Source of the DNA: an uncultured Myxococcales bacterium
GTDB lineage: Bacteria; Myxococcota_A; Polyangia; JAAYKL01
NCBI GenBank assembly: GCA_964530995.1
Contig: CAZHCG010000005.1
Location: forward strand, 3,853-67,852
DNA: 64,000 nucleotides
Direction of reading: 5' to 3'
The position numbers and the translations under genes were made by a program. This document shows positions 1 to 64,000 of this stretch, one piece after another. The notes below the pieces were generated by a model. That model made no database searches, was not told where the DNA came from, and worked only from the letters and a program-made list of their open reading frames with translations. The first letter of the stretch is position 1; every line of letters starts with the position of its first letter.

Positions 1-230
1 AGCTCGAGGGGAACGAGGATAAAAAGCCCCGGTTTGAGGCGAGTGGCCAGGCCTCGGTTCACGAGGCCTGCCACCAGGTTGCGGGCGGACTTGGCCGCCA
101 AACCGGTAATCCCCTGCACATCGGCATGCGTGAACAGGGTTCGGCCCTGCTCGTGCAGCACGGTGACCAGACGCGCGGTCTGCCGACCGAGAGTCTTCGT
201 TGTTTCATGTTCTTCGTGCACAATGCCCAT
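1..230 (-). CDS. Type IV toxin-antitoxin AbiEi-family antitoxin / winged-helix regulator, N-terminal part (runs off left edge)
   Basis: Not in the ORF track. Manual translation from ATG at 230 gives MGIVHEEHETTKTLGRQTARLVTVLHEQGRTLFTHADVQGITGLAAKSARNLVAGLVNRGLATRLKPGLFILVPLEL, which matches the KTLG...RLKPGLF.LVP pattern of AbiEi N-termini. An alternative GTG start lies at 221. Confidence 0.7.
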   Translation of the reverse strand, partial: MGIVHEEHETTKTLGRQTARLVTVLHEQGRTLFTHADVQGITGLAAKSARNLVAGLVNRGLATRLKPGLFILVPLE

Positions 231-250
231 CCGCAAGAGGCATATTGCAC
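216..250. promoter_or_regulatory. Imperfect inverted repeat over the antitoxin start (possible autoregulatory operator)
   Basis: GTGCACAATGCC (216-227) and GGCATATTGCAC (239-250) match at 10/12 as an inverted repeat. AbiE operons are known to be autorepressed through promoter inverted repeats. Confidence 0.35.
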
Positions 251-347
251 GAAAAAGGCAATCAAGGCAAGTCAAGTTTCCTGTTTTGCGTGCTATATGC
301 ACAGCGGAAAAGGGCACTTTGCACACATAACGGCAATCTCGGTCGAC

Positions 348-611
348 CTAACCAAGCGATCCCAGCAACCCCACATCGCCAATCCGCCTTCTGCCCTGAC
401 GTCCGAGAGTGTCCAGGACGGCCTTGCTCGGCGTGTTCGCGTGGGCCTCGGCCTTGGTCAGGGCCTCCTGCTCGTCCGCGGACAGCTCGTCCTTGATGCC
501 GTGGTACTCCGACACGAGGATCGTGTCGTTGGAGTCGTGGGTCTCGACCTCCCAGGGCGTGAACTCCACCTTGGAGTGCACGTGGTAGACCACGATCTCG
601 CCTTCCGCGCT
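348..611 (-). pseudogene. Probable 3' fragment of a truncated gene of unknown family
   Basis: Open frame SAEGEIVVYHVHSKVEFTPWEVETHDSNDTILVSEYHGIKDELSADEQEALTKAEAH... with GC-rich third positions. It is cut upstream by TGA at 612-614 and has no clear RBS. Confidence 0.35.
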
Positions 612-684
612 TCAGCGTGTCTGACACTTCAGTTGGTAGGCTCTACCCGATCTTGGAGGCCTGACGTGCTACTAGCGGCTCCCT

Positions 685-3600
685 CTATTCTCCCACGTCT
701 TCCCGCCAAAGATCGGCGCAGATTCTGAATCCCACGCTGGTATCGCGAAAGGAGGGCTCGGTCACGGCCCGCTCCGCGACCTGGCAGGAGTTCTCGCCGT
801 AGTAGTAGCTGCCGCCGCGCGCGACGAAGCCGTCCTCCTCGAGAACGGAGCGCGTCCACTCCCAGGCGTTGCCCGCCATGTCGTCCAGACCGAAAGGCGA
901 GCGGGAGGCCGGGTGCGATCCGACCTCGTCGGGACCGATCGCGCCCGGCTTTTTTCCGTAGGTGTCGTCGTAGTTTGCCTCGTCACCGGACAGCGTGTCC
1001 CCGTGCGGGTAGCGGCGGTCGTCGGCTCCGCGCGCGGCCCGTTCCCACTCCAGCTCCGAGCAGAGGCGGGCGCCGGGCACGCGCCCGGTCTCGTCGAGCC
1101 AGCGCGCGTAGGCCTCGGCGTCGGCCGCGGTGATTCCGGTCACGGGAAACAGCAGCCAGTCCTGGACAGCGCGGCGTTCGCGTGCGGGAAAGCGGATCTT
1201 TTCCCCGGATTTTGCCTGGAAGCGCTCGCTGGACGGCTCCAGAGTCAGCTCGTAGCGTCCGTCCTCCAGGCGCCTGAGGCCGAGCGCGCCCTGGAATCCA
1301 CCTGCTCCCACCCGCGGCGTGCGCTCCTTCCTGAGCGAAGGGGAGAGTGACTCGAGGTAGCGCAGCCAGTCCGCGAAAGTCGTCTCGCGCCTGGCCACGA
1401 GGAAGGTCTCGGTGCGGCGCGGGTGGATCGGGACGGTGTGGAAGAAGTCGCGCCGCTGGCTGTCGGGAGCGCCGCTGCCGAACAGGAGCTCGCCGGCCGG
1501 CACGAAGGCGAAGCCGTCCGGGACCAGGCCCGCCTCGGGCAGCGAGACTTCGATTCTCGTCTCGCCGTCGCGCCGCAGCACGAAAGGCATCCGCACGCTC
1601 GTTCGTCCGGGGGAAGACAGGCGGGCCAGGTAGGATCCCGGCGGCAGCTCCGTCTCGTCCCCGGGTCGGATCCGATCGGAGACCGGCTCCAGGCTCCAGC
1701 GTCCCTCTGGCCTGCGAGCGTAGCGCTGGATCTCGATCTCCGAGTCCGGCGGCTCCACCTCCAGCCGCAGCCTGCCCGGGGCGTTCCAGGCGGCGACGCG
1801 GCTGCCGTCCTCGTCGTAGAGCGCGAGACGCCCCAGCAGCTCCTCCACCGCCCGCTCTTCCTCGCCTCGTTCGGCGGCGAGAGCGCGCGCCAGGATCACG
1901 TCGGCCAGCGCCTCGCGCGTCCGCCGGCGCTCGGGCGCGAGCAGCAAAGCCGTCTCCAAATGTCGCGAGGCTTCTCCGAAGGACTCTCGAGCTTGCGCTT
2001 CGAGATCCCTGTACTCTTTCCAGGCGCGCTCCGCGGCGTCCAGATCGGGCTCGTCGAACAGCCGCAGGGCGCGCTCGCGGGCGGCTCGCGCTTTTCGCTC
2101 CAGCTTCTCCGCCAATCCGACGCGCCGTTCGGCCTCGTTCACTGCGAGGCGCACCTCCTTACGCCTCTCCGCTCGCGCGGCCGCCTCCATTCCGAGGTAG
2201 ACGCCCATGACCAGCGCGCAGAGAGCGGCCGCGACTCCGATCGCGGCCCAACGGCGGCGATGGCGCGCCCGCCGCGAACGGGAGAGGAAGGCGCGCTCCG
2301 TCCTCGAGAGGGTAGCGGGATCGACGCGCTCCACCTCGCGGAGCTGAGCGGCCCCGAACAGCCCTTCCCGGCCTCGGCCGAGCCGTTCCCAGTCGGCGGC
2401 GGCGCGGCGGAGACGATCGCGGGCCAGGCGCGACTCGGCGTCGCGGGTCAGCCACCCGGACAGCGTGGGCCAGCCTTTCACCAGGGCCTCGTGGGCTATC
2501 TCGTAGGCCGGCAGCCCCTCGGACTCGCGGGCCACCACCAGCCTGCCCCTGACCAGCGAGTCGAGAGCCCGGCGCGCGCTCCCGCTCTCGTCCGTGCCCA
2601 GCTCGGCATCGCTCAGCCTGACCCGCGTTCCGTCGGGGCCCACCAGGCGCAGCAGCAGGCGGCGGGCGGCTTTTCGTTCTTCGGGGAGGAGTCGGGAGAG
2701 CACGTCGTCGGCGTGCCTGGCCAGAGCTCCCTCGACGCCGCCGATCCGCTTCAGCGCGGTTTGCGAGATCGTCCGCTCAGCGGGGCGGCGCACCTCCCAC
2801 AGCTCGGCGAGCGCGAACTGCAAGAGCGGCAGGCCGCCTCGAGAGCCCGTCGCCGAGGAGACGAGATCTTCGACCAGCTCCCGCGACTCGAAGGATGTTC
2901 CTTTGGCCAGCGCCGGCCCCACGATAGCGTCCCGCATCCGTTGCTCGGTGAGCGGCCTGAGAAAGTACAGGGCGCGTCCCAGGTCGTCGCCGAGCGGTCC
3001 CAGATCGGCGAGCCGACCGAGAAAATCTCCCCGAACCGTGCCGAGCACGCGGATTCCCGGCGCCGGGACGGCTAGCCAGTGGAGCGCCTCGGCGACGAGG
3101 TCCGCCTCCTCGGCCGCGGACAAGGTGACCAGCTCCTCGAGCTGGTCGATCAGCAGCACGGCACCGTCGCGTTCTCCGAGCCCGGTCCGCAGCCAGCGCC
3201 CGACGCCGGCTGGCTCCTCCTCCAGCAGGCGTTTCGCCTCGCGCTCCGGCGCGCCGGCCAACTCGGCCAGCGCCGCGGCCAGCGCTGCGACCGGGTGGCG
3301 GCCCGGGACGGCGCTCGCGGTCTTCCAGCGGCGCGGCGGCTCCACCCAGCCGTCCATCCGGGGCAAGACGCCGGCGCGGCCCAGCGAAGATTTGCCCACT
3401 CCCGAGTCGCCGACGACCAGTACCAGCGGATCGTTGGCCAGGCGATCGAGGACCATCCGGATCTCGGAGTCGCGACCGAAGAACAGGCCGCTGTGCTCCG
3501 CGTCGAACGCGTTGAGGCCGCGGTACGGGTTTCCTCCCGGAAGCACCCCCTGGCGCCGGCGCAGGGTCAGCCTGGAGATCGCAGCGCGCAGCTCCTCGCC

Positions 3601-4482
3601 GTCGGAGAAGCGATCGGAGGGGTCGAGCGCCAGGCAGCGGTCGATCACGGCGCCGAGCTCGGGCGAGATCGAAGGGGCGGCGTTCGCCGCCGCGGGAGGA
3701 GCGCGGCGGGGAACCACCCGCGCCAGCTCCTCGACCGCGAGCCCGGCGTGCGGGGGGTTCCCGCTGCAGAGCGCAAACAGCAACGCCCCGAAGGAGTAGA
3801 CGTCCGAGCGGGTCGAAGCCGGGCGCCCCAGCCAGATCTCGGGAGCCATGTAGGCCGGCGTGCCGAGCGTCGCGCCGGCGCGGGTCAGATCCAGGGTGGG
3901 ATCCGAAGCGTTTTCGGTCTCGGATACTATCGCCGTGCTCTCCGGGTCTTCAGTTCGGCGCGGCTCGGGAGCGGTCGGGGTCTGCTCCGTTTCCGTCGCC
4001 GGGCTTTCCGGAAGCAGCTTGGCGATCCCGAAGTCGAGCAGCTTGGCCTCGCCGTCGCCGTCGAGGATCACGTTGGCCGGCTTGATGTCCCGGTGCAGCA
4101 CGCCGCGGCGATGGGCCATCGACAGCGCGCCGGCCAGACCGGCGGCGATCCGCAGCACGCGGCGTTCCTCCAGGGGCGGATCGAGCGAGTCCAGCGGCTC
4201 GCCTTCCACGTACTCGGAGACCAGGTAGGGAACTCCGTCCAACTCGCCAATGCGGTGCACGGCGACCACGTTGGGATGCTGCAATCTGGCGATCGCGCGC
4301 GCTTCGACGGCGAACCGGTCGCGGGAGCGCGCGTCGGTTTCAGCGGCGGTGACCAGCTTGACCGCCACCGGCCGGTCGAGCAGCGTGTCGTGGGCGAGCA
4401 TCACCTCGCCCATCGCTCCTCTCCCCAGCGGGCTCACCAGCCGGTATCCGTCGAACTCGGTGCCGGGCTTCCAGCGAGACAC
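685..4482 (-). CDS. Hanks-type Ser/Thr kinase - nSTAND NTPase - TM - helical/PEGA-like - FGE-sulfatase (SUMF1-like) fusion protein
   Basis: Kinase motifs LGRGAMGEV, VAVK, HRDIKPAN, DFG, GTPAYMAPE. nSTAND motifs NPYRGL..F, FFGR, GDSGVGKSS, LLIDQLEE, LPLLQFAL. A TM segment follows (WAAIGVAAALCALVMGVYLG). C-terminal FGE motifs RLCSELEWERAARG, GLDDMAGNAWEW, GFR. Confidence 0.93.
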   Translation of the reverse strand: MSRWKPGTEFDGYRLVSPLGRGAMGEVMLAHDTLLDRPVAVKLVTAAETDARSRDRFAVEARAIARLQHPNVVAVHRIGELDGVPYLVSEYVEGEPLDSLDPPLEERRVLRIAAGLAGALSMAHRRGVLHRDIKPANVILDGDGEAKLLDFGIAKLLPESPATETEQTPTAPEPRRTEDPESTAIVSETENASDPTLDLTRAGATLGTPAYMAPEIWLGRPASTRSDVYSFGALLFALCSGNPPHAGLAVEELARVVPRRAPPAAANAAPSISPELGAVIDRCLALDPSDRFSDGEELRAAISRLTLRRRQGVLPGGNPYRGLNAFDAEHSGLFFGRDSEIRMVLDRLANDPLVLVVGDSGVGKSSLGRAGVLPRMDGWVEPPRRWKTASAVPGRHPVAALAAALAELAGAPEREAKRLLEEEPAGVGRWLRTGLGERDGAVLLIDQLEELVTLSAAEEADLVAEALHWLAVPAPGIRVLGTVRGDFLGRLADLGPLGDDLGRALYFLRPLTEQRMRDAIVGPALAKGTSFESRELVEDLVSSATGSRGGLPLLQFALAELWEVRRPAERTISQTALKRIGGVEGALARHADDVLSRLLPEERKAARRLLLRLVGPDGTRVRLSDAELGTDESGSARRALDSLVRGRLVVARESEGLPAYEIAHEALVKGWPTLSGWLTRDAESRLARDRLRRAAADWERLGRGREGLFGAAQLREVERVDPATLSRTERAFLSRSRRARHRRRWAAIGVAAALCALVMGVYLGMEAAARAERRKEVRLAVNEAERRVGLAEKLERKARAARERALRLFDEPDLDAAERAWKEYRDLEAQARESFGEASRHLETALLLAPERRRTREALADVILARALAAERGEEERAVEELLGRLALYDEDGSRVAAWNAPGRLRLEVEPPDSEIEIQRYARRPEGRWSLEPVSDRIRPGDETELPPGSYLARLSSPGRTSVRMPFVLRRDGETRIEVSLPEAGLVPDGFAFVPAGELLFGSGAPDSQRRDFFHTVPIHPRRTETFLVARRETTFADWLRYLESLSPSLRKERTPRVGAGGFQGALGLRRLEDGRYELTLEPSSERFQAKSGEKIRFPARERRAVQDWLLFPVTGITAADAEAYARWLDETGRVPGARLCSELEWERAARGADDRRYPHGDTLSGDEANYDDTYGKKPGAIGPDEVGSHPASRSPFGLDDMAGNAWEWTRSVLEEDGFVARGGSYYYGENSCQVAERAVTEPSFRDTSVGFRICADLWREDVGE

Positions 4483-6342
4483 TCAGCTCCTCTTTCGCCT
4501 GCGTCGCCCGCTCGGGATGTGCGAGAGGCCGTACAGCTTGAGCTTGGAGACGAACGTCCGCAGCGGCATGCCGATCAGCTCGGCCGCGCGGTTCCGGGTG
4601 CCGCCGGTCGCTCGCAGCGCCTGCTCGATCCGGGTCCGCTCCAGCTCCCGGATCTCCTCGGCCAGCTCGCGAAACGGCGGCGGTTCTTCGTCCGTCGGCC
4701 GCCCTTGGGGCGCGGGATCCATCTCCCGTCCGCGCCTCGGCGGCGTCGATTCGCGCCGCAGCCACGGGGCCGCCCGCGCTCCGATCTCGTCGGGCAGGTC
4801 CTTTGCTTCGATGCGGCGCGTCCCTCCGGTGACGGCCAGCAGCAGCCCGCCGAGGTTCTGCAACTCGCGCACGTTGCCGGGCCAGTCGTGGAGCAGCAGA
4901 CGTTGCATGGCGTCGTCGCCCACCGATATCGGTTCTTCGGCGCCCTCGGGGGTCAGGAAATGGCGCAGCAGCGGCGGAACGTCCAGCGGACGCCGCGACA
5001 GCGGAGGAACCGTCACGCGCGCCGCGCAGAGCCGAAAGTACAGGTCGCGCCTGAAGCGACCGGCCTCGACCTCGATCTCGATATCGCGGTTGGTGGCCGC
5101 CAGCACGCGAACGTCGATCCGTTTTTCTTCCACTCCGCCGACGCGGCGCACGCGCTTGGTCTCCAGCGTGCGCAACAGCCCGGCCTGGACCCGCGACGAG
5201 GCCTCGCAGATCTCGTCCAGGAAGATCGTGCCGCCCGCGCAGGCCTCGAACAGCCCGGGCCTGGTCGCGTCGGCGCCGGTGAAGGCTCCCTTCTCGTGAC
5301 CGAACAGCTCGCTTTCCAGCAGGGATTCGGCCACCGCGGCGCAGTTGACCGCGGTCATTCTGCGCGACGATCTCGGCGACCACTCGTGGAGCGCGGAGGC
5401 GACCAGCTCCTTGCCCACTCCGGTCTCTCCGCTGATCATCACCGGGATCTCGGCGGCCGCCAGCTCGCGGACCAGCTCCAGGGTGCGCTTCATGGTCGGA
5501 TCGGCGCAGACCAGGCGATGCTCGCCGATCTCGATCCGTTCGACCGCGGCGGAGAATCGCCGGAGATCGCCGCGGTCCGAGCAATGCGCGGCGCGGCGAG
5601 CGCTTTCCAGTAGATCGTCGGTCGCGATCGCGTCGGCCGGGCAGAGCGAGATCCCGGCGCCGGCGGCGACAGCGGTCTTCTCCAGGGCGGCCAGCAGACG
5701 CCGCGCCGGAATCTCGACCGCCTCGCCGCCGGTCTCCGGAAACAGCACGACCAGCTCTCCGGCGTCGGTCTCGCCGATCACGTCGACGACGCGGACGACT
5801 TCCGCGGCGATTTCGGCCTCCGCGCGCGACAGGCCCCCCGGGGCGGTCAGCAGCAGCAGGGCCAGCGGGCGACGGTAGCGCAGCGAGCGCTCCACCTCCT
5901 CGGAGAGCCGGCCGCGCAGCGCCGTTTCGTCCAGGATCTCCCGCCGGCCTCCTCGGGCGAATCCGCCGCGCGCCACGACGTGCGCTCCGGCCAGCTCGAC
6001 GGAGTCTCCCGAGCGAAGCAGCCTCGACTCGAGACCCGAGTCCTTTTCGCTCTCGGCTGCAGCGCGGTGAGGCTCGAAGCGGATCCCGTCCTCGCGCAGG
6101 ACGAAGCAGGCCAGCGCACGCTCGGGCCGCCGGGGCGAGATCGAGAGGAGGTCGTCGTCGTCCAGACCGGCGTACAGCGTCCCTACGGTCGGGAACGGAA
6201 CGGTGCGGGAAGAACGACGGCCGAGCACGAAAAGCTCCGCTGCGGCTCGATCGTCAAAGCGGTCTCCACGCTCGGCGCCGGATTCGTCACGGTCTTCGTC
6301 CCGCAATTCGCCGCTCCTTCGAAGGAGGCAGATAGCCGGCAT
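4483..6342 (-). CDS. Sigma54-dependent enhancer-binding protein with FHA-like and degenerate GGDEF-like N-terminal domains and a Fis-type HTH
   Basis: GETGVGKE, ELFGHEKGAFTGA, FLDEI, RVLAATNRD, FRRDLYFRL, WPGNVREL and C-terminal HTH (IEQAL...RNRAAELIGM). The stop codon directly abuts the kinase GTG start. The exact start is uncertain. Confidence 0.92.
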   Translation of the reverse strand: MPAICLLRRSGELRDEDRDESGAERGDRFDDRAAAELFVLGRRSSRTVPFPTVGTLYAGLDDDDLLSISPRRPERALACFVLREDGIRFEPHRAAAESEKDSGLESRLLRSGDSVELAGAHVVARGGFARGGRREILDETALRGRLSEEVERSLRYRRPLALLLLTAPGGLSRAEAEIAAEVVRVVDVIGETDAGELVVLFPETGGEAVEIPARRLLAALEKTAVAAGAGISLCPADAIATDDLLESARRAAHCSDRGDLRRFSAAVERIEIGEHRLVCADPTMKRTLELVRELAAAEIPVMISGETGVGKELVASALHEWSPRSSRRMTAVNCAAVAESLLESELFGHEKGAFTGADATRPGLFEACAGGTIFLDEICEASSRVQAGLLRTLETKRVRRVGGVEEKRIDVRVLAATNRDIEIEVEAGRFRRDLYFRLCAARVTVPPLSRRPLDVPPLLRHFLTPEGAEEPISVGDDAMQRLLLHDWPGNVRELQNLGGLLLAVTGGTRRIEAKDLPDEIGARAAPWLRRESTPPRRGREMDPAPQGRPTDEEPPPFRELAEEIRELERTRIEQALRATGGTRNRAAELIGMPLRTFVSKLKLYGLSHIPSGRRRRKRS

Positions 6343-6465
6343 TGGCCGCGCGCATGCGCCTACATGCGCCAGCCCGAGGTTCGGTCATTGGCCTCGTTTT
6401 TTCAAGAAGGCGAACGGGGCCCGGCCGGGCTGGCGTCTTTTGCCAGGCGCGCTAGAATCGAGGCG

Positions 6466-7992
6466 ATGGTGCGGCTGCGTTTTTTCGAGGTGCGCCCGGT
6501 GTTCGCTATTCTCTCGGTGGTGCTCGCGCTGACCGCGGTCGCCTGCTGCGGAGATTGCGGAGGCGGAAAGCGGGATCTCGACCTGGTGGGCGCGCCGGTC
6601 GAGGCCTCCGCGCCGGACGGCGGCGAGCCGAGGCGCGTGGCCGCGGACGACGAGCGCTCCCGCGACCGCTTCGTTTTCGATCTGATTCAGGACCTGGTCT
6701 TCAGGAAGCGGCGCGACGGCTGGACGCTGACCACGCCAGAGGCGCACGTCAACGTCGAGAAGCTGAGGGCGGCGGGCGTCGACCTGCTGCTGGCGGCGAT
6801 CGCCCCGCTTCCCGGCCGCGATCCGGCCGATGCGCTGGAGGAACAGCTGTCCGCGACCGAGGAGCTGGTCGAGGCGACGGACGGTGCGATGCGGATCGTC
6901 GTCGGGCTCGGGGAGGCGGACGAGGCGCGGCGGCGGGGCGCGATTCCGGTGATGGTGCTGCTCGAGGGAGCGGACGCGCTGGTCGGGAAGGACGAGGAGC
7001 TGTACGACCTGCGACGCAGGGGCCTGGCGGCGGTCGGGCTGGTGGGATCGCATTCGAACGGCGCGGGAGACTCGGTCTCCGATCCCCGCGATCCGGGCGG
7101 CCTGACCACGGCTGGCGAGGAGCTGGTTGCGGCCCTTCGGGATAACTCGCTGGCGCTGGACCTGACTCACGCCACGCGCGAGCTGTTCTGGGACGTGATC
7201 GTCGGCCAGCACGTGCCGGCGATGGTCAGCCACGCCGGAGCGCGGGCCCTGCGCGAGCACCCGCGCAACCTGGACGACCTCCAGCTACTGGCGCTGGCCC
7301 GCAGCGGGGGCGTGATCGGCCTGGTGCTGAACCCGGACCTGCTGGTAGCGGGGCAGAGCGGCGCGGATATCGAGGACGTGGTGGCGCACGCCGAGCACGT
7401 CAAGTCGATCGGGGCGCTGAAGGCGCTGGCGCTGGGGACCGACTACGGGGGGATCAGGCCGCCGCGCGGATTGGACGACGTCTCGCGCCTGCCGAAGCTG
7501 ATCGAGGCGCTGCGCGCCGCGGGCTGGACCGGGGAGGAGATCGACGGATTGCTGGGAGGTAACGCGCGGGCCTTCTTCGAGCGGGTCGAGCGCCGGGTGG
7601 GGACGGCGGAGATCGCCGAGCGGGAGCCTGGGCGGCCGATCGCGCTGGAGTGCGAGACCCTGATCGGAGAGGTCGAAGGCGCTCCGGCGCTGGCCTGCGA
7701 CGGCTACCTGTCGCGACCGGCCGCCGAGCTGCCCCCCGAGAGCCGCCAGCGGTTCCGACTCCAGGAGATGGATCGCACTCCCTTGAGGCTGGAGCTGTTC
7801 GGCGATCCGGGCACGCCCTGGCAGGTGGAGGCTCAGAACCTGGAAGGGGACGTGATCGTGCAGCGCGTGGTGATGATCGACGAGAGCGGCAGGGGATCTC
7901 TGTCGATGCCGGCCGACCGCGGTCTGACCCGCCTGTTCCTATCGCCCACCCGTCCCTCGGCGCTCAGGGAGGCGGTCGTCTGGGGTCGTTGA
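6466..7992 (+). CDS. Exported membrane dipeptidase family (M19) protein with an extra C-terminal domain
   Basis: Signal/lipoprotein-like N-terminus, then LLEGAD, LDLTHA, VSHAG..REHPRNLDD and GTDYGG. Start trimmed from 5980 to the ATG at 6466. Confidence 0.8.
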   Translation: MVRLRFFEVRPVFAILSVVLALTAVACCGDCGGGKRDLDLVGAPVEASAPDGGEPRRVAADDERSRDRFVFDLIQDLVFRKRRDGWTLTTPEAHVNVEKLRAAGVDLLLAAIAPLPGRDPADALEEQLSATEELVEATDGAMRIVVGLGEADEARRRGAIPVMVLLEGADALVGKDEELYDLRRRGLAAVGLVGSHSNGAGDSVSDPRDPGGLTTAGEELVAALRDNSLALDLTHATRELFWDVIVGQHVPAMVSHAGARALREHPRNLDDLQLLALARSGGVIGLVLNPDLLVAGQSGADIEDVVAHAEHVKSIGALKALALGTDYGGIRPPRGLDDVSRLPKLIEALRAAGWTGEEIDGLLGGNARAFFERVERRVGTAEIAEREPGRPIALECETLIGEVEGAPALACDGYLSRPAAELPPESRQRFRLQEMDRTPLRLELFGDPGTPWQVEAQNLEGDVIVQRVVMIDESGRGSLSMPADRGLTRLFLSPTRPSALREAVVWGR

Positions 7993-8943
7993 GCGCGAGC
8001 CCGCGCAGCCTGGATTCCAAGGTGCCCAGGTCGGCCAGCGCCGGCGGCCCCTCGTCTCCCCCGCCGATATTCGGCGCTCGCGGAAAGAGTCGGGCCAGCA
8101 GCGCGACCAGCGCCGAGAAGCTTTTTCGGGAAGTGGAGTGCGGGGCGCTCATGAACTCGGCGTAGCGCAGCTTGCTCTCGTCGAGCAGCAGCACGCGCGT
8201 CGGACCCGGCCCTCGGCCGGCGAGCAGCAGGGCGAGCAGCAGCACCGGCGGGCGGGGGATCGTGCCCGAGGTGAAGAAGCGCCCGGCCGGCTCGGGCTCT
8301 AGACGGTCGACGCGAGCCGCGGCAAAGGCCTTCACCTGGCCGGGGGCGACAAGCAGCTCCTCGCCGCGTGTCGTTTTCAAGTGAAAGCCCGCCGAGCCGA
8401 TCCTCTCGAGCGAGACCTCGGCTCCGTCGGCGTGTACCCGAAGCGTCGCGCGATCGACGCTCCGCGCGCCGCGAGATAACGCTGCGCCAGCTCGTCCGCG
8501 CGCCGCTGGTGGGCGGTTCCCTCGCTTCGCTCCAGGTCGGCGACCCGCGAGAGGAACGCCGTCTTGCGCAGCTCCTCGTCCTCGGAGGCCGGCAGCTCTG
8601 GCGAATCGGCGAGCGGGGAGCTCTCGAGAAACGACTCGACCTCCTCGGGGGCGGCCGCGTACCAGGCGATCCATTTGCGGTGCTGCTCGTAGCGGCGCTG
8701 CTCCGAGTCGCCAAGCCCCGCGACCACCTCCTCCGGCAGCTCGATCCAGGGGTGAGCCTCGTAGAAGCCTATCAGCTCCGAGAACCGCCGCGACTCTCTT
8801 TTTGAGTCTCGCTCCATCGTCGAGCAGGTCGTCGCGAAGACGGCGATGTTGAGCGCGATGATGCCGAAGGTGGCGAAGGGAAGCCGGCCGACCGTGAGCC
8901 GATCGTGGCCTATCGGGATGATGAAGGGAACGAAATCGAGCAT
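7964..8943 (-). pseudogene. Rhomboid-family protease gene with the catalytic core missing and an out-of-frame junction near 8420
   Basis: The 5' frame (8943 downward) reads IIPIGHD...LPFATFGIIALNIAVF...ARRFGYTPTEP, a typical rhomboid N-terminus, then degrades and stops at 8377. A second frame carries a protein-like C-terminus (EVSLERIG...RVLLLDESKLRYAEF...) to 7964. No GxSG or HxxGN motifs are present. Confidence 0.6.
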
Positions 8944-9144
8944 TCTCCCTTCCCGGACGCGAGCGTGCCGTCAGAGCGGTCGCCCGCGGAGTTTACCCAG
9001 GTAGCTGGCGGTGCAGTCGTCGTTGCTGCTCACGCCGGTCGCGTCGATCGAAATCATACTCGTATGGAATCATACGATGTGAGCGTTCGGTTGTCACTTG
9101 CGGGAAATAGCGGAGCGGATGCCGTTGGAGCCGGGATGATCGGC

Positions 9145-9597
9145 TCAGTCCTGGAACCCGGGAGGCGGAGGCGGAGGCGGAGGAGACTGCGGCTGCGGCT
9201 GCGGCTGCTGCGGCTGGTACCCCGGCGCCGATGGTTGCGGCTGCTGGGGAGGCTGCGGCTGTGCCGGCGCTCCGTATCCTTCCTGTGCCGGCGCTCCGTA
9301 TCCTCCCTGTCCCTGTCCCTGGGAAGGCATTCCGAACCCCGAGGGCGGCGGAGCCTCGCCCTCCTCGTGGATGATCGCCTGCTTGCAGGTGGCCGGGCCC
9401 TTGGCGGTCGGAGCCGGGCAGTAGAACACCTTGGTGGTGAAAACCAGGGCGATGAGCTTGACGTCCTTCGTGTACCAGATTTCACCGGTGGCCGAGGTGC
9501 TGGGAGCGCGGCTGGAGGCGACGTAGGTGCAACCGCCGAACGCCAGGGCCAGCGCCAGGATTCCCGCTATCGCGATTGCTCTGCGCATGGCAGTCAC
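9145..9597 (-). CDS. Small lipoprotein with a two-Cys domain and a Pro/Gln-rich tail
   Basis: Lipobox LAFGGC, YC...C motif, duplicated GYGAPAQ unit and a poly-Pro end. Confidence 0.8.
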   Translation of the reverse strand: MTAMRRAIAIAGILALALAFGGCTYVASSRAPSTSATGEIWYTKDVKLIALVFTTKVFYCPAPTAKGPATCKQAIIHEEGEAPPPSGFGMPSQGQGQGGYGAPAQEGYGAPAQPQPPQQPQPSAPGYQPQQPQPQPQSPPPPPPPPGFQD

Positions 9598-9801
9598 CTA
9601 ATCCCTTTCCTGCTCGCTGACGGGCCAGCACTCGGGGTTGCCGTCCGACGCGTCGCAGTAGAGCATCCCCGTGCCGAAGATGCTGCCGTCCCTCACGTAG
9701 GCCTTGCCCTCCGTGGCCGGCGCCGCGGTGTGCGTGATGCATCCTCCGAGCAGCGCCGCAGCGGCCAGCGCGGCGATGACTAGAGCTTTCTTCCAACCCA
9801 T
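9598..9801 (-). CDS. Small lipoprotein (67 aa), probable distant paralog of the downstream lipoprotein
   Basis: MGWKKALVIAALAAAALLGGC lipobox and YCDASDGNPEC. Purine-rich RBS (GGAAGGAG) upstream of ATG 9801. Confidence 0.78.
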   Translation of the reverse strand: MGWKKALVIAALAAAALLGGCITHTAAPATEGKAYVRDGSIFGTGMLYCDASDGNPECWPVSEQERD

Positions 9802-10022
9802 CTCGTCTCCTTCCGCAAGGAACACGGTTTTCGCACCGAGACTCGAAGCGATGGAATTTTGCGTGACGAGCACCGACGATGTCAACGGTTTTTTGGCTCT
9901 AAATGGGTGTCTCGTCGAAGATCAAGAAGGGAAAAGCAGACGAGACCTTCTGTTGGAACGTCAATTGCAACACTGTTGTTTCGAGGCTACTGTATACTCC
10001 AATCAGCCGAGGAGGGCAGATC

Positions 10023-12821
10023 ATGAAAAAGAGCGCCACAACGACGGCGATCGGGCTGTTCGTGCTGTTGCTGGCCGGCGGCTCGGCGGCATTCACCGGC
10101 GGCGAGCGCCGGGTGGAGAGCGTACCGCCCGGGACGGAGTGGCTCGCCGGGCACTCCGGAAGCTCGAAGATTGGGTTCGTCGGGGAAGGCCCCGCCGAGC
10201 TGAGCGAAAGGTACGGCGGAGAGTGGACACAGCGCCGCGGAGGGCCTACCGGGGATTTTCGGCGCATCTGGGGATCGGGTGTCCCAGTCGGAGAGGCGGC
10301 GGTCGGCGACGAGCTGGTGGCCTGGGACGCCGCCGAGGCGTTCTGGACGCGAAACGAGGATCTGCTGCCCGGCGGAGCCGGGGCGGCGAACCTGGAGCCG
10401 GCGGTCACCTCTCTGTGGCGAGGGCTGCGCACTGTCACCCATCGCCAGACGGTGAACGGCGTGCCCGTGCTCGGCTCCAGCGCCACGCTGGCGATCCGCG
10501 CCGGCAGGATCGCCTTGATCGGCGTGCACCTTTTTCCGGTAAGGCCGGTCGAGACCGAGCCCTCGCTGAACGTGGAAAAGGCGGAGCAGGCCGCCGTCGA
10601 CGCGCTTTCCGAACGCGGAATAGCGGCCGACGTCGAGCGGTCGGAGCTGGCCCTGTTCCCCGTGCTGCGCGAGGACGCGCCCTCGCTGCGGCTGGTCTGG
10701 GCGGTGGAGCTGCAAGGCACCAGCTGGGGACGCTGGACGGCCTACATCGACGCCCACCGCGGGTCGCTGCTGGCCCTGCGGGACGAGCGCCTGTTCGTGA
10801 CCGGCTCGCTCAGGGGCAGGCACCACGAGCGGCACCCGGGGGGCGACGTGGTCGAGAGCCCGCTTTCCCATCTGTACATTTCTACTGACGACGGAGACGA
10901 CACCACGGACGAGGCCGGCGCCTTCTCGGTCGTGGGCGACACAACCGCGCTGCAGGCCTGGCTGTCGGGAATGTACGCCACGATCGCAAACAAGAGCGGC
11001 GGCGACCTGTTCATCGACGAGATCGACGTGGGCGCCGACCCGCTCGTGCTCGACACGGAGGCCTCGGAGGCCGAGTTCGCCCAGGTGCACGCCTACGTCT
11101 TCACCAACGAGGTTCGCGACCACGCTCGTGCGCTGATGGACGATCTGGCCTGGCTGGACGCCCCCCTGCCGGTCAACGTCAACAACATCGATCTGGACGG
11201 CGACCAGCAGCAGGACTTCTGCAACGCCTGGTTCGACGGCCAGTCGCTGAACTTCCTGATGGCCGGCGATCCGGGCTGGGGCATGGAGTGCAACAACACC
11301 GCGATGATCGGGGACATCCTCTACCACGAGTACGGCCACGGCTTTCACCTGGAGAACGCGATGATCGGCTCGATGGTCTTCGACGAGGCGATCAGCGAGG
11401 GCTTCGCCGACACGATGGCCTCGTCGGTCACGCTCGATTCCAAGATCGCGCCCTACTTCACCACCGAGGGTCACCACATCCGCGACCTGGAGCCGGACCT
11501 GGTCTGGCCCACCGACGTCTCGGAGGATCCCCACCAGACCGGGCTGATCGTGGGGGGAGCCTACTGGGACCTGCGGACCACCTTCCGGGAAGAGTACGGA
11601 GACGATCAGGGCAACGCGATGCTGGATCTGCTGTTCGCCGGGGCCACGCGCGTCGCGACCGACATCCCGTCGGCCTACGAGTCGACGCTGGTGGTCGACG
11701 ACGACAACGGCAACATAGAGGACGGCACGCCGCACTTCTGTCAGATCTACGACGCCTTCGCCGCCCACGGGCTCGCCTCCGAGGGCACCGGGCGGATCGC
11801 GATCGAGCACGAGCAGCTCGATGATCTCTCCGACCCCTCGCAGCCGGTGGTCGTGGAGGCCGAAGTCTGGGTGGCGGAGGAGGCCTGCAACGAGATGGGC
11901 CAGGTGCGGATCGCCTACAGCCTCGACGGCGGCGAGACGTGGACCTCCGAGGAGATGGAGAACGTCGGAGCGGACAGCTTCAGCCACGAGCTGGGGACGT
12001 TCGCGGAGGGCACGGAGCTGCTCTACCGGATCGAGGCCGACGAGAACCTCAGCGGCGACGTGATCACCCGGCCCAGCAACGCGGCCGAGCCGTACTACCG
12101 CGCCTATGTCGGACCGCTCGAGGAGATCGTGTTCGACGATTTCGAAAGCGAGGACGATTCCTGGACCCACGAGCTGACCGAGGGGATCGAGCGCGAGGGC
12201 GCCGACGACTGGCAGTGGGGGGTCCCGGCGGGCAAGGGCGGAGATCCCGACGAGGCCTACAGCCCGACCCACGTCTGGGGCAACGACCTGGCGCCGGCCT
12301 CGAACTGGAACGGCGAGTACCAGCCCGGCAAGGTCAACGCGCTGATCAGCCCGGCCTACGATCTGAGCGAGCACGATCTGGTGCGCCTGCGCCTGCGCCG
12401 CTGGCTGACAGTCGAGGACGGCTACTACGATCAGGCCACGATCTACGTCGGCGGCGAGGGAGACTGGCAGCCGGTCTGGACAAATTTCGTTTCCGAGGGA
12501 GACCAGAACGCATCGCACGTCACGCACCACATCGATCGCGAGTGGGTGCTGTTCGACCTGGACATCAGCGAGTGGGCCGCCGGGCGGAGCCAGGTCCAGA
12601 TCCGGTTCGAGATCGCCTCGGACGCCGGCCTGCAGTTCGGCGGCTGGACGATCGACGACTTCGGTCTCTACACCAGGGCCCAGGCCTCCGATCCCGGCGA
12701 CGGGGCGGACGCCGGGGCCGACGCCGGAGACGGCGGCGGATCCTCGGGAGGCTGCGGCTGTCTCGCGGCCGGCGGAAGCAGCTCCGACGGCGCCCTCGAA
12801 ACCCTCTTTTCGCTGATCTGA
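10023..12821 (+). CDS. Secreted zinc metalloprotease (thermolysin M4 / fungalysin M36-like) with propeptide, C-terminal beta-sandwich domains and a GCGC sorting-type tail
   Basis: Signal peptide MKKSATTTAIGLFVLLLAGG after RBS GAGGAG. FTP/PepSY-like propeptide (HRQTVNGVPV, YIDAHRG), HEYGH, EGFAD, DPHQTG. C-terminus GGCGCLAAGG...LFSLI. Confidence 0.85.
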   Translation: MKKSATTTAIGLFVLLLAGGSAAFTGGERRVESVPPGTEWLAGHSGSSKIGFVGEGPAELSERYGGEWTQRRGGPTGDFRRIWGSGVPVGEAAVGDELVAWDAAEAFWTRNEDLLPGGAGAANLEPAVTSLWRGLRTVTHRQTVNGVPVLGSSATLAIRAGRIALIGVHLFPVRPVETEPSLNVEKAEQAAVDALSERGIAADVERSELALFPVLREDAPSLRLVWAVELQGTSWGRWTAYIDAHRGSLLALRDERLFVTGSLRGRHHERHPGGDVVESPLSHLYISTDDGDDTTDEAGAFSVVGDTTALQAWLSGMYATIANKSGGDLFIDEIDVGADPLVLDTEASEAEFAQVHAYVFTNEVRDHARALMDDLAWLDAPLPVNVNNIDLDGDQQQDFCNAWFDGQSLNFLMAGDPGWGMECNNTAMIGDILYHEYGHGFHLENAMIGSMVFDEAISEGFADTMASSVTLDSKIAPYFTTEGHHIRDLEPDLVWPTDVSEDPHQTGLIVGGAYWDLRTTFREEYGDDQGNAMLDLLFAGATRVATDIPSAYESTLVVDDDNGNIEDGTPHFCQIYDAFAAHGLASEGTGRIAIEHEQLDDLSDPSQPVVVEAEVWVAEEACNEMGQVRIAYSLDGGETWTSEEMENVGADSFSHELGTFAEGTELLYRIEADENLSGDVITRPSNAAEPYYRAYVGPLEEIVFDDFESEDDSWTHELTEGIEREGADDWQWGVPAGKGGDPDEAYSPTHVWGNDLAPASNWNGEYQPGKVNALISPAYDLSEHDLVRLRLRRWLTVEDGYYDQATIYVGGEGDWQPVWTNFVSEGDQNASHVTHHIDREWVLFDLDISEWAAGRSQVQIRFEIASDAGLQFGGWTIDDFGLYTRAQASDPGDGADAGADAGDGGGSSGGCGCLAAGGSSSDGALETLFSLI

Positions 12822-13781
12822 TCAGCCGTCCGGGTTGTACTCCAGCGACAGCACCCAGGATTCCCACTCGCGCTGGAAGGCGTCGAGATCGTCCACCCCG
12901 AGCAGCCCTCGCAGTGTCGCGACGCCGCGGGGATCGTCGGCGACGTTGTCGCGGAACTCGCGGTAGAAGCGGCGCAGCAGCCCGCGTTCCTGCAAGTAGA
13001 GGCACAGGTAGCGCGACTGCGCGTAGTTCGTTCCGGGGTCTTGCTCGTAGAACTCGTGATCGTCGAGGGCGAACAGCTCCTCGAACGCTGGGAGATTTCC
13101 GGAGCGGATCGCGCGGACCAGGCCGGGCAGTCTCCAGTTGGCCAGGCCGTGGATCCGCCCCTCGCGCTCGACGCACTGCTCGAACAGCGAGCCGAGGCCC
13201 TCGTTCAGCCAGGGCGGGCAGCCGGGGAAGTCGGCCTCGACGAAGGGGTGCACGATCTCGTGGACCAGCGTGCCGCCGCCCGTGGCGATGTTCATCACCA
13301 GCGCGCGGTGCCGCGGGGAGTAGTAGCCGAAAGGCGTGTCCGGCCGCCGGCCGAACAGCTCGAGGGAATGGCGCGAGTAGCTCTCCGCGCCGGAGAAAAG
13401 CCAGATCGAGATCGCCGAGGTCGGCTCGGCGTCGAAGAACCCGGTCCGCAGCCGGTCGACGGCCCAGCGGATCGTGCGCTCGGTGAAGCGGCGCAGCTCC
13501 CGCGGCTCCAGATCGCCGGTCACGACGAACGGAGGAGCCACCAGCACGGCGAAGCCTTCGGGCGCCATCTCGGCTACTTTCGCCTTGCACTGCCGCATGT
13601 CGTCCGGCGCGGGCGGCGGCGAGCCCGATTCGGCATCGACCTGCGCCTCGTCGGGCCGGGTCGCGGGAGTCGGCTCGGCGGCGGATTTGCGCGAGGGAGT
13701 CTCGGCCGTGCCGCAGGCCGCCCCGACCGCCAGCAGAGCCGCGAGCAGAAGAACGGACGCGATCCCGAGCCTTGGAGCCAT
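12822..13781 (-). CDS. Lipoprotein with gluzincin HExxH domain (DUF1570 / peptidase MA-like)
   Basis: LAVGAAC lipobox and GGGTLVHEIVH...WLNEGLGSLFE. RBS GGAGGAG before ATG 13781. Confidence 0.8.
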   Translation of the reverse strand: MAPRLGIASVLLLAALLAVGAACGTAETPSRKSAAEPTPATRPDEAQVDAESGSPPPAPDDMRQCKAKVAEMAPEGFAVLVAPPFVVTGDLEPRELRRFTERTIRWAVDRLRTGFFDAEPTSAISIWLFSGAESYSRHSLELFGRRPDTPFGYYSPRHRALVMNIATGGGTLVHEIVHPFVEADFPGCPPWLNEGLGSLFEQCVEREGRIHGLANWRLPGLVRAIRSGNLPAFEELFALDDHEFYEQDPGTNYAQSRYLCLYLQERGLLRRFYREFRDNVADDPRGVATLRGLLGVDDLDAFQREWESWVLSLEYNPDG

Positions 13782-13914
13782 CTCTCCTCCCGGCGGCCTC
13801 GCCTCGGGCATGATAGCAGACGCCGCCAGGGGAGGGAGAAGATGCTCTTTTTTTGGCTCATCCGGATTCAGCCGCCTTCGTCTCGGCGTCCTTGGAGCCG
13901 CGCCCTGAAAAGGG

Positions 13915-14103
13915 CGCGGTCAGGATGACCTTTGCTCCTTCGGCGCCTACGACACCGCCGGCCAAGCCCGGAGGGCTGACGACCAGCACCGCCACCACGG
14001 CCTGTCCACGACGATCGCCGCCTGGGAACCGACCGACTGAAGCCCGCTGGGCGCGGCCGGTTGCATCGCAGGCTCGAGAGGCAAGGAGGCCATCCTGACC
14101 GCG
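13915..14103 (-). ncRNA. Candidate structured non-coding RNA (~189-nt rod-like hairpin, 6S-sized, family unassigned)
   Basis: Perfect 13-bp terminal inverted repeat (CGCGGTCAGGATG 13915-13927 / CATCCTGACCGCG 14091-14103). Further nested helices form with G.U pairs on the minus strand but would be C.A mismatches on the plus strand. The region is intergenic. Confidence 0.5.
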
Positions 14104-14242
14104 GCCTCATGAGGCCGCGGGGGAGAGCCGGAGCTGCTTTTCGACGTCCGCCGGGCGCCAGGCCCCCGGCCGGCAACGATCTTTCCACAGCGCGGATTGC
14201 TCGCGGGACAAGAGGCTCTTTAAAAAAACAGCGAATAGCGGA

Positions 14243-14272
14243 TTGACGAGCAAACCCCCGATCAGATATCCT
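14243..14272 (+). promoter_or_regulatory. Putative sigma70-type promoter for the 14310 gene
   Basis: TTGACG, 18-bp spacer, TATCCT, preceded by an A-tract (UP-element-like). Confidence 0.45.
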
Positions 14273-14309
14273 TCAACAGCTCGAACCAACTGCCGACAGG
14301 AGGGGCAAG

Positions 14310-14681
14310 ATGGGTCTATTCGATTTTTTGAACCCGAAAAAGGGCGCGCAGAAGAAGCTGATGAACGCGGTTCAGGACCAGGTCATGGACAAGGTCGACG
14401 AGGAACTCGATGTCACCGACGAGGCCGATCTGAAGGACAAGCTGCAAGAGATGATCTACTACCAGATGCAGGATCAGGCCACCGAGATCATTCCCGAGCC
14501 GCTGCAGAGCGTGTCCGACACGATTATCGACAAGGCCTCCGAGCAGCTGACCGCGCAGATGTACGATCCGGTCCGCAAGAAGGTGGCCCACAAGTTCGAG
14601 CCGCAGCAGGGCGCCCAGGCTGCGGCCGCTCAGGCTCCCGAGGGCGGCGGCGAGGGCGGCGGCGAGGAGCCGCAGGGCTGA
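14310..14681 (+). CDS. Hypothetical acidic helical protein
   Basis: RBS AGGAGG, host-like codon usage, MGLFDFL N-terminus, own promoter and terminator. Confidence 0.75.
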   Translation: MGLFDFLNPKKGAQKKLMNAVQDQVMDKVDEELDVTDEADLKDKLQEMIYYQMQDQATEIIPEPLQSVSDTIIDKASEQLTAQMYDPVRKKVAHKFEPQQGAQAAAAQAPEGGGEGGGEEPQG

Positions 14682-14688
14682 GGCCGAG

Positions 14689-14708
14689 AGGCGGCCCGCC
14701 GCCTTTTG
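14689..14708 (+). terminator. Putative intrinsic terminator
   Basis: AGGCGG-CCCG-CCGCCT hairpin followed by TTT, just after the 14681 stop. Confidence 0.55.
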
Positions 14709-14767
14709 TCGTGCTGGAAAACCCCGCAGTTTCTCGGCGAATCACGCGAGAGTGATTTTCGGTCGAT

Positions 14768-16330
14768 TCACGGCGCGGCGATCGCGTCGAACGGGATCAG
14801 CACCAGCGCCGCGATCAGTGCCAGCAGCGCGAGAATCGTGCAGCCTACCCAGCGATCCTGGTCGACCGACCAGCGTTCCCTGCGCAGCGCGGCGAGCAGC
14901 GGGAAGGTGCCGAGCAGAATCAGCACCGGGTCGTAGGGAATCCGATAGCGAATTTCGCCGAAGTACGTCGCCGACGCGTAGAGCAGCGTGGCCACGTACA
15001 GCGACGCCAGCTCCAGCCCGGGCTTGAAACGCCGGGCCAGCAACGCTATTCCCAGCGCGGCCAGCGGCAGCAGGATCGAAGGGGCGACTCTGCGCCACCC
15101 GTTGGCGAGCTTGGGTCTCCACCACTGCTCCGCCTCCATTCGCCGCTCGGCCAGGGATCCGGCCAGATCGATCTCGGCCGGTCGGTGTTTTCGCGGGGCG
15201 TTTTCTTTTTGCAGCTCCCACGCCCGCTTCTTCTCGGCGAAGCTCCCCGCGTAGCTCTTCCAGTTGTACTCGGGCCACATCCTGTTGCCGTAGGCCAGCG
15301 CGACGATGTTGCGCCGCAACGTCGACAGCTTTTCGAAAAACGATTTCGATCTCCACACGCGCCGTCGCTCCGGGTCGAGCTTCTCGGCGTCGGCGATGTA
15401 GCCCTCGAAGCGAAAGACGCCCTTGCAGCCGAGCGCTTCGGTCCGCGCCGGCGGGTAGAAGCTGCGATTGTCGTGGTTTTCGATGTGGCCGTAGTCGGTG
15501 GCGGCGAAGAAGCGCCCGATCGGCGCGTTGCCGGATATCAGCGCGACCTCGCCGGTGAAATGGTGGTAGCGGTAGACGCTGAAGGCGACGACGAGCGCGA
15601 TCGGCACCGCGATCCAGGCGAGGTGACGCCGGCGGAAGTGATCGAGGCGGCGCTGTCGCACGACCAGCCACGCCAGGCAGAGCAGCGATGTCATCAGCAT
15701 CTTGGGCCGCAGGGTGAACCCCACCGCCTGCGACAGCCCGGCGGCCCAGGCTCCGCGGCCGGTCTGCGCATAGCGGATCCAGAGCCAGAGGCTGAGCGCG
15801 ATCGCGCAGGAGAACGGAGCCTCGGAGGTGAAGTACCCCGAGTAGGCGATCTGAGGGTACCAGAGGGCCGCGGCCGCGCCGACGATCACCGCGCCCGGCA
15901 GGGAGGCGAAGCACCTGCGGGCCGAGAGCATGGAGAAGGTCGCGGCCAGTGATCCGACCAGGGCCTGCACCACCGCCATCGCGGTCATGTCGAGACCGGC
16001 CATCCGATGGCGCAGTTGGTCGGCCAGGCCCGAATCGGCCAAGCCGAACAGCCACAGCTGAAGCGCGTAGAAGTAGTGGACGCCCCAGGGGAAGAGCGCG
16101 ACATCGAGCTTGCGGGTCTCGGAGACCTCCTGCAAGTCGGACAGCAGCCACACGGCCCTGAAGACGTAGGACCGCATGTCCGAGAAGATCGCTTCCCCCG
16201 GAGGCTGGACCGCCAGCGCCCAGTAGAGCCTGAGGCCGAAAGCGACCAGGGAGATCGCGACTATCGAGATCGCGAAGCGATCTCGCTCGCCGGACAGAAC
16301 CTCGCTCAGTCGTCGGATGCGAAGAAACAT
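14768..16330 (-). CDS. GT-C fold multi-pass membrane glycosyltransferase (ArnT/PMT-like)
   Basis: First TM followed by an acidic loop (IFSDMRSY), then many TM helices, TSEAPF and C-terminal RYRIPYDP. Confidence 0.72.
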   Translation of the reverse strand: MFLRIRRLSEVLSGERDRFAISIVAISLVAFGLRLYWALAVQPPGEAIFSDMRSYVFRAVWLLSDLQEVSETRKLDVALFPWGVHYFYALQLWLFGLADSGLADQLRHRMAGLDMTAMAVVQALVGSLAATFSMLSARRCFASLPGAVIVGAAAALWYPQIAYSGYFTSEAPFSCAIALSLWLWIRYAQTGRGAWAAGLSQAVGFTLRPKMLMTSLLCLAWLVVRQRRLDHFRRRHLAWIAVPIALVVAFSVYRYHHFTGEVALISGNAPIGRFFAATDYGHIENHDNRSFYPPARTEALGCKGVFRFEGYIADAEKLDPERRRVWRSKSFFEKLSTLRRNIVALAYGNRMWPEYNWKSYAGSFAEKKRAWELQKENAPRKHRPAEIDLAGSLAERRMEAEQWWRPKLANGWRRVAPSILLPLAALGIALLARRFKPGLELASLYVATLLYASATYFGEIRYRIPYDPVLILLGTFPLLAALRRERWSVDQDRWVGCTILALLALIAALVLIPFDAIAAP

Positions 16331-16373
16331 CTGCGGAACAGGAGCCGGAACGCGCCGATGCTCATCGCGGAGG

Positions 16374-17330
16374 CTACCGGCCCGCGCCCTGGGCCTTGGC
16401 CGGTTTTCCCTGGCGGCCGGGCTTGCCCCCGGGGCCGCCCGGCTTCTTTTTCGGTCCGGCCTCGTCCCGCGCGGCCTTTCTCTTTTCGACCTTTTCGATT
16501 CTCTCGAGAAGCCGCTCGGCCCTCTTGCCGACCTTCTCGTCCTTGTCCCTGGAGGCCTTCTTGATCGTCTTTTTCACCTCCGGATCGGTCGGCGCGATGC
16601 GGAACAGGGCGTTCAGCGCGTCGATCCTGGTCTTGGCGTCGTCGGCTCCGGCCGCCTTTCTCAGCGCCGCGACCGCGGCCGCCGCCTTTTCGCCCATCGC
16701 GCCCAGAGCCACGGCGGCGTTGTGCCGCAGCGTCTCGTCCGCGCTGCCGAGCGCCTCGATCAACGGCTGAACGGCCGCTTCTCCAATCTTCTTAAGCACG
16801 ATCCTCATCGGCACGAAGATCGAGCGCAGGGAGTGCTTCTTGCCCTTGCGCTTGTTTTTCCGAACGACGCGAAACTTGCGATTCGCGTGCGGCGAGTCCG
16901 AGCGCAGGTGTCGAATCAGCGGGGCGACGGCCGGCTCCCCGATCGAGGCCAACCCGTTGATCGCGGCGACGCGAACGCGAATCTCGGCGTCTCCGAGAAT
17001 GCCGATCAGGGCCTGGAGCAGCTCCTCCTCGACGGGGCGTCGTTTCCCCAACTGGGCGGCCGCCTGCGCGCGGACTCTCGGGCTCTTGTCCTCCAGCGCC
17101 GCCGTCAGCTCGTCGGCGTTCGCATCTCTCAGCTTGGCGACCGCCTTCTCGACGCGCTCGCGCTCGATCTGAGCGGGAGTCTTCTTCGGTGCGGCTTTCT
17201 CGACAACCGCCTTTTCGGGTTCCTTCTTTTCGGCGTCCCTTTCGCCTTCTTTCTTCTCGGCCGAGCAGCCGATGCAGGCGAGAGCGGCGGACAGGACGAG
17301 CGAGATGATGGCTGCGACGTGTCTTTTCAT
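16374..17330 (-). CDS. HEAT-repeat lipoprotein
   Basis: Signal ending ALACIGC and repeats of LxDxxxxVRxxAAxALGxxG. Lys-rich insert and tail. Start at ATG 17330 after GGAG. Confidence 0.8.
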   Translation of the reverse strand: MKRHVAAIISLVLSAALACIGCSAEKKEGERDAEKKEPEKAVVEKAAPKKTPAQIERERVEKAVAKLRDANADELTAALEDKSPRVRAQAAAQLGKRRPVEEELLQALIGILGDAEIRVRVAAINGLASIGEPAVAPLIRHLRSDSPHANRKFRVVRKNKRKGKKHSLRSIFVPMRIVLKKIGEAAVQPLIEALGSADETLRHNAAVALGAMGEKAAAAVAALRKAAGADDAKTRIDALNALFRIAPTDPEVKKTIKKASRDKDEKVGKRAERLLERIEKVEKRKAARDEAGPKKKPGGPGGKPGRQGKPAKAQGAGR

Positions 17331-17340
17331 TTTGTTCTCC

Positions 17341-18762
17341 CTATTCGACATAACCCAGGCCGCGAAGCGATTCCACGGTCTCTGGATCGAGGTCGACGGT
17401 CTTCGAGTCGAAAACCGCCCGTTTCGCCAGCTCGGCGCGCTTGGCATCCAGGGCCGCGACCATCTCGGCGTACCTGGGATGCTCGTAGCCGAGCTGTGCT
17501 TGTTCTCTCGGATCGTTTTCCAAATCGTACATATAACTCGTTTTCGAGTTGAGATCCCGCACTATTTTGTACCTGCCTTCCAGCAGCAACGCGCATTGGT
17601 CTCCGCGGTACAGGTTGTTCTCCATGTAGCACGGCCGGTGCTGTTTTTCCTCGCCGCGGATCAGAGGCAGGAGGCTGGCCCCCTCGAACTCGTGAGACAC
17701 CTCCCGCCCCAGCATCTCGAAAAAGGTGGGGGCGAGATCGATATGGCGCGCCGACTGCGCGATTCTGGAGCCGGCCTTCCAGCGCCCGCCGGGCGGGCGG
17801 AGAATCAACGGGACGTGCGTGACCTCCGCCTCGTAGCGGTGCCCGTGCTCGAAGGTGCCGTGCTCCCAGTGCTCCTCGCCGTGGTCGGAGGTCAGGATCA
17901 CCCAGCTGTCGCCGAGCAGGTCGAGCTTCTCCATCCGCTGCATCAATTCGCCGATCTGGTCGTCGGTGAAGCGCACCTCGGCGTCGTACAGCGCTCGGAT
18001 GTACCGTTTCTCCTCCTCGTCGGGGACGACCCGTCCGTTGCGGATGTCGTTGACCCTGGTCATCGGATTGCCGAACCGTTTCGGCTCGGCGTCGGTGAAC
18101 CTGTTGGCGATCCTGCGCGGCGGGTTGTAGGCCACGTGCGGATCGAAGTAATGGACCATCAAGAAGAACGGATCGCCGGCGTTCGCGGCCAGCCAGGACG
18201 AGGCCAGCTCGGTCACCTGGTCGGCGCTGCGCATCTCGATCGGCTTGGCCGGGTGGTGGTCGTAGTGATCGAACCCCCTCGCGTAGCCCATTTTCGGTCC
18301 CAGGAAGATGTTGTTGACTATCGCGGCCCGGCGCATGCCCTTCAGCAGCTGGGGGAACGACGTCAGCTCGTCGGCGAGGCTGTTGATCCGTTTCTTGTCG
18401 GATTCGTGGCTGGGATCGAGCTTGCGGCCCGCGCCGTGGATCGCGGGCGTGGTCCCGGTCAGGATGCTGCCGAACGAGGGGGCGGTCCAGGGGCAGGCGG
18501 CGTGAAAGCGGTCGAAGACGATGCTCTCCTCGGCCATGCCGTCGATCGCCGGGGAGCAGGGCAGATCGTAGCCGTAGCAGCCCAGAGTCGATGCCTTGAG
18601 CGTGTCCACGACGATCAGAACGACGTTTCTCGCCGCGTCGGGCTCCTCCGGGCGCTGGGCCGGCGGTTTCCCTTTCTCGTCCGAGCATGCGGACAGAATC
18701 GAACCGGCCGGCAGAAGCGACCCCAGATAGCCCAGCGCTCTTCTTCTGGAAATGCGTTTCAT
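17341..18762 (-). CDS. Sulfatase / alkaline-phosphatase-superfamily protein with a twin-arginine-type leader
   Basis: NVVLIVVDTL, PWTAPSFGSILTG, FLMVHYFDPH, YDAEVRFTD, ILTSDHGE, HVPLI, LYDLENDPRE-like motif. N-terminus MKRISRRRAL. Confidence 0.85.
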   Translation of the reverse strand: MKRISRRRALGYLGSLLPAGSILSACSDEKGKPPAQRPEEPDAARNVVLIVVDTLKASTLGCYGYDLPCSPAIDGMAEESIVFDRFHAACPWTAPSFGSILTGTTPAIHGAGRKLDPSHESDKKRINSLADELTSFPQLLKGMRRAAIVNNIFLGPKMGYARGFDHYDHHPAKPIEMRSADQVTELASSWLAANAGDPFFLMVHYFDPHVAYNPPRRIANRFTDAEPKRFGNPMTRVNDIRNGRVVPDEEEKRYIRALYDAEVRFTDDQIGELMQRMEKLDLLGDSWVILTSDHGEEHWEHGTFEHGHRYEAEVTHVPLILRPPGGRWKAGSRIAQSARHIDLAPTFFEMLGREVSHEFEGASLLPLIRGEEKQHRPCYMENNLYRGDQCALLLEGRYKIVRDLNSKTSYMYDLENDPREQAQLGYEHPRYAEMVAALDAKRAELAKRAVFDSKTVDLDPETVESLRGLGYVE

Positions 18763-18953
18763 TTCAGCTCTTTCTAGTCAGAAGAGACTACTAGATCCAA
18801 TTTGCAATGGGGGTTGTCAACGTTTCTTTTTGCGATATACGGTGGCCGCAAGCGATGAGAGCCCATTTGCTCGAATGTTTTTTTGCACCATCCGGCGAGC
18901 TTTCATACCGCGGTTGCCAAGGCGCGGAGACAGGGGACAACGGGTGGAACGCT

Positions 18954-19961
18954 ATGAGTGAGGCGGACGGCTCCGATCCGATATCGGCTCTGAGAGGAGC
19001 GGGAGAGAAGGCGAGGGTGGCGCGCGCGCTGCTGGACACCGCGGGGATCTCCGCGGACGAGGTGTGTCCGCACCTCAGGCGCGGCTGGATCGAGATCGAG
19101 CGGGCCGCGGACGCGATCGAGGGCTCCGGTCAGTGCTCGGCGCTCGGCGCGGGCGGCGTTTCGTCTCGCCTGCGGGACGCCGCGCGGGCGGATTCGGAGC
19201 GAATCGGGCGGGCCTTCGAGCTGTACGCTCGCGGCGAAGAGACCGGAATCGACCGCGCCGAGTGGCGGGATCTCGTCCGCAACCTGGAAAGGGCCCTGCT
19301 CGGGCTGCGACGCTGGCGAATTCGGCATGCGGCGCCGCTTTGGGAACGCGCGCTTCACTGGGGAGGGGTCTCGGCCGCGGCGCTCGCGGCGGCGGCGGCG
19401 GCGGCCCTCCTGGTCTGGGGGCTGGCCGTGACCTGCTCGGTGCCGGGGCCGCGCGAAGGCCTGGCCGGCACCTACTTCCGCGCCAGGGGATTCGAGGGTC
19501 ACAGCTTCGAGCGGCTCGACCACGGAATCGATTTTCGCTGGGGCCGGGAGCCTCCGCTGAGGGGGATGCCCGGCGACGGTTTTTCGGTTCGCTGGGAGGG
19601 ATGCATCCGCGTTCCGAAAGGCGGTCGGCGAATCGTGGCCGGCTCTGACGACGGGATGCGCGTCTACGTGGACGGAAAGCTCTTGGTCGACAACGGCGGC
19701 GGTCATCCTTACCGCGAGAAGGTCTCGCCCAGGAAGATCGAGCCGGGGGTGCACCGCATTCGCGTCGAGTACGAGGAGCGGCGGGGAGCGGCCAGCGCTT
19801 ACCTCGGCTGGGTTTCGCCGGGCGGCGTTCGCAATGCGGTTCCGGCCGAGCATCTGTCCCCGCCGGGCGGCAACGAGAGCTTCGCTTGCCCGCCCCGGCC
19901 GGCCCAAAAGAGCAAAGGCATGCGAGCGCGTCCTCGAATGCGCCCGCGCCCCGAGCGGTGA
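18954..19961 (+). CDS. Membrane-anchored PA14-domain protein (paralog 1)
   Basis: Helical N-domain and one TM, then GL.G.Y, IDFRWG, FSVRWEG, SDDGMRVYVDG, GVHRIRVEY. Confidence 0.85.
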   Translation: MSEADGSDPISALRGAGEKARVARALLDTAGISADEVCPHLRRGWIEIERAADAIEGSGQCSALGAGGVSSRLRDAARADSERIGRAFELYARGEETGIDRAEWRDLVRNLERALLGLRRWRIRHAAPLWERALHWGGVSAAALAAAAAAALLVWGLAVTCSVPGPREGLAGTYFRARGFEGHSFERLDHGIDFRWGREPPLRGMPGDGFSVRWEGCIRVPKGGRRIVAGSDDGMRVYVDGKLLVDNGGGHPYREKVSPRKIEPGVHRIRVEYEERRGAASAYLGWVSPGGVRNAVPAEHLSPPGGNESFACPPRPAQKSKGMRARPRMRPRPER

Positions 19962-19966
19962 GTTCG

Positions 19967-21631
19967 ATGAACGGGGCTGCCGGCCGAAGAGAAAAGAAGT
20001 GGATCGGGAGGCTGGCCGCGGGCGCTCTCTCCCGCGGTCGCTACGCGGTCCTGCTCGCCGCGATCTGCGCGGTGGCGCTCGCCGTGCATCTCCCCCTGCT
20101 GGACGGGACGTTCATCGCCGTGGACGACGGCAAGCAGATCGTGCACAGCCCGGTCGTCCACGATCTGTCGTGGAAGAGCATCGAGCAGACGCTCTGGGGC
20201 AACTACCTGAATCGCAACCACGCTCCGATGTACACCTCGTTCGTGCTCAACTGGGCGCTGACCCCCGGCAGCTACACCGGCTTCGCCGTGTTCAACCTGT
20301 TCTGCCTGCTGGCGATCATCATTGTCTTTTCCCGCTTCGCGGCGCTGTTCCTCGCGGACCGTGTCTCGCAGCTGGCCGCGACCGCGCTGTTCTCGGTGCA
20401 CATGGTCCACGTGGACGTGGTGGCCTGGATGAGCGCGCGCTGCCACCTGATGGGCATGCCTTTCTTCCTGCTGGCGTTCGTCGCCTGGCGCCGCTACCGG
20501 GAGGACCCCGGGGCGTTGCGCCGCGCCGCCTGGTACGGCGGGGCGCTGCTCGCCGCCTGGATCGCGATCTGGAACAAGAACATCTTCTTTTCGGTCGGCC
20601 CGCTGCTGATTCTCTTCGACGTCTACCGCAGGCGCAGGCTGTCCGCGGGCGCGGTGCTGGACAAGATTCCGCTGCTGGCGATGGGCGCCGTGCCGGTCTA
20701 CATCCTCCAGGCCTCGACCAGCTACCTGGGGCGAGTTGAAAGGCCGGCGCTGGGCGAGACGCTGATCGCGACGCTGCTCAACGACGCCAATCTGCTCGTG
20801 CAGTACCTGATCCACCTGCTCGTGCCGCTGCCGACCTACATCTGGGTCAACGTCTACGGCGTTTCCGGTCCGCTCGATGTCTCCCAGGGAGCGGGGCTGG
20901 CGGCGATGCGGATCGCCCCGCTGGCGGCGATCGGAATCCTGGTCGCGGTCGCGCTGTCGCTCGTCTGGGCGGCCCGGCGCTTCGGGCTCGGCCTACCCCT
21001 CTTCGCCGCGGCGGCGAGCCTGATCGCGCTGGCGCCGGTGATGAACATTCCGCCGCGCTGGGTCGAGTTCGCCTTTCGCTACGACTGGATACCGTCGGCG
21101 TTCGTTTGTCCGGCGATCGTGGCGATCCTCGCTCGCTGGTGGCAGGGTACGGGACGCGCCGGCTGGCGCTGGCTGGCTTTCGCGTCCTTGCTCGCTCTGG
21201 TCGCCTGGCACGGAGTCGGCTCCCATCTGCAGGCGCGTGCCTGGACCTCCGAGAAGCGGCTGCTGGCGCGCTGCGTCGAGAGCTTTTCCGACGCCAAGCA
21301 GTGCCATCTGGGGCTGGCCCGGATTCATCGCGGCCTCGGCAACTTCGAAGAGGCGATCGAGCTGTCTTCGAAGATGGACTCGCTGGTGACCCGCAAGGAT
21401 CCCAGGAGGACGCCCTATCCCGCCTTCGAGCTGGCCAGGACGTACGAGAAAATGGGTCGCTGGGAGGAGGCCGCGTTCTACTACCGGCGCGCTCTGCTCC
21501 GCGAGCCGCTGAGAGGCAAGAGGCGCCGCCTGGCTCGGAGACGAATGAAGGCCGCGCTGGAGCGGATTTCCGGGGACGGGGACGACAGACCCGATGCCGG
21601 CTCCGACCGCGGCGCAAACGGAGGCGGATGA
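19967..21631 (+). CDS. TMTC-like GT-C glycosyltransferase with C-terminal TPR (paralog 1)
   Basis: FIAVDDGKQIVHSP (DD motif after TM1), ALFSVH..HVDVVAWMSAR, many TMs and TPR-like helices at the C-terminus. Confidence 0.8.
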   Translation: MNGAAGRREKKWIGRLAAGALSRGRYAVLLAAICAVALAVHLPLLDGTFIAVDDGKQIVHSPVVHDLSWKSIEQTLWGNYLNRNHAPMYTSFVLNWALTPGSYTGFAVFNLFCLLAIIIVFSRFAALFLADRVSQLAATALFSVHMVHVDVVAWMSARCHLMGMPFFLLAFVAWRRYREDPGALRRAAWYGGALLAAWIAIWNKNIFFSVGPLLILFDVYRRRRLSAGAVLDKIPLLAMGAVPVYILQASTSYLGRVERPALGETLIATLLNDANLLVQYLIHLLVPLPTYIWVNVYGVSGPLDVSQGAGLAAMRIAPLAAIGILVAVALSLVWAARRFGLGLPLFAAAASLIALAPVMNIPPRWVEFAFRYDWIPSAFVCPAIVAILARWWQGTGRAGWRWLAFASLLALVAWHGVGSHLQARAWTSEKRLLARCVESFSDAKQCHLGLARIHRGLGNFEEAIELSSKMDSLVTRKDPRRTPYPAFELARTYEKMGRWEEAAFYYRRALLREPLRGKRRRLARRRMKAALERISGDGDDRPDAGSDRGANGGG

Positions 21632-22065
21632 TGGGTCTCCAAGAGATCTGGCGGCGGCTGAGCGAGTGGTCGATGTTTCGCTACCTGGTCACCGGAGGCG
21701 TGCTGTTCCTCATCGACCTGGCGGTCTTCCTCGGCCTCAAGGAGATCGAGACACCCACGCCGGTGGCCCAGGCGATCAGCCGCACCTGCGGCGCGCTGAT
21801 CGGGTTCGCCGGGCACAAGCTGTACTCCTTCCGCAACCGCGACTGGAAAGGGGGCCGCCTGGCGGCGCAGGGAACCGGATACACCGTGCTGACCGTGGTC
21901 AACATCTTCTTCTCTCCGGCGGTGGTGACGGGTTTCGAGTGGCTGCTGCCAGGACGGCTGGTGCTGGTAAAGGTGCTGGCCGAAGTGGTAATGGTGAGCG
22001 AGACGTATTTGGTTCTCAGGTGGTTGTTTCGCGCGCGACGCGGTAGCGGGGAGATCGACGGATGA
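21628..22065 (+). CDS. gtrA: GtrA-family lipid-linked sugar flippase-like protein
   Basis: FRYLVTGG...IDLAVF...A..IS...GFAGHKLYSF pattern with four TMs. ATGA overlap with the upstream gene. Confidence 0.85.
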   Translation: MMGLQEIWRRLSEWSMFRYLVTGGVLFLIDLAVFLGLKEIETPTPVAQAISRTCGALIGFAGHKLYSFRNRDWKGGRLAAQGTGYTVLTVVNIFFSPAVVTGFEWLLPGRLVLVKVLAEVVMVSETYLVLRWLFRARRGSGEIDG

Positions 22066-23039
22066 GTGTCGAGATCAGCGCGATCGTACCGATGTTCAAC
22101 GAGGCCGACCTGGCCGCGCAGAGCGTGCGCCGCATCGAGGAGCAGCTGGGGCGGGTCGCGGCGTCGTTCGAGGTGATCTGCGTGGACGACGGCTCCAGCG
22201 ACGGCACCGCCGACGTGCTGGACGGGATCGCGGCCGAAGACGAGCGCGTCGTGCCCGTCCTGCTCTCGCGCAACTTCGGCAAGGAGAGCGCGATGGCGGC
22301 CGGCCTCGACGCGGCGCGGGGCGAGGCGGTGATCCTGATCGACGCCGACATGCAGCACCCTCCCGAGCTGATTCCCGAGATGGTCCAGCGCTGGCGCGAG
22401 GGCTACGACGTGATCGAGGCCCGCAAGTCGGACAGGGGACGGGAGGGGCTTCTCTACCGGGGCTTCTCGGCGCTCTTCTACAAGATGATCGGGCGTGCCA
22501 GCGGCGTCGACCTGCGCGGCTCCTCCGACTTCAAGCTGCTCGATCGGCAGGCCGCGGACGCGCTGCGCTCCCTTCCCGAGCGATCGAAATTCTTCCGCGG
22601 GCTGGTGGGCTGGATCGGTTTTCGCAGGGCCTCGATCGAGTTCGCGGTCGCCGAGCGCGCCGGAGGCCGGACCAGCTGGTCCAGCGGCCGGCTGATTCGC
22701 TACGCGGTGAGCAACATCCTCTCTTTTTCCACGTTCCCATTGTACCTCACCGCCTGGGTCGGGCTGATCACGACCCTGCTGGGGGTGGGGCTCGGAGCAC
22801 AGACGCTCTACAACTACTTCTCCGGCAACGCGGTCAGCGGCTTCACCACGGTGATCCTGCTGGTGATCCTGTTCGCCGGGATCACGCTGCTGGCCGTGGG
22901 GACGGTCGCGGTCTACCTGGCCAGGGCGCTGGAGGAGATCAAGCGGCGGCCCGTCTACCTCGTGCGGCGTCCGCGCGGTGCCGATCGCGCCGCGAACCGG
23001 GACGTTGCCGGAGAAACAAAGGACGGAAAAACGCGATGA
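22062..23039 (+). CDS. GT2 polyprenyl-phosphate glycosyltransferase (GtrB/ArnC/YkcC-like)
   Basis: IVPMFNE, VDDGSSDGT, LSRNFGKESA, DADMQHPPE, DFKLLDR, two C-terminal TMs and EIKRRPVY. Confidence 0.92.
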   Translation: MSVEISAIVPMFNEADLAAQSVRRIEEQLGRVAASFEVICVDDGSSDGTADVLDGIAAEDERVVPVLLSRNFGKESAMAAGLDAARGEAVILIDADMQHPPELIPEMVQRWREGYDVIEARKSDRGREGLLYRGFSALFYKMIGRASGVDLRGSSDFKLLDRQAADALRSLPERSKFFRGLVGWIGFRRASIEFAVAERAGGRTSWSSGRLIRYAVSNILSFSTFPLYLTAWVGLITTLLGVGLGAQTLYNYFSGNAVSGFTTVILLVILFAGITLLAVGTVAVYLARALEEIKRRPVYLVRRPRGADRAANRDVAGETKDGKTR

Positions 23040-23971
23040 GCGAACCCGTTCAGCCGTCGCGTCGAGGTGAGGCGGAGCAGCTGCGCGCGGCTCGCAGGCG
23101 GGCCCGCGCCGCCGGAGCGCTGCTGGAGCGACGCGACGTCGATCCCCGGGATGCGGCGCCGTTTCTGCTCGAGGGCTGGAACGCCCTGCGGCGCGCGGCG
23201 AGACGGGCGGACGACGATCGGCTCCGAGCCTGGGGCGCGGGCCTGTTCGAGCAGAGCATCGAACGGATCGAGCGGGCGATCGGCGAGGACGCCGAGCCGG
23301 ACGACGACGAGTGGAGACTGGAGCGGGATCGTCTTCATTCGGCGATACGCCGTTTCGCGCGGAGCCGTCGCTCCGTTCGCGGCGGACCGCTTCTGCGCGT
23401 CGCGCGGCTGGTCGCCTGGGGCATCGCGGCGGCGGCGCTTCTGGCGTTGCTCGCCGTGGTCGCCTGGGGCGGCGCGCAGATCGTCTCGGATCTGGAGCCG
23501 GGCGAGGGCCTGACCGCGACCTACTACCAGCGCCCGGGTTTCGCGGGGCATCCGTTCGTGCGCGTCGACCCGGAGCTCGACTTCGAGTGGCGAGAGCTTC
23601 CGCCTGTGCTCGGCCTGCAGCGCAAGGGCTTCTCGGTTGCGTGGGAAGGATGCCTCGTGGTGGAGCCGGGAGAGCGGCTGCGGCTGGTGGCGTTCGCATC
23701 CGGCGCTCCGTTGGCGGTCGCGGTAGACGGCCGGCCCGCGATTGCGCTGCCGAGGAGCCGAGAAGGGGTGCGACGAGAGGCCGAGGACGTGTTGGAGCCC
23801 GGCGTGCATCGCCTGCGCGTGGAGTGCGCCAGGGCGGGGCTGCCGATGGAGGTGGAGCTCGGCTGGAAGGCCGACGGCGCCGGGGAGGAGATCATTCCCT
23901 GGGATAGATTGATCTCGCTGGGAGGAAATGACAGCTACCACTGTCCGATCGAGTGGGAGAAAGGCGAATGA
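23036..23971 (+). CDS. Membrane-anchored PA14-domain protein (paralog 2, DD motif absent)
   Basis: GLTATYY, LDFEW, FSVAWEGCL, GVHRLRVE. Same N-domain pattern as paralogs 1 and 3. Confidence 0.78.
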   Translation: MSEPVQPSRRGEAEQLRAARRRARAAGALLERRDVDPRDAAPFLLEGWNALRRAARRADDDRLRAWGAGLFEQSIERIERAIGEDAEPDDDEWRLERDRLHSAIRRFARSRRSVRGGPLLRVARLVAWGIAAAALLALLAVVAWGGAQIVSDLEPGEGLTATYYQRPGFAGHPFVRVDPELDFEWRELPPVLGLQRKGFSVAWEGCLVVEPGERLRLVAFASGAPLAVAVDGRPAIALPRSREGVRREAEDVLEPGVHRLRVECARAGLPMEVELGWKADGAGEEIIPWDRLISLGGNDSYHCPIEWEKGE

Positions 23972-25623
23972 GCCCAGCGAGGCCGGAGGAGACGCAGAGC
24001 CGGCGGCGCGTGCTCGGGTTGCAGCCGCGGCTGTGGCTGGCGCTGATCTGCGCCGCCGCCGTTCTGATCCACCTCCCGCTCCTTCGGGGCGAGTTCACCA
24101 ACTTCGACGACGGATGCCAGATCACGCAAAACGACGTGATATCCGAGCTGAGCTGGGAAAACCTCCACAAGCTGCTGACCACGAACTTCGAGAGAAAAAA
24201 CGCCAACCCGATGTACATCAGCTTCATGCTCAACTGGGCGCTGACGCCCTGGAGCTACACCGGGTTCGCCGTGTTCAACCTCGCCTGGCTGGCGGTAACG
24301 ATCCTGGTCTTCCACCGTTTCGCAGGGTTGTTCCTCTCGACGCCGCGCTGGCAGCTGCTCGCCACGGCCCTGTTCGCCGTCCACAGCGTCAAGGCCGACC
24401 TGGTGGGCTGGATGAGCGCCCGCTGCCACTTCATGGCGATGCCGTTCTTCCTGGCCGCGTTCATCGCCTGGCAGCGCTACGTCGATGCCGTCGAGCCCAA
24501 GCAGCGCGCTCGCTGGTACGCGCTGGCGTTGCTGTCCGCGTTCGCGGCCGCCTTGAACAAGAACCTGTTCGTAGTGGTGTTTCCCCTGCTGGTCGTCTAC
24601 GACCTCGCCCAGCGGCGCCGGCCGGGCGCGGCGTTCTTCCTCGACAAGCTGTTGCCGGCCGCGCTGGCCTGGCTGGTGATCCACACGCCGGGGCAGATCA
24701 AGTGGAGCGTATCCCACTACTCGGACAACTGGCTGGAGAGGCTGTCGCAGGTCTGGCAGACCGATTTGAACCTGATCATGCAGTACCTCTACCAGCTGGT
24801 CGTGCCGGGAGCCACCTCGGTGGCGGTCAGCGTGTTTCCGGTCCGCGGCCTGTTCGAGGTCTCGGAAGGAGCGGGTCTGCCGTTCATGGAGTTCACCGCC
24901 GCGGCCAGCATCGCGGCTCTGATTCTGCTGGTGTGCGCGGCCGTGCTGGCCTGGCGCTTCAGCGGGCTGCGCCTGCCGTTCTGGGCGCTGGTCTGGACGA
25001 TGGTGGCGCTGGCGCCGGTGCTCAACATCATTCCTTTCTGGTTGGAGTTCGCGTTTCGCTTCTGCTGGATTCCGCTGACGATCTGGTGCGTCGCCTCAGT
25101 CGGTATCTTCGCGGTGCTGGCGAGGAGGCTGGGAAAAACCGGGCGCCGGGTCGCCTTCGGCCTGCTGGCCGCCTACCTGGCCTGTCACGCGGGCTACTCG
25201 GCGGCCCAGTCCGCGAGCTTCGAGTCGCCGGAGCGCTACTTCTCGCGTTGCCTGGAGAACTACCCGGATTCGCGCATGATCGCTTTCAAGCTGGGTCAGT
25301 ACCGCAAGAACAACTACCCCGCGGCGGCCCTCGACGCATACCTGGTGGAGGATCGCGCGCTAGTCGAGAAGAGAATGGGCAGATCGTTCTTCTCCCGCTT
25401 CGCGCTGCCGAACGCGTTCGCGGATCTGGGCAGAAAGGACCGGGCCTCGTTCCACTACGAGCGATTGCTGCTGCGATCCAGGGGACCGGAGTCGCTGTCG
25501 TTGAAGAGGAAGGGCAGGGGGCGCATTCGCAGATTTCTCGAGAGAAATCCGGTCGACGAAAAGGGGTACGACCGTTTTCGGCTGCAGCAGATACGCGAGC
25601 TGGTGGAGGCCGGTGAGAGATGA
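23968..25623 (+). CDS. TMTC-like GT-C glycosyltransferase (paralog 2)
   Basis: FTNFDDGCQITQN. Shares long segments with paralog 1 (LNWALTP.SYTGFAVFNL; WMSARCH.M.MPFFL). Confidence 0.8.
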   Translation: MSPARPEETQSRRRVLGLQPRLWLALICAAAVLIHLPLLRGEFTNFDDGCQITQNDVISELSWENLHKLLTTNFERKNANPMYISFMLNWALTPWSYTGFAVFNLAWLAVTILVFHRFAGLFLSTPRWQLLATALFAVHSVKADLVGWMSARCHFMAMPFFLAAFIAWQRYVDAVEPKQRARWYALALLSAFAAALNKNLFVVVFPLLVVYDLAQRRRPGAAFFLDKLLPAALAWLVIHTPGQIKWSVSHYSDNWLERLSQVWQTDLNLIMQYLYQLVVPGATSVAVSVFPVRGLFEVSEGAGLPFMEFTAAASIAALILLVCAAVLAWRFSGLRLPFWALVWTMVALAPVLNIIPFWLEFAFRFCWIPLTIWCVASVGIFAVLARRLGKTGRRVAFGLLAAYLACHAGYSAAQSASFESPERYFSRCLENYPDSRMIAFKLGQYRKNNYPAAALDAYLVEDRALVEKRMGRSFFSRFALPNAFADLGRKDRASFHYERLLLRSRGPESLSLKRKGRGRIRRFLERNPVDEKGYDRFRLQQIRELVEAGER

Positions 25624-26606
25624 GCTCGAGCGAGCGAGAGCCGCGAATGGCCGACGGGTCGGACAGGAATGCGCGCTTCGACGTTCGCGTGGCCGAGGCC
25701 GCCGGCAGCGCGGCCGCGGCGCGCCACCTGCTGGGCGCCTGGGGCGTCGCCGCCGAGGATGCGCTGGTTCCCCTGCGAAAGGGTTGGATCGCGGTGGATC
25801 GGGCTCTGGAGATCCTGTCGGGCGGACAGGGTTCGGCAGAGGACGACGGCGCGGTCTCCGCCGACTCGATCCGATCGCTGGTGCGCCCGTCGCCCGAACA
25901 GCTGGCCCGGCTGGAGGCGGCACACGCCGACTATCGAAGCGGGCGCCCGTGCAGGACGAGCCGCCGCGAGCTGAAGCGGCTGTCCCGTTCGCTGTCACGC
26001 GCGGCGGCCGCGCTCCAGAGCTGGCGGCGGACGCAGGTCGCTCCGACCGGGCCGGATCGCCCGGCGCTGCGCTGCTGGCAGAGCTGGGCGGCGGCGGGAA
26101 TCGCGTTGATCGGAGTGGTGGGCGGGCTGATCGTTCTCTGCCGGGAGATGCCGGACGAGCGGGACGGTCTGCTGGGGAGCTACTACGGCAAGGGCTTCGA
26201 CGGCGAGCCCGATCTGCGGCGAATCGACCACGGCGTGGATTTCCACTGGAAGCGAGGACGTCCCGCTCCCGGCATTCGCGCCGACCACTTCAATGTGCGC
26301 TGGCGAGGCTGTCTGCTGATCGATCGCGAGCAGCCGACCTACATCTACGCCGGCGCCGACGACGGGATGGACGTCTGGATCGACGGCGAGAAGGTGATCT
26401 CCGGCATGCGCGGCAAGACGTTTCACTGGAAGCGGTCGTCGCGCAGGATCGAGCCCGGCGTGCACCGGATCCGGGTCGATTTCATGGAAAAAGGGGGGCA
26501 CGCGCGGGTCAAGCTGGGCTGGGTGACTCCCAACGGTTATCGCGGCGCGGTTCCCGCGCGGAACCTCGCTCCTCCCGGCGGCAGCACGAGGTTCGACTGT
26601 CCGTAG
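25620..26606 (+). CDS. Membrane-anchored PA14-domain protein (paralog 3)
   Basis: GLLGSYY, VDFHW, FNVRWRG, ADDGMDVWIDG, GVHRIRVDF. Confidence 0.85.
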   Translation: MSSSEREPRMADGSDRNARFDVRVAEAAGSAAAARHLLGAWGVAAEDALVPLRKGWIAVDRALEILSGGQGSAEDDGAVSADSIRSLVRPSPEQLARLEAAHADYRSGRPCRTSRRELKRLSRSLSRAAAALQSWRRTQVAPTGPDRPALRCWQSWAAAGIALIGVVGGLIVLCREMPDERDGLLGSYYGKGFDGEPDLRRIDHGVDFHWKRGRPAPGIRADHFNVRWRGCLLIDREQPTYIYAGADDGMDVWIDGEKVISGMRGKTFHWKRSSRRIEPGVHRIRVDFMEKGGHARVKLGWVTPNGYRGAVPARNLAPPGGSTRFDCP

Positions 26607-26648
26607 ACTCTCGAACGGCGCCGGTGGATCTGTTATAGGATCGTCTCG

Positions 26649-27044
26649 ATGTATCGATCCGGAATTCTGATCGCCGCCGCCCGGTGGCTGCGCAGGTACC
26701 TGGTGGCGTTGGCGCTGATCGGGACGCTGGCGGCCGCGATGATCCAGGTCTATACCACCGGCGTGGGGCCGAGGCCCCAGCAGCCTCCCGAAGGCTACGT
26801 CGTGGAGCGCGACCGCGCCTCGCTGCAGTGGGACAAGGGCACGATCGAGAGGCCGATCGAGCTGCAGGTGTCGATCGACGATCCCGAGTTCGGCAACCCG
26901 GCGGTCGAGCGCAAGACGAGCGGGACCTCCCACTCGTTGCGCGATCTCGAGCCGGGGAGCACCTACTACTGGCGGTTGGTCCAGGACGGCGAGCCGAGCC
27001 GCACGGCTAGCTTTTCGGTCTCGAAGTACAATGTCCACATCTGA
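26649..27044 (+). CDS. Small membrane-anchored fibronectin type III-like protein
   Basis: N-terminal TM, LQWD, and the LEPGSTYYWR FnIII-type motif. Confidence 0.7.
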   Translation: MYRSGILIAAARWLRRYLVALALIGTLAAAMIQVYTTGVGPRPQQPPEGYVVERDRASLQWDKGTIERPIELQVSIDDPEFGNPAVERKTSGTSHSLRDLEPGSTYYWRLVQDGEPSRTASFSVSKYNVHI

Positions 27045-29550
27045 TCGCCAAGAGAGCAAGCCGCCGGGGCGGTTGCGCCGCGCGGCGCGCTGGACCGCCG
27101 GGCTGCTGATGGCTCACGGTCATCACCTGCTGCCCGCGGCCGCGGCGATCATCACGCTCAGCTCGACCTACCTGATCCTGGGGCCGGTGCTCAATCGCTC
27201 GGGCGACAACATGTACCACCTGCTCAACGAGTGGGCGCTGGTCCACGCCTTCGCGGTGGGAGACGACCCGTTCGGGCCGCTGGGCCTGGAGTTCGGCCAG
27301 CCGATCCTGCGCTTCTACCAGTGCCTCTTCTACCTCGTGAACGCGCTTTTGCACGGGCTGACCACGCTCGACATCCGCTTCTTGCACAACCTGACGATCG
27401 TGGTCTGCTTCGCGCTGTCGCCGTTCTCCTACGCCTACTTCTTGCGCAAGCTGGGCCTCGACAGATGGGCGGCCGGGCTGGGCGGGATGCTGTCGATGAT
27501 CTCGATCGCCGCGTTCGGCAACTCCTTCGAGGCGTACCACCAGGCGGGAATAGTCACCCAGTCGATCGGAGGGCTGTTCTTTCCCTGGTTCATGGGCGCC
27601 TTCATCGGGATGCTGCGCGGCGAGAACAGTCCGGTCACGCCGGCGTTCCTCTTCGCCGTGGCGTTTCTCTCGCACGCGATCATGTCGGTCTTCACCGTCT
27701 TCGCCGGGGCGCTGTACTTCCTGGTGGCGGACGTGGGGCTGCGCCGCAACTGGAAACGGCTGGGCACGTTCTCCCTGATCGGCGCCGCGCTGGTGGCGTT
27801 CTGGGTGCTGCCTTTCGTCGCGCACACCAGGGAGATGCGGCCGGTGCCCGACTCGATCATCCGCGGGCGCGGCGTGGTCTGGTTCACCAGCGCTTCGCGC
27901 AGCGAGCTGGCGATGATCCTCTCCACCGGCAGGCTGCTCGACGACGGCAAGGCGCTGGGGGACGACCGCGTACCGGAGGATCGCTTCATCGACCGGATCA
28001 ACATCATCGGGACCCTCAAGCCGCGGCCCTCCGTCCTGACCGCGCTGACCGCGCTGGGATGCCTGCTGGCGCTGCCTCTGCTGCGCCGCAATTCTGTCCG
28101 GTACCTGCTCGCGGGGCTGGCCTTTTCGCTGATGCTGTTCGCCGGGCCGGACGATTTCGGATTTCTCAGGTACCTGCCGTTCATCGAGCACATCCAAACA
28201 TTTCGCTGTACGTACCTTGTCGAGTTCTTCGCCTTCGGGCTGGCCGCGTTCGGCTCCGAAGCGGTCCTGCGCTTCTTGCTGGGCTACGCGCGCACTCGCA
28301 GAGCGTTTCTGCGGCGCCCGCTGACTGCGGCCTGGATCCTGCTGGCCGGCCTGGGCCTGAGCTGGGTCGGAGCGGAGATCTACGCCCTGGGACAGAAGCA
28401 CCTGGTGGTCCGCAGCCCGCGACGTCTGAACGAGATGGTGGACGCGATGGCTCCGCTGCCCGATCGCGGCTACCCCTACCGCGTCGACGTCCAGTTCAAG
28501 GGGCGCCACAAGCTGCGCCACGGCTGGCTGCGGTTCTACGGCTACCAGCCCAAGTGCACGCACTGGAAGGGCACGGGGCCCAGCTCGGCCTACCACCTGT
28601 GCCGGACGCTGGGCAGCGCCACGCGCAACCCCAACCTGTACGCGCTGGCCGGGATCCGCTGGATATCGGGCCAGGAGGACGAGGTGGAGCGCCTCGTGGA
28701 GCACACCGACGACGACGGCGATCCGCTGCTCGATCGCTGGCCCAACGGAAAGGATCGCCGCGGGCGCGACAACGACTGGCACTACCTGCTGGACACCGGG
28801 CGCGATCACTTCCTGCGGCCGCTGGTGGGAAAACCGCTGCCCGTGGTCTGCACCCACAAGCAGTGGATCTGGATCAACCGCTCCTGGACCCACCGCTACC
28901 GCGGCAAGCTGTGGGCCGAGGAGACGCCGATCGCGATGCGCGTGCCGGCCGGAGAGCTGGGTGAGAGCGGATTGCTGGACAGCGCGCCGACGGTCTTCTA
29001 CTTCGACGCCTCGCGACTGGAGGAGGATCGCGAGGCGCTGGAGACCTACGAGGCAGAAGGCGGGAAAGTCGTGGCATCCACCGAGCTGGAGGGCATCGAG
29101 GCGACCGTGCTCGAGCAGGAGCCGATCTGGAAAGCGCTGCCCGCCGAGATGCGGAGGCTGCGCAGCAACCGGCCCTCCGAGCTGGAGCGCGAGGAGCTCG
29201 ATCCCGGCCTGGCCGTGACCCGCATCGAGCGCAGCCAACCGCTGAGCCGCAGCCACCAGTACTTCGAGTTCTGGGTCGACGCGCTCGAGCCGGTGGTCGC
29301 CGTGCTTCCGGCCGAGAGGGTGCCCGGATGGCGGGCCGAGCTGGACGGCGAGCCGTTGCCGGTCTTCTCCACCGGTCCCGATCTGTGCGGCGTGCTGCTG
29401 CCGGCCGGCGCGCACCGGCTGGTGTTCCACTGGGAGATGCCGGCCTGGCAGCGCGCGATGCAGCTCGTCTCGCTGGGAGGGCTGGTCTTCGTCCTGGGCG
29501 TCTGGGGCATGGGGGCGGCGCGGAGGCTGCGGCCGAGGAGGCGATCGTGA
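27031..29550 (+). CDS. YfhO / PTPS-related-type GT-C membrane protein
   Basis: GDNMYH in the first loop, G.PILRFYQ, about 12 TMs and a large extracytoplasmic domain. C-terminal YfhO-like PGWRAELDG...GVLLPAGAHRL plus a final TM. Confidence 0.78.
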   Translation: MSTSDRQESKPPGRLRRAARWTAGLLMAHGHHLLPAAAAIITLSSTYLILGPVLNRSGDNMYHLLNEWALVHAFAVGDDPFGPLGLEFGQPILRFYQCLFYLVNALLHGLTTLDIRFLHNLTIVVCFALSPFSYAYFLRKLGLDRWAAGLGGMLSMISIAAFGNSFEAYHQAGIVTQSIGGLFFPWFMGAFIGMLRGENSPVTPAFLFAVAFLSHAIMSVFTVFAGALYFLVADVGLRRNWKRLGTFSLIGAALVAFWVLPFVAHTREMRPVPDSIIRGRGVVWFTSASRSELAMILSTGRLLDDGKALGDDRVPEDRFIDRINIIGTLKPRPSVLTALTALGCLLALPLLRRNSVRYLLAGLAFSLMLFAGPDDFGFLRYLPFIEHIQTFRCTYLVEFFAFGLAAFGSEAVLRFLLGYARTRRAFLRRPLTAAWILLAGLGLSWVGAEIYALGQKHLVVRSPRRLNEMVDAMAPLPDRGYPYRVDVQFKGRHKLRHGWLRFYGYQPKCTHWKGTGPSSAYHLCRTLGSATRNPNLYALAGIRWISGQEDEVERLVEHTDDDGDPLLDRWPNGKDRRGRDNDWHYLLDTGRDHFLRPLVGKPLPVVCTHKQWIWINRSWTHRYRGKLWAEETPIAMRVPAGELGESGLLDSAPTVFYFDASRLEEDREALETYEAEGGKVVASTELEGIEATVLEQEPIWKALPAEMRRLRSNRPSELEREELDPGLAVTRIERSQPLSRSHQYFEFWVDALEPVVAVLPAERVPGWRAELDGEPLPVFSTGPDLCGVLLPAGAHRLVFHWEMPAWQRAMQLVSLGGLVFVLGVWGMGAARRLRPRRRS

Positions 29551-31025
29551 CCCGGCCCGACCTGTGGACGATCGGACGCTGGAGCCTGGTCGCGCTGGGC
29601 CTGGCGGTCGTGCTGGGAACCCACGCGACCCTGACCGGAATCTACCTGGAGACCAGCAACATGGGCGCGGACGAGGGCTTCTACGCGCTGGCGGCCCGCA
29701 AGGCGCTGGACGGCGAGATCCCTTATCGCGACTTCGGCTACACGCAGATGCCGCTGCTTCCCTACCTCAACGGCTTGGCGATGGAGATCGCGGGCTACGG
29801 GATGACCGAGCAGCGCGCGATCAACATCGCCTGGTCTTTCGTCGCTCTGCTGGCCGTGGTGCTGGCCCTGCGCCAGCGCTTCGGAAGCTTCGAGCCGGGG
29901 CTGGTCGCCGCCTGGTGCGTGGCCGCCTCGCCCCACTGGGCGGAGATGATGTCGATCGGGACCTCGCACGGATCGGCGAGCATGGCGATGGCGCTCAGCG
30001 CGGCGGCGGTGCTGACCGGCTGGAGCCCGGTCCGGCGCGCCGCCCTGCTGGCCGTGTTCGGCACGCTGGCTGTCGGGATTCGCCTCTCGTGCGCGCCGAT
30101 GGTGGCGGTGCTGGCACTGGTTCCGGTCGTCGAGGCCGAGAGCTGGCGGCGGCGGCTGCTGGCCGCGGCGCTGCCCCTCGTCGTGGCGCTGGTTGCGCTG
30201 GGTCCGTTCTTGCTGGCCGCGCCCGAGGCGATGCTGTTCAACGTCTGGGACTACCACCTGGCCTCGGTCTTCGATCGGCGCGGTCTGCACCAGGCGATGG
30301 AGTGGTGGCGCATCTCTCCGGCGGGGCACCTGGTGCTGGTCGCCGGCGCGGTGGCGCTGCCGCACCTCTTGCGGAGAAGGCTGTGGAGCGAGGCGCTGCT
30401 GATCGGCGCCGGCCTGGCTGGCGTGACGCTGCCGATGATTTCCGAGAGCGCCTACGGCGTCTACATCACTCCCGCCGCGCTGGTCGCGGCCACGGCCGGG
30501 ATCAACGCGTTTTGGAAAAGCGGCCACGCGCGGGGCAACCCGTTCCGCCACGTGATCTGGCTGCTGCCCGCGCTGGTGCTGTACCACCCGCTGCCCAAGC
30601 AGGTCGCGCGCGGCGACAACTCGATCGAGGTGGAGGAGATCGGCGAGTATCTGCGCGAGCGGGTTCCGCCGGGTCCGATCCTGACTCCCGTGCCGATCGT
30701 GGCGGTCGAGTCGGGGCGCGAGGTGGTGCGCGGAACCGAGATGGGGATGTTCGCCGCGATGCGCCCGGACCGCGAGAAGATCGCGCCCCGCCTGGGGTAC
30801 ACCACCTTGCCCGAGCTGACCCGGATCGTGGAGCGCAGGGAGCCGGCCGCGCTGGTGATGATGAAGGGCGGGTCGCGCTGGAACTTCAAGTGGCGGATCC
30901 CGACGCTGCGCCGCCAGCCGCGCAAGGCGTACGCCCTGTTCCGCCGCGCCGTGTCCGAGAGCTACAGGACCGTTCATCGCGGCCGGCGGATGGAGGTCCT
31001 GCTGCCGCGCGACGGGGTAGAATAG
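29547..31025 (+). CDS. GT-C fold glycosyltransferase (ArnT / family 39-like)
   Basis: DEGFYALAAR...GEIPYRDF..TQMPLLPY signature. GTG start overlaps the upstream stop. Confidence 0.8.
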   Translation: MTRPDLWTIGRWSLVALGLAVVLGTHATLTGIYLETSNMGADEGFYALAARKALDGEIPYRDFGYTQMPLLPYLNGLAMEIAGYGMTEQRAINIAWSFVALLAVVLALRQRFGSFEPGLVAAWCVAASPHWAEMMSIGTSHGSASMAMALSAAAVLTGWSPVRRAALLAVFGTLAVGIRLSCAPMVAVLALVPVVEAESWRRRLLAAALPLVVALVALGPFLLAAPEAMLFNVWDYHLASVFDRRGLHQAMEWWRISPAGHLVLVAGAVALPHLLRRRLWSEALLIGAGLAGVTLPMISESAYGVYITPAALVAATAGINAFWKSGHARGNPFRHVIWLLPALVLYHPLPKQVARGDNSIEVEEIGEYLRERVPPGPILTPVPIVAVESGREVVRGTEMGMFAAMRPDREKIAPRLGYTTLPELTRIVERREPAALVMMKGGSRWNFKWRIPTLRRQPRKAYALFRRAVSESYRTVHRGRRMEVLLPRDGVE

Positions 31026-31176
31026 CGCCGGAGGTGATCGCGATGAGAGCGTCCCACCGTCTCCGGCCTCTGCGAGCAGTTCGAGTCGATCCTGCCCCGC
31101 TGCGAGTGAGCCGGGCGCCGGGATTCTCGGGCGGCGATCTGTTATCGTACCGCCGGTATGGTAAGAGGTCCTTACC

Positions 31177-32331
31177 TCAGTCGATCACCCCGATCGTGGT
31201 GCAGTCGGTTGCGGTGGACGGGGAGAGAACTCCGTCGATCTCGACTCCGTTCTGTTCGGCGTTGATCCTGATCCTTCCCGCTCCGCCGCCTCCCGAGCCG
31301 GGGATGTAGCAGGGCGGATCATCGCAGAGGCCGTTCTCTCCGTCGGGATCGTCCCCGGCGCCGCCGTTCCCTCCGGCGTTGTGCGGGCTGTCCGGATCGT
31401 AGGCCCCGCCGGCCGGCTGGTCTCCGATCAGACCGTTCCTGCCGTCTTCGCTTCCCCCGCCGCCCCCGCCGCCGCCGTTGGCCGCCACCACTCCGTCGAT
31501 CACCACCGAGGGCGCCTCGAGCAGCACCGCGCCGCCGCTACCGCCCCCTCCGTTCTGCCCGCCGCCGCCGGGAACGCTGATCGCCCCGCTGCCCGTTATC
31601 CAGATTTTTTCTCCGGCCACGATTTGCAGCGCGCCCCCGCCGCCTCCGGAGAAGATGTTGCCCCCGCTCGATCCGCCGATCAGCGGCACGATCGGGGCGT
31701 TGCCGTAGACGTCGCCCCTGTTTTCTCCGTTGCCTCCCTGTCCTCCCTCGCCGCAGTAGCTGCCGCCGCCACCGCCGTGGTTGCCCGAGCCGGCCTCGCC
31801 GCCTCCCGGCCCGCGGCCCTCGTGGCTCGAGTCGGTGACGTCCGGAGAGTCGAAGCCGCCCGACATGCCGTTGGTCATCAGGCTCGGCCCTCCGTCCACC
31901 ACGCCGGCGATCGTCACCTCGCCGGTCGCGACCAGCGCGATCGGCAGGCTGCCTTGAGCCCGCACGTCGATCGCCTGCTCGACGCGAATGTTGCGCGCGG
32001 CGAACACCCCGACCAGGCTGCCGTCCGACTGCTCGAGCTCGAAGTACTCGTAGCTAGAGTCGTCGCTCGTGCAGCCCGCCTCGCCCATCTCGAAGTTGAG
32101 CTTGCCCGTGTCGCAGGTGGTCCCGTCGAAGACCAGGTCGCCGTCCAACCCGTCGAGGTCAAGCCCCTCCAGGTTGGACGGGACGAACGGCAGGCCGTCC
32201 ACCCCCTCGTCCGCGCCATCGGTGTCGGTGTCGCAGTCGCAGTCCTCGCAGAGATCGCAGCTCCCGACGAGCAGGGCCAGGCAGGCTGCGATCGCGGCCT
32301 TCACAGTTTCGTTTCTCGGTCGTGGTTTCAT
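31177..32331 (-). CDS. Exported glycine-rich protein (probable lipoprotein)
   Basis: Signal ending LLVGSC, a DCDCDTDTD linker, and repeated GGGGGALQI / GGGSGGAVLLEA / GGGGAGRIRIN Gly-rich units. Confidence 0.75.
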   Translation of the reverse strand: MKPRPRNETVKAAIAACLALLVGSCDLCEDCDCDTDTDGADEGVDGLPFVPSNLEGLDLDGLDGDLVFDGTTCDTGKLNFEMGEAGCTSDDSSYEYFELEQSDGSLVGVFAARNIRVEQAIDVRAQGSLPIALVATGEVTIAGVVDGGPSLMTNGMSGGFDSPDVTDSSHEGRGPGGGEAGSGNHGGGGGSYCGEGGQGGNGENRGDVYGNAPIVPLIGGSSGGNIFSGGGGGALQIVAGEKIWITGSGAISVPGGGGQNGGGGSGGAVLLEAPSVVIDGVVAANGGGGGGGGSEDGRNGLIGDQPAGGAYDPDSPHNAGGNGGAGDDPDGENGLCDDPPCYIPGSGGGGAGRIRINAEQNGVEIDGVLSPSTATDCTTIGVID

Positions 32332-32432
32332 CTCGAAAACCTCCTTTCACCACTACATCGACCGTTTGCCCCGAAGAGTTGCAAAAAAGTCGAACGGCCG
32401 GGCCCGGTGAGGGGAACGAGGGGGGGTGAGGC

Positions 32433-34160
32433 TCAGGAGCGCAGGGCCTCGCAGGCGGCGGCCCTCGGTTGGGAGTCGGCGTCTCGCCCGGGCCTTGCTC
32501 GCTCGGTCTCGCCTTGCCTCGAGAGTGCCTCGCTCCTCTCGCCGGCTCGGTAGCGGGTTACGATCGTCTTGGGCTGCAGGCCGTCTCCCAGCATCGCGAG
32601 CCTCAGCTTCCAGATTCGCATCAGCGTCGCGGCGGCCCGGCGCTCCAGGCGCTCCCGCACGGTGGGAGGGCCCAGCTCCCGGTCCAGCTCGGCCGACAGG
32701 CGGCCGGCGCGCTCTCGCTCCAGCTCGCTGGGGGCGAGGCGGGCCAGGCCGGGCAGCATCGCTCCGTACTCTCGCGCGCGGCGGGCCAGCCGCTCGCGGC
32801 GTACCTCCAGGTTGGCGTCCCTGTCCGGCAGGGCGTCGAGCTTGCGGTAGCCGCGCAGCGCGGTCTCGGCCACGCGGTACATCGAGCTGGAGTTGACCTC
32901 GAAGTCCCGGCGGAAGGCGCGCTCGATCCAGCGCTGCGGCTCGTCCTCGTCGAAGGCGGGATGGCGGTAGTTGAGATACTTCTGCCCGTGCCACTCCTCG
33001 TAGGGCAGATCGGTGCGCAGGATCCCGCGCGCCTGGTGGTCGAGGTAGAGGCCGGTGACCGGCATCGAGGTCAGCAGCATGAACTGCACCATGTCGGCCT
33101 CCAGCCCCACCATGAAGTCGATGTCCTCTTGCATGTTGTCCGGCGTGTGGTGCTCCATGCACAGGATGCCCGAGGCCAGCACCGAGATCCCGTGGTCGCG
33201 CAGCTCGCGCACCATCGCCGCGGCGTCTATGCCCTTGTTCTTGGCGTACTCGTCGCGGCGCGACGTCGACTCGAAACCGATCCAGACGAAATCGACTCCC
33301 AGCCGCACCAGGTTCTCCACTCCGAAATTCTTTATCGCCCTGGCCGACGAGAAGATGTGGAAGTCGAAGAAGCGCTGGTGACGCTCCATCTCGTCGAGCA
33401 GCTCCAGCGCCCGCTCGCGGTTCTCGAGGAAGTTCTCGTCCATCACGAACAGGGAGTCGCTGCCCAGCTGGTCGGATACGCGCCGGGCGGTGCGGAACAG
33501 GTCTCGCCCGTCTTTCAGGAAGGACGAGTAGCGTTTTTGAAAGAAGTGAGAGGTCGCGCAGAACTTGCACCCGTTGACGCAGCCCACGCCCGGGACGAGC
33601 AGCCCCGCGGTGGGCCCCGGCACCGGGACGCCGAAGATGCGCTGGTCCTGGGTGCTCGGCAGCACCGGGTGGGAGATGGGTTCCGCGGGATCCTGGCCCA
33701 GGTAGCTTCGCAGCCAGCGGATGCCCTCGCCCTTGACCACGTGGTCGCAGTCGATCAGTCGCTCCAATCCCTCGATCGCGGTTCCGTGCCCTCCGAGCAG
33801 TATCTCCGCGCCCGGCGCGTGGATTCTGGCCAGCCCGGCCATCTCGCGGGCCTTGAGGAAGTTGGGCGCGATGAAGGAGATGCCGACCGCGTCCCAGCCC
33901 TTGCGCAGCTCGCTGACGAAGCGGCTCTTGGAGGGGAAGTCGAGGACCGTCACGTCGGCGTCGACGTTCTCGGCCAGGAAGTAGAGACCGAACGAACGGT
34001 GGTGAAAACGAAACGAGACCGGGCCCTGTCCCTTGGTCACCTGGTTGTGGAACAGCTCCATGATGTTTTCTTTGCGCCCGTACTCGTCGTCCACCCCGTA
34101 GGGGCCGAAAACCCCGGCGAGCAGAATCCTGGGAGGCGAGTCGCGGTGGTGTCGCTTCAT
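32433..34160 (-). CDS. Cobalamin-binding radical SAM protein
   Basis: N-terminal B12-binding Rossmann region (VGISF...ILLGGHG), CxxxCxxC motif GCVNGCKFC, DENF, IGFES. Confidence 0.88.
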   Translation of the reverse strand: MKRHHRDSPPRILLAGVFGPYGVDDEYGRKENIMELFHNQVTKGQGPVSFRFHHRSFGLYFLAENVDADVTVLDFPSKSRFVSELRKGWDAVGISFIAPNFLKAREMAGLARIHAPGAEILLGGHGTAIEGLERLIDCDHVVKGEGIRWLRSYLGQDPAEPISHPVLPSTQDQRIFGVPVPGPTAGLLVPGVGCVNGCKFCATSHFFQKRYSSFLKDGRDLFRTARRVSDQLGSDSLFVMDENFLENRERALELLDEMERHQRFFDFHIFSSARAIKNFGVENLVRLGVDFVWIGFESTSRRDEYAKNKGIDAAAMVRELRDHGISVLASGILCMEHHTPDNMQEDIDFMVGLEADMVQFMLLTSMPVTGLYLDHQARGILRTDLPYEEWHGQKYLNYRHPAFDEDEPQRWIERAFRRDFEVNSSSMYRVAETALRGYRKLDALPDRDANLEVRRERLARRAREYGAMLPGLARLAPSELERERAGRLSAELDRELGPPTVRERLERRAAATLMRIWKLRLAMLGDGLQPKTIVTRYRAGERSEALSRQGETERARPGRDADSQPRAAACEALRS

Positions 34161-34332
34161 GTTTTCAGCTCCTTGCTGGCGTTCGGCCTCGACGCCGAGG
34201 CCATGCTCATCTCACTGCAGCATGCCTCACCGAAGTCACGATGAGGTCATTTCGGTGTGGACACTCGAGCACTGTCCGGTCATGGTTCTGTCATCGGATC
34301 GGGCCGGGCCCCGACATTCGACAGGAGGTGCC

Positions 34333-35451
34333 ATGCCACTCTACGGCACGTTCGACACCATCCAGCTGGCCGATTTGACCCAGTGGATCCAGGGATCGCG
34401 GCTGGACGGGACTCTGACCGTGACGGTGGATACCGAGGATACCTACCTGGTCTTCGAGGACGGCGATCTGGTCGCGCTGGGCTCGGACGACCCGCTGCGC
34501 CGCGATCTGGGGCAGGAGCTGCTGGCGCGCGGGCTGGTCTCCGAGCCGGATCTGCACGAGGTGCTGAGAGGCTCCGGGGGAGGAGCCGAGGCGGTGACCG
34601 CCCTGCTCGAGACGGGAATCGTCGGCGAGGAACAGGTCGCCGAGGTCCAGCGGGAGCACGCGCTGGAGACGGTGCTCGATCTTTTCTTCCACACCAGCGG
34701 AAGCTTCCACTTCTCCAGCGGGGAAGGCGGAGGGCTGCTCGACGAGGCGGCGCGGCCGGAGACGACGCCGCTGCAACGGCCGATCGCCACGCGGGAGCTG
34801 CTGGTCGAGGCGATGCGCCGGCTGGACGAGTGGCACCGCATGCGCGAGGTGATCCCCAGCCAGTGCTCGGTGGTGCGCGCGCTCGAGGGCGAGTCCGACG
34901 TCCCCGCGTGGAGGGAGCTGCGCGCGCTGGGAGCGCCGGTCTCGGTGGAGGCGCTCTGCCTGCGGTTGAATGCCAGCCGTTACGAGGTCTACCGGCAGCT
35001 GTACGGCCTCCACTCGGAGGGGCTGGTGGCTTTCGACGAGCTGGGGGGAGGGCAGAGCGATCACGCCCGCCTGGGCCCGGTGCACGTCCTGGTGGACAAC
35101 GCGCGATTGCTGATCGAGGAAAAGCAGTTCGACGAGGCGCGCGAGGTGCTCTCCACCGCGGTCAACCTCAACCCGGACAGCGGCGAGGCGCGCGAGCTGC
35201 TGCGCGAGCTGAGACGCCTGCAGCTGGAGCACCTCTACCAGCAGCTGCAGCCGCACCGCGTGCCGCTGCTCACCGCCGCCGCCCAGCGCCTCGATTCGAT
35301 GGATCTCGGTCCGCGCGAGAAGTACCTGATCTCGCGCCTCGAGGGCGGACACGACGTGGCGACCCTGGTGGTCGCGACTCCTCTCGGCGAGCTGGAGACG
35401 CTGCGCATCCTGAGCAAGCTGCTGCACGCCGGGATTGTCCGTCTCTCCTGA
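34333..35451 (+). CDS. DUF4388 (PatA-N) domain protein with TPR-like C-terminus
   Basis: LYGTFDTIQLADLTQW...GTLTV, LGQELLARGLV, LVEAMRRLDEW. RBS AGGAGG. Confidence 0.85.
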   Translation: MPLYGTFDTIQLADLTQWIQGSRLDGTLTVTVDTEDTYLVFEDGDLVALGSDDPLRRDLGQELLARGLVSEPDLHEVLRGSGGGAEAVTALLETGIVGEEQVAEVQREHALETVLDLFFHTSGSFHFSSGEGGGLLDEAARPETTPLQRPIATRELLVEAMRRLDEWHRMREVIPSQCSVVRALEGESDVPAWRELRALGAPVSVEALCLRLNASRYEVYRQLYGLHSEGLVAFDELGGGQSDHARLGPVHVLVDNARLLIEEKQFDEAREVLSTAVNLNPDSGEARELLRELRRLQLEHLYQQLQPHRVPLLTAAAQRLDSMDLGPREKYLISRLEGGHDVATLVVATPLGELETLRILSKLLHAGIVRLS

Positions 35452-35455
35452 TTTG

Positions 35456-36592
35456 TCAGCCCACCACGCGCGAGCGGGTGGCCTGGATTCGCAGCTCGAT
35501 GTCGGTCAGGAAGAAGAGGCACAGCAACGCGTGCTGCCTGGAAGGCGCCGGCTGGCTGACGGCGTCGCGGAAGCGCACGTAGTGGGCGCCGTGCACGCCC
35601 AGCGCCAGCAGCGCCTCGGCGAGCGTCGATCCGGCGCCGGCCACCGCGGTCACGTGCTTTTCGAGCAACCGCTCCGCCCGCTCCACGGCCGCGATGTTGT
35701 CGCCGATCGCGATCGACTCCTCGATCGCGGCGATCTCCTCGCGATTCTCGCCCGGCTCCCAGAGGTCGGAGAGGGTCACCATCCCCGGCTCGGCCTGTTC
35801 TTCCCCCGCCGCGGGCAGCTCGGCCGCGCTCTCTCTCGCGCCGAGCTCCACGTGGGCTTCGATCGCCTGGGCCAGACCCGATTTCTCGGCTTCCCCGTCG
35901 GTCGTTCCGATCTCCCACTCGCCCGAGGGCGGTGACGCGGCGGTCGCGGCTCCGGCGCCGCTTTGCGGCCCGGAAGGCTCCTTCGTTTTTTTCTGCTCGC
36001 CGTAGAGGCCCTTGACCCGCAGGTCGGCCAGCACGAGCTTGGTGATCGTCTTGAGCGAATCGAACAGGCCCTTGCCGGTCACCGCGCAGGTGGGAAACGA
36101 CGGAACACCGCGCCGGTTCAGATCGCGGTCCATCTTCTCGACCGGCATCGCTCCGGCGATGTCGCGCTTGTTGTGCTGCAGAACCAGCGGCACGGTCTCG
36201 GGGTTCATCCCGTGGGAGCGCAGGTTGTCCCAGAGGTTGTCCATGCTCTCCAGGTTGGCGTCGCGACGCTCGGGCTGGGAGTCGGCGACGAAGACCACCC
36301 CGTCCGCGCCTTGCAGAACCAGCTTGCGCGTCGCGTTGTAGTGGACCTGGCCGGGAACCGTGTAGAGAGACATGCGGACCGTGAAGCCGCGAATCTTGGG
36401 CAGCTTGACCGGCAGGAAATCGAAGTAGAGGGTGCGGTCGATTCCGGTGGCGAGCGAAATCATCTGGCCGCGGTTGTCGGATCTCAGCGAGCGGTGAATC
36501 GACTGAAGAGAGGTTGTTTTTCCGCCCAGCCCGGGGCCGTAGTAGACGATCTTTATGCTCACCTCGTCGGTGTGCAGGTTGATCGAAGACAT
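35456..36592 (-). CDS. MglA-like small Ras-family GTPase with a ~180-aa C-terminal extension
   Basis: KIVYYGPGLGGKTT, DRTLYFDFLP, YTVPGQVHY, GADGVVFVADS, NKRD, CAVTGKG. The true start is ATG 36592; the track ORF from 38002 is an over-extension. Confidence 0.9.
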   Translation of the reverse strand: MSSINLHTDEVSIKIVYYGPGLGGKTTSLQSIHRSLRSDNRGQMISLATGIDRTLYFDFLPVKLPKIRGFTVRMSLYTVPGQVHYNATRKLVLQGADGVVFVADSQPERRDANLESMDNLWDNLRSHGMNPETVPLVLQHNKRDIAGAMPVEKMDRDLNRRGVPSFPTCAVTGKGLFDSLKTITKLVLADLRVKGLYGEQKKTKEPSGPQSGAGAATAASPPSGEWEIGTTDGEAEKSGLAQAIEAHVELGARESAAELPAAGEEQAEPGMVTLSDLWEPGENREEIAAIEESIAIGDNIAAVERAERLLEKHVTAVAGAGSTLAEALLALGVHGAHYVRFRDAVSQPAPSRQHALLCLFFLTDIELRIQATRSRVVG

Positions 36593-36772
36593 GCGCTGTG
36601 GCTCCTCTCGCCGGGGGTTCCGGCCGAAACGATAGGGACCGGGTCGTTTTTTTGCAAGTGGCGCCGCCAGCGACCTGATTCCTCCGGAGCTGGACGCGAC
36701 CTCGGTGGCTCGTATAGAAGAGTGCTGTCGATCGTCCCGCCGAGTGAGCGGGAGCGACAGGGTGTGGTGCCG

Positions 36773-38920
36773 ATGGCGTTTTTCGGTCAGCTGATGCTCT
36801 GCGTCACCGCGGTTCTCTCCGCCGCCGGGACGGCCGTGTACGTGGCTCGGGGTCAGCAGCGTCGCTACCACCGGGTCGGGCGCGATCTGCTGCTGGGCGC
36901 CGCGGCCTCCAGCGCGGTGGTGCTGATCGCGCTGCTGTTCCTGCTGGTCACTCGGGACTACCGGGTGGCCTACGTGCACGAGTACGCGGACCGCACGATG
37001 TCGCTGCGGTACCTGGTCACCGCGCTGTGGGGAGGGCACGCCGGGTCGCTGGCGCTCTGGGCCGCGCTGCAGACCTGGTTCGCCGCCGCCGCGGCGGTCT
37101 GGATCGGGCGCCGGCCCTCGCTCGAGACGGCGCCCACCGCGCTGGGAGCGCTCGGCGGGCTGGGCACCTTCTTCACCCTGATCGTGCTGTTCCTCTCGGA
37201 TCCGTTCGTCCCGCTGGGCACCAGCGCCAGCGAGGGGGTTGGAATCAACCCGCTGCTGCGCAATTTCTACATGGCCTTCCACCCGCCGACGCTGTACCTG
37301 GGATTCGTCGGTTTCTCCGTGCCGGCCGCGTTCGCGGTCGCCGCGATGGTCCACCGCCGCTACGACGAGGCCTGGAGCGGAGCTCAGCGGCACTGGATCC
37401 TGAGCTCGTGGATCTTTCTCACGGTTGGAAACGTGCTGGGCATGGTCTGGGCCTACGAAGAGCTGGGCTGGGGAGGCTACTGGGGATGGGATCCGGTGGA
37501 GAACGCCTCGCTGATGCCGTGGTTGACCGCGACGGCGCTCTTGCACTCGACGGCCGCCGAGGAGCGGCGCGGGGCGTTGAGGCGCTGGAACGTGCTGCTG
37601 GTCTGCCTGACCTACTCGCTGGTGGTGTTCGGCACGTTTCTGACCCGTTCGGGGGTGATCGATTCGGTGCACGCCTTTGCCGACTCCTCGACCGGTCCCT
37701 GGCTGCTGGGTCTGATCCTGGCAAGCGCCGTGATTCCGATCGTGCTGCTCGTCGTTCGCTGGCGGGATCTCGCGCCCGGGCGGCCGCTGGGCAAGCTGAC
37801 CTCCCGCGACGGATTGATTCTGCTCGCCGACGTCGCGTTCGTCGTGGCGACCGTGCTGGTCTGGGTGGGGACGATGATGCCGCTGCTGGCAGAGGTGACC
37901 ACGGGGGAGAAGATCACGCTGACTCCGGAGGCGTTCAATCGCTGGATGACACCGGTGGGGCTGGCCGTGCTGGCGTTGCTGGCGCTCTGCGTGGCGCTCC
38001 ACCGCCGTTCCGGAAAGGGCGGCGATCGATTCTGGCGGCTGGCGGCTCCGCTGGTCGTCGGAGCGGCCTCGGCGCTGATCGCGGCGATCTGCGGCGGTTT
38101 CGGCTCCGGGCTGGAAGGCGCGATGGCGTTCGCTCCGGTGGCGGCGGTGGGGTTGATCGGAGCGGGAGCCGCGGCGGTTTTACAGGAGCTGCGGCGTATC
38201 CTGGCGCGGCGCAATCGCGCGGAGGGATCGGAAGGCGGATCGCGTCGCGGCCTGGGCGCGCAGATTGTCCATCTCGGGGTGCTGGTGGCGTTCGCCGGTT
38301 TTGTCGGATCGGCTTTCACCGTGGAGAGCGGCGGAGCGCTGGGGCCGGGCGAGACGCTGTTCGCCGGTGACTACAGAATTCACATGATCGGGTTGCGCGT
38401 CGACGGCGACGCCGAACGCGAGGCGGTCTTCGCCGACTTGCACGTGCGGGGTCCCGAGCGCAGGCTGGGCGTGATGTCTCCGGCTCGTTTCACTTATCAC
38501 AGCCACCCGGGGCAGCCCACCAGCGAGGTCGCGATCGACTCCTCGGCCGCCGGGGATCTCTTCCTGGCGCTGGGCGAGATCGACGGAGCGACCGGCAGGG
38601 CCGTGATCCGCGCGGTGATCAATCCGCTGGTGCCCTGGATCTGGGCGGGCGGGCTGCTGGTCGTGCTGGGCACGCTGCTGGGCATGGTGCGGCGCGGTGC
38701 GCTGGCGAGGCTGATCGCAATGGATCGACCGCTGCGGTCGCGCCTGCTTCCTTTCGCCGCGGGGATCGCCCTGGTCGTGGCGGCCGCCGGCGTCGCGGGA
38801 GTTCTGCGGGGCGCTCCGGCCGCGATGGTCGTGCTGGGGGCGGTCGCGATATCGCTGGCGGCCTACCTCGTGGCTTCGGCCGCGGGAGGTCTGGCGGGAT
38901 CGAGAGGCGAGGGGCGATGA
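36773..38920 (+). CDS. ccmF: Cytochrome c maturation heme lyase CcmF
   Basis: GINPLL, FHPP, WAYEELGWGGYWGWDPVENAS, ALLHS, FGTFLTRSG, INPLVPWIW. Confidence 0.93.
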   Translation: MAFFGQLMLCVTAVLSAAGTAVYVARGQQRRYHRVGRDLLLGAAASSAVVLIALLFLLVTRDYRVAYVHEYADRTMSLRYLVTALWGGHAGSLALWAALQTWFAAAAAVWIGRRPSLETAPTALGALGGLGTFFTLIVLFLSDPFVPLGTSASEGVGINPLLRNFYMAFHPPTLYLGFVGFSVPAAFAVAAMVHRRYDEAWSGAQRHWILSSWIFLTVGNVLGMVWAYEELGWGGYWGWDPVENASLMPWLTATALLHSTAAEERRGALRRWNVLLVCLTYSLVVFGTFLTRSGVIDSVHAFADSSTGPWLLGLILASAVIPIVLLVVRWRDLAPGRPLGKLTSRDGLILLADVAFVVATVLVWVGTMMPLLAEVTTGEKITLTPEAFNRWMTPVGLAVLALLALCVALHRRSGKGGDRFWRLAAPLVVGAASALIAAICGGFGSGLEGAMAFAPVAAVGLIGAGAAAVLQELRRILARRNRAEGSEGGSRRGLGAQIVHLGVLVAFAGFVGSAFTVESGGALGPGETLFAGDYRIHMIGLRVDGDAEREAVFADLHVRGPERRLGVMSPARFTYHSHPGQPTSEVAIDSSAAGDLFLALGEIDGATGRAVIRAVINPLVPWIWAGGLLVVLGTLLGMVRRGALARLIAMDRPLRSRLLPFAAGIALVVAAAGVAGVLRGAPAAMVVLGAVAISLAAYLVASAAGGLAGSRGEGR

Positions 38921-39948
38921 CGCTCTGGCTGGCCATTCTGCCGCTGGCGCTTCCGGCTGCGGTCGCGGACGCCGAGTCCGGGGATGCTTCGTTCGAGCCG
39001 GCGCCTGATGCCGGAGCCGGCGAGGTTTCCCCGGTGGAACCGCCTCCCGGGAGCGTCACGCTGGAGCTGCGCGACTCCGAGGGCAGACCGCTTCCGGGCC
39101 GGAAGGTGTTCGTCGAAGCCCGCGATTCCGCGGGGGACGTTCGTCGGCTGGAGATGGAGACCAACGAGAGCGGATGGGCGCGCGCGCTCGGAATTCCGGT
39201 GAGCGGCTCCGAGCAGCTGGTCGCCGGGATCTCCGGTCCGGACGGCGAGACCCTCGCCTCCAGCGGGTCTTTCCGCATGCGCGAGGGCCCGGGGATTCGA
39301 ATCGTGCTCGAGGAGCCGCGCCGCAGCGATGATCTCTCCGAGGTCGTGGTCGGCGATTTGCACGTGGTGCTGGAGCGCCTCGGGGATCGGATCGAGGTGA
39401 CGGAGGTGCTCTCGCTGCGTTCGCCACGAGGAGTCGCGGTCGAAGGAGAGATCCTGCTCCCGTTGCCGGCGGGGGCCGTTCACCCCCGCGTCTCGAAACG
39501 GGAGGGCAGCTCTTCTGCGGCGCGCGTCGCGGAGGAGGGCTTCGTGATCGATGGTCCGTTCTCGGCGGCGGGCCGGGACGCCACCCTGGTTTTCGAGGTG
39601 CCGGTCGAGCAGGGGGCTTGTCGCATCGAGCAGGATTTCGGGCGGCCGGTGGAGGCGGCTCGCGTGATTTCGGCCTGGACGGCGGGCGGGGCCGATCTCG
39701 TGGCGGACGGTCTTGATCCCGCCAGGCGCACCGAGGTCGGAGGCGGCCTGGAGGCCCTGGTGTCGACGGGACGCCAGATACGAGACGGGGTTGTCGATAT
39801 CAGGCTTTCCGGGCTGGAGCTGGATCCGATCGGGAAGTGGCGCAGCGCGACGTTGGTGTTGGCGTTGCTCTTGCTCGCGCTGGGCGTCCTGCTGCGCTGG
39901 CGTGACCGGACGCGCCGGCGCGGATCGAAGAACGGTGAGCAGGGATGA
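38917..39948 (+). CDS. Exported Ig/carboxypeptidase-regulatory-like protein with C-terminal TM, ccm-associated
   Basis: Signal peptide, beta-rich domains and a C-terminal TM followed by basic residues. Translationally coupled to ccmF and ccmA. Confidence 0.65.
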   Translation: MTLWLAILPLALPAAVADAESGDASFEPAPDAGAGEVSPVEPPPGSVTLELRDSEGRPLPGRKVFVEARDSAGDVRRLEMETNESGWARALGIPVSGSEQLVAGISGPDGETLASSGSFRMREGPGIRIVLEEPRRSDDLSEVVVGDLHVVLERLGDRIEVTEVLSLRSPRGVAVEGEILLPLPAGAVHPRVSKREGSSSAARVAEEGFVIDGPFSAAGRDATLVFEVPVEQGACRIEQDFGRPVEAARVISAWTAGGADLVADGLDPARRTEVGGGLEALVSTGRQIRDGVVDIRLSGLELDPIGKWRSATLVLALLLLALGVLLRWRDRTRRRGSKNGEQG

Positions 39949-40667
39949 GCGGTGCGATCGAGCGCGTCGCGATCGAAGATCTGTCGAAGGTCTTCGGCCC
40001 GGTGCGCGCTTTGCGCCGAGTCGGGCTCGAGCTGCGCGCCGGAGACTCGGTCGCGGTGATGGGTCCCAACGGAGCCGGCAAGTCGACGTTGCTGGCGATT
40101 CTATCGCTGACGACCCGGCCGACCAGCGGGCGCTTGCTCTTCGATGACAGGCCCGCGCGACCGTCGGATCCGCAGCTGAGATCCAGGCTCGGGCTGCTTT
40201 CCCACCAGCCGATGGTCTATCCGGATCTGACCGGCCTGGAGAACCTGCGCCTGTTCGCCAGGCTCTACGGCGTCGCCGAGCCCGACAGGGAGGTGAGCCG
40301 GCAGGTGGAACAGCTCGGTCTGGGATCGTACGTGGCGGATCGCGTGGTACGGGTCCTCTCTCGAGGGCAGCTGCAGCGGATCGCGTTGGCGCGCGCGATG
40401 CTGGGGAGACCGGATCTGCTGCTGCTGGACGAGCCGGCGGCGGGCCTGGATCGGGAGGCGGTGCGGCGAATAGCGCGTGCAATCGGAGCTCACCGCGAGC
40501 GGGGTGGAATCGCGGTTACGGTCACGCATGAGCCCGAGCTGGCGAGCGAGGTGGCGGATCGAGCGGTAATGCTGGCGCGCGGCGAGGTCGTCTCGGACGA
40601 ATCCTCGCCGGGCGGCGCCGACGATTGGCGCGAGCTGTACGGTCGCTGCGCGGACCAGGGGGTGTGA
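39945..40667 (+). CDS. ccmA: Heme exporter ATP-binding subunit CcmA
   Basis: GPNGAGKST, LSRGQLQRIALAR, LLLDEP, VTH. Located in a ccm context. Confidence 0.88.
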   Translation: MSGAIERVAIEDLSKVFGPVRALRRVGLELRAGDSVAVMGPNGAGKSTLLAILSLTTRPTSGRLLFDDRPARPSDPQLRSRLGLLSHQPMVYPDLTGLENLRLFARLYGVAEPDREVSRQVEQLGLGSYVADRVVRVLSRGQLQRIALARAMLGRPDLLLLDEPAAGLDREAVRRIARAIGAHRERGGIAVTVTHEPELASEVADRAVMLARGEVVSDESSPGGADDWRELYGRCADQGV

Positions 40668-41344
40668 TGGGGTTCGCTCGCGCAGTCTGGTTGGTGCTCG
40701 CCAAGGATTTGCGAGTGGAGCTCAGGTCCAAGGAGATAGTGATCAGCACGGCGCTGTTCGCGGTGCTGGTGGTCGTGCTGGCCGGTTTCGCCCTGGGGAC
40801 GGCGGGTCGACCGAGGGCGGAGGTCGCGCCGGGCGTGTTGTGGCTCGCCGTTGCCTTCGCCGGTGTGCTCGCGTTGAGCCGCACTTTTTCGAGGGAGAGG
40901 GAGCTCGGGGTCTGGACGGCGCTGTTGCTGGCGCCGGCCCCGCGTGCGGCGCTGTTTCTGGGCAAGGCGCTGGGCGTGATCGTTTTCCTGTTGGCAGTGG
41001 AGATCGTTGTGATTCCGGTAGTGGATCTGATGTTCAACGCTCCGTTGCTGTCCAATCTGCACCGCCTGGCTCCGGTGCTGTTGCTCGGAACCGCGGGTTA
41101 TGCGGTGACGGGGACTCTGTTCGCCTCGATGGCCGTGCGTACCAGGCTGCGTGACTTGCTGCTGGGCGTAATTCTCTTCCCGCTGGTCTCGCCGGTGTTG
41201 ATCGCGGCCGTCAAAGCGAGCGCTGCGATCGTCGCCGGAGAGGGGATGGAGTCCTGGGCTGATTTGACGGGGTTGCTGGTTGTTTTCGATGTTCTGTTTG
41301 TCGTGTTGGGATTGTGGCTTTTCGGTCCACTGATGGAAGACTGA
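40667..41344 (+). CDS. ccmB: Heme exporter permease CcmB
   Basis: KDLRVELRSKE, PGVLW, F.RERE.G, LL...LFPLV.PVLIAAV. Confidence 0.9.
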   Translation: MGFARAVWLVLAKDLRVELRSKEIVISTALFAVLVVVLAGFALGTAGRPRAEVAPGVLWLAVAFAGVLALSRTFSRERELGVWTALLLAPAPRAALFLGKALGVIVFLLAVEIVVIPVVDLMFNAPLLSNLHRLAPVLLLGTAGYAVTGTLFASMAVRTRLRDLLLGVILFPLVSPVLIAAVKASAAIVAGEGMESWADLTGLLVVFDVLFVVLGLWLFGPLMED

Positions 41345-41469
41345 AGCTTCGACGCAAATTTGGAGTCGAGCTACCGTTTTTGCGACCCCGGTTACGAAGA
41401 TGATGGATATATGACGCGGTACGCCGCATAATGTAGATATTCGTATGGCCTGGGGTCAGGAGGTGAAGG

Positions 41470-42918
41470 ATGCTCTTCCACCACAACGGAATTTCGATCG
41501 CCGCGCTGCCGCTGGCGTTGCTCGTCGCGGCCTGCGGCGGAGGCGGAGGCGCGGTTCTCGCTACGACGCCGACACCGGATGCGACGACCACCTCGGTGGA
41601 GATTCCTCCGCTCGAGGGCGGCTTCGAGTGCCCCGTTCCGAAAGGGGAGTGGACTCCGGTGATGATCGCGGGTGAAGGCGGCGCGCAGCTTTCGTCCGCC
41701 CTTTCCGATCGCGGCTCGGTGATGCTGCTGCTGGGCCGGGGCATGGATGCTGCGGAAGAGGACCGGGTCTTCCAGATGGTCAAGGCCGCGGCCTCCGAGA
41801 CGGCGGTCGTGGCCCGCGATCGGGGCACTCTGGACAAGCTGCTCCAGGAGCGGGGCGAGATTCCCTACCGCACGACCATGGAGCCGGCCGGAACCGACAT
41901 GTTCGGTCGTCCCTACCTGCTGCCCAAGCACCACCCTCTGCGCACCGAGTGGCTGGCAAACGAAAAGGCGCTCAAGGGAGCGGAGGGTATGCTCACCGTG
42001 CGACGCATTCGGGTCGACGACCAGAAGCTGCGCGAGCTGAGGCGACGCCGGCGCGGTGACTGCTCTCCGTTGAGCGAGGTGTTGGCCGGCGGAGTCGAGT
42101 CGGGCAGGAGCCTGCTGGCCGCCTACGAGCAGGCGGCCAACGCCTCGTTGGAGCGGGCGTTCCGCCGCCACCTGGAGGTGGCGCTGTCGTTCTGGCGCGA
42201 GGAGGTCGCGGCGGCCCGTGTCGAGGCCGATCCCTCCGGCGAGGCGATCCGCTGCCTGGACGCCTACCAGCAGATGCTGGAGAGCTACGCGCCATGCCTG
42301 GAGAGGGACTGCGGACTGCAGCCGGCGATGCTGCTTTGCGCCGGCGGAGCGATCGGGATCGACCGCGGTCCGTTCAACGCGTTGCCCGATCGCTGTCCGG
42401 CGGCCGGCGTGCGGGACTACTCCGCCGAGATCCGCGAGCTGGCCGCTCGCGCCGCGGACGAGGTGCTGCCCTCGCTCAACGGACCCTGGACCGGAGAAGT
42501 GCTGCGCCTGGCCGCGCTGCAGCGCCTGCAAAACGGAATCGAGGATTTCTGCGCCCCGCGGCACCGTCGTTTCTCCGCGCGGGATCTCGAATCGGCGAGG
42601 GAAGAGCTGCGCGATCTGATCGCGCGGCTAGGCCGGAAGGATCTCGACGGGGAGTGGTATCCTTCGAGCGGCATGGAGCGGGCGCCCGGAACCGGACCGG
42701 TGGAGGTGGTCGCCAGGTTGCGCGCGTTGGGCTCGGATCCCGATCGCGACGTCGAGGAGATGCTGGACCGGCTGCGCGGCATCGAGCGCTGCCACCGGGG
42801 CGGAGAGCGCACCGTGCAGGCGGCGCTGGTGGATGTGGGCAGTTCCGAGGTGGTGTTCATGGGCATCTTTTTCGAGGAGCAGCTCCTTTGCGAGGATCTT
42901 CCGCCGGGCAGCCCCTGA
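41470..42918 (+). CDS. Hypothetical Cys-containing lipoprotein
   Basis: RBS AGGAGG, lipobox LLVAAC, host-like codon usage. Confidence 0.7.
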   Translation: MLFHHNGISIAALPLALLVAACGGGGGAVLATTPTPDATTTSVEIPPLEGGFECPVPKGEWTPVMIAGEGGAQLSSALSDRGSVMLLLGRGMDAAEEDRVFQMVKAAASETAVVARDRGTLDKLLQERGEIPYRTTMEPAGTDMFGRPYLLPKHHPLRTEWLANEKALKGAEGMLTVRRIRVDDQKLRELRRRRRGDCSPLSEVLAGGVESGRSLLAAYEQAANASLERAFRRHLEVALSFWREEVAAARVEADPSGEAIRCLDAYQQMLESYAPCLERDCGLQPAMLLCAGGAIGIDRGPFNALPDRCPAAGVRDYSAEIRELAARAADEVLPSLNGPWTGEVLRLAALQRLQNGIEDFCAPRHRRFSARDLESAREELRDLIARLGRKDLDGEWYPSSGMERAPGTGPVEVVARLRALGSDPDRDVEEMLDRLRGIERCHRGGERTVQAALVDVGSSEVVFMGIFFEEQLLCEDLPPGSP

Positions 42919-43048
42919 GTCACTTCTTCGAGCGGCTGGGTCTTGTGCTTGGTTTTGTCTCGAGATTGTCGTATTTTCGAAATCGAGCTTCTTGTTCAGA
43001 AGGGACGTCGGTCCAATCCGGATATCGAATCCGGAAGGAGGTTTGGCG

Positions 43049-44470
43049 ATGAGAGATCCATGGAGCTGGATTGTCGTTGCTCTGTCGGCCGTCGGGCTCG
43101 CGATCCTGGCGCCTCGGCTCGCCGCGGCGCAGGATGACTCCGAGGAGGACGAGGAGGCCGCCGCGGAGGAGGACGCGGACGAGGAGACCTCCGAAGAGGA
43201 CGATGTCGACACCGAGGATCTGTTCGGCGCGGACGACGAGCTTCCGCCCGAAGCCGGCGCGGGCGACGAGGAGGAGGAAGAGAGCTCGGCGCCGCCCGAA
43301 AAGGTCGAGCCCAAGCTGCTGCGCGGCACCTGGACCAGGTCGATCGTGTTCGCCACCGACGACGGGCAGTTCGAGTTCCAGCCGCGGGGCTGGGTCCAGC
43401 CGCGTTTCGGGATGAGCATCGTTCCGGACAACGACGACACGCTGGCGGGAACCGGCTTCACGCTCAAGCGCGCCAGGTTCGGTTTCCAGGCCAAGCTGTT
43501 CGACTGGGCGCGCATCTACCTGGACAGTGGTTTCGCCTCGGGCCAGGGGCGCCTGGTGGACTACTTCGTGGACATCGATCCCTTCGACGGGATCGCGGCG
43601 CTGCGCGTCGGTCACTTCCGGCCGTGGTTCTCGCGGCAGTTCCTGATGTCGACCACCAGGCTGCAGATGGTCGAGTACGCCCAGGCCTGGCAGGATCCCG
43701 TTTTGGGTCTCGGGGTCGGCCGCGATCTGGGCGCCTCGATCTTCGGAATGATCGCCGACACGGTCGAGTACGGAGTGGGCGCCTGGAACGGCGAGGAGGA
43801 CAAGTACGGTCTCGGCCCGATAGGCACTGAAAACGATCTCGTTTCGCCGGGCAACATCGACTTCGAGGTGGGCGGCCGGATCGCGGTGCACCCCCTGGGT
43901 CCGATGGATGCGGGCGAGCCTTTGCCCCTGGGCGACGAGTCGGACAGCGCGATCTCCGACAAGCCCAGGCTCGTGGTCGGAGGCGCGGTGCTGTACAACA
44001 AGCGGCACAACAACGAGGTGGAAATCGCTCCCGACGTCTGGAATCTGTACTACGACCACCAGCTCAAGATCGGAGCCGAGCTCGCCTTCCAGTGGATGGG
44101 TTTCTCGTTCATGGGCGAGCTGTTCTGGATGCAGACCAAGGTCCAGGACGATGCCGACCCGGCGATCAAGGCAGCGGTGCGCAACCTGGACGGCGAGCCG
44201 ACCGGTCTCGGCACCTACGCTCAGCTGGGCTACTTCGTGATGCCGCGGCAGCTCGAGATCGCCGCGCGCTTCGACATGGTCGACGAGGACACCGCAGTGC
44301 GCGGCACGCGGCTCTACCCCGGAGTCGGGACCACCTACTACCTGCACGGCAACAACCTCAAGGCGCAGCTGATGTACCGCCTTTCCGTGGGGCCGGGATA
44401 CGAGAAGCCCGATCCCAACTACATTCCGATGGGCCACGAGATCTTCCTGATGCTGCAAGCGTCGATCTAG
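43049..44470 (+). CDS. Outer-membrane porin, OprO/OprP-like
   Basis: Signal peptide and acidic linker, then F.LKRARFG, DYFVD, RVGHFRPWFSR, GRDLG, alternating beta-strands and a C-terminal hydrophobic strand. Confidence 0.82.
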   Translation: MRDPWSWIVVALSAVGLAILAPRLAAAQDDSEEDEEAAAEEDADEETSEEDDVDTEDLFGADDELPPEAGAGDEEEEESSAPPEKVEPKLLRGTWTRSIVFATDDGQFEFQPRGWVQPRFGMSIVPDNDDTLAGTGFTLKRARFGFQAKLFDWARIYLDSGFASGQGRLVDYFVDIDPFDGIAALRVGHFRPWFSRQFLMSTTRLQMVEYAQAWQDPVLGLGVGRDLGASIFGMIADTVEYGVGAWNGEEDKYGLGPIGTENDLVSPGNIDFEVGGRIAVHPLGPMDAGEPLPLGDESDSAISDKPRLVVGGAVLYNKRHNNEVEIAPDVWNLYYDHQLKIGAELAFQWMGFSFMGELFWMQTKVQDDADPAIKAAVRNLDGEPTGLGTYAQLGYFVMPRQLEIAARFDMVDEDTAVRGTRLYPGVGTTYYLHGNNLKAQLMYRLSVGPGYEKPDPNYIPMGHEIFLMLQASI

Positions 44471-45052
44471 TCTGAAGCTCCCTTGCCGAAAAGGCGAAAA
44501 GCGGCGTTGATTCAGGGGTTGTGCTGCAAGGCCGGTGCACGCGACTGTCTACAGAGTGATCTCCTTGATCAGGTCGAGGGCTTTTTGTTGGTAGGGGGTC
44601 GGGGTCGAGTCGATGACGAGCGGCGGCAGGTCGAGCTTGCTGTCGCGGGTGCAGTGGTTTCGCACGATCGAGCCGAGGTGCTCGAGGAGCGAGCGGAAGC
44701 TGTGGACGGGCTCGTCGTCTTTGGTGGTCTTGAGCGCGGCCTTGGCGAGGGCGTCGTCGGAGCGCTTCGCCGGCGCGACCGGGTCGCGGGTTGTCTTTGC
44801 GTCCTGGTCTTCATCGGCGAAAGTGATCGGGCGCCAGGCCTGCGTCATGTGCCACTGCACGTAGTACGAGAGCATACACAGGAAGATGTGCGCGCGGACG
44901 CGGTCTTCGGTGCAGTGGTGGATCGGCCGCACGAGCAGGTCGACGGTCTTCAGGGAGCGGAAGGCGCGCTCGACGTTGGCCAGCGACTTGTAGTTACGCA
45001 CCGCGTCCTCGGGACTCATGCGCTCTTCGGGCAGGCTGGTGCGCACGATGTA
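44467..45052 (-). mobile_element. IS1634-family remnant: 3' part of the transposase (44549-45052) plus the right end at CTAG
   Basis: YIVRTSL...VRNYKSLANVERAFRSLKTVDL.VRPIHH..EDRVRAHIFLCMLSYY. The element ends in ...GGGAGCTTCAGACTAG, and the CTAG (44467-44470) overlaps the porin stop codon. Confidence 0.85.
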
Positions 45053-45054
45053 CC

Positions 45055-45475
45055 CCTCTGTTGCAAAGAAAAGCTGAGAAGCAAATTATATAAAAGCTTG
45101 CGGGGCCCCTTATTCTCTGGGTATTCTCGGTTTGTACAAAATCAAAAACGCCCGGATCAGGAGGCCACCGCAAGTGAAATCCAGTAAAGCACAGATTCAC
45201 GCCAATTTCCACCCCGCCGACCGGGGCGACCTCGAGAAGCGCCCGGCCCGCTGGGAGTTCGAAAGCCTCGGCACCATCCGCCAGCACCTGCTCCACAACG
45301 CCGGCACCCTGACCAGGCCCCAGGGCGAGCTGACGCTGACGATGAACGCCAACGACGCCGTCCGGGAGGAGATGACCCGCTACCTCGACGGCTTGATGGC
45401 GCGGGCCGCCTGAAACTGAACAGCGGCTCTCTTCGACGCTCGAAAAAGAACTGAAGCAACCGATGCTGTCGCCAT
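45055..45475 (+). mobile_element. Internally deleted IS1380-family element (mini-ORF 45174-45413)
   Basis: RBS AGGAGG and GTG start give VKSSKAQIHANFH, fused in frame to ...WEFESLGTIRQHLLHNAGTLTRPQGELTLTMNAN. These resemble the extreme N- and C-termini of IS1380 transposases. Possible imperfect ends are CCTCTGTTGC (45055) and GCAACCGATG (~45456). Confidence 0.6.
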
Positions 45476-45539
45476 ATATGCATGGCATAAAACCCCTATA
45501 ATCTCGGCGAGTCGGGGCGAAGACAGCCGACTCGGCTTC

Positions 45540-46757
45540 CTACCGGGCGGCCTCGGGTCTCGAGAAGTACTCCCTGAGCAGCAGCGCCGAGGCGGTGGCG
45601 GCCTTGATCCGCCAGGCGGGACGGTTGACCACCAGCACGGCCAGCGCCACCTCCGGGCGCTCGGCCGGGGCGATCCCGACGAACCAGGTGTAGCCGCGGT
45701 AGGGATCACGGCCGGTCAGCGTGCCGGTCTTGCCGGCCACGGCCACGTCGCCGACCAGGGGCCGACTTTCGGGATCGCGAAAGGCGCGTCTGGCCGTGCC
45801 CCGCTCCACCGTCAGCCTCATCGCCTCCAGGATCCGCGCCGCGTGCTCGCGGCTGGTCACGCGCGACACGAAGGCGGGCTCCGACTCGTAGAGTGTCCGG
45901 CCGTCCTCGGAGATGATCTCGTCCACGATGTAGGGACGCAGCATTGCGCCGTCCTGCGCGATCGACTGGGCGATCATCGCCGCGTGGAGCGGGGAGAGAT
46001 GGGTGTGCCAGAAACCGGCCGCGGCCCGGGCGCGCTCGAGCCGATCGCCCGGAATCTCGGCGCGCGACTCGGCCAGCGGCAGGTCGAACGGCAGCTCGCG
46101 GCCGAAGCCGAAGCGGCGCGCCGCGGCGGCGATATCGGATCGCTCCAGCCGGCGGTCGGCGAGCTTGGCGAACACCGCGTTGATCGAGCGGCCCAGCGCG
46201 GAGGCCAGGTCGGCGCAGGCGGTGTCCAGCCGCGGCGAGTCGACCAGGTTGCTCTCCGTGAGCTCCTGCCAGCCGCCGTGGTAGCAGACGCGCTCGTCGA
46301 GGTCGGTCTCGCCGCCGTCCAGCAAGGCGGCGGTGGTCACGATCTTGAACAGAGAGGCGGCCGGGGGCGAGGGATCGAGCGCCACCGCGTCGCTGTCCGC
46401 CGCGTTTTCCTCGAGACGATGCTGGGAGAGCGCCAGCACGCGCCCGGTTCGCGAGGCGATCATCACCGCGGCCCCGGCCGGCACCTCGTAGCGCTCGAAC
46501 AGATCGTCGGCGTAGCGCTGCATGCGGGGATCCAAGGTGAAGACCGCGGTGCGTCCGTCCTCGAAACGCCGGGTGTAGCGCCCGTCTTCGATCTCGATCC
46601 CGGCGAGCGAGACGCCGGCCAGGGGATCGGTCTTGGAGCCCGGCTCCTTGCCGCCCTCTGCCGAAGCCGCGCCCGGCCCGAAAACCGCCGCCAGCGCCAG
46701 CAGCAAGACGAGCGGAAGCGATGCGAGCAACGCCGAGCGTTTCACGCGCGAGGACAT
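45540..46757 (-). CDS. Penicillin-binding protein, transpeptidase domain only
   Basis: SxxK (ASLFK), SxN (RSIN) and KTG motifs with an N-terminal TM/signal. No transglycosylase or long dimerisation domain. Confidence 0.88.
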   Translation of the reverse strand: MSSRVKRSALLASLPLVLLLALAAVFGPGAASAEGGKEPGSKTDPLAGVSLAGIEIEDGRYTRRFEDGRTAVFTLDPRMQRYADDLFERYEVPAGAAVMIASRTGRVLALSQHRLEENAADSDAVALDPSPPAASLFKIVTTAALLDGGETDLDERVCYHGGWQELTESNLVDSPRLDTACADLASALGRSINAVFAKLADRRLERSDIAAAARRFGFGRELPFDLPLAESRAEIPGDRLERARAAAGFWHTHLSPLHAAMIAQSIAQDGAMLRPYIVDEIISEDGRTLYESEPAFVSRVTSREHAARILEAMRLTVERGTARRAFRDPESRPLVGDVAVAGKTGTLTGRDPYRGYTWFVGIAPAERPEVALAVLVVNRPAWRIKAATASALLLREYFSRPEAAR

Positions 46758-46890
46758 GTAAAAAAGTTAGATCGCCACGCGGCCGAGGGTCAAAAAAGCG
46801 GGCAAGACTGCAGTCCGGTCGAAGTCCCCGAGCTAGCTAATAAAGCAAGCTGCGATATTGATTTCGCATCAAACGATATGAAAAATTCAT

Positions 46891-46990
46891 GGTGTCAGGC
46901 TCACTGAAGTTTGGACGGTTACCGAAATTCAGGGTGTCAGGGCCACTGAAATCTGGTTCTTTTTGCGAACTGTCGGGGCTCACTGCGAAG
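46891..46990 (+). repeat. Three degenerate ~24-bp direct repeats in an intergenic region
   Basis: GGTGTCAGGCTCACTGAAGTTTGG (46891), GGTGTCAGGGCCACTGAAATCTGG (46933), CTGTCGGGGCTCACTGCG (~46970). Confidence 0.55.
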
Positions 46991-46999
46991 GCCGACTGC

Positions 47000-47944
47000 T
47001 CAGCGGTAGACGGCCCAGGAGGTGAATGTGGCGGACTCGTTGTAGATTCTCAGGCCGGAGAGGCCGGCCATCTCCGGCCAGACGTCTCCTTCGTCCAGCA
47101 CCAGCTCTCCGTAGCCTCCCCCTTCGTCTTCGTATGTGCACAGCACGCTCAGGCCGTTGTAGTAGGCGCGGACCTTGTGCCAGCCCGCGGGCTCGGTCTG
47201 GACAGACACGTCGACCCCGTCGATCGGGCTGATCGAGCTGCCCCCCTCGAGAATCCAGGCGCTGAGCCGGTTGCTGTCGCGCTCGAACAGGCAGGTGATC
47301 CAGACCGTCTGCTCGAAAGGGAAACCCTGCTCGTGCGCGGCGAAGAACAGGCCGGCGTAGCTTCCTCCTCCGGGGTTCTGATCTCCGAATCGGAAGGTCG
47401 TCTCGACCGAGTAGATGCCCTCCTCGAGGAACGGCTCGCGGTAGTTGTTGGTGCCGTACGTCTGCATCGCCGCCGTAAGCGAGTCGTTGCCCCACGACCA
47501 CTGCTCGCTGTCCGGATTCCACTGGTCCTGGCTGTCGAGCAGAGGATCGAAGATCTCGATGCTCTCCAACAGATCCTCGTTCCACGCCGCCTCGCAGGCG
47601 TCGCCCACGTCGTCGCCGTCGCCGTCGGCCTGATCGCCGTTGGGATAGGTCGGGCAGTTGTCGCAGTTGTCGTCGAGGCCGTCTCCGTCCTCGTCGTGCC
47701 CGTTGCCCTGGCAGTCGGTATCGGTATCGGCGTCCGAGTCCGCGTCGGAGTCGGAATCGGAGTCCGCGTCGGCGTCCGTGTCCGTGTCTCCGTCCGTGTC
47801 TCCGTCCGCGTCGGAATCGGCGTCCGAGTCGGCGTCGGTGTCCGCGTCGGTACCGCCGTCCAGCGAGAACGGTTGCGGCGCCTCTCCGGAGCAGCTCCAG
47901 GTCAGGAGCAACACCGGCACGATCGGCAGCAGTCTGAGCAGCAT
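47000..47944 (-). CDS. Lipoprotein with Asp-Ser/Thr/Ala linker, thrombospondin type-3 repeat and C-terminal ConA-like beta-sandwich
   Basis: LLTWSC lipobox, a long DTDADTDADSD tract and DEDGDGLDDNCDNCP..PNGDQADGDGDDVGDAC. RBS GGAGGAGG. Confidence 0.8.
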   Translation of the reverse strand: MLLRLLPIVPVLLLTWSCSGEAPQPFSLDGGTDADTDADSDADSDADGDTDGDTDTDADADSDSDSDADSDADTDTDCQGNGHDEDGDGLDDNCDNCPTYPNGDQADGDGDDVGDACEAAWNEDLLESIEIFDPLLDSQDQWNPDSEQWSWGNDSLTAAMQTYGTNNYREPFLEEGIYSVETTFRFGDQNPGGGSYAGLFFAAHEQGFPFEQTVWITCLFERDSNRLSAWILEGGSSISPIDGVDVSVQTEPAGWHKVRAYYNGLSVLCTYEDEGGGYGELVLDEGDVWPEMAGLSGLRIYNESATFTSWAVYR

Positions 47945-48031
47945 CTTCACACCTCCTCCAGGAGCATTGTAGCAGCAATCGGAGCGTTCGCCCGTCGAGC
48001 CCAGGACCGGCCCGCGATGCAATCGGCGGCT

Positions 48032-49765
48032 CTACTTCACCTCGCGGGCGAAGAACTCGGCGGTCAACGGCCGGCCGGTGCACTGCTCGACGAACTCCGG
48101 CCAGGGCACGGAGCGTCCCGGCGAGAAGACCCGCTCTTTGAAGAACTCGCCGAACTCCTTTCTGCCGTTGAAGCTCAGCGTGCGCGTCGGGCCCTCGTGG
48201 CCGGCCAGCTCCACCAGCTTGTCGCGCAGCTGGGCGGCGAACAGCTCGCCGAGCTGGTAGTTGTGGTAGTAGACCGGCGCGATCGTGAAGTGCGGCTTGG
48301 CCGCCCAGTCCGGCGCGTCCCTGTCGGGCGGGCGCTCGAGCATCTGGAAGCGCTCCACGTTGTCCCACCACAGCGCGCCGAGGTCGCGCTCGGGGTTCTC
48401 GTACATCGCCTTTTCGAAGTGCAGCATCACCATCGTCCAGCGGGCGAAGATCAGCTGCTCGCGCCTGCGCTGCTCGTAGATCGCCTCCTCCACCTCGGCG
48501 ACGCGCTCCTCGTCCGCGCCGGCGTAGCCGACCATCCAGGTCGGGTTCTTGGCCAGGGCGCCGAACAGCATCGCCACGGCCTCGGTGGTGAAGATGTGCG
48601 CCATCTCGCGGAGGTTGTAGGGCAGATCCCGGTCGATGTGCAGGTCGTAGACCGCGTGGCCCTCCTCGTGGAGGATCGTGTCCATCCACTTGGCGTCCGG
48701 CTGGATGTTGAGCAGGGTGCGCACGTCGCCCGCGCGGTCGATGCTGATGCAAAAGGCGTGCTGGTGCTTGCCCTCGCGCTCGTAGAGATCGGAGCGAGCC
48801 AGGATGTCTTCGATCGGCAGCCCGATGTCGGCATAGAAGGTCTTGGAGATATCGACGATATCTTCCTTTTTCCTGTCCTCGTAGAACTCGTCGAGATCCA
48901 CGGCGGCGGAGGGCGGAGCGGCCTGGAAGAACGGGTTGTCGTAGTGCCAGGGCATCATCTCCTCGGGCTCGATGCCGAAGCGCTCGGCCAGCTCGGCGTC
49001 CAGCTCGGCCTTCATCTCGGAGAACGGCCCGTCGGTCATCTCCTCGAGCTCGGCGAAGATCGCCATCAGCTGCTCGGGATCGTGCTCTTGCAGGTCGATC
49101 CGCATCTGCCAGAAGTCGTCGTAGCCCAGCTGCCTGGCCGCCTCGTTGCGCAGCCCGGCCAGCTCGACGATCATCGGCCCCACCTCGGCGCCGACCTGCT
49201 TGAGCGCCTTCCAGATCTCGAGGCGTCTCTCGCTCCCGTCGCACTCGGCCAGCATCTTCAAAAGGTCGTTGTTGGACTTCTTTTCGCCGTCCAGCTCGGC
49301 GCGGAAGGTGTTGAACTTCTCCTCGATCGCCGCAGACTTGTTGACCATCTTCTCGAGCAGATCGTCGGGGAGCTGGTTGCCCTTGAACGCCAGGTAGGCG
49401 GTCTCCAGCGAGCGCTCGACCAGCGGATCGAGACCTTCGGCCCCGCGCAGCTTCTCGATGCGGGAGAAGCGATCGGGATCCGAGTGAAGCTTCTCCAGCG
49501 CCAGGTCGGCCTCGGCGTAGGCCTCGAAGTCCTCCTTCTTCCCCGAGTTGGCCGCCTTCCAGTAGGCCAGGTTGGCCTTCTTCTCGAGCTCGGCCAGCTC
49601 CTGGTTGTACTTTTCGAGCAGGGCCTCGGCTTCGGCGTTCACATTTCCCTCCTCGGCGGCCGGCTCCGGTTCGGCCGCCGGCTCGACCGGCTTCTCCGCG
49701 GCGCCGCAGCCGACCAGCGCCGGCATCGCGAGCGTCGCTAACAGAGCCTTGGCGATCTTCCTCAT
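48032..49765 (-). CDS. Lipoprotein zinc peptidase, M2/M3 (peptidyl-dipeptidase A / oligopeptidase-like)
   Basis: ALVGC lipobox, TILHEEGHAVY, TEAVAM, HF...PVYYHNY. RBS AGGAGGAG before ATG 49765. Confidence 0.88.
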   Translation of the reverse strand: MRKIAKALLATLAMPALVGCGAAEKPVEPAAEPEPAAEEGNVNAEAEALLEKYNQELAELEKKANLAYWKAANSGKKEDFEAYAEADLALEKLHSDPDRFSRIEKLRGAEGLDPLVERSLETAYLAFKGNQLPDDLLEKMVNKSAAIEEKFNTFRAELDGEKKSNNDLLKMLAECDGSERRLEIWKALKQVGAEVGPMIVELAGLRNEAARQLGYDDFWQMRIDLQEHDPEQLMAIFAELEEMTDGPFSEMKAELDAELAERFGIEPEEMMPWHYDNPFFQAAPPSAAVDLDEFYEDRKKEDIVDISKTFYADIGLPIEDILARSDLYEREGKHQHAFCISIDRAGDVRTLLNIQPDAKWMDTILHEEGHAVYDLHIDRDLPYNLREMAHIFTTEAVAMLFGALAKNPTWMVGYAGADEERVAEVEEAIYEQRRREQLIFARWTMVMLHFEKAMYENPERDLGALWWDNVERFQMLERPPDRDAPDWAAKPHFTIAPVYYHNYQLGELFAAQLRDKLVELAGHEGPTRTLSFNGRKEFGEFFKERVFSPGRSVPWPEFVEQCTGRPLTAEFFAREVK

Positions 49766-49890
49766 CTTTCTCCTCCTAGTCGAAAAACATTCTATCGAGG
49801 CTTCGCCGCCCGCCGGCGACGGAGACCGCAACGCCGCCTTTTTAACAGGAGAACGGGGAGTCAGTCGAGAGGCGGGAGGCGGACCGCCCT

Positions 49891-49925
49891 ATTGATAATG
49901 ATGCGAGGCTTTGTTAATAATCAAT
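49891..49925. promoter_or_regulatory. Fur/Zur-like operator (GATAAT-type half-sites) upstream of the lipoprotein-porin operon
   Basis: ATTGATAATGAT at 49891 and ATAATCAAT at 49917-49925 form an 8/9 inverted repeat with a 17-bp spacer. It sits in a very AT-rich patch, and GATAATGAT equals the first 9 bases of the classical Fur box. Confidence 0.45.
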
Positions 49926-49957
49926 GAAATGGGTTTTTTCTAAAATGGAGTAACAAA

Positions 49958-50494
49958 ATGAAGAAGATGCGCAAGAGCACTTTGACGATGATCCTGCTGG
50001 GACTGCTCGCCTCCGCGCTGGCGTTCGGTTGCGGCGACGACGACAACGACGGCGACGGGACCGACGCGGACGCGGATTCCGACACCGATTCCGACAGCGA
50101 CTCGGACAGCGACGGCGACAGCGACTCGGACACCGACTCGGACACCGGCGCGGGCTACACCGTGACCGCCACCGTTTCGGTGCCGTCCGACTTCGACGCC
50201 ACGCCGGTCAAGATCGGCGCGCACTTCTACGACTCGCTGCCCCCGGCCGGCCCGCCGTCGGTGATGGGCGAGATCGTCGATGATCCGGAGATCGGCGTCG
50301 ACACCCCCTACGACCTGGAGATGAACGGGGTCGAGGCCGAGGGCGATTACTTCCTGTACGTGGTTCTCTACGTCGAAGACGGCGGAGACACCATGCCCTC
50401 TCCCGGCGTCGATTACGTCGGAGAATCGGAGCAGCTGACGTTCGGCGAGGGCGACGTGGACGCGGGAGAGATCGATCTGGCGCTGGCGGAATGA
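49958..50494 (+). CDS. Lipoprotein with Asp-Ser/Thr linker and small beta-sandwich domain
   Basis: ALAFGC lipobox, DADADSDTDSDSDSDSD tract, then a domain with a PxPGVDYVG motif. Confidence 0.8.
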   Translation: MKKMRKSTLTMILLGLLASALAFGCGDDDNDGDGTDADADSDTDSDSDSDSDGDSDSDTDSDTGAGYTVTATVSVPSDFDATPVKIGAHFYDSLPPAGPPSVMGEIVDDPEIGVDTPYDLEMNGVEAEGDYFLYVVLYVEDGGDTMPSPGVDYVGESEQLTFGEGDVDAGEIDLALAE

Positions 50495-50931
50495 GACGAG
50501 CTGACAGGATCGCCGCGGCGATCGTCGCGATTGCGCTTGGCGGCGGCTGCAATCCCACCGCGGAGGAGCGCTGCGGAGGCGGCTACGTCTGGAAGGACGG
50601 GACCTGCATCCCCGAGGACGAAGCCGACACCGGAACCGAGAGCGACGAGGACAAGGACGCAGACGCCGGGGATGCCGACGGGGGCGACGGACCTTCCGGT
50701 CTGGGAGTGGAGTGCAGCGAGGACGGCGGAGAATGTGAGGGTTTCGAGGCCGATTACTGCGCGCTTCAGCCCGGGCAGGAGACGGGCTACTGCACGGTGG
50801 AGAACTGCAACACCGATCCCGACGACTGCTACGGGGAGTACAGGTGCTGCGACTTTCCGTACAGCGGCGTGCCCAACTTCTGTGTGACGCCCGAGGACTA
50901 CGAGATACTGGGATCCACGTGCGACGGATGA
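50491..50931 (+). CDS. Cys-rich acidic lipoprotein
   Basis: ALGGGC lipobox and many Cys in GLGVEC...C..FEADYC...GYCT...C..D.DDC...Y.CC...FC. ATGA overlap with the upstream gene. Confidence 0.8.
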   Translation: MRRADRIAAAIVAIALGGGCNPTAEERCGGGYVWKDGTCIPEDEADTGTESDEDKDADAGDADGGDGPSGLGVECSEDGGECEGFEADYCALQPGQETGYCTVENCNTDPDDCYGEYRCCDFPYSGVPNFCVTPEDYEILGSTCDG

Positions 50932-50977
50932 GAGGCACCCGAAAAGAAGCGTCTGCCGGAAAGGCGAGCCAGAGCCG

Positions 50978-52327
50978 ATGAGCTGGTGCGCCCTGGCGAT
51001 GCTGGTTCCGCTGGCCGCGGGGGTCGCTCCGCAGCAGGAGGCGGAGAACGCTCCCGACGAGCTCGCCCGAGCGGACGCAGAAGACGACGGGGCGCTGGAG
51101 GAGCGCGTCGAGAGCCTCGAGAACCGTGTCGAAGAGCTGGAGATGGCGCAGCTCGAAAGCGTGGGGACCGAGGATACTACGCGTTTTTTGGAGGTATATG
51201 GCTTTTTCGACGTGCTGCTCTCCAAGTTTTTCGTCGATGACAAAGGATTGTTCAACGGGATCATGAACGACCACCTCAGCTTCTTGATGCAGCACCTGAA
51301 CCTCTACTTTTCCAGCCAGATGTCGGAGAGCTGGTCCGTGCTGGTCGAGCTGCGCTTCTCCTTTCTGCCGTTGGGCCAGGAGGAGTCGTTCGATATGGGG
51401 ATCACCGACTACGAGCGGACCGACACCACGGTCAACGATCCGTACAGCGACGAGCGCATCCGACTGGGCGGCCTGGCGATCGAGCGGGCGCACGCAACCT
51501 GGCAGGCGGTCGACTGGTTCGGGGTGCTGGCCGGTAGGTTCCTGACGCCCTACGGCATCTGGAACATCGATCACGGCGCCACTGTGCTGATCCCGATCCG
51601 ACCCCCGCTGTTGCAGATCCATCAGTGGGTGCCGACCGCGCAGACCGGCTTGCAGGTCTTTGGGCGCTTCTTCCCGGCGCGCAACCTGTACCTGGACTAC
51701 GCGCTCACTTTTTCCAACGGGCGCGGTCCCACCGATTCGGTCTTCGACCTGGACCACGACAAGGCGATCGGCCTGCGGGCGAGGCTGATCTACGACGATA
51801 CCAATCTGCGCTTCGCGGTCGGCGGGTACGGTTACACCGGAGAGTACACCGACGTGAGCAAGAGCGCGGTCACCACCCCGGAGTTCCATGTGACGGTCGA
51901 GGAGACCGAGAGCTACCGCGAGTACACCGGCGCCGCCGACCTGCTGCTCGAGGTGTCGGGCGTCAGGCTGCAGGGCGAGTTCGTCCGCGGACGGGTCTAC
52001 TACGACGAGCGTCCGCCGCGCTCCCAGTTCCGCGGCGGGGGGTACCAGCCGGACTACGTATTCACCGATGTCTACAGCCTGCTGGCCTACACCCTGCCGC
52101 TCGACGAGTGGCTGGGAACCATGGATCTGACTCCTTACGTGATGTTCGAGTGGAGCGACATGGACGACTCGCTGCCCAAGATGATCGGGCACGTCTACGT
52201 GGGAGGGCTCAATTTCAAGCCGACGCCGTTCGTCACGATCAAGGGCGAGTACTCGTACAAGTACTCGCCGAACCTGGCGCACGCGGATTTCTCGGTGGCG
52301 TCGATGCAGCTCGCGGTTTCGTTCTGA
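50978..52327 (+). CDS. Outer-membrane beta-barrel porin-like protein with N-terminal coiled-coil
   Basis: Signal peptide, LEERVESLENRVEELE coil, IERAHATW, AGRFLTPYGIWN, and terminal strand MQLAVSF. Confidence 0.8.
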   Translation: MSWCALAMLVPLAAGVAPQQEAENAPDELARADAEDDGALEERVESLENRVEELEMAQLESVGTEDTTRFLEVYGFFDVLLSKFFVDDKGLFNGIMNDHLSFLMQHLNLYFSSQMSESWSVLVELRFSFLPLGQEESFDMGITDYERTDTTVNDPYSDERIRLGGLAIERAHATWQAVDWFGVLAGRFLTPYGIWNIDHGATVLIPIRPPLLQIHQWVPTAQTGLQVFGRFFPARNLYLDYALTFSNGRGPTDSVFDLDHDKAIGLRARLIYDDTNLRFAVGGYGYTGEYTDVSKSAVTTPEFHVTVEETESYREYTGAADLLLEVSGVRLQGEFVRGRVYYDERPPRSQFRGGGYQPDYVFTDVYSLLAYTLPLDEWLGTMDLTPYVMFEWSDMDDSLPKMIGHVYVGGLNFKPTPFVTIKGEYSYKYSPNLAHADFSVASMQLAVSF

Positions 52328-52344
52328 GCGATGAGGAGCGCGGG

Positions 52345-52851
52345 GTGATCGGATCGTCGAGAACGAGCTGGAAAGCGCCGGGAGCCGAGGTCGGAGCGAG
52401 ACCGCACGGCTTGCTCCGCTATTCTTTCGTGATCGCGGTTGCGCTCGCGCTCGGCGTCTCGTCAGTCGCGGCGCCGGCCGAGAGCCCGCAGGATATCCTG
52501 GTGGTGGTCAACCAAGACAGCGAAGTGCAATCGATCACCAAAGATGAGCTGCGCGACGTCTTCATGCGCCGCCGGATGTCCTGGCGCAGCGGCGAGCGAG
52601 CGATTCCGATCAACGCTCGAGAGAACACCGCGATCCGCGCGGTCTTCAGAGAGCGCGTGCTGGGCATGAACGCCGACGAGGAGACGCGCTACTGGCAGGA
52701 CCGTCAGATCCGCTCGGGCAAGACTCCGCCCAAGGAGTTCGGCAACCCGTTGCGCGTCGTGTTCAAGCTGCACGACGCGGTCGGCTACGCCTTTCGCTCC
52801 GACTACAAGGAAGAGGTGGGACGGGTGGTGCTGGTAGTCCCCGCCGAGTGA
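52345..52851 (+). CDS. Small periplasmic binding-protein-like (PstS-type fold) protein
   Basis: Signal peptide, then ILVVVN, ITKDELRDVF...W, YW..RQIRSGK.PP, AVGY. GTG 52345 follows GAGGAG; the track ORF from 51625 is over-extended. Confidence 0.72.
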   Translation: MIGSSRTSWKAPGAEVGARPHGLLRYSFVIAVALALGVSSVAAPAESPQDILVVVNQDSEVQSITKDELRDVFMRRRMSWRSGERAIPINARENTAIRAVFRERVLGMNADEETRYWQDRQIRSGKTPPKEFGNPLRVVFKLHDAVGYAFRSDYKEEVGRVVLVVPAE

Positions 52852-52970
52852 GGCGAGCCTCGCCGTGTGAAGCAGTTGCGGCCTCCGACCGGAGCAGCGC
52901 GACCGCTCAAAAAATGTATTCACCGCCAAGCTTTTTCGCCCGGGGTGCGGATCGGCGGGGACGCTCCGCC

Positions 52971-53000
52971 TTGACCCGGCGGCTGGGCGGGGGGTATTAA
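52971..53000 (+). promoter_or_regulatory. Putative sigma70-type promoter of the DEAD-box helicase gene
   Basis: TTGACC, 18-bp spacer, TATTAA, about 95 bp upstream of ATG 53096. Confidence 0.35.
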
Positions 53001-53095
53001 CACGGCGTCCGCCGGGGCGCGGGGAAGCCGCGTCTTTCGCGGCGGAACAATACGAGACCCTGGCTGTCCAAACAACGAGAGCGACGGGAGATCCG

Positions 53096-54946
53096 ATGAG
53101 CGACAACCTGGAGAACAGCAACGCCTCACCCGCAGACGAGAGCTTGGTGGAGAACGGGGCATCCTTCGAGGGCTTCGAGCTGCTGCCCGAGGTGGCCCGG
53201 GCGATCGAGAAGCTGGGATTCGAGCGCCCCACGCCGGTGCAGGCCCGCACCTACGGCGAGATCATGTCCGGCCAGGACGTGATCGTGATGGCCCAGACCG
53301 GCACCGGCAAGACCGCCGCTTTCGGGATACCGATGGCCCAGAGGCTCGATCCGAACGCAGATCGCGTCCAGGCGCTGGTGCTGACCCCGACGCGCGAGCT
53401 GGCGCTGCAAGTCTCGCGCGAGGTCGACGCGATCGGCGAGCAGCGGGGGCTGTCGTGCGCGGCGATCTACGGCGGCGCCTCGTTTTCCAAGCAGGTCGAG
53501 GAGGTCCGGGCCGGGTGCGCGGTGGTGGCCGGCACGCCGGGACGCGTGCTCGACCACCTGAGACGCGGCACGATCTCGTTCGATGGGCTGCGCGTCCTGG
53601 TGCTCGACGAGGCGGACGAGATGCTCTCGATGGGCTTCGAAAAGGAGCTTTCCGAGATCATGGAGCGGCTGCCCGAACGGCGCCAGAACCTGCTGTTCTC
53701 GGCGACGATTCCGGACGACATCCAGCGGCTGGCCGGGCGCTACATGGACGAGGCGCTGCGCATCTCGGTCTCGGGCGATGCGGTGGCCGCGACGGAGATC
53801 AGCCACTACGTCTACCTCGTTTCGGGAGCAGGTCGCCCGGGCGATCTGGTGCGCGTGATCGAGGCCGAGCGGCCCGAGTCGGCGATCATCTTCTGCAACA
53901 CGCGCGACGAGACCCAGGTGGTGGCGCGGCACCTGAGCAAGTCGGGCTACGACGTGGACTGGATCAACTCCGATCTGTCCCAGGCCGAGCGCGAGCGGGT
54001 GATGACGGCGACGCGCAGCGGCGAGCTGCGCTTCATGGTGGCGACCGACGTGGCGGCCCGCGGGATCGACATCTCCCACCTCAGCCACGTGATCAACTAC
54101 TCCTTTCCCGAGTCGCTGGAGGGCTACGTGCACCGTACCGGGCGAACCGGGCGGCAGGGGCGCCACGGCGCCGCGGTCTCGCTGATCACGCCGCACGATA
54201 TCGGCAACCTCTACTTTCTGAGGCTGACCTACAAGATCTTTCCGGTGGAGCGCACGCTGCCCAGCGGGAAGCTGGCCGAGCGCGACCAGGAGCTGGCCAG
54301 GCTGGAGACGCTCAGGCGCGCTCTGTCCGGCGGTCCCGACGGCGAGTTCATCGGGCTGGCGCGACGCGTGCTGCAGGACATCAGCGCGGATCGCATCGTG
54401 GCCGGCCTGCTGGCGGCGCACTTCGAGGGCCTGGAGAAGATCGCTCGTCTCCGCGACGAGAGGGGCGGCGGCCGCAAGAAGGATGAGGAGCGCAAGGCGA
54501 GCCGCCGTTCCCGCCGCAAGCGCAAGCCGCAGGCCGAAGGCTCCGTCGAGACGCCGCGCGAGGAGCGCGAGACAAAAGGCGATCGACCCGAGAAGAAGGA
54601 GCAATCCGAGCGGCCCCGCTCCGGCGAGACCAGGGACAAGTCGGCCGATCGCGACAGGGGCGAGGCGCGCGAGAGCGACGACACCGGAGCGAAAGAAACA
54701 CAGGAGGGTGCGCGCGAGATCTACCTGGACGCCGGGCGCAAGGACGGGCTCAGGATCTCGTCGCTGATGAAGGAGATCGTGGAGCGCAGCGGCCTGCCGC
54801 GCTCCGCGGTCGGCCGGGTCCGCATGCTGACGAGATCGAGCTTCATCTCCGTGCCCGAGGAGAACTTCGAGGCGGTGCTCCGGGCCGCCGGCCAGATCGA
54901 GCTGGACGGGCGCAGGCTCGGCGCCGAGCCCGCGGAGGAATCATGA
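53096..54946 (+). CDS. deaD: DEAD-box RNA helicase with C-terminal DbpA-type RNA-binding domain (DeaD/CsdA-like)
   Basis: Q motif GFERPTPVQ, AQTGTGKT, PTRELA, GTPGR, DEAD, SAT, ARGID, HRTGRTGR. C-terminal IYLDAGRKDG...VGRVRM..RSSFISV. Confidence 0.93.
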   Translation: MSDNLENSNASPADESLVENGASFEGFELLPEVARAIEKLGFERPTPVQARTYGEIMSGQDVIVMAQTGTGKTAAFGIPMAQRLDPNADRVQALVLTPTRELALQVSREVDAIGEQRGLSCAAIYGGASFSKQVEEVRAGCAVVAGTPGRVLDHLRRGTISFDGLRVLVLDEADEMLSMGFEKELSEIMERLPERRQNLLFSATIPDDIQRLAGRYMDEALRISVSGDAVAATEISHYVYLVSGAGRPGDLVRVIEAERPESAIIFCNTRDETQVVARHLSKSGYDVDWINSDLSQAERERVMTATRSGELRFMVATDVAARGIDISHLSHVINYSFPESLEGYVHRTGRTGRQGRHGAAVSLITPHDIGNLYFLRLTYKIFPVERTLPSGKLAERDQELARLETLRRALSGGPDGEFIGLARRVLQDISADRIVAGLLAAHFEGLEKIARLRDERGGGRKKDEERKASRRSRRKRKPQAEGSVETPREERETKGDRPEKKEQSERPRSGETRDKSADRDRGEARESDDTGAKETQEGAREIYLDAGRKDGLRISSLMKEIVERSGLPRSAVGRVRMLTRSSFISVPEENFEAVLRAAGQIELDGRRLGAEPAEES

Positions 54947-56280
54947 GCGGCATTCGCCGGTTGATCGCCTCCGCGGCCGTGCTGGCGATCGCCTCGGCGG
55001 TGCTGCTGGGAGGCTCGATAGCGGCCGTGATTCCGGCCGGCGACTTCGTGGCGAATCGATCGACATCCCCCGCTGACAACCTGCTGCTGATCGGAGGCCT
55101 GACTCTGCTCGCTGTACTGGCGGCGCTCGCCGAGGCGTTGTTGGTGATCAGGCTGATCTGGGGAGCGGAAGCAGTGGTCGGCAAACCGGCGTCCCGCGGC
55201 GGGGGGCAGGAGCTGGACACCGGCGCGATCAAGGTGACCGGCACCAAGAAGGCGGTCGTCGTGCTGCTCGCGCTGGCGATCAACATCCTGGTTCTGGATC
55301 AGCTCGGCAGCGGCGTGCTGGTCACCCAGACCAGGCGGCACAACGTGCTTTCCCTGCTGCGCTCCGAGGACGGGGGAGACCGGGCCGAGGCCGTGGAGGA
55401 GGCGATCCAGCTCGTCGGCGACCCGCGCGTGACCGAGCAGCTGAAGCGCGTGCTCTCCGAACCCGGAGAGGGGCGCGAGTGGGTGGCCTACGCGGCGGGC
55501 GTGCGCATCGATCGACGGCTGGCGGACGAGCTGGCCGATCTGCTCGAAGAGGGAGAGCCGCTGGAGCGCGCGGCGGCGATGATGGCGCTGGCCCGCATCT
55601 CCAACCAGCTCGCGGACATCGCCGACGAGAGCGATCGCGAGCGGAGCCCCGAGGTCTTCGAGTCGCTGTCCGGGCTGGAGGAGCTGCGTCCGCTCCAAAA
55701 GGCGACCGCGTCCCTCTCGGAGATGGACGAGCACAGAAAGGATCTGCTGATCGGGATCGGCACCCTGGGTCGCAACAGGCACGTGGTCGACCAGGGCCAG
55801 GTCGAGCGGGCCGGGAGGGCGGTGGCCGGCGCGCTGAAGAGCGGAGAGCTGGGAAACGAGGAGGCGGTGGTGGGGATCTGGGTGCTGGGCCGGCTGGGCT
55901 CGCCGGCGGCGCTCGAGTACCTGCACAAGCTGCTTTCCGCCGAAACCGACCTGCGCGTGCTCTGTCCGACGATGGAGGCGCTGGGCCACATCGGCGCCGC
56001 GGTCAGCTCGGACCACCTGGTGAGCCTGATCGAAGAGGTCGACCGGAGTGAGCGCTGCCCGGAGGTCGTGGCCGAGGACTTCACCGGTCACGAGGTGCTG
56101 CTCTGCCGCGGCACGCCGGTCGTCGAGAGGATCCTCCGCGAGATCGCGCACATCGGAGACCGCCAGGCGATGCCGGCCGTGGAGCGGATCGCCAAGGACG
56201 AGAGCTACTCGCGGCGGGCGCGGGAGATGGCCGCCGAGATCGCCTACCAGATGAGGTTCGTCAAGGCCGATCAACGCTGA
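54943..56280 (+). CDS. Membrane-anchored HEAT-repeat protein
   Basis: Two to three N-terminal TMs, then HEAT-like helical repeats (AAAMMALARI, GIWVLGRLG, MEALGHIG). Coupled to deaD by an ATGA overlap. Confidence 0.75.
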   Translation: MSGIRRLIASAAVLAIASAVLLGGSIAAVIPAGDFVANRSTSPADNLLLIGGLTLLAVLAALAEALLVIRLIWGAEAVVGKPASRGGGQELDTGAIKVTGTKKAVVVLLALAINILVLDQLGSGVLVTQTRRHNVLSLLRSEDGGDRAEAVEEAIQLVGDPRVTEQLKRVLSEPGEGREWVAYAAGVRIDRRLADELADLLEEGEPLERAAAMMALARISNQLADIADESDRERSPEVFESLSGLEELRPLQKATASLSEMDEHRKDLLIGIGTLGRNRHVVDQGQVERAGRAVAGALKSGELGNEEAVVGIWVLGRLGSPAALEYLHKLLSAETDLRVLCPTMEALGHIGAAVSSDHLVSLIEEVDRSERCPEVVAEDFTGHEVLLCRGTPVVERILREIAHIGDRQAMPAVERIAKDESYSRRAREMAAEIAYQMRFVKADQR

Positions 56281-56299
56281 GAATCGAACGGAGAAAGCC

Positions 56300-57028
56300 A
56301 TGAGCAGGTCAGTTTGGATTACGAAAATGGCAGCTGTGATCCTGGCCGCGCACTGCCTGGTCGCCTGCGGAGACGCCGAGGGCACCGCAGCGGATGCCGG
56401 GGACGCGGACACCGACACAGAGGCCGAGGAAGCGAGCACCGTCACCGCCACGGTGCGCCTGGTCGACGCGGTCGGCGGCGGCGCTCCGCAGGGAGCGACG
56501 GTCAGCTTCGACGGCGATCCGGTCGAGGTGGAAGGTGAGACCGCGACGGGGGAGGTCTCGGCCGACGTACCCTTCGAGCTCCGGGCGGAGGCGACGGGCT
56601 ACGCCGACTACATGCTCAACGGCCACGCCGGACAGAGCGACTTCACGCTGACCTCGTTCGTCAGCTCCCGCTCCACCACCGACTACGTGATGGGAACGCT
56701 GGGAATGAGCGTGGACGCGAGCAAGGGCTTCGTCGTGGTCGGAGTGGACACTCCCGCGCTGGAGCCGGTGGTCGGGGCGCGCGTCGAGATCGACTCGACC
56801 CACGACGACCCGTTCGTCTTCGCCGGCAGCACGCCGCAGCTCGGCGACACGATACCCGACGGCGGCGCCGGCTTCGTCTCCTTTCCCAACGTGGACCCCG
56901 GGACCGCGGGCATCTCGGTGACGCCCCCGGAAGGCCTGAGCTGCAGCGTCTTCCCCGGCCCCGGAGAGCTGTCGGAGATCGAGGTCTACGCCGACCGCGT
57001 CTCGGTGATCTCGTACACCTGCCAGTAG
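56300..57028 (+). CDS. Lipoprotein with carboxypeptidase-regulatory-like beta domains
   Basis: CLVAC lipobox, DADTDT linker and two beta-rich domains (VVGARVEID...FVSFPNVDPG). Confidence 0.72.
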   Translation: MSRSVWITKMAAVILAAHCLVACGDAEGTAADAGDADTDTEAEEASTVTATVRLVDAVGGGAPQGATVSFDGDPVEVEGETATGEVSADVPFELRAEATGYADYMLNGHAGQSDFTLTSFVSSRSTTDYVMGTLGMSVDASKGFVVVGVDTPALEPVVGARVEIDSTHDDPFVFAGSTPQLGDTIPDGGAGFVSFPNVDPGTAGISVTPPEGLSCSVFPGPGELSEIEVYADRVSVISYTCQ

Positions 57029-57071
57029 CAGTAGGCGAACCCCCTGGCGAGAGGCTCTCGATCGGGTCCGC

Positions 57072-58142
57072 TCAGCCCTGGATTTCGAGGTTGGTAAGAC
57101 CGGCGCGACGCGCTGCGTTGATCACTTCCTCGTATTCTTCGTCGGTGATGGGGCGCGAGATGCGTTCGAACTCGTGGGCTTTGTACATCGGACGGTACTG
57201 GGACATGATGTTGACATAGGTATCTGCGGGCAGGTTGGCTGCTATCCATTTCATCACGTCGACGCTGCCGCCGACGTCGTTCGGCATCACCAGGTGACGG
57301 ATCATCAGCCCGCGGTAGATCCTTCCGTCCTCGGCCGGACGGGCCACGCCGACCTGGCGGTGCATCTCGAGCAACGCCCGTTCGGTGAGCTCGGGGTATC
57401 TCTCCGCTCCGGAAGAGTAGACAGCGGCCATCTCGGGATCGGAGTACTTGAAATCCGGCAAGTAGATATCGACAACGCCGTCGAGCAGCTTCAGCACCTC
57501 CACCCGTTCCCAGCCGCACGTGTTGTATACCAGCGGCAGACGGAGCCCGCGCCCGGCCGCCAGATCCAACGCCTTGACGATGTGAGGCGAGTAGTGGGTC
57601 GGGGTGACGGCGTTGATGTTGAGGGCGCCCTTCTCCTGGAGCTCGAGCATCATCTCGGCCAGATCTTCCGGGCTGCGTTCCGTGCCCCGTCCACCCTGGC
57701 TGATCCGCCAGTTGATGCAGAACACGCAGCGCAGGCCGCAGTTGGACAGGAAGATCGTCCCCGACCCGCCGCCGCCCACCAGCGGCTCCTCCTCGCCCCA
57801 GTGCAGCTGATGCGAGGCGACCTCCAGGACGGACGAGGCCCCGCAGAACCCCTCCTCTCCGGAGAGGCGATCGACACCGCAGCGCCGGGGACAGAGCCTG
57901 CAGTTGCTCATCGTCTCCCACAACGCGTCCCCCCGGCGGGCGAGCTCCCCGCTGCGATGGAGCTCGAGGTATCCCGGCCGCCCCTTTCTCCCTCCTCCCG
58001 CAGCGGTCCGCTGCTTCCCTCCGGACGCAGGACCGCCGGCGCACCCGCACCCATCGCAAGCCAGCCTGAGGCCGCCCGTCATCCCGGCGGCGAAAACGCC
58101 GCCCGCTCGCTTGAGAAAATCTCTTCTCGACCGTGATTGCAT
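57072..58142 (-). CDS. PflX-like radical SAM protein with twin-arginine N-terminal extension
   Basis: CRLCPRRC, GSGTIFLSNCGLRCVFCIN (CxxxCxxC), NINAVTPTH, YNTCGWE, DIYLPDFKY, IRHLVMP, NIMSQYRP. N-terminus MQSRSRRDFLK. Confidence 0.88.
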   Translation of the reverse strand: MQSRSRRDFLKRAGGVFAAGMTGGLRLACDGCGCAGGPASGGKQRTAAGGGRKGRPGYLELHRSGELARRGDALWETMSNCRLCPRRCGVDRLSGEEGFCGASSVLEVASHQLHWGEEEPLVGGGGSGTIFLSNCGLRCVFCINWRISQGGRGTERSPEDLAEMMLELQEKGALNINAVTPTHYSPHIVKALDLAAGRGLRLPLVYNTCGWERVEVLKLLDGVVDIYLPDFKYSDPEMAAVYSSGAERYPELTERALLEMHRQVGVARPAEDGRIYRGLMIRHLVMPNDVGGSVDVMKWIAANLPADTYVNIMSQYRPMYKAHEFERISRPITDEEYEEVINAARRAGLTNLEIQG

Positions 58143-58336
58143 CCCGCCTCCCGGATCATTGTGCCACATTTTGCCGGCGGGATCTTCGGCCCGCTTCGAG
58201 CGACAGGGCCAGAACGCGGTCTTCTCGTTTCGGAAGCGCTCATCAGCTCGTCACACTGCGGTGAGAAGAAAAAAGGTAGGCTGCCTTCGAGGGAAGAGGC
58301 ATTGATTGCACGCCATTCGGCTTTTGGTAAGGTGTT

Positions 58337-60181
58337 TTGATAGAAGTGGAAGAGCACATCGAGATGAGATCAGAGCCTGCTATTGAGAAGATCGTCCGTG
58401 TTCTGCGCCGGTCGCTGCTCCTTCCGATGGCGGCCGCCTGCGGTCTGTGCGCGATCACCTGCCTGTACAGCGGTGACAATCCGGATCTGGCGGGGCGCGA
58501 CGTGCGTCTCACGATCCTGCACACCTCGGACATCCACTCCCGCATTCTGCCCTACGATCACACGCCGATGTACACCGAGGAGAAGCTGGGGCTGGTCGGC
58601 GGGCGCGGGCCCTACGGCGGGATCGCCCGCGTCGCTCACATCATCGAACGCGAGCGGAAGGAGGCCGGCAGGTCGCTGTACGTCGATTCGGGGGATCTCT
58701 TCCAGGGCGCGCCGATCTTCAACCTGTTCCACGGCGAGCCGGAGATCCGCGCCTTGAGCCTGACCGGGGTGGACGTCTTCGCGATGGGCAACCACGAGTT
58801 CGATTTCGGCCCGACCAACATCGTCGACCAGTTTCAGCAGTGGGCCGGCTTCCCCGTCCTGGCGGCCAACTACGAGTTCGATCAGGCCGCCAAGCGTTTC
58901 GCCGGTCGCTTCGACGAGCTGGTGCGGCCCTGGGTGGTGTTCAATCTCCACGGGCTCGAGGTGGGCGTGATCGGGATGGGCAACACCAGCTCGATGACGA
59001 GCCTGGAGGAGGGCGGCAACTCGATGGGGATCATCCCGTTCGACGCCGTGCAGACCGTCCAGGCGCACGTAAACGTGCTGCGTCCGGAGGTGGACGTGCT
59101 GATCCTGCTCAGCCACCTGGGGCTGGGCACCGACGAGCTGGTGGGCCGCAACGTGTGCGGTCTCGACCTGATCCTGGGCGGCCACCACCACGTGGCGCTC
59201 GATCCACCCAAGGTGATTCCCTACGACCCGGAGCCGGAGTACGTCGCCGGGATGGTCGAGGACGGCTACTACGACATCGACGAGGAAGGCGGGGGGCAGG
59301 CTCTGGATGCGGCGCAGGTCTGCCCCGACGAGTGGCGGCGCGACGTGATCATGGCCCACCCGCAGGCGTTCTCCAAGTTCGTCGCGCGCCTCGACCTGGT
59401 GGTGCGCGACGGCCGGATCCGGTCGCATCGCTTGGAGCTGTTCCCGGTGGACAACACGGTGCCGCAGGACCCCGACGTGCTCTACCTGCTGGAGGACTAC
59501 GTGCGCCGGCTCTACCAGGAGTACGACCTGGGCCGCGTGGTGACTCGCGCCAGCCGGGACGTGAACCGCTTCGGGACCACGGGCGGCGACAGCATGCTGG
59601 GCAACCTGGTGGCCGAGGCGATGCAGTACCGCAAGTACGTCGAGACGGACTTCGCGATGACCAACTCGCTGGGCATGCGGACCAACATCCTCGGTCCGGA
59701 CGGGGACGACGACGAGCCGCGTCCGGTGACGATTGAGACGATGTTCAACGTGCTCCCGTTCGAGAACACGATCACGACGATGTACCTCAGCGGCGCCGAG
59801 GTGCAGGAGATGCTCGACTACGCCACGCGGCGCAGCGCGGGGCGCGGCTGCTCGAGCCAGATCCAGGTCTCGAACCTCGGCTTCACCATGAACTGCCGCA
59901 CCGGAGTCGCCGAGGACGTGGTCATCGCCGGAGAGCCGATGCGCTCGGACAAGGTCTACGAGATGGCGACCAACAACTACATCGCCTGGGGCGGGAGCGG
60001 GTTCGAGATGCTCAAGCGCAACACGACCAAGATCGACACCGGGATCTCGATGCGGGACGCGGTGATCGACTACATCCGCGACTACGAGAGCATCCCGGTC
60101 TGTTTCGAGGTGGAGCAGGGTACGGGGCAGTGCGTGCGCGGCATAGGTTTCGAGGACGGTCGGATCGCGCCGACCTATTGA
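58337..60181 (+). CDS. Exported bifunctional metallophosphoesterase / 5'-nucleotidase (UshA/CpdB-like)
   Basis: LHTSDIHS, DSGDLFQG, GNHEFD, LSHLG, GGHHH and C-terminal domain TNSLGMR, VLPFEN, ATNNYIA.GGSGF. The start may be ATG 58364. Confidence 0.92.
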   Translation: MIEVEEHIEMRSEPAIEKIVRVLRRSLLLPMAAACGLCAITCLYSGDNPDLAGRDVRLTILHTSDIHSRILPYDHTPMYTEEKLGLVGGRGPYGGIARVAHIIERERKEAGRSLYVDSGDLFQGAPIFNLFHGEPEIRALSLTGVDVFAMGNHEFDFGPTNIVDQFQQWAGFPVLAANYEFDQAAKRFAGRFDELVRPWVVFNLHGLEVGVIGMGNTSSMTSLEEGGNSMGIIPFDAVQTVQAHVNVLRPEVDVLILLSHLGLGTDELVGRNVCGLDLILGGHHHVALDPPKVIPYDPEPEYVAGMVEDGYYDIDEEGGGQALDAAQVCPDEWRRDVIMAHPQAFSKFVARLDLVVRDGRIRSHRLELFPVDNTVPQDPDVLYLLEDYVRRLYQEYDLGRVVTRASRDVNRFGTTGGDSMLGNLVAEAMQYRKYVETDFAMTNSLGMRTNILGPDGDDDEPRPVTIETMFNVLPFENTITTMYLSGAEVQEMLDYATRRSAGRGCSSQIQVSNLGFTMNCRTGVAEDVVIAGEPMRSDKVYEMATNNYIAWGGSGFEMLKRNTTKIDTGISMRDAVIDYIRDYESIPVCFEVEQGTGQCVRGIGFEDGRIAPTY

Positions 60182-60194
60182 GAGGACGAAGAGC

Positions 60195-61316
60195 ATGCGG
60201 ATGCTCGGAGCGAAACGAATGATCGCCGCGATCGGGGTCGCGCTGGTCGGGGCGGCGGTCGCTGCGGCGGTTTCGTGCGAGGTGCGGCTCGACAGCGAGC
60301 TGAAGGGCCCGGCCACGTTCGAGGTGACGCTGCGCGAGGGGGAGACCGGCTCGGCCGATCAGCCGCTGGCGTTCAGCTCGCAACCGCTGACCTACCTGCT
60401 CGACGTCCGCGCGGTGGACGGCGACGGCTCCACGGCGGATTGGTTCTCCGGAGAGGTGCACCTCGACCTGCAGCCGCGGGGCAAGCTCAGCTCCGGTCAG
60501 ACGCGCTGGCTCGAGGTCAGCGAAGGAATCGCCGAGGGAGTCGAGGTCTCGGTGGAGAAGATCCATTCCACGGCCAGCATCTGGGTCGAGGACACGGGCA
60601 GCGAGGAACGGCCCGGCGGCTACGCCACCGGCCTTTCGCCCACGCTCCACTTCAGGCACCCCACGATCCGCAACGCGCAGGAGAGCGGGATGCACCTCGG
60701 CTCCGGGTTGCGCGGGGAGTTCGCCGAGATCGATCTCGAAGGACGGACAGCGGTGGTGACCGGGGTCTCGCGGGACGGGTTCTACGTGACGGACACCAGC
60801 GAGCCGGACCTGTTCTATAGCTCGGTCTATGTCTACAGCTTCTCTCGTCCCGACGTGGAGATCGGCGATCGGATCGCGGAGCTGCGCGGCACGGTGGACG
60901 AGTTCTTCGGCTTCACCGAGCTGGGCTTTCCGTCGTGGAAGGCCCAGGGAACGGCCGACTTGCCGGACGCAGTGCGGATCGACGCTCAGCTGCTCGCCGA
61001 CGACGACTCGATGGAGCCCTACGAGAGCGCGCTGGTCGAGGTGACGAACGTCGAGGTCTGCCCGGTGGCGGAGGGATACCACACCTACGGGCAATGGAAG
61101 GTGCTCGTCGATCCGGCGGGAGACTGCTCCAGCGGCGAGGGCGCGATCAACGTGGTCAGCGCCTACACGGCTCCGGAGATCGATCCGGCCGAGCTGAGCG
61201 GAGAGACGATCGAGCGCATCGCAGGCAACCTGCGCTACCACATGGCGGCCAGCCCGAGCTGGATTGTCTACGTGCGGGGCTCGCAAGATATCGATATCGG
61301 CGGAGAGGGCCGCTGA
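60195..61316 (+). CDS. Exported protein with YhcR/ExeM-type OB-fold modules and no catalytic nuclease domain
   Basis: Lipobox-like AAVSC, VVTGV..DGFYVTD, VYVY, VEIGD.I....GTV.EFFGFTEL, EPYESALVEV. Confidence 0.65.
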   Translation: MRMLGAKRMIAAIGVALVGAAVAAAVSCEVRLDSELKGPATFEVTLREGETGSADQPLAFSSQPLTYLLDVRAVDGDGSTADWFSGEVHLDLQPRGKLSSGQTRWLEVSEGIAEGVEVSVEKIHSTASIWVEDTGSEERPGGYATGLSPTLHFRHPTIRNAQESGMHLGSGLRGEFAEIDLEGRTAVVTGVSRDGFYVTDTSEPDLFYSSVYVYSFSRPDVEIGDRIAELRGTVDEFFGFTELGFPSWKAQGTADLPDAVRIDAQLLADDDSMEPYESALVEVTNVEVCPVAEGYHTYGQWKVLVDPAGDCSSGEGAINVVSAYTAPEIDPAELSGETIERIAGNLRYHMAASPSWIVYVRGSQDIDIGGEGR

Positions 61317-61371
61317 CGGCCAGGAAAACCAGCGGAGGCCGGGCCTCCGCCCGTGTAATGGAGGAGCTACG

Positions 61372-62781
61372 ATGTCACTTTTCTTTCGCACATTGATCGC
61401 CGCGATGGCCGCCTCCCTGTCGGTGGCTCTCTTGATCGGGGCATGCGGCGCCACGGACAACGGAGACGGAGGCGGAGATTCGGATTCCGACGGCGACGGC
61501 GACACCGATTCGGATTCCGACGGCGACGCCGACACAACGATCTACGACATCCGCCAGGGCAACGTCGCCGAGGGGAGCCAGGTCGCGCTGAGCGGAGTGG
61601 TGGTCACCTCTCCGGCGCATATCGAGGGCTCGGTGGTCTTCGTCGAGGAGCCCGAGGCGGGACAGTACTCGGGAATCTACCTCTACATGTACAGCGAGGT
61701 GCTGGCCGAGCACGGCGAGGATCTGACTCCCGGCGCGGTGATCGACGTCTCCGGCGAGTACACCGAGTTCTACGGAGTGTCCGAGCTGACGGTCGAGGCG
61801 CCCGGTGACCTGACGATCAACGATTACGGCGACGTGCCCGGACCCGACGTGGTCGATCCGGCCGACATCAAGACCGGCGGCTCGCTGGCCGAGGCCTACG
61901 AGAGCGTGCTGGTGCGGGTCGAGGACGTGGAGGTGACCCAGGCCGATCTGGGCTACGGCAATTTCGAGGTTACCGGCGGGCTGGTCGTCGACGATTTCTT
62001 CTTCGAGGAGGGCGGCGGGCCCTCGGGTCCTCACCTCGAGCCCGGCCAGGGGGACACCTTCGAGGCCGTGGTCGGACCGCTGCGCTACTCCTACGAGGAG
62101 TTCCAGATCTCGCCGCGGGAGATGGAGGATTTCGTGGGGTACAGCGGCGAGGTCGACACGGACACGGATACTGAAGCGGATACGATCTACGACGTGCAAC
62201 AGGGAGAGGTTTCCGAAAACGAGGTCGTGACCATCGAGGGAGCGGTCGTCACCTCGCCGGTGCACGAGGAAGAGCAGTACGCCTTCGTCGAGGATCCGCA
62301 GGCGGGAGCGTTCTCCGGGATCCTGCTCTATCTCTACAACGAGCCGTTCGCGGAAGCCGATCTGCAGCGCGGGGACGTCGTGGACGTCACCGGCGTGTAC
62401 CAGGAGTACTACGACATGTCGCAGATCGTGGTGCAGAGCACCGGCGATCTGGTGGAGACCGGAACCGAGAGCCTGCCCGCGCCCGAGGTCGTGTCGTCCG
62501 CGGACGTCGCGACGGGCGGCTCGCAGGCCGAGGACTACGAGGGCGTGCTGGTCGAGATCGAATCCCCGACGGTGACCAACGCGGACGCCGGCTACGGCCA
62601 GTTCGTGGTGGACGGTACATTGCTGGTCGACGATTTCTTCTTCAGCGGAGGACAGGGGCCTTCCGGCGAGATGCCCGCGGTCGCGATCGACGACGGCTTC
62701 ACCGCGCTGCGTGGCGTCCTGATTTACCACTTCGACGACTTCAAGCTGGCACCCCGCGACTCCGACGATTTCGTGAACTGA
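61372..62781 (+). CDS. Lipoprotein with two tandem ~215-aa OB-fold-type repeats
   Basis: LIGAC lipobox and DSDSDGDGDT linker. Repeats start at 61537 (TIYDIRQG) and 62182 (TIYDVQQG) and share G.VVTSP, AG..SGI.LY.Y.E, AE.YE.VLV, VDDFFF, PR. Confidence 0.78.
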   Translation: MSLFFRTLIAAMAASLSVALLIGACGATDNGDGGGDSDSDGDGDTDSDSDGDADTTIYDIRQGNVAEGSQVALSGVVVTSPAHIEGSVVFVEEPEAGQYSGIYLYMYSEVLAEHGEDLTPGAVIDVSGEYTEFYGVSELTVEAPGDLTINDYGDVPGPDVVDPADIKTGGSLAEAYESVLVRVEDVEVTQADLGYGNFEVTGGLVVDDFFFEEGGGPSGPHLEPGQGDTFEAVVGPLRYSYEEFQISPREMEDFVGYSGEVDTDTDTEADTIYDVQQGEVSENEVVTIEGAVVTSPVHEEEQYAFVEDPQAGAFSGILLYLYNEPFAEADLQRGDVVDVTGVYQEYYDMSQIVVQSTGDLVETGTESLPAPEVVSSADVATGGSQAEDYEGVLVEIESPTVTNADAGYGQFVVDGTLLVDDFFFSGGQGPSGEMPAVAIDDGFTALRGVLIYHFDDFKLAPRDSDDFVN

Positions 62782-62866
62782 CGGCGGCGGGACGCACGGG
62801 CGATTCGCCGCGTGAGCGCCCGGATGGATCAACGGCGAGAAGCAACTTCCAAGGAGCCGATCACAG

Positions 62867-64000
62867 ATGAAGAGCACACCGAGATCAGCGGCGGCCTGGG
62901 TAGCGGCGATTCTGGCTCTGAGCGCACCCGCGCTGGTCGCACAGGAGCAGGGCGAGACGGAGGCAGAGGAGGCCGGGGCCGAACAGGAGGACGAGGTCGA
63001 ACGGGAGGCCGCGAGCGAGCGGGACGAGTCTCTCGCTGCGGAGGAAGAGCCGGGTGAAGGCGCGAGCGAGCCTGCCGCCGGGACGACTCCGGCCGGATGC
63101 GTCAAGGACACCGACTGCAAGGGGGAGCGCGTCTGCGAGCAGGGAAGCTGCGTCTCGCCGCCGCGGGAGCTCGGTTGCGTCAAGGACGTGGACTGCAAGG
63201 GCGAGCGGATCTGCGAGGGCGGGCGCTGCGTACGGCCCGTCGAGACCGAGGAAGAGCAACAGCCGACCGAAGACGAAACCGGGGAGGACGGAGTCGATGG
63301 ACAGAGGTTCATGGACACTCGCATCACGTTCGTCTTCAGCGACGACAACCTGTTGGCCGGAACCAAGGAACGATCGCCCAGCATCGGGATCGGACCCGCG
63401 GACGACGAGCTGTTCTTCGAGGGGCTGCAGCAGGAGAAGCGCGGCTGGGAGACCGAGACGCAACTGGTTCTGTACAAGAAGATGCCTTCCTACTTCCCGA
63501 GGCTCGACGCGGAGGCCGCCCTGGTCCTCGAGATGCAGAACTTCGTCGACAAGGACACGTGGGAGAACGAGACGGTGATCGGCGACGACGGCTCCTATCT
63601 CAAGCTCAACCTGTACACCGAGCGCGATGACTACACGGGAGACAACGTCAACCTGACGCTGTTTCCGATGGACTCGCAACGCTTCCTTCTGGGCTACACC
63701 TACGATATCACCTGGGGTGGGGAGAGGATCTTTCCCAACAAGAAGGGGCAGGTTCCCGGCGCGCGGTTGAAGTGGGATTTCAACGTGGGCGAGGCACATT
63801 CGGGATACGTCTTTGCCGGAGCCAAGACCGCGCGGCTGCTCAACAACGAGCTCAACGAGCAGCAGACGTATTACGGGGCCCTGGGCGGTTTCGGGATCGA
63901 GATCATCGATTGGCTCTTCTGGGAGGCGAACGGCGGATACTTCCAGCGCGGTCCGTTTCTCACCGCGGCAGGGACCTCGTTGGGCGGCGAGACGATGGAG
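62867..64000 (+). CDS. Exported protein, probably an outer-membrane beta-barrel, with acidic linker and two Cys-rich repeats (partial, runs off right edge)
   Basis: Not in the track because there is no stop inside the window. Open from ATG 62867 (RBS AAGGAG) to 64000: MKSTPRSAAAWVAAILALSAPALVAQ..., then FMDTRITFVFSDDNLLAG, ETQLVLYKK, RFLLGYTYDITWGG and aromatic alternating strands. Confidence 0.75.
   Translation, partial: MKSTPRSAAAWVAAILALSAPALVAQEQGETEAEEAGAEQEDEVEREAASERDESLAAEEEPGEGASEPAAGTTPAGCVKDTDCKGERVCEQGSCVSPPRELGCVKDVDCKGERICEGGRCVRPVETEEEQQPTEDETGEDGVDGQRFMDTRITFVFSDDNLLAGTKERSPSIGIGPADDELFFEGLQQEKRGWETETQLVLYKKMPSYFPRLDAEAALVLEMQNFVDKDTWENETVIGDDGSYLKLNLYTERDDYTGDNVNLTLFPMDSQRFLLGYTYDITWGGERIFPNKKGQVPGARLKWDFNVGEAHSGYVFAGAKTARLLNNELNEQQTYYGALGGFGIEIIDWLFWEANGGYFQRGPFLTAAGTSLGGETME
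63095..63232 (+). repeat. Two 78-bp tandem coding repeats (four-Cys module)
   Basis: GCVKDTDCKGERVCEQGSCV and GCVKDVDCKGERICEGGRCV, with high nucleotide identity. Confidence 0.8.

Follow-up and report, generated by a model that had tools for sequence, protein, structure and literature searches.

A rod-forming palindrome upstream of an HExxH protein gene in an uncultured Myxococcales bacterium is very probably a decayed MITE with ISL3-type ends

The imperfect palindrome at 13898-14120 is by far the longest inverted repeat of the 64,000-nucleotide stretch of DNA from an uncultured Myxococcales bacterium analysed here (hereafter the window, 64 kb). It lies between two divergent ORFs, one encoding an HExxH protein on the minus strand and the other an orphan on the plus strand, and the question it raises is whether this is an RNA, a regulatory leader or something else altogether. 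A preliminary description made from the sequence had proposed a rod-like RNA of ~190 nt transcribed from the minus strand, and had offered as readings a divergent 6S RNA, a new sRNA or switching leader of the HExxH gene, or a MITE-like palindromic element. We therefore examined how the region folds, where else it occurs and what its parts resemble.

A repeat search placed two inverted arms at 13898-13977 and 14041-14120 (80 nt, 70% complementary, 63-nt spacer) and a perfect 22-bp palindrome at 14099-14120, and the sequence itself contains an 8-bp stem, CCGCGCCC/GGGCGCGG, at 13898-13919; both terminal hairpins are thus present at the positions first given for them. Folded as minus-strand RNA, the interval 13890-14125 reached -144.6 kcal/mol, compared with -114.2 +/- 5.3 kcal/mol for 200 dinucleotide shuffles of that strand, none of which was as good (z = -5.75). 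The fold consists of the two terminal hairpins and a long interrupted rod, as claimed, and both the minimum-free-energy and the centroid structure have a small apical domain and no large central bubble, again in agreement with the first reading. Folding of both strands against shuffled controls had been recommended, and the plus strand also folds far better than chance (-128.6 kcal/mol, z = -4.86), the minus strand being 16 kcal/mol the more stable. Since both strands fold well, the signal is that of a DNA palindrome rather than of a strand-specific structure. The proposed RNA strand is antisense to the remnant of a transposase gene that lies between the arms. The features of the locus are as follows (coordinates of the window, with strand where one applies).

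12822-13811, minus strand: ORF of the HExxH protein; likely start ATG 13781, after GGAGGAG
13847-13854: A/T-rich target sequence, C followed by seven T, directly left of the element; the empty site has eight T
13855-14231: whole block missing from the orthologous site of a related strain, 377 bp (filled versus empty site)
13855-13876, plus strand: left terminal inverted repeat of ISL3 type, GGCTCATCCGGATTCAGCCGCC; 18/22 against the consensus GGTTCATCCGGATCCAGCCGTG
13898-13930, plus strand: left REP-like module, a 33-nt motif that flanks the Y1 gene in long copies; hairpin CCGCGCCC-TGAAAA-GGGCGCGG (13898-13919) and tail GGTCAGGATGACC (13918-13930)
13958-13977, plus strand: left inner conserved module CCGGCCAAGCCCGGAGGGCT with small hairpin AGCCC/GGGCT; conserved in the family, the internal deletion junction coming next
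13978-14040, plus strand: 3'-terminal remnant of an IS200-type Y1 transposase gene, DDQHRHHGLSTTIAAWEPTD and stop (tblastn, alignment)
14040-14060, plus strand: right inner conserved module AAGCCCGCTGGGCGCGGCCGG, inverted counterpart of 13958-13977 (repeat search, 17-copy comparison)
14088-14120, minus strand: right REP-like module, inverted; tail GGCCATCCTGACC (14088-14100) and palindrome CCGCGGCCTCATGAGGCCGCGG (14099-14120)
14121-14162, plus strand: right outer segment; continuous homology to complete 335-bp copies stops at 14162 (arguably 14173)
14163-14231: tail of the inserted block beyond the family homology, 69 nt
14310-14681, plus strand: orphan ORF of 123 amino acids, divergent from the HExxH ORF

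The structure therefore occupies 13898-14120, as had been described, but the unit to which it belongs is larger, with 308 bp of family homology (13855-14162) inside an inserted block that runs from 13855 to 14231. Within it, the module at 13898-13930 recurs in inverted form at 14088-14120, the arms agreeing at 28/35 positions. ORFs across the region gave no Pfam match, and a coding reading of 13868-14188 (minus strand) and 13853-14098 (plus strand) was rejected, these being typical high-GC spurious ORFs.

Comparison with a related strain showed that the site is polymorphic for presence and absence of the block. In an 8743-bp contig of X5 (depth 14.3) and a 299-bp contig of X6, position 13854 is joined to 14232 with a single T between them and 377 bp absent; these empty-site contigs match the window over 13300-13854 (94%) and 14232-14800 (97.5%), and the related strain keeps both flanking genes. 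The filled allele occurs in X1, X2 and X3 on contigs of 6.5-19.5 kb. As it was assembled independently in three runs, each time with 100% identity and at unit depth, we rejected an assembly artefact. The left edge of the polymorphism is the first base of the terminal repeat, both the homology to sister copies and the empty-site joint beginning exactly at 13855. At the right end, the last ~13-28 nt of the element, including the terminal repeat, are gone from the window copy, where a search allowing up to five mismatches gave no match to that repeat. Because the right terminal repeat is lost, we regard the window copy, judged from its sequence, as probably a fossil and probably immobile. The inserted block is also 69 nt longer than the family homology (14163-14231), which is a caveat to reading it as a MITE.

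This extra segment and the borders of the block have features of their own. Over 14164-14203, 34-35 of 40 positions are alike at another locus, which has conserved flanks of its own and occurs in contigs of X1-X6 and X8, with a few more flank variants in X8. A sigma-54-type promoter at 14172-14187 (minus strand) was considered as the cause of this 40-nt similarity and dropped, as it has three mismatches and such matches are no commoner than chance (72 found against 82 expected). Positions 14205-14221 match 13834-13850 in the left flank as a direct repeat with 15/17 identity (GGGAGAAGATGCTCTTT / GGGACAAGAGGCTCTTT), and 13844-13854 and 14222-14232 form a 10/11 inverted repeat. Both repeats sit exactly at the borders of the inserted block, and an 8-bp target duplication explains neither.

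BLASTN had been suggested as a check on copy number, and it revealed copies at unrelated sites in related genomes, the full element being single-copy in the 64-kb window and in the window's own metagenomes. The Polyangia MAG BLK3-3.bin.217 carries copies 88-92% identical to that of the window at four or more loci, on four other contigs (L132, L255/L250, L210 and L238) with unrelated flanks. The closest complete copies are L132 (91.1% over 13848-14162) and L255 (90.6% over 13855-14162), each of 335 bp, and the alignment to L238 runs to 14173. More distant copies number dozens across the MAGs CSMAG_306, CSMAG_220 and CSMAG_2956. The 33-nt hairpin and tail motif, CCGCGSCCTNNNNAGGSCGCGGTCAGGATGRCC, was found in 48 stretches belonging to only four Myxococcota MAGs, namely these three and Polyangia BLK3-3.bin.217, of ~185,000 species genomes. 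Scans of genome contigs with 16-mers and 19-mers of the tail returned mostly single chance matches in unrelated phyla, only the paired matches in Myxococcota MAGs being informative; a match in L065 (Bradymonadales) was rejected as a chance match inside a gene, and a 23-mer spanning the deletion junction gave one chance match to metagenome contigs, in an unrelated coding region. In contigs of X8 and X11 the interval ~13848-14203 reaches 3-10 times the depth of its flanks and breaks into many short pieces and loose ends with differing flanks.

Two further observations concern abundance and arrangement. A 31-nt unitig with four mismatches to the terminal-repeat region 13854-13884 has a depth of 100-120 against 5-11 for the genome (X1, X3 and X4), and over the repeat a 31-mer unitig is covered 10-13 times as deeply as the filled-allele contigs (X1-X3). 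Elements with this terminal repeat are thus high-copy in the community, though the full element is single-copy. Head-to-tail junctions of two copies via GCCGACACGG, running from the right outer segment into a left end, occur in X8 (joint 14163 to 13862) and in L238 (363-759), which suggests tandem dimers or circle-junction-like forms.

The ends of the complete copies identify the kind of element involved. The 22-bp repeat GGTTCATCCGGATCCAGCCGTG and its inverse form the two ends of nine complete copies, 335-725 bp long, and lie ~40-70 nt outside the hairpins when long and short copies are aligned; the window retains the left one (18/22), whereas L132, L255 and seven further copies have both. 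The copies are flanked on both sides by 8-bp A/T-rich target duplications (for example AAAAAACA twice, TATTTTTT twice, GAAGAAAC/GAAAAAAC and CTGATTGT/TTGATTGT). Among the nine complete copies, the two 8-mers flanking the same copy agree at a mean of 6.3/8 positions, compared with 3.6/8 between different copies, and not one of 20,000 permutations gave agreement as high as that of the true pairs. A 1436-bp element of a Myxococcales MAG (L276, 5057-6492) has these terminal repeats at its two ends, each with one mismatch, and the 416-amino-acid product of its ORF gives 240 bits on Pfam DDE_Tnp_ISL3 and a match to HTH_Tnp_ISL3 as well. Repeats beginning with GG and 8-bp A/T-rich duplications are typical of the ISL3 family. 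Only the terminal ~27 bp are common to L276 and the short elements. Searched by tblastn in the window and in all retrieved loci, the ISL3 transposase was found only in L276 and in none of the pieces of the four element-bearing MAGs; the one autonomous ISL3 element found with these ends thus belongs to a Myxococcales MAG other than the four carriers. As the window copy shows neither a recognisable right repeat nor its own target duplication, how it arrived must be read from the sister copies.

The interior of the element has a different origin. Copies of 725 bp carry an ORF of 138 amino acids between two inverted modules, each a hairpin with the tail GGTCAGGATGRCC, and the encoded protein contains LLYHMVFRTK, HIHLLV and YIRNQRKHH. 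In L162 this ORF scores 77.9 bits on Pfam Y1_Tnp (E = 9e-22) and 77 bits on NCBIfam transpos_IS200 (cut-off 55), reaches only 17.6 bits on REP_Tyr_transpos (cut-off 80), and matches the TnpA structures of IS608 and ISDra2 in the PDB. The parent element thus has a Y1 HUH transposase of the IS200/IS605 kind, of which the window holds a C-terminal remnant only. At least five full-length copies of the gene are present in CSMAG_306 (L162, L241, L246, L261 and L275). There the 725-bp units (L246 5796-6520, L275 2612-3336, and those in L241, L261 and L162) place the Y1 gene and inverted hairpins inside ISL3-type repeats with ~8-bp duplications, one transposase gene being in effect the passenger of another family's shell.

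In the window only the last 20 codons of the Y1 gene are retained, on the plus strand. No other part of the window gives the L162 transposase a better tblastn match than this remnant (13981-14037, 53% over 19 amino acids, E = 0.16), and nucleotide homology to L162 and L206 extends over 14008-14120 (E of about 1e-9). Residues Q121, H125, T129, T130, W134 and E135 are invariant in full, partly deleted and remnant copies, and the stop codon of the remnant adjoins the AAGCCC hairpin, as it does in full-length copies. The spans from hairpin to hairpin form a series of 620, 486, 483, 414, 413, 351, 348, 344, 338 and 264 bp, with deletion intermediates that keep both ends of the gene (L206) or its C-terminus only (L137). 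Every copy has the same order in each of its inverted arms: hairpin, GGTCAGGATGRCC tail, ~27 variable nt and the module CCGGYCAAGCCCnnnGGGCT, which is conserved at both ends in 17/17 copies. Identity between the two arms of a copy is 80-94% over hairpin and tail and 75-95% over the inner module, and falls to 36-60% in the middle (arm positions 36-60), where the window stands at the top of the range. Because the middle of the arm is so poorly matched across copies, a continuous rod is a feature of the subfamily and not of the family.

These data make it very likely that a ~335-bp MITE has left a decayed and probably immobile copy at 13855-14162, lying in the 377-bp block missing from the related strain and having ISL3-type ends around a core of Y1 gene and hairpins. 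The suggestion of a MITE-like palindromic element was thus borne out by multiple copies, by terminal repeats and 8-bp duplications in the sisters, by ISL3 ends, by a filled and an empty site and by an IS200-type remnant. In the mechanism that we propose, an ISL3-family DDE transposase would act in trans on the outer layer, the 22-bp ends, and so move the element, as the ends and duplications indicate. The inner layer would be an internal-deletion derivative of a cassette in which a 138-amino-acid IS200-type Y1 (HUH) gene lies between two inverted REP-like modules, each comprising an 8-bp GC hairpin, the tail GGTCAGGATGRCC, ~27 variable nt and CCGGYCAAGCCCnnnGGGCT. Loss of all but the last 20 codons would have drawn the two inverted modules together, and their closeness would let either strand fold into a long interrupted rod flanked by two hairpins. 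From the precedent of IS608 and of REP/RAYT systems, the hairpins are most likely the single-stranded-DNA recognition sites of the Y1 enzyme. An RNA function is not needed to explain the structure.

More tentatively, the whole family may be a hybrid, in which an IS200/RAYT-like Y1 gene and inverted REP-like hairpins were packaged in ISL3-type repeats and multiplied as an ISL3-moved passenger; this would be previously undescribed, and our literature search found no description of the element family or of an ISL3-bounded Y1 cassette. We hold this broader proposal to be possible rather than probable. The two-layer architecture is the only unusual aspect of the element, as comparison with known systems illustrates. 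Like a MITE or a mobile insertion cassette of the ISL3 family, the window's family is small and non-coding with ends near-identical to those of the autonomous L276; like MITEs, it is multi-copy, polymorphic between filled and empty sites, and has copies with 8-bp A/T-rich target duplications; and like a mobile insertion cassette its 725-bp relatives carry a passenger gene between the repeats. Unlike in a MITE, the interior is not a deleted ISL3 transposase gene but a second, unrelated transposon-type cassette (Y1 gene and hairpins), and the window copy is without its right repeat.

The resemblance to the IS200 group of IS200/IS605 elements is similarly partial. The family transposase is ~140 amino acids long, with the HUH motif HIHLLV and the catalytic Tyr in YIRNQ, and the full unit of ~700 bp has subterminal hairpins at both ends. 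In this family as in such elements, non-autonomous derivatives keep the ends, PATEs being palindrome-associated derivatives of IS200/IS605. To our knowledge, however, IS200/IS605 elements have neither terminal inverted repeats nor target duplications, and their left and right ends are not symmetric, whereas here the ends are inverted copies of each other, the cassette sits inside an ISL3-type shell and the mobile unit has 22-bp terminal repeats and 8-bp duplications. Nor do we know of Y1 enzymes, whether of IS200/IS605 or RAYT chemistry, that make such target duplications.

This last point bears on the best of the other explanations, in which the element would be a REPIN-like doublet spread by a Y1 (RAYT-like) transposase acting on the inverted hairpin modules, the ISL3-type ends being incidental. 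Its appeal lies in the architecture, for RAYT genes and REPINs likewise combine a Y1 gene with inverted palindromic modules on either side (PMC3116915, PMC5581495), and as in REPIN/REP and RAYT (TnpA-REP) systems two inverted modules form a long hairpin and the modules that flank the gene are also dispersed alone (PMC3116915, PMC5581495, PMC8266576). The hairpin and tail module indeed occurs with no ISL3 repeat nearby, as ~95-nt doublets in L186 and L257, in tandem in L203, and as solo modules of 35-45 nt with unlike flanks in X5, X6 and X11. In this copy and its closest relatives, however, the edges of homology and of the polymorphism fall exactly at the ISL3-type repeat, ~43 nt outside the hairpin, and the complete copies have 8-bp target duplications, so that the spread of the subfamily bears the marks of a DDE enzyme. 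The Y1 protein passes the IS200 model and falls under the REP_Tyr_transpos cut-off, and its gene is multi-copy (at least five copies in CSMAG_306), whereas RAYT genes are typically present once per genome (PMC5581495). The rod, moreover, is ~220 nt long with a gene remnant inside, compared with ~100 nt for a REPIN, and neither a GTAG nor a CGTC tag was recognised in the family. We consider spread as a REPIN unlikely.

The ISL3-free modules were located more precisely. The ~95-nt REPIN-like doublets pair the hairpin+GGTCAGGATGACC module with a second hairpin, CCGCGGCGTTTACGCCGCGG (L186, about 3300-3410; L257, 755-850), and in L203 hairpin and tail recur as 119-bp tandem units (6056-6207); these three loci lie in the MAGs CSMAG_220 and CSMAG_306.

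Readings at the level of RNA were examined by comparing the window with its closest copies. Searches of RNA runs gave none that contains the sequence. Covariation had been named as a check, and none was seen: among the 89 predicted pairs of the window fold there were 0 compensatory substitutions in L132 and L255, while 10 pairs are broken in the former and 11 in the latter, with one one-sided conservative change. The only double change that is clear falls within a terminal hairpin, where the right REP-like stem differs from the left hairpin by G-C to C-G with pairing retained; this fits selection for hairpin formation, as would be expected for a Y1 binding site. Substitutions are ~3 times fewer at rod-paired than at unpaired positions (6-7% versus 18-22%), which is compatible with some constraint on the arms and would be explained by protein-binding modules. 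The G.U pairs of the minus strand had been taken as a mark of selection at the RNA level, but this bias is not repeated in the closest copies: transition mismatches giving G.U on the minus versus the plus strand number 7 versus 3 in the window, 6 versus 5 in L132 and 4 versus 6 in L255. One antisense-strand G.U is fixed by a difference between the ends, GATGACC on the left and GATGGCC on the right, that all 17 copies examined share.

It is very unlikely that the element serves the HExxH gene as a structured cis-acting leader or switch, read from the minus strand and built on alternative terminal hairpins. The position would suit such a role, as the element is on the gene's side, 74-100 nt ahead of it (74 nt to the likely start at 13781), and the rod helix does face competition from the terminal hairpins; transcription starting upstream of the insert could also read through it, as no minus-strand promoter-like site was found between element and gene. 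Yet the related strain has both genes without the 377-bp block, so the HExxH gene does not need it, and sister copies at other loci adjoin unrelated genes. No U-tract follows either hairpin, and neither promoter-like nor terminator-like sites were found in the element. The promoter-like site at 14243-14272 (plus strand) is predicted to serve the orphan ORF. For the HExxH protein itself, no orthologous loci were found, and an exact look-up of the protein was also empty. Read-through transcription could place the rod in the HExxH leader as a side effect, and any influence on the gene would be incidental to the insertion, 74 nt ahead of its start.

The 6S RNA reading fared no better. No Rfam family reached its gathering score over the 64 kb, a permissive scan of 13600-14500 (E<=10) returned sub-threshold noise only and no 6S RNA (RF00013), and six loci with related copies had no match at the gathering thresholds. 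Least probable of all is an independent small RNA gene, be it a divergent 6S RNA or a new minus-strand sRNA of ~190 nt: the size and overall rod shape are those of 6S RNA, the folding z-score is strong, the minus strand is the more stable by 16 kcal/mol and the strand antisense to the transposase remnant folds better in 11/13 family copies, but the rod has no central bubble and no covariance-model match, its middle is only 36-60% complementary across copies, compensatory changes are absent, the locus is empty in a close relative with no conservation at a fixed place, and the strand difference stems from inherited end-specific bases and is absent from the G.U counts of the closest copies.

Reading the locus as a MITE removes a false RNA-gene candidate from the annotation and supplies a masking signature for the family in Myxococcota MAGs, namely the terminal repeat GGYTCATCCGGATYCAGCCG together with the hairpin and tail motif CCGCGSCCTNNNNAGGSCGCGGTCAGGATGRCC. 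It also provides a natural expression test: in one strain most of the region upstream of the HExxH gene is cut off from it by a 377-bp structured block, which a close relative lacks. A DDE-type shell with a Y1/REP-type core and a full series of deletion derivatives bears on the origin of REPIN-like and MITE-like palindromic repeats. If the hybrid reading is true, internal deletions (from 725 to 335 bp) would yield REPIN-like rods directly, and the family would be a natural deletion series of palindromic rod repeats born from a transposase gene; as the hairpin modules also disperse alone, two transposition chemistries may then act on one sequence.

Other parts of the window gave minor observations. 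The orphan product of 14310-14681 (plus strand) is acidic and Q/E-rich, with a good ribosome-binding site, GGAGGGG, and the promoter-like site at 14243-14272; it had no homologue among 5.8 billion proteins, and the ORF is kept in the related strain at 97.5% DNA identity. The intervals 47591-47856 and 50036-50168 are 72-82% identical to several places in loci of CSMAG_306 and of the Polyangia MAG, and recur within L255. A repeated coding domain common to those Myxococcota genomes is the probable explanation, and the similarity hints at the affiliation of the host. Finally, the window's best match to the sigma-54 -24/-12 consensus, TGGAACGTCAATTGCA at 9954-9969 (plus strand), has one mismatch and lies ~55 nt upstream of the MKKSATTT... 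start of a metalloprotease-like ORF (9903-12821) with hints of InhA-like MAM and FTP propeptide domains.

Follow-up and report, generated by a model that had tools for sequence, protein, structure and literature searches.

A conserved set of lipoproteins and an outer-membrane barrel in Myxococcota that may salvage extracellular nucleotides or nucleic-acid fragments

What is the purpose of a 5'-nucleotidase, two OB-fold proteins and an outer-membrane barrel encoded side by side? Such a set closes the window analysed here (a stretch of 64,000 nucleotides from an uncultured Myxococcales bacterium), in which four tightly spaced + strand genes, g1 to g4, lie head to tail between 58364 and 64000, with intergenic gaps of 13, 55 and 85 nt (g1-g2, g2-g3 and g3-g4, respectively) and a Shine-Dalgarno-like purine run 5' of each. 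A sequence-only reading had seen four consecutive plus-strand exported proteins and had proposed that the OB lipoproteins capture oligonucleotides, the barrel imports them and the nucleotidase finishes their degradation. The export of all four was borne out, g1, g2 and g3 being lipoproteins and the barrel protein g4 carrying a signal peptide. As g4 runs past the window end (62867..64000, + strand, with 377 complete codons inside, of 641 aa), the downstream sequence was sought, and contig L001, identical to the window in every gene that both contain, supplied the complete gene (L001:5182-7107, ending in GFALLAQAKW). No nuclease domain was found in the cluster, in the whole 64-kb window or in any locus examined, which agrees with the earlier remark that the OB proteins have no EEP/nuclease domain.

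The set is not a peculiarity of this genome. The order g1-g2-g3-g4 is kept in every Nannocystis/Polyangia locus that reaches far enough, and it occurs in L004-L008, L010-L012, L015, L017, L018 and L030, while a nucleotidase, a g2-like gene and the barrel are found in L019, L026, L029, L032 and L033, and a g3-like gene, a g2-like gene and the barrel in L020 and L021. The nucleotidase of L024 lies ca. 2.2 kb upstream of the barrel, and the barrel stands alone in the most divergent, low-GC loci (L022 and L025). Nucleotidase, g2-like gene and barrel are retained at ca. 35% identity in Archangium, Myxococcaceae, Bradymonadales and other lineages, and in one case the NCBI locus tags of the g2, g3 and g4 homologues follow directly on one another (M0R80_12135, _12140 and _12145). 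The most consistent partner beside the barrel gene is g2, and g3-type genes vary from none to three per locus, with single proteins reaching at least three modules. Synteny, on which the first interpretation depended, is thus conserved across Myxococcota and Bradymonadales, and this persistence in myxobacteria and their relatives is one reason why we favour, with somewhat less than even confidence, the reading that g1 to g4 are probably co-transcribed and make up a single conserved outer-membrane module with a probable role in the salvage of extracellular nucleotides or nucleic-acid fragments.

The first gene (g1, 58364..60181, + strand) encodes a 5'-nucleotidase/CD73/UshA-family lipoprotein of 605 aa, counted from ATG 58364, a likelier start than the TTG at 58337 with which the reading frame opens. 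Two Pfam domains exceed the Pfam cut-offs (Metallophos, E 2e-13; 5_nucleotid_C, E 2e-25), and a sequence search of the PDB retrieved the solved 5'-nucleotidase 2z1a (E 7e-43) and CD73 (E 3e-39). The metal/catalytic motifs DIH (58529-58537), GDLFQG (58691-58708), GNHEFD (58787-58804), SHLG (59111-59122) and GGHHH (59177-59191), all on the + strand, provide the intact DxH, GD, GNHEFD, H and GGHxH of a complete two-metal site. Judged by these matches g1 is a CD73/UshA-type two-metal phosphoesterase, in line with its initial identification as a 5'-nucleotidase. In addition, LPFEN (59753-59767, + strand) and GGSGF (59990-60004, + strand) align with VLPFGN and GGDGF of 2z1a, the motifs in which 5'-nucleotidases have their two base-stacking Phe residues; in the same alignment the Arg run preceding the SNLGNL motif is replaced by Gly-Gly in g1. 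5'-Nucleotides are no more than putative substrates, because g1 scores far under every NCBIfam equivalog cut-off: the best match is UshA (169 bits against a cut-off of 600), and the NadN, CpdB and SoxB models are also partially matched. It has to be added to the first reading that g1 is a lipoprotein too, since the putatively lipidated Cys33 (58460-58462, + strand), in lipobox position (AITC followed by LYSGDN), is conserved among orthologues.

The first reading of the two middle genes needed some revision. The product of g2 (60195-61316, + strand, 373 aa) is a lipoprotein whose lipobox Cys28 (60276-60278, + strand) is invariant in an alignment of 43 homologues, and it has no Pfam match. Its AF2 model (pLDDT 93) consists of an Ig/FN3-like beta-sandwich (residues 40-153, 60312-60653, + strand; AF2 and Foldseek), followed by a module of two five-strand barrels, the first of them OB-like (residues 176-253, 60720-60953, + strand) and the second also small (residues 264-360, 60984-61274, + strand). 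Foldseek returned Ig/FN3 matches and the OB region of BRCA2 (probability 0.91), and residues 186-296 match the N-terminal part of NCBIfam ExeM_NucH (E 4.7e-6). The Ig-like domain, absent from the first reading, has no match to LTD (PF00932). As for g3 (61372..62781, + strand, 469 aa), the protein starts at ATG 61372 and not at TTG 61264, which was discarded, and has a LIGAC lipobox with Cys25 (61444-61446, + strand), an Asp/Ser/Gly-rich linker (residues 26-55, + strand) and two tandem-OB modules of ca. 200 aa each (residues 56-256, 61537-62139, and residues 270-469, 62179-62778, both + strand) that are 49% identical (E 4e-62).

The C-terminal half of g2 and the g3 module are plainly related (hhalign profile-profile comparison, probability 99.5%, E 4.5e-22). 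In other words, the three related OB modules described earlier are three and are kin, but none is a single fold, each being a tandem of two five-strand barrels. Their OB nature is supported by the g2 model, by OB-type Pfam matches such as that of g3 to tRNA_anti-codon, and by the match of the g3 family profile to OB3-OB4 of the solved SpnA nuclease (PDB 9sf8, E 2e-11), a structure that contains OB3, OB4 and the nuclease domain of a protein whose DNA binding requires OB2-4 (PMC13601614). Besides, g3 matches the N-terminal region of NCBIfam ExeM_NucH (E 5.6e-13), and the ExeM/NucH matches are limited to the N-terminal 119 model positions (NF033681, 3-119). The 41 g3 family members match Pfam families of OB type or with a link to DNA uptake, namely DUF4131 (ComEC) in 10 cases, DUF5689 in seven, tRNA_anti-codon in five and BOF in four; g3 itself reaches 23.8 bits against DUF5689, under the Pfam threshold of 28.6. 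By these similarities the g2/g3 modules are homologous to the OB3-OB4 pair preceding the nuclease domain in SpnA, ExeM and NucH. They are the module that elsewhere, in the cell-surface nucleases SpnA, ExeM, NucH and Xds, lies directly N-terminal to the catalytic domain, and their relationship to DUF5689 (the domain of DdbD) is the weaker one.

We infer nucleic-acid binding by g2 and g3 from this kinship, and their composition is not what one would expect for it. The net charge of g3 is -87, with only 10 Lys plus Arg in 469 aa; all 41 members of its family are extremely acidic (median net charge -61, K+R 3.2%), the sole nearly invariant basic residues being the Arg that closes each module, and the g2 family, with a median of -31, is likewise very acidic in each of its members. 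In the SpnA module, itself acidic with a net charge of -12, K+R still make up ca. 10%. Such extreme acidity is odd for proteins that bind polyanions and argues against simple polyanion binding; the OB folds, the barrel and the synteny of the first interpretation stand. Adaptation to salt was rejected as its full cause because homologues from cultured Nannocystis isolates have the same trait.

The last gene had been read as a probable barrel with a signal peptide and two four-Cys repeats, and all of this was recovered. The signal peptide (62867-62941, + strand) ends in ALVA, followed by QEQ, and the repeats (residues 78-95, 63098-63151, and residues 104-121, 63176-63229, both + strand and both C-x5-C-x5-C-x4-C) correspond to DUF7107 (27.8 bits; cut-off, 24.6). 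From ca. residue 148 (63308, + strand) the barrel begins, and the AF2 model has a pLDDT of ca. 90 across residues 148-641. Only outer-membrane barrels (MOMP, LamB, OprO/OprP, OprD/Occ and AlgE) are among the 50 Foldseek matches listed, with E from 4.5e-8 to ca. 4e-5 and target-normalised TM of ca. 0.4-0.55. A Plug/TonB_dep_Rec signal was found in none of the 41 g4 family members, and in sequence g4 resembles none of the named families, Slam (DUF560), LptD and BamA among them. As modelled, therefore, g4 is porin-like and plug-less, has a barrel of roughly 18-20 strands and belongs to an unnamed family. It resembles the 16-18-strand barrels OprP/OprO, LamB, OprD/Occ and AlgE in its Foldseek placement, signal peptide and C-terminal aromatic residue, but its barrel is larger (ca. 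495 residues), lies outside their sequence families, carries a variable N-terminal extension and is genetically coupled to lipoproteins. Depending on the family member, this extension shows an acidic linker, Cys4 repeats or, in some, weak Pfam matches of coiled-coil type. In g4 there is an acidic disordered linker, and the Cys4 repeats are lineage-specific (two of the 41 members).

The arrangement had been described as Sus-like and TonB-independent, and an experimentally studied analogue does exist. Bacteroides thetaiotaomicron needs the ddb locus for the use of DNA, and there the DUF5689 lipoprotein DdbD is the proposed substrate-binding partner of the TonB-dependent DNA transporter DdbC (10.1101/2025.03.18.642099). 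Our best reading is that the present module is analogous to that locus, without the TonB-dependent transporter. Like ddbABCDEF and Riemerella anatipestifer RA0C_RS04915/04920, it pairs an outer-membrane barrel with an adjacent DUF5689/OB-type lipoprotein, and it shares with them further SPII lipoproteins, nucleic-acid catabolic enzymes and a PUL-like logic. However, its barrel is porin-like, plug-less and of an unnamed family, its enzyme is a 5'-nucleotidase with no nucleases in the locus, DUF5689 is a more distant relative of g2 and g3 than the ExeM/SpnA module is, and the phylum is Myxococcota instead of Bacteroidota. The same tandem-OB module is carried by ExeM, NucH, Xds and SpnA, in which LTD or OB domains precede EEP, and g2, with its Ig-like domain ahead of the OB module, recalls Xds, where LTD comes before OB (PMC6746945). 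In contrast to these nucleases, g2 and g3 lack EEP and are non-catalytic, stand-alone, lipid-anchored and far more acidic. A single wall-anchored protein of Bacillus subtilis, YhcR, combines OB folds with a nuclease and a 5'-nucleotidase domain. In the present module, too, OB folds of the YhcR type go together with a domain of the 5'-nucleotidase family (JGI pipelines annotate homologues of g3 as 'DNA/RNA endonuclease YhcR with UshA esterase domain'), but in separate genes, with no nuclease domain and with a dedicated outer-membrane barrel. Along similar lines, V. cholerae lives on the phosphate of eDNA through the secreted nucleases Xds and Dns and periplasmic phosphatases, including UshA (PMC4714964). 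The proposed chemistry is alike, from nucleic acid to external nucleotides that an envelope phosphatase dephosphorylates before uptake, although in Vibrio the genes lie apart from one another, and neither a dedicated binding lipoprotein nor a barrel is known there.

How could such a module work? In Myxococcus, a Lys at position +2 marks inner-membrane retention of lipoproteins, and two 5'-nucleotidase-family lipoproteins occur in outer-membrane fractions (PMC3222651). The +2 residues of g1, g2 and g3 are L, E and G, none of them Lys, and their destination is therefore probably the outer membrane. There g2, the invariant neighbour, might dock on the barrel as a receptor or lid, as DdbD on DdbC or SusD on SusC, with g3-type proteins as accessory binders similar to SusE/F. 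Both could retain nucleotides or nucleic-acid fragments at the pore, perhaps via Ca2+/Mg2+ bridges, and nucleotides, short oligonucleotides (or nucleosides and phosphate) would diffuse through the barrel without TonB energy. By stripping the 5'-phosphate, g1 would leave a nucleoside and phosphate that can cross the inner membrane. The nucleases making the fragments would be encoded elsewhere, since the module has none. Capture, import and dephosphorylation is one of several possible orders, because the lipoproteins may sit on either side of the outer membrane.

A different view of the barrel we consider improbable: g4 would not be a nutrient channel but an anchor or translocon exposing g2 (and g1 and g3) at the surface, in the manner of the LptD-LptE plug or Slam-type export, and the OB proteins and nucleotidase would act outside, for example by tethering matrix eDNA or converting extracellular nucleotides, without import through g4. 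The invariant position of g2 as immediate barrel partner across lineages would fit, as would the fact that all three soluble components are lipoproteins, which in the source organism have long acidic post-Cys linkers suited to reach out from the membrane. M. xanthus has matrix eDNA bound to exopolysaccharide (PMC9073016), and a fold search does not separate an open pore from an occupied one. Yet in sequence g4 is unlike the families named above or any other named one, diffusion porins and the AlgE exporter, and no translocons, head its fold matches, and a constant catabolic 5'-nucleotidase fits more easily with nutrient salvage.

The acidity of g2 and g3, with their near absence of conserved basic residues, also raises the question of whether the ligand is a nucleic acid at all. 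The ligand of the OB modules might be cationic or neutral (for example a nucleoside or base, an amino-sugar polymer, a basic peptide or a divalent metal), while g1 acted on another phosphoester or pyrophosphate (such as UDP-sugars, NAD, 2',3'-cyclic or cyclic-di-nucleotides), so that the module as a whole would serve the scavenging or breakdown of a class of small molecules instead of DNA or RNA. The missing nuclease and the status of g1 as equivalog of no characterised enzyme, with its partial UshA, NadN, CpdB and SoxB matches, point the same way, and OB folds also bind sugars and proteins (PMC11286949). Nevertheless, the characterised contexts of the tandem-OB module (SpnA, ExeM, NucH, Xds, DdbD and the ComEC N-terminal domain) are all in DNA processing or uptake, and LPFEN and GGSGF of g1 align with their counterparts in a 5'-nucleotidase; we regard this option too as rather unlikely. 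Far less probable still is natural transformation, in which g2 and g3 would capture surface DNA, g4 would pass it to the periplasm for import by ComEC, on the model put forward for the Riemerella pair, and the nucleotidase would recycle the degraded strand. Riemerella needs this pair, a DUF5689 lipoprotein and the adjacent barrel, both homologous to DdbD and DdbC, for transformation (PMC8459023), and the g3 family has weak matches to DUF5689 and the ComEC N-terminal domain. Long DNA, however, is unlikely to pass through a plug-less barrel of ca. 18-20 strands that has no gene for a motor or pilus near it, none of the loci examined has a competence gene (comEA, comEC, dprA or pilQ) beside the set, and so close a coupling to a phosphatase speaks for catabolism.

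Concerning the control of the proposed salvage module, no phosphate-regulon gene is adjacent to it and no regulatory motif was found at it. The g2-g3 spacer contains a perfect, GC-rich hairpin (61331..61351, + strand, AGCGGAGGCC-G-GGCCTCCGC), located on the - strand of L001 at 3646-3666; it is followed by no T-run on the + strand and could be an intercistronic RNA structure.

The four plus-strand genes that fill the stretch from a divergent radical-SAM gene (57072-58169, minus strand) to the end of the window are separated by gaps of 13, 55 and 85 nt, and a purine-rich ribosome-binding stretch precedes each of them. They encode a 5'-nucleotidase-family protein (g1, 58364-60181), two proteins with OB-type modules (g2, 60195-61316, and g3, 61372-62781) and a barrel protein (g4, 62867-64000). 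We take them as real genes because their GC3 is 0.84-0.92, against a GC of 0.67 for the window, and because they have homologues in the hundreds. The window end interrupts g4 after complete codon 377; three metagenome contigs (L001-L003) with 100% amino-acid identity in the shared genes yield the full protein of 641 aa and ca. 400 nt further. Microbial-mat metagenomes contain the window DNA itself, and the nearest genome is a Polyangia MAG (JAWOBP010000036.1), with amino-acid identities of 86-95% and flanking genes alike. After g4, the contigs of independent assemblies all stop within ca. 400-480 nt (L001 7108-7519; L004, from the closest relative, 11750-12229), and the end of L001 is an AT-rich stretch unlike the remaining genome, a sign that the assemblies may break at a repeat or mobile element.

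There is in our view little doubt that the four genes belong together as a conserved functional unit, made up of three predicted lipoproteins and an outer-membrane barrel. Species-representative genomes were scanned with a barrel alignment of the 12 closer sequences, which gave 22 loci, and distant homologues were looked up in addition (the alignment of 41 g4 sequences has no stretch conserved enough for a locus scan); neighbour genes were classified by tblastn and family HMMs. The order nucleotidase, g2, g3, barrel was found in every Polyangia/Nannocystis locus reaching far enough (L004-L008, L010-L012, L015, L017, L018) and also in L030, where the barrel identity is ca. 35%. Nucleotidase, g2-like gene and barrel occur together in Archangium (L019), in a Bradymonadales MAG (L026) and in L029, L032 and L033; L029 also has a 933-aa g3-like protein with three matches to the g3 profile. 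In a Myxococcaceae locus (L024) the nucleotidase lies ca. 2.2 kb upstream of the barrel. L020 and L021 have g3-like, g2-like and barrel genes without the nucleotidase, and L027 has a g2-like gene, within which the contig begins, then three g3-like genes and the barrel. Only in L022 and L025, which are low in GC and diverge most, does the barrel stand alone; its neighbours there are riboflavin and PNPase genes. From this comparison the unit comprises, therefore, the nucleotidase, a lipoprotein of the g2 type, the barrel and g3-type proteins whose number varies, and its most constant core is the g2-barrel pair. Downstream of g4 no gene was conserved across the loci compared, and in the Nannocystis loci the strand switches directly after g4. 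Among relatives, the closest alone (L004) has the radical-SAM gene beside the module, and Nannocystis does not; the product of this gene begins with a twin-arginine-like motif (SRRDFLKRAGG), unusual among radical-SAM enzymes. In Nannocystis pusilla Na p29 (L018) g1 is spread across three reading frames (4999-6792) and g4 across two (10103-11529); either both are pseudogenes or long reads have introduced false frameshifts. A "hypothetical protein" of 396 aa in the N. pusilla annotation (P0072) corresponds to the g4 fragment.

A promoter and terminator scan of the whole module gave no sigma-70-like site and no plus-strand terminator between the genes, and a phosphate-starvation regulatory link was not demonstrable with it; the upstream regions are too diverged across relatives for footprinting. 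The g2-g3 spacer contains a perfect GC-rich hairpin of 9-10 bp (61331-61351, plus strand) with no T-run behind it, which could be an intercistronic RNA element. The only transcript evidence comes from Logan metatranscriptome contigs of soil and wetland, which cover 1425 nt of g1 and 1662 nt of g4 of the Nannocystis type at ca. 96% identity; some of these libraries may hold DNA, and the contigs indicate at most that relatives of the module are expressed in nature.

The first gene, with a preferred start at ATG 58364 and 605 aa, is certainly an ordinary member of the 5'-nucleotidase/UshA/CD73 superfamily. Both Pfam domains score above their gathering scores (N-terminal Metallophos 51.6 bits vs. 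21.5; 5_nucleotid_C 90 bits vs. 23.6), and the protein aligns end to end with the solved 5'-nucleotidases of Thermus (2z1a, E 7e-43), human (CD73, E 3e-39) and E. coli (UshA, E 4e-29). Read directly from the protein, the two-metal and catalytic motif set (DxH, GD, GNH[ED]xD, H, GGHxH) is complete, as DIH, GDLFQG, GNHEFD, SHLG and GGHHH. In the C-terminal domain LPFEN and GGSGF line up with VLPFGN and GGDGF of 2z1a, and g1 has Gly-Gly where the alignment shows an Arg-rich stretch of 2z1a before SNLGNL. Since g1 falls below every NCBIfam equivalog cut-off (UshA, NadN, CpdB, SoxB; the best is UshA, 169 bits vs. 600), homology would not assign its exact substrate. The orthologues share a Cys, directly in front of a conserved LY(S/D) segment, in lipobox-like contexts (LGSC, VSC, ITC), so that g1 is very probably a lipoprotein. 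Two 5'-nucleotidase-family lipoproteins, MXAN2470 and MXAN5361, are present in the outer-membrane fraction of M. xanthus (PMC3222651); we found no literature on Myxococcus orthologues of the module beyond this proteome. More generally, the lipobox Cys after the signal peptide is kept, or even invariant, across the families of g1, g2 and g3, and none of the +2 residues (L, E and G, respectively) is the Lys that goes with retention in the inner membrane of Myxococcus (PMC3222651), features that fit the prediction of outer-membrane-routed lipoproteins for all three.

The sequence-only reading had described three related OB-type modules in g2 and g3 and no nuclease domain, and both statements hold. 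The g3 protein (469 aa, lipobox LIGAC) has an Asp/Ser/Gly linker and then two modules of ca. 200 aa, 49% identical to one another, and the C-terminal half of g2 (373 aa, with an invariant lipobox Cys28) is a module of the same type (profile-profile probability 99.5%, E 4.5e-22; pairwise identity 26%). AF2 models were made for g4 and g2, and the fold of g3 is presumed from homology. The g2 model (mean pLDDT 93, pTM 0.85) has an Ig/FN3-like sandwich (residues 40-153), an OB-like barrel of five strands (186-253) and a second small barrel, also of five strands (280-359). With the whole chain, Ig/FN3 matches dominate the Foldseek search and the single OB match is the OB region of BRCA2 (probability 0.91); the Ig-like domain was also considered as an LTD, which has no Pfam support. 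The g3-family profile matches the cryo-EM structure of the S. pyogenes surface nuclease SpnA (9sf8/9sf9) at E 2e-11 over residues 4-169, and more weakly at ca. 203-233. Its depositors state that this entry is made up of OB3, OB4 and the nuclease domain and that DNA binding needs OB2-4 (PMC13601614). Each OB module is an OB3-OB4-like tandem, which refines the earlier description.

The N-terminal YhcR-type OB part of the ExeM/NucH nuclease model NF033681 matches g3 (positions 32-116, E 5.6e-13) and g2 (positions 3-119, E 4.7e-6), and the matches end at position 119 of 546, leaving out the catalytic EEP part. Whole-protein scores are 48.6 (g3) and 25.8 bits (g2) vs. a cut-off of 300, and no EEP Pfam match was found in g2 or g3 of the window nor among the families matched by 43 g2-family and 41 g3-family members. 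Because the EEP domain is absent, neither protein belongs with the ExeM/NucH nucleases; in its order of domains, Ig-like and then OB (PMC6746945), g2 resembles an Xds/ExeM-type nuclease reduced to its non-catalytic front half. Other Pfam matches among the 41 g3-family members are DUF4131 (the ComEC N-terminal domain, 10), DUF5689 (7), the tRNA_anti-codon OB (5) and BOF (4). DUF5689 (PF18942) is the family of DdbD, a lipoprotein of the Bacteroides DNA-utilisation locus ddb; its seven matches reach E <= 0.01, the best being 4.5e-6, a precomputed match is on record for several homologues, and the g3 of the window scores 23.8 bits, under the gathering score of 28.6. From these profile scores g2 and g3 would belong to DUF5689 only in part.

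The full g4 protein has a type-I signal peptide (ALVA|QEQ), an acidic disordered stretch, two C-x5-C-x5-C-x4-C repeats (DUF7107) and a C-terminal Trp, the family consensus ending in LLxQARF/W. In the AF2 model residues 1-146 are disordered except for two Cys hairpins, and a barrel of ca. 495 residues and ca. 18-20 DSSP strands begins at residue ca. 148 (pLDDT ca. 90). The signal peptide, the predicted closed antiparallel barrel and the C-terminal aromatic residue are those generally expected of outer-membrane beta-barrels, and Foldseek against the PDB gave essentially outer-membrane barrels alone, including all top matches. The best are the 16-18-strand diffusion channels MOMP, LamB, OprO/OprP and OprD/Occ and the AlgE exporter (target-normalised TM ca. 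0.4-0.55), and among the matches listed there are few TonB-dependent receptors, with TM 0.21-0.28. None of 41 g4-family members had a Pfam match to Plug or TonB_dep_Rec at E <= 1. As a SusCD-like or TonB-dependent transporter g4 was rejected, having no plug, a disordered linker as N-terminus and ca. 18-20 strands vs. 22; a DdbD-DdbC-type pair of g3 and g4 was discarded too, as the neighbouring barrel has no TonB-dependent transporter signal. In one distant locus (L029, 1-1219, minus strand) ExbB and ExbD genes lie divergently, directly upstream of g3-like, nucleotidase, g2-like and barrel genes; this bears on the earlier suggestion of a TonB-independent arrangement and is probably coincidental. 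The named porin families (Porin_O_P, LamB, OprD, Alginate_exp, MOMP) were matched by none of the 41 members except for scattered sub-threshold matches, and a PDB profile search with the family gave nothing under E 0.8. Clustered at 50%, the family counts 553 representatives at E <= 1e-3 and 240 at 1e-30, with Nannocystis, Myxococcales, Polyangia, Bradymonadales and "Deltaproteobacteria" as named sources. The Cys repeats are found in only 2 of 41 members; the N-terminal extensions of other members differ, and some of them show weak Pfam matches of coiled-coil type.

A striking property of the OB proteins is their acidity, which is unexpected in domains homologous to DNA-binding OB folds. Every member of the g3 family is hyper-acidic (median net charge -61, K+R 3.2%); the g3 of the window has 10 K/R in 469 residues and a net charge of ca. 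-35 per module, and the median of the g2 family is -31. The homologous SpnA segment has a net charge of -12, yet ca. 10% K+R. Homologues of cultured Nannocystis isolates are hyper-acidic too, and this is therefore not only an adaptation to halophily. With such charges, plain electrostatic binding of polyanions by g2 and g3 is unlikely; binding might go through cation bridges or be directed at bases, or the ligand might be something other than a nucleic acid. Asp-rich linkers also start several further lipoproteins of the window, e.g., at 49958, 56300 and 31177.

Read by homology, the module would be a salvage device for extracellular nucleotides or nucleic-acid fragments, in which the binding lipoproteins would be placed at a private pore, passage through the plug-less barrel would be passive and g1 would dephosphorylate. 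Two orders are equally open, either capture, import and dephosphorylation, or dephosphorylation outside followed by import of nucleoside and phosphate. No nuclease was found in any locus examined or in the 64-kb window. We hold tentatively, at somewhat less than an even chance, that the module deals with nucleotides or with fragments of nucleic acid. Given the ligands that the acidity leaves to be considered, both ligand and substrate might be small molecules other than nucleic acids, which we find unlikely beside the nucleotidase and the nuclease-type OB modules. The constancy of the g2-barrel pair would suit another reading, in which the barrel is no channel and serves as an anchor, plug partner or translocon displaying the lipoproteins at the surface; with diffusion channels and the AlgE exporter as the closest folds, this is about as unlikely.

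We regard as rather speculative the bolder proposal that Myxococcota and Bradymonadales have evolved a TonB-independent outer-membrane uptake system of their own for nucleic-acid fragments, with a plug-less barrel gated or fed by the g2 tandem-OB receptor, g3 as accessory poly-OB binders and the 5'-nucleotidase attached, the hyper-acidic OBs binding DNA or oligonucleotides via divalent-cation bridges or recognising bases rather than backbone. If true, this would be a second solution, by another mechanism, to what Bacteroidota achieve with DdbCD. As for the salvage reading, the layout of the module parallels that of the ddb locus, where DdbD, the DUF5689 lipoprotein, has been put forward as the partner that binds substrate for the TonB-dependent transporter DdbC (10.1101/2025.03.18.642099), although the barrel is TonB-dependent there and g4 is plug-less. 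The layout is paralleled too by a Riemerella pair homologous to DdbC-DdbD, which is essential for natural transformation (PMC8459023); that the module itself is a transformation-type DNA uptake device seems to us very improbable. The chemistry proposed for salvage is that of V. cholerae, whose genes for it are scattered (PMC4714964).

A description of this gene set was not found in the searchable literature. The module is best classed with an already known type of outer-membrane nutrient-acquisition locus (binding lipoproteins, barrel and hydrolase), and what is new in it is the unnamed barrel family, with neither a Pfam nor an NCBIfam model, and a form of the nuclease OB module that is unusual in being non-catalytic and hyper-acidic, its near lack of basic residues being a puzzle of protein chemistry. 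In soils, sediments and microbial mats, much phosphorus, nitrogen and carbon is stored in extracellular DNA and RNA, and predatory myxobacteria release the nucleic acids of their prey in bulk. The passage of nucleic-acid breakdown products through the outer membrane of Gram-negatives is known for very few lineages, and the ddb locus of Bacteroides was described only in 2025. By joining a 5'-nucleotidase and a private barrel to that half of secreted nucleases which binds DNA, the module is a candidate nucleotide-salvage route in Myxococcota, open to study in cultured Nannocystis and probably also in the versions of Myxococcus and Archangium.

Elsewhere in the window, a second lipoprotein and barrel pair is located ca. 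14 kb upstream of the module, with a 482-aa lipoprotein without family match (41470-42918, plus strand) followed by a Porin_O_P (phosphate-selective porin) protein (42833-44470, plus strand, E 3.8e-9). Directly behind the latter is a short DDE transposase fragment (44549-45046, minus strand, E 8e-5), which suggests a remnant insertion sequence. Near the other end of the window, a 1265-aa protein (685-4482, minus strand) is a fusion of a Ser/Thr kinase, an nSTAND1 NTPase and an FGE-sulfatase-like domain, and a sigma-54 activator gene (4483-6342) adjoins it.
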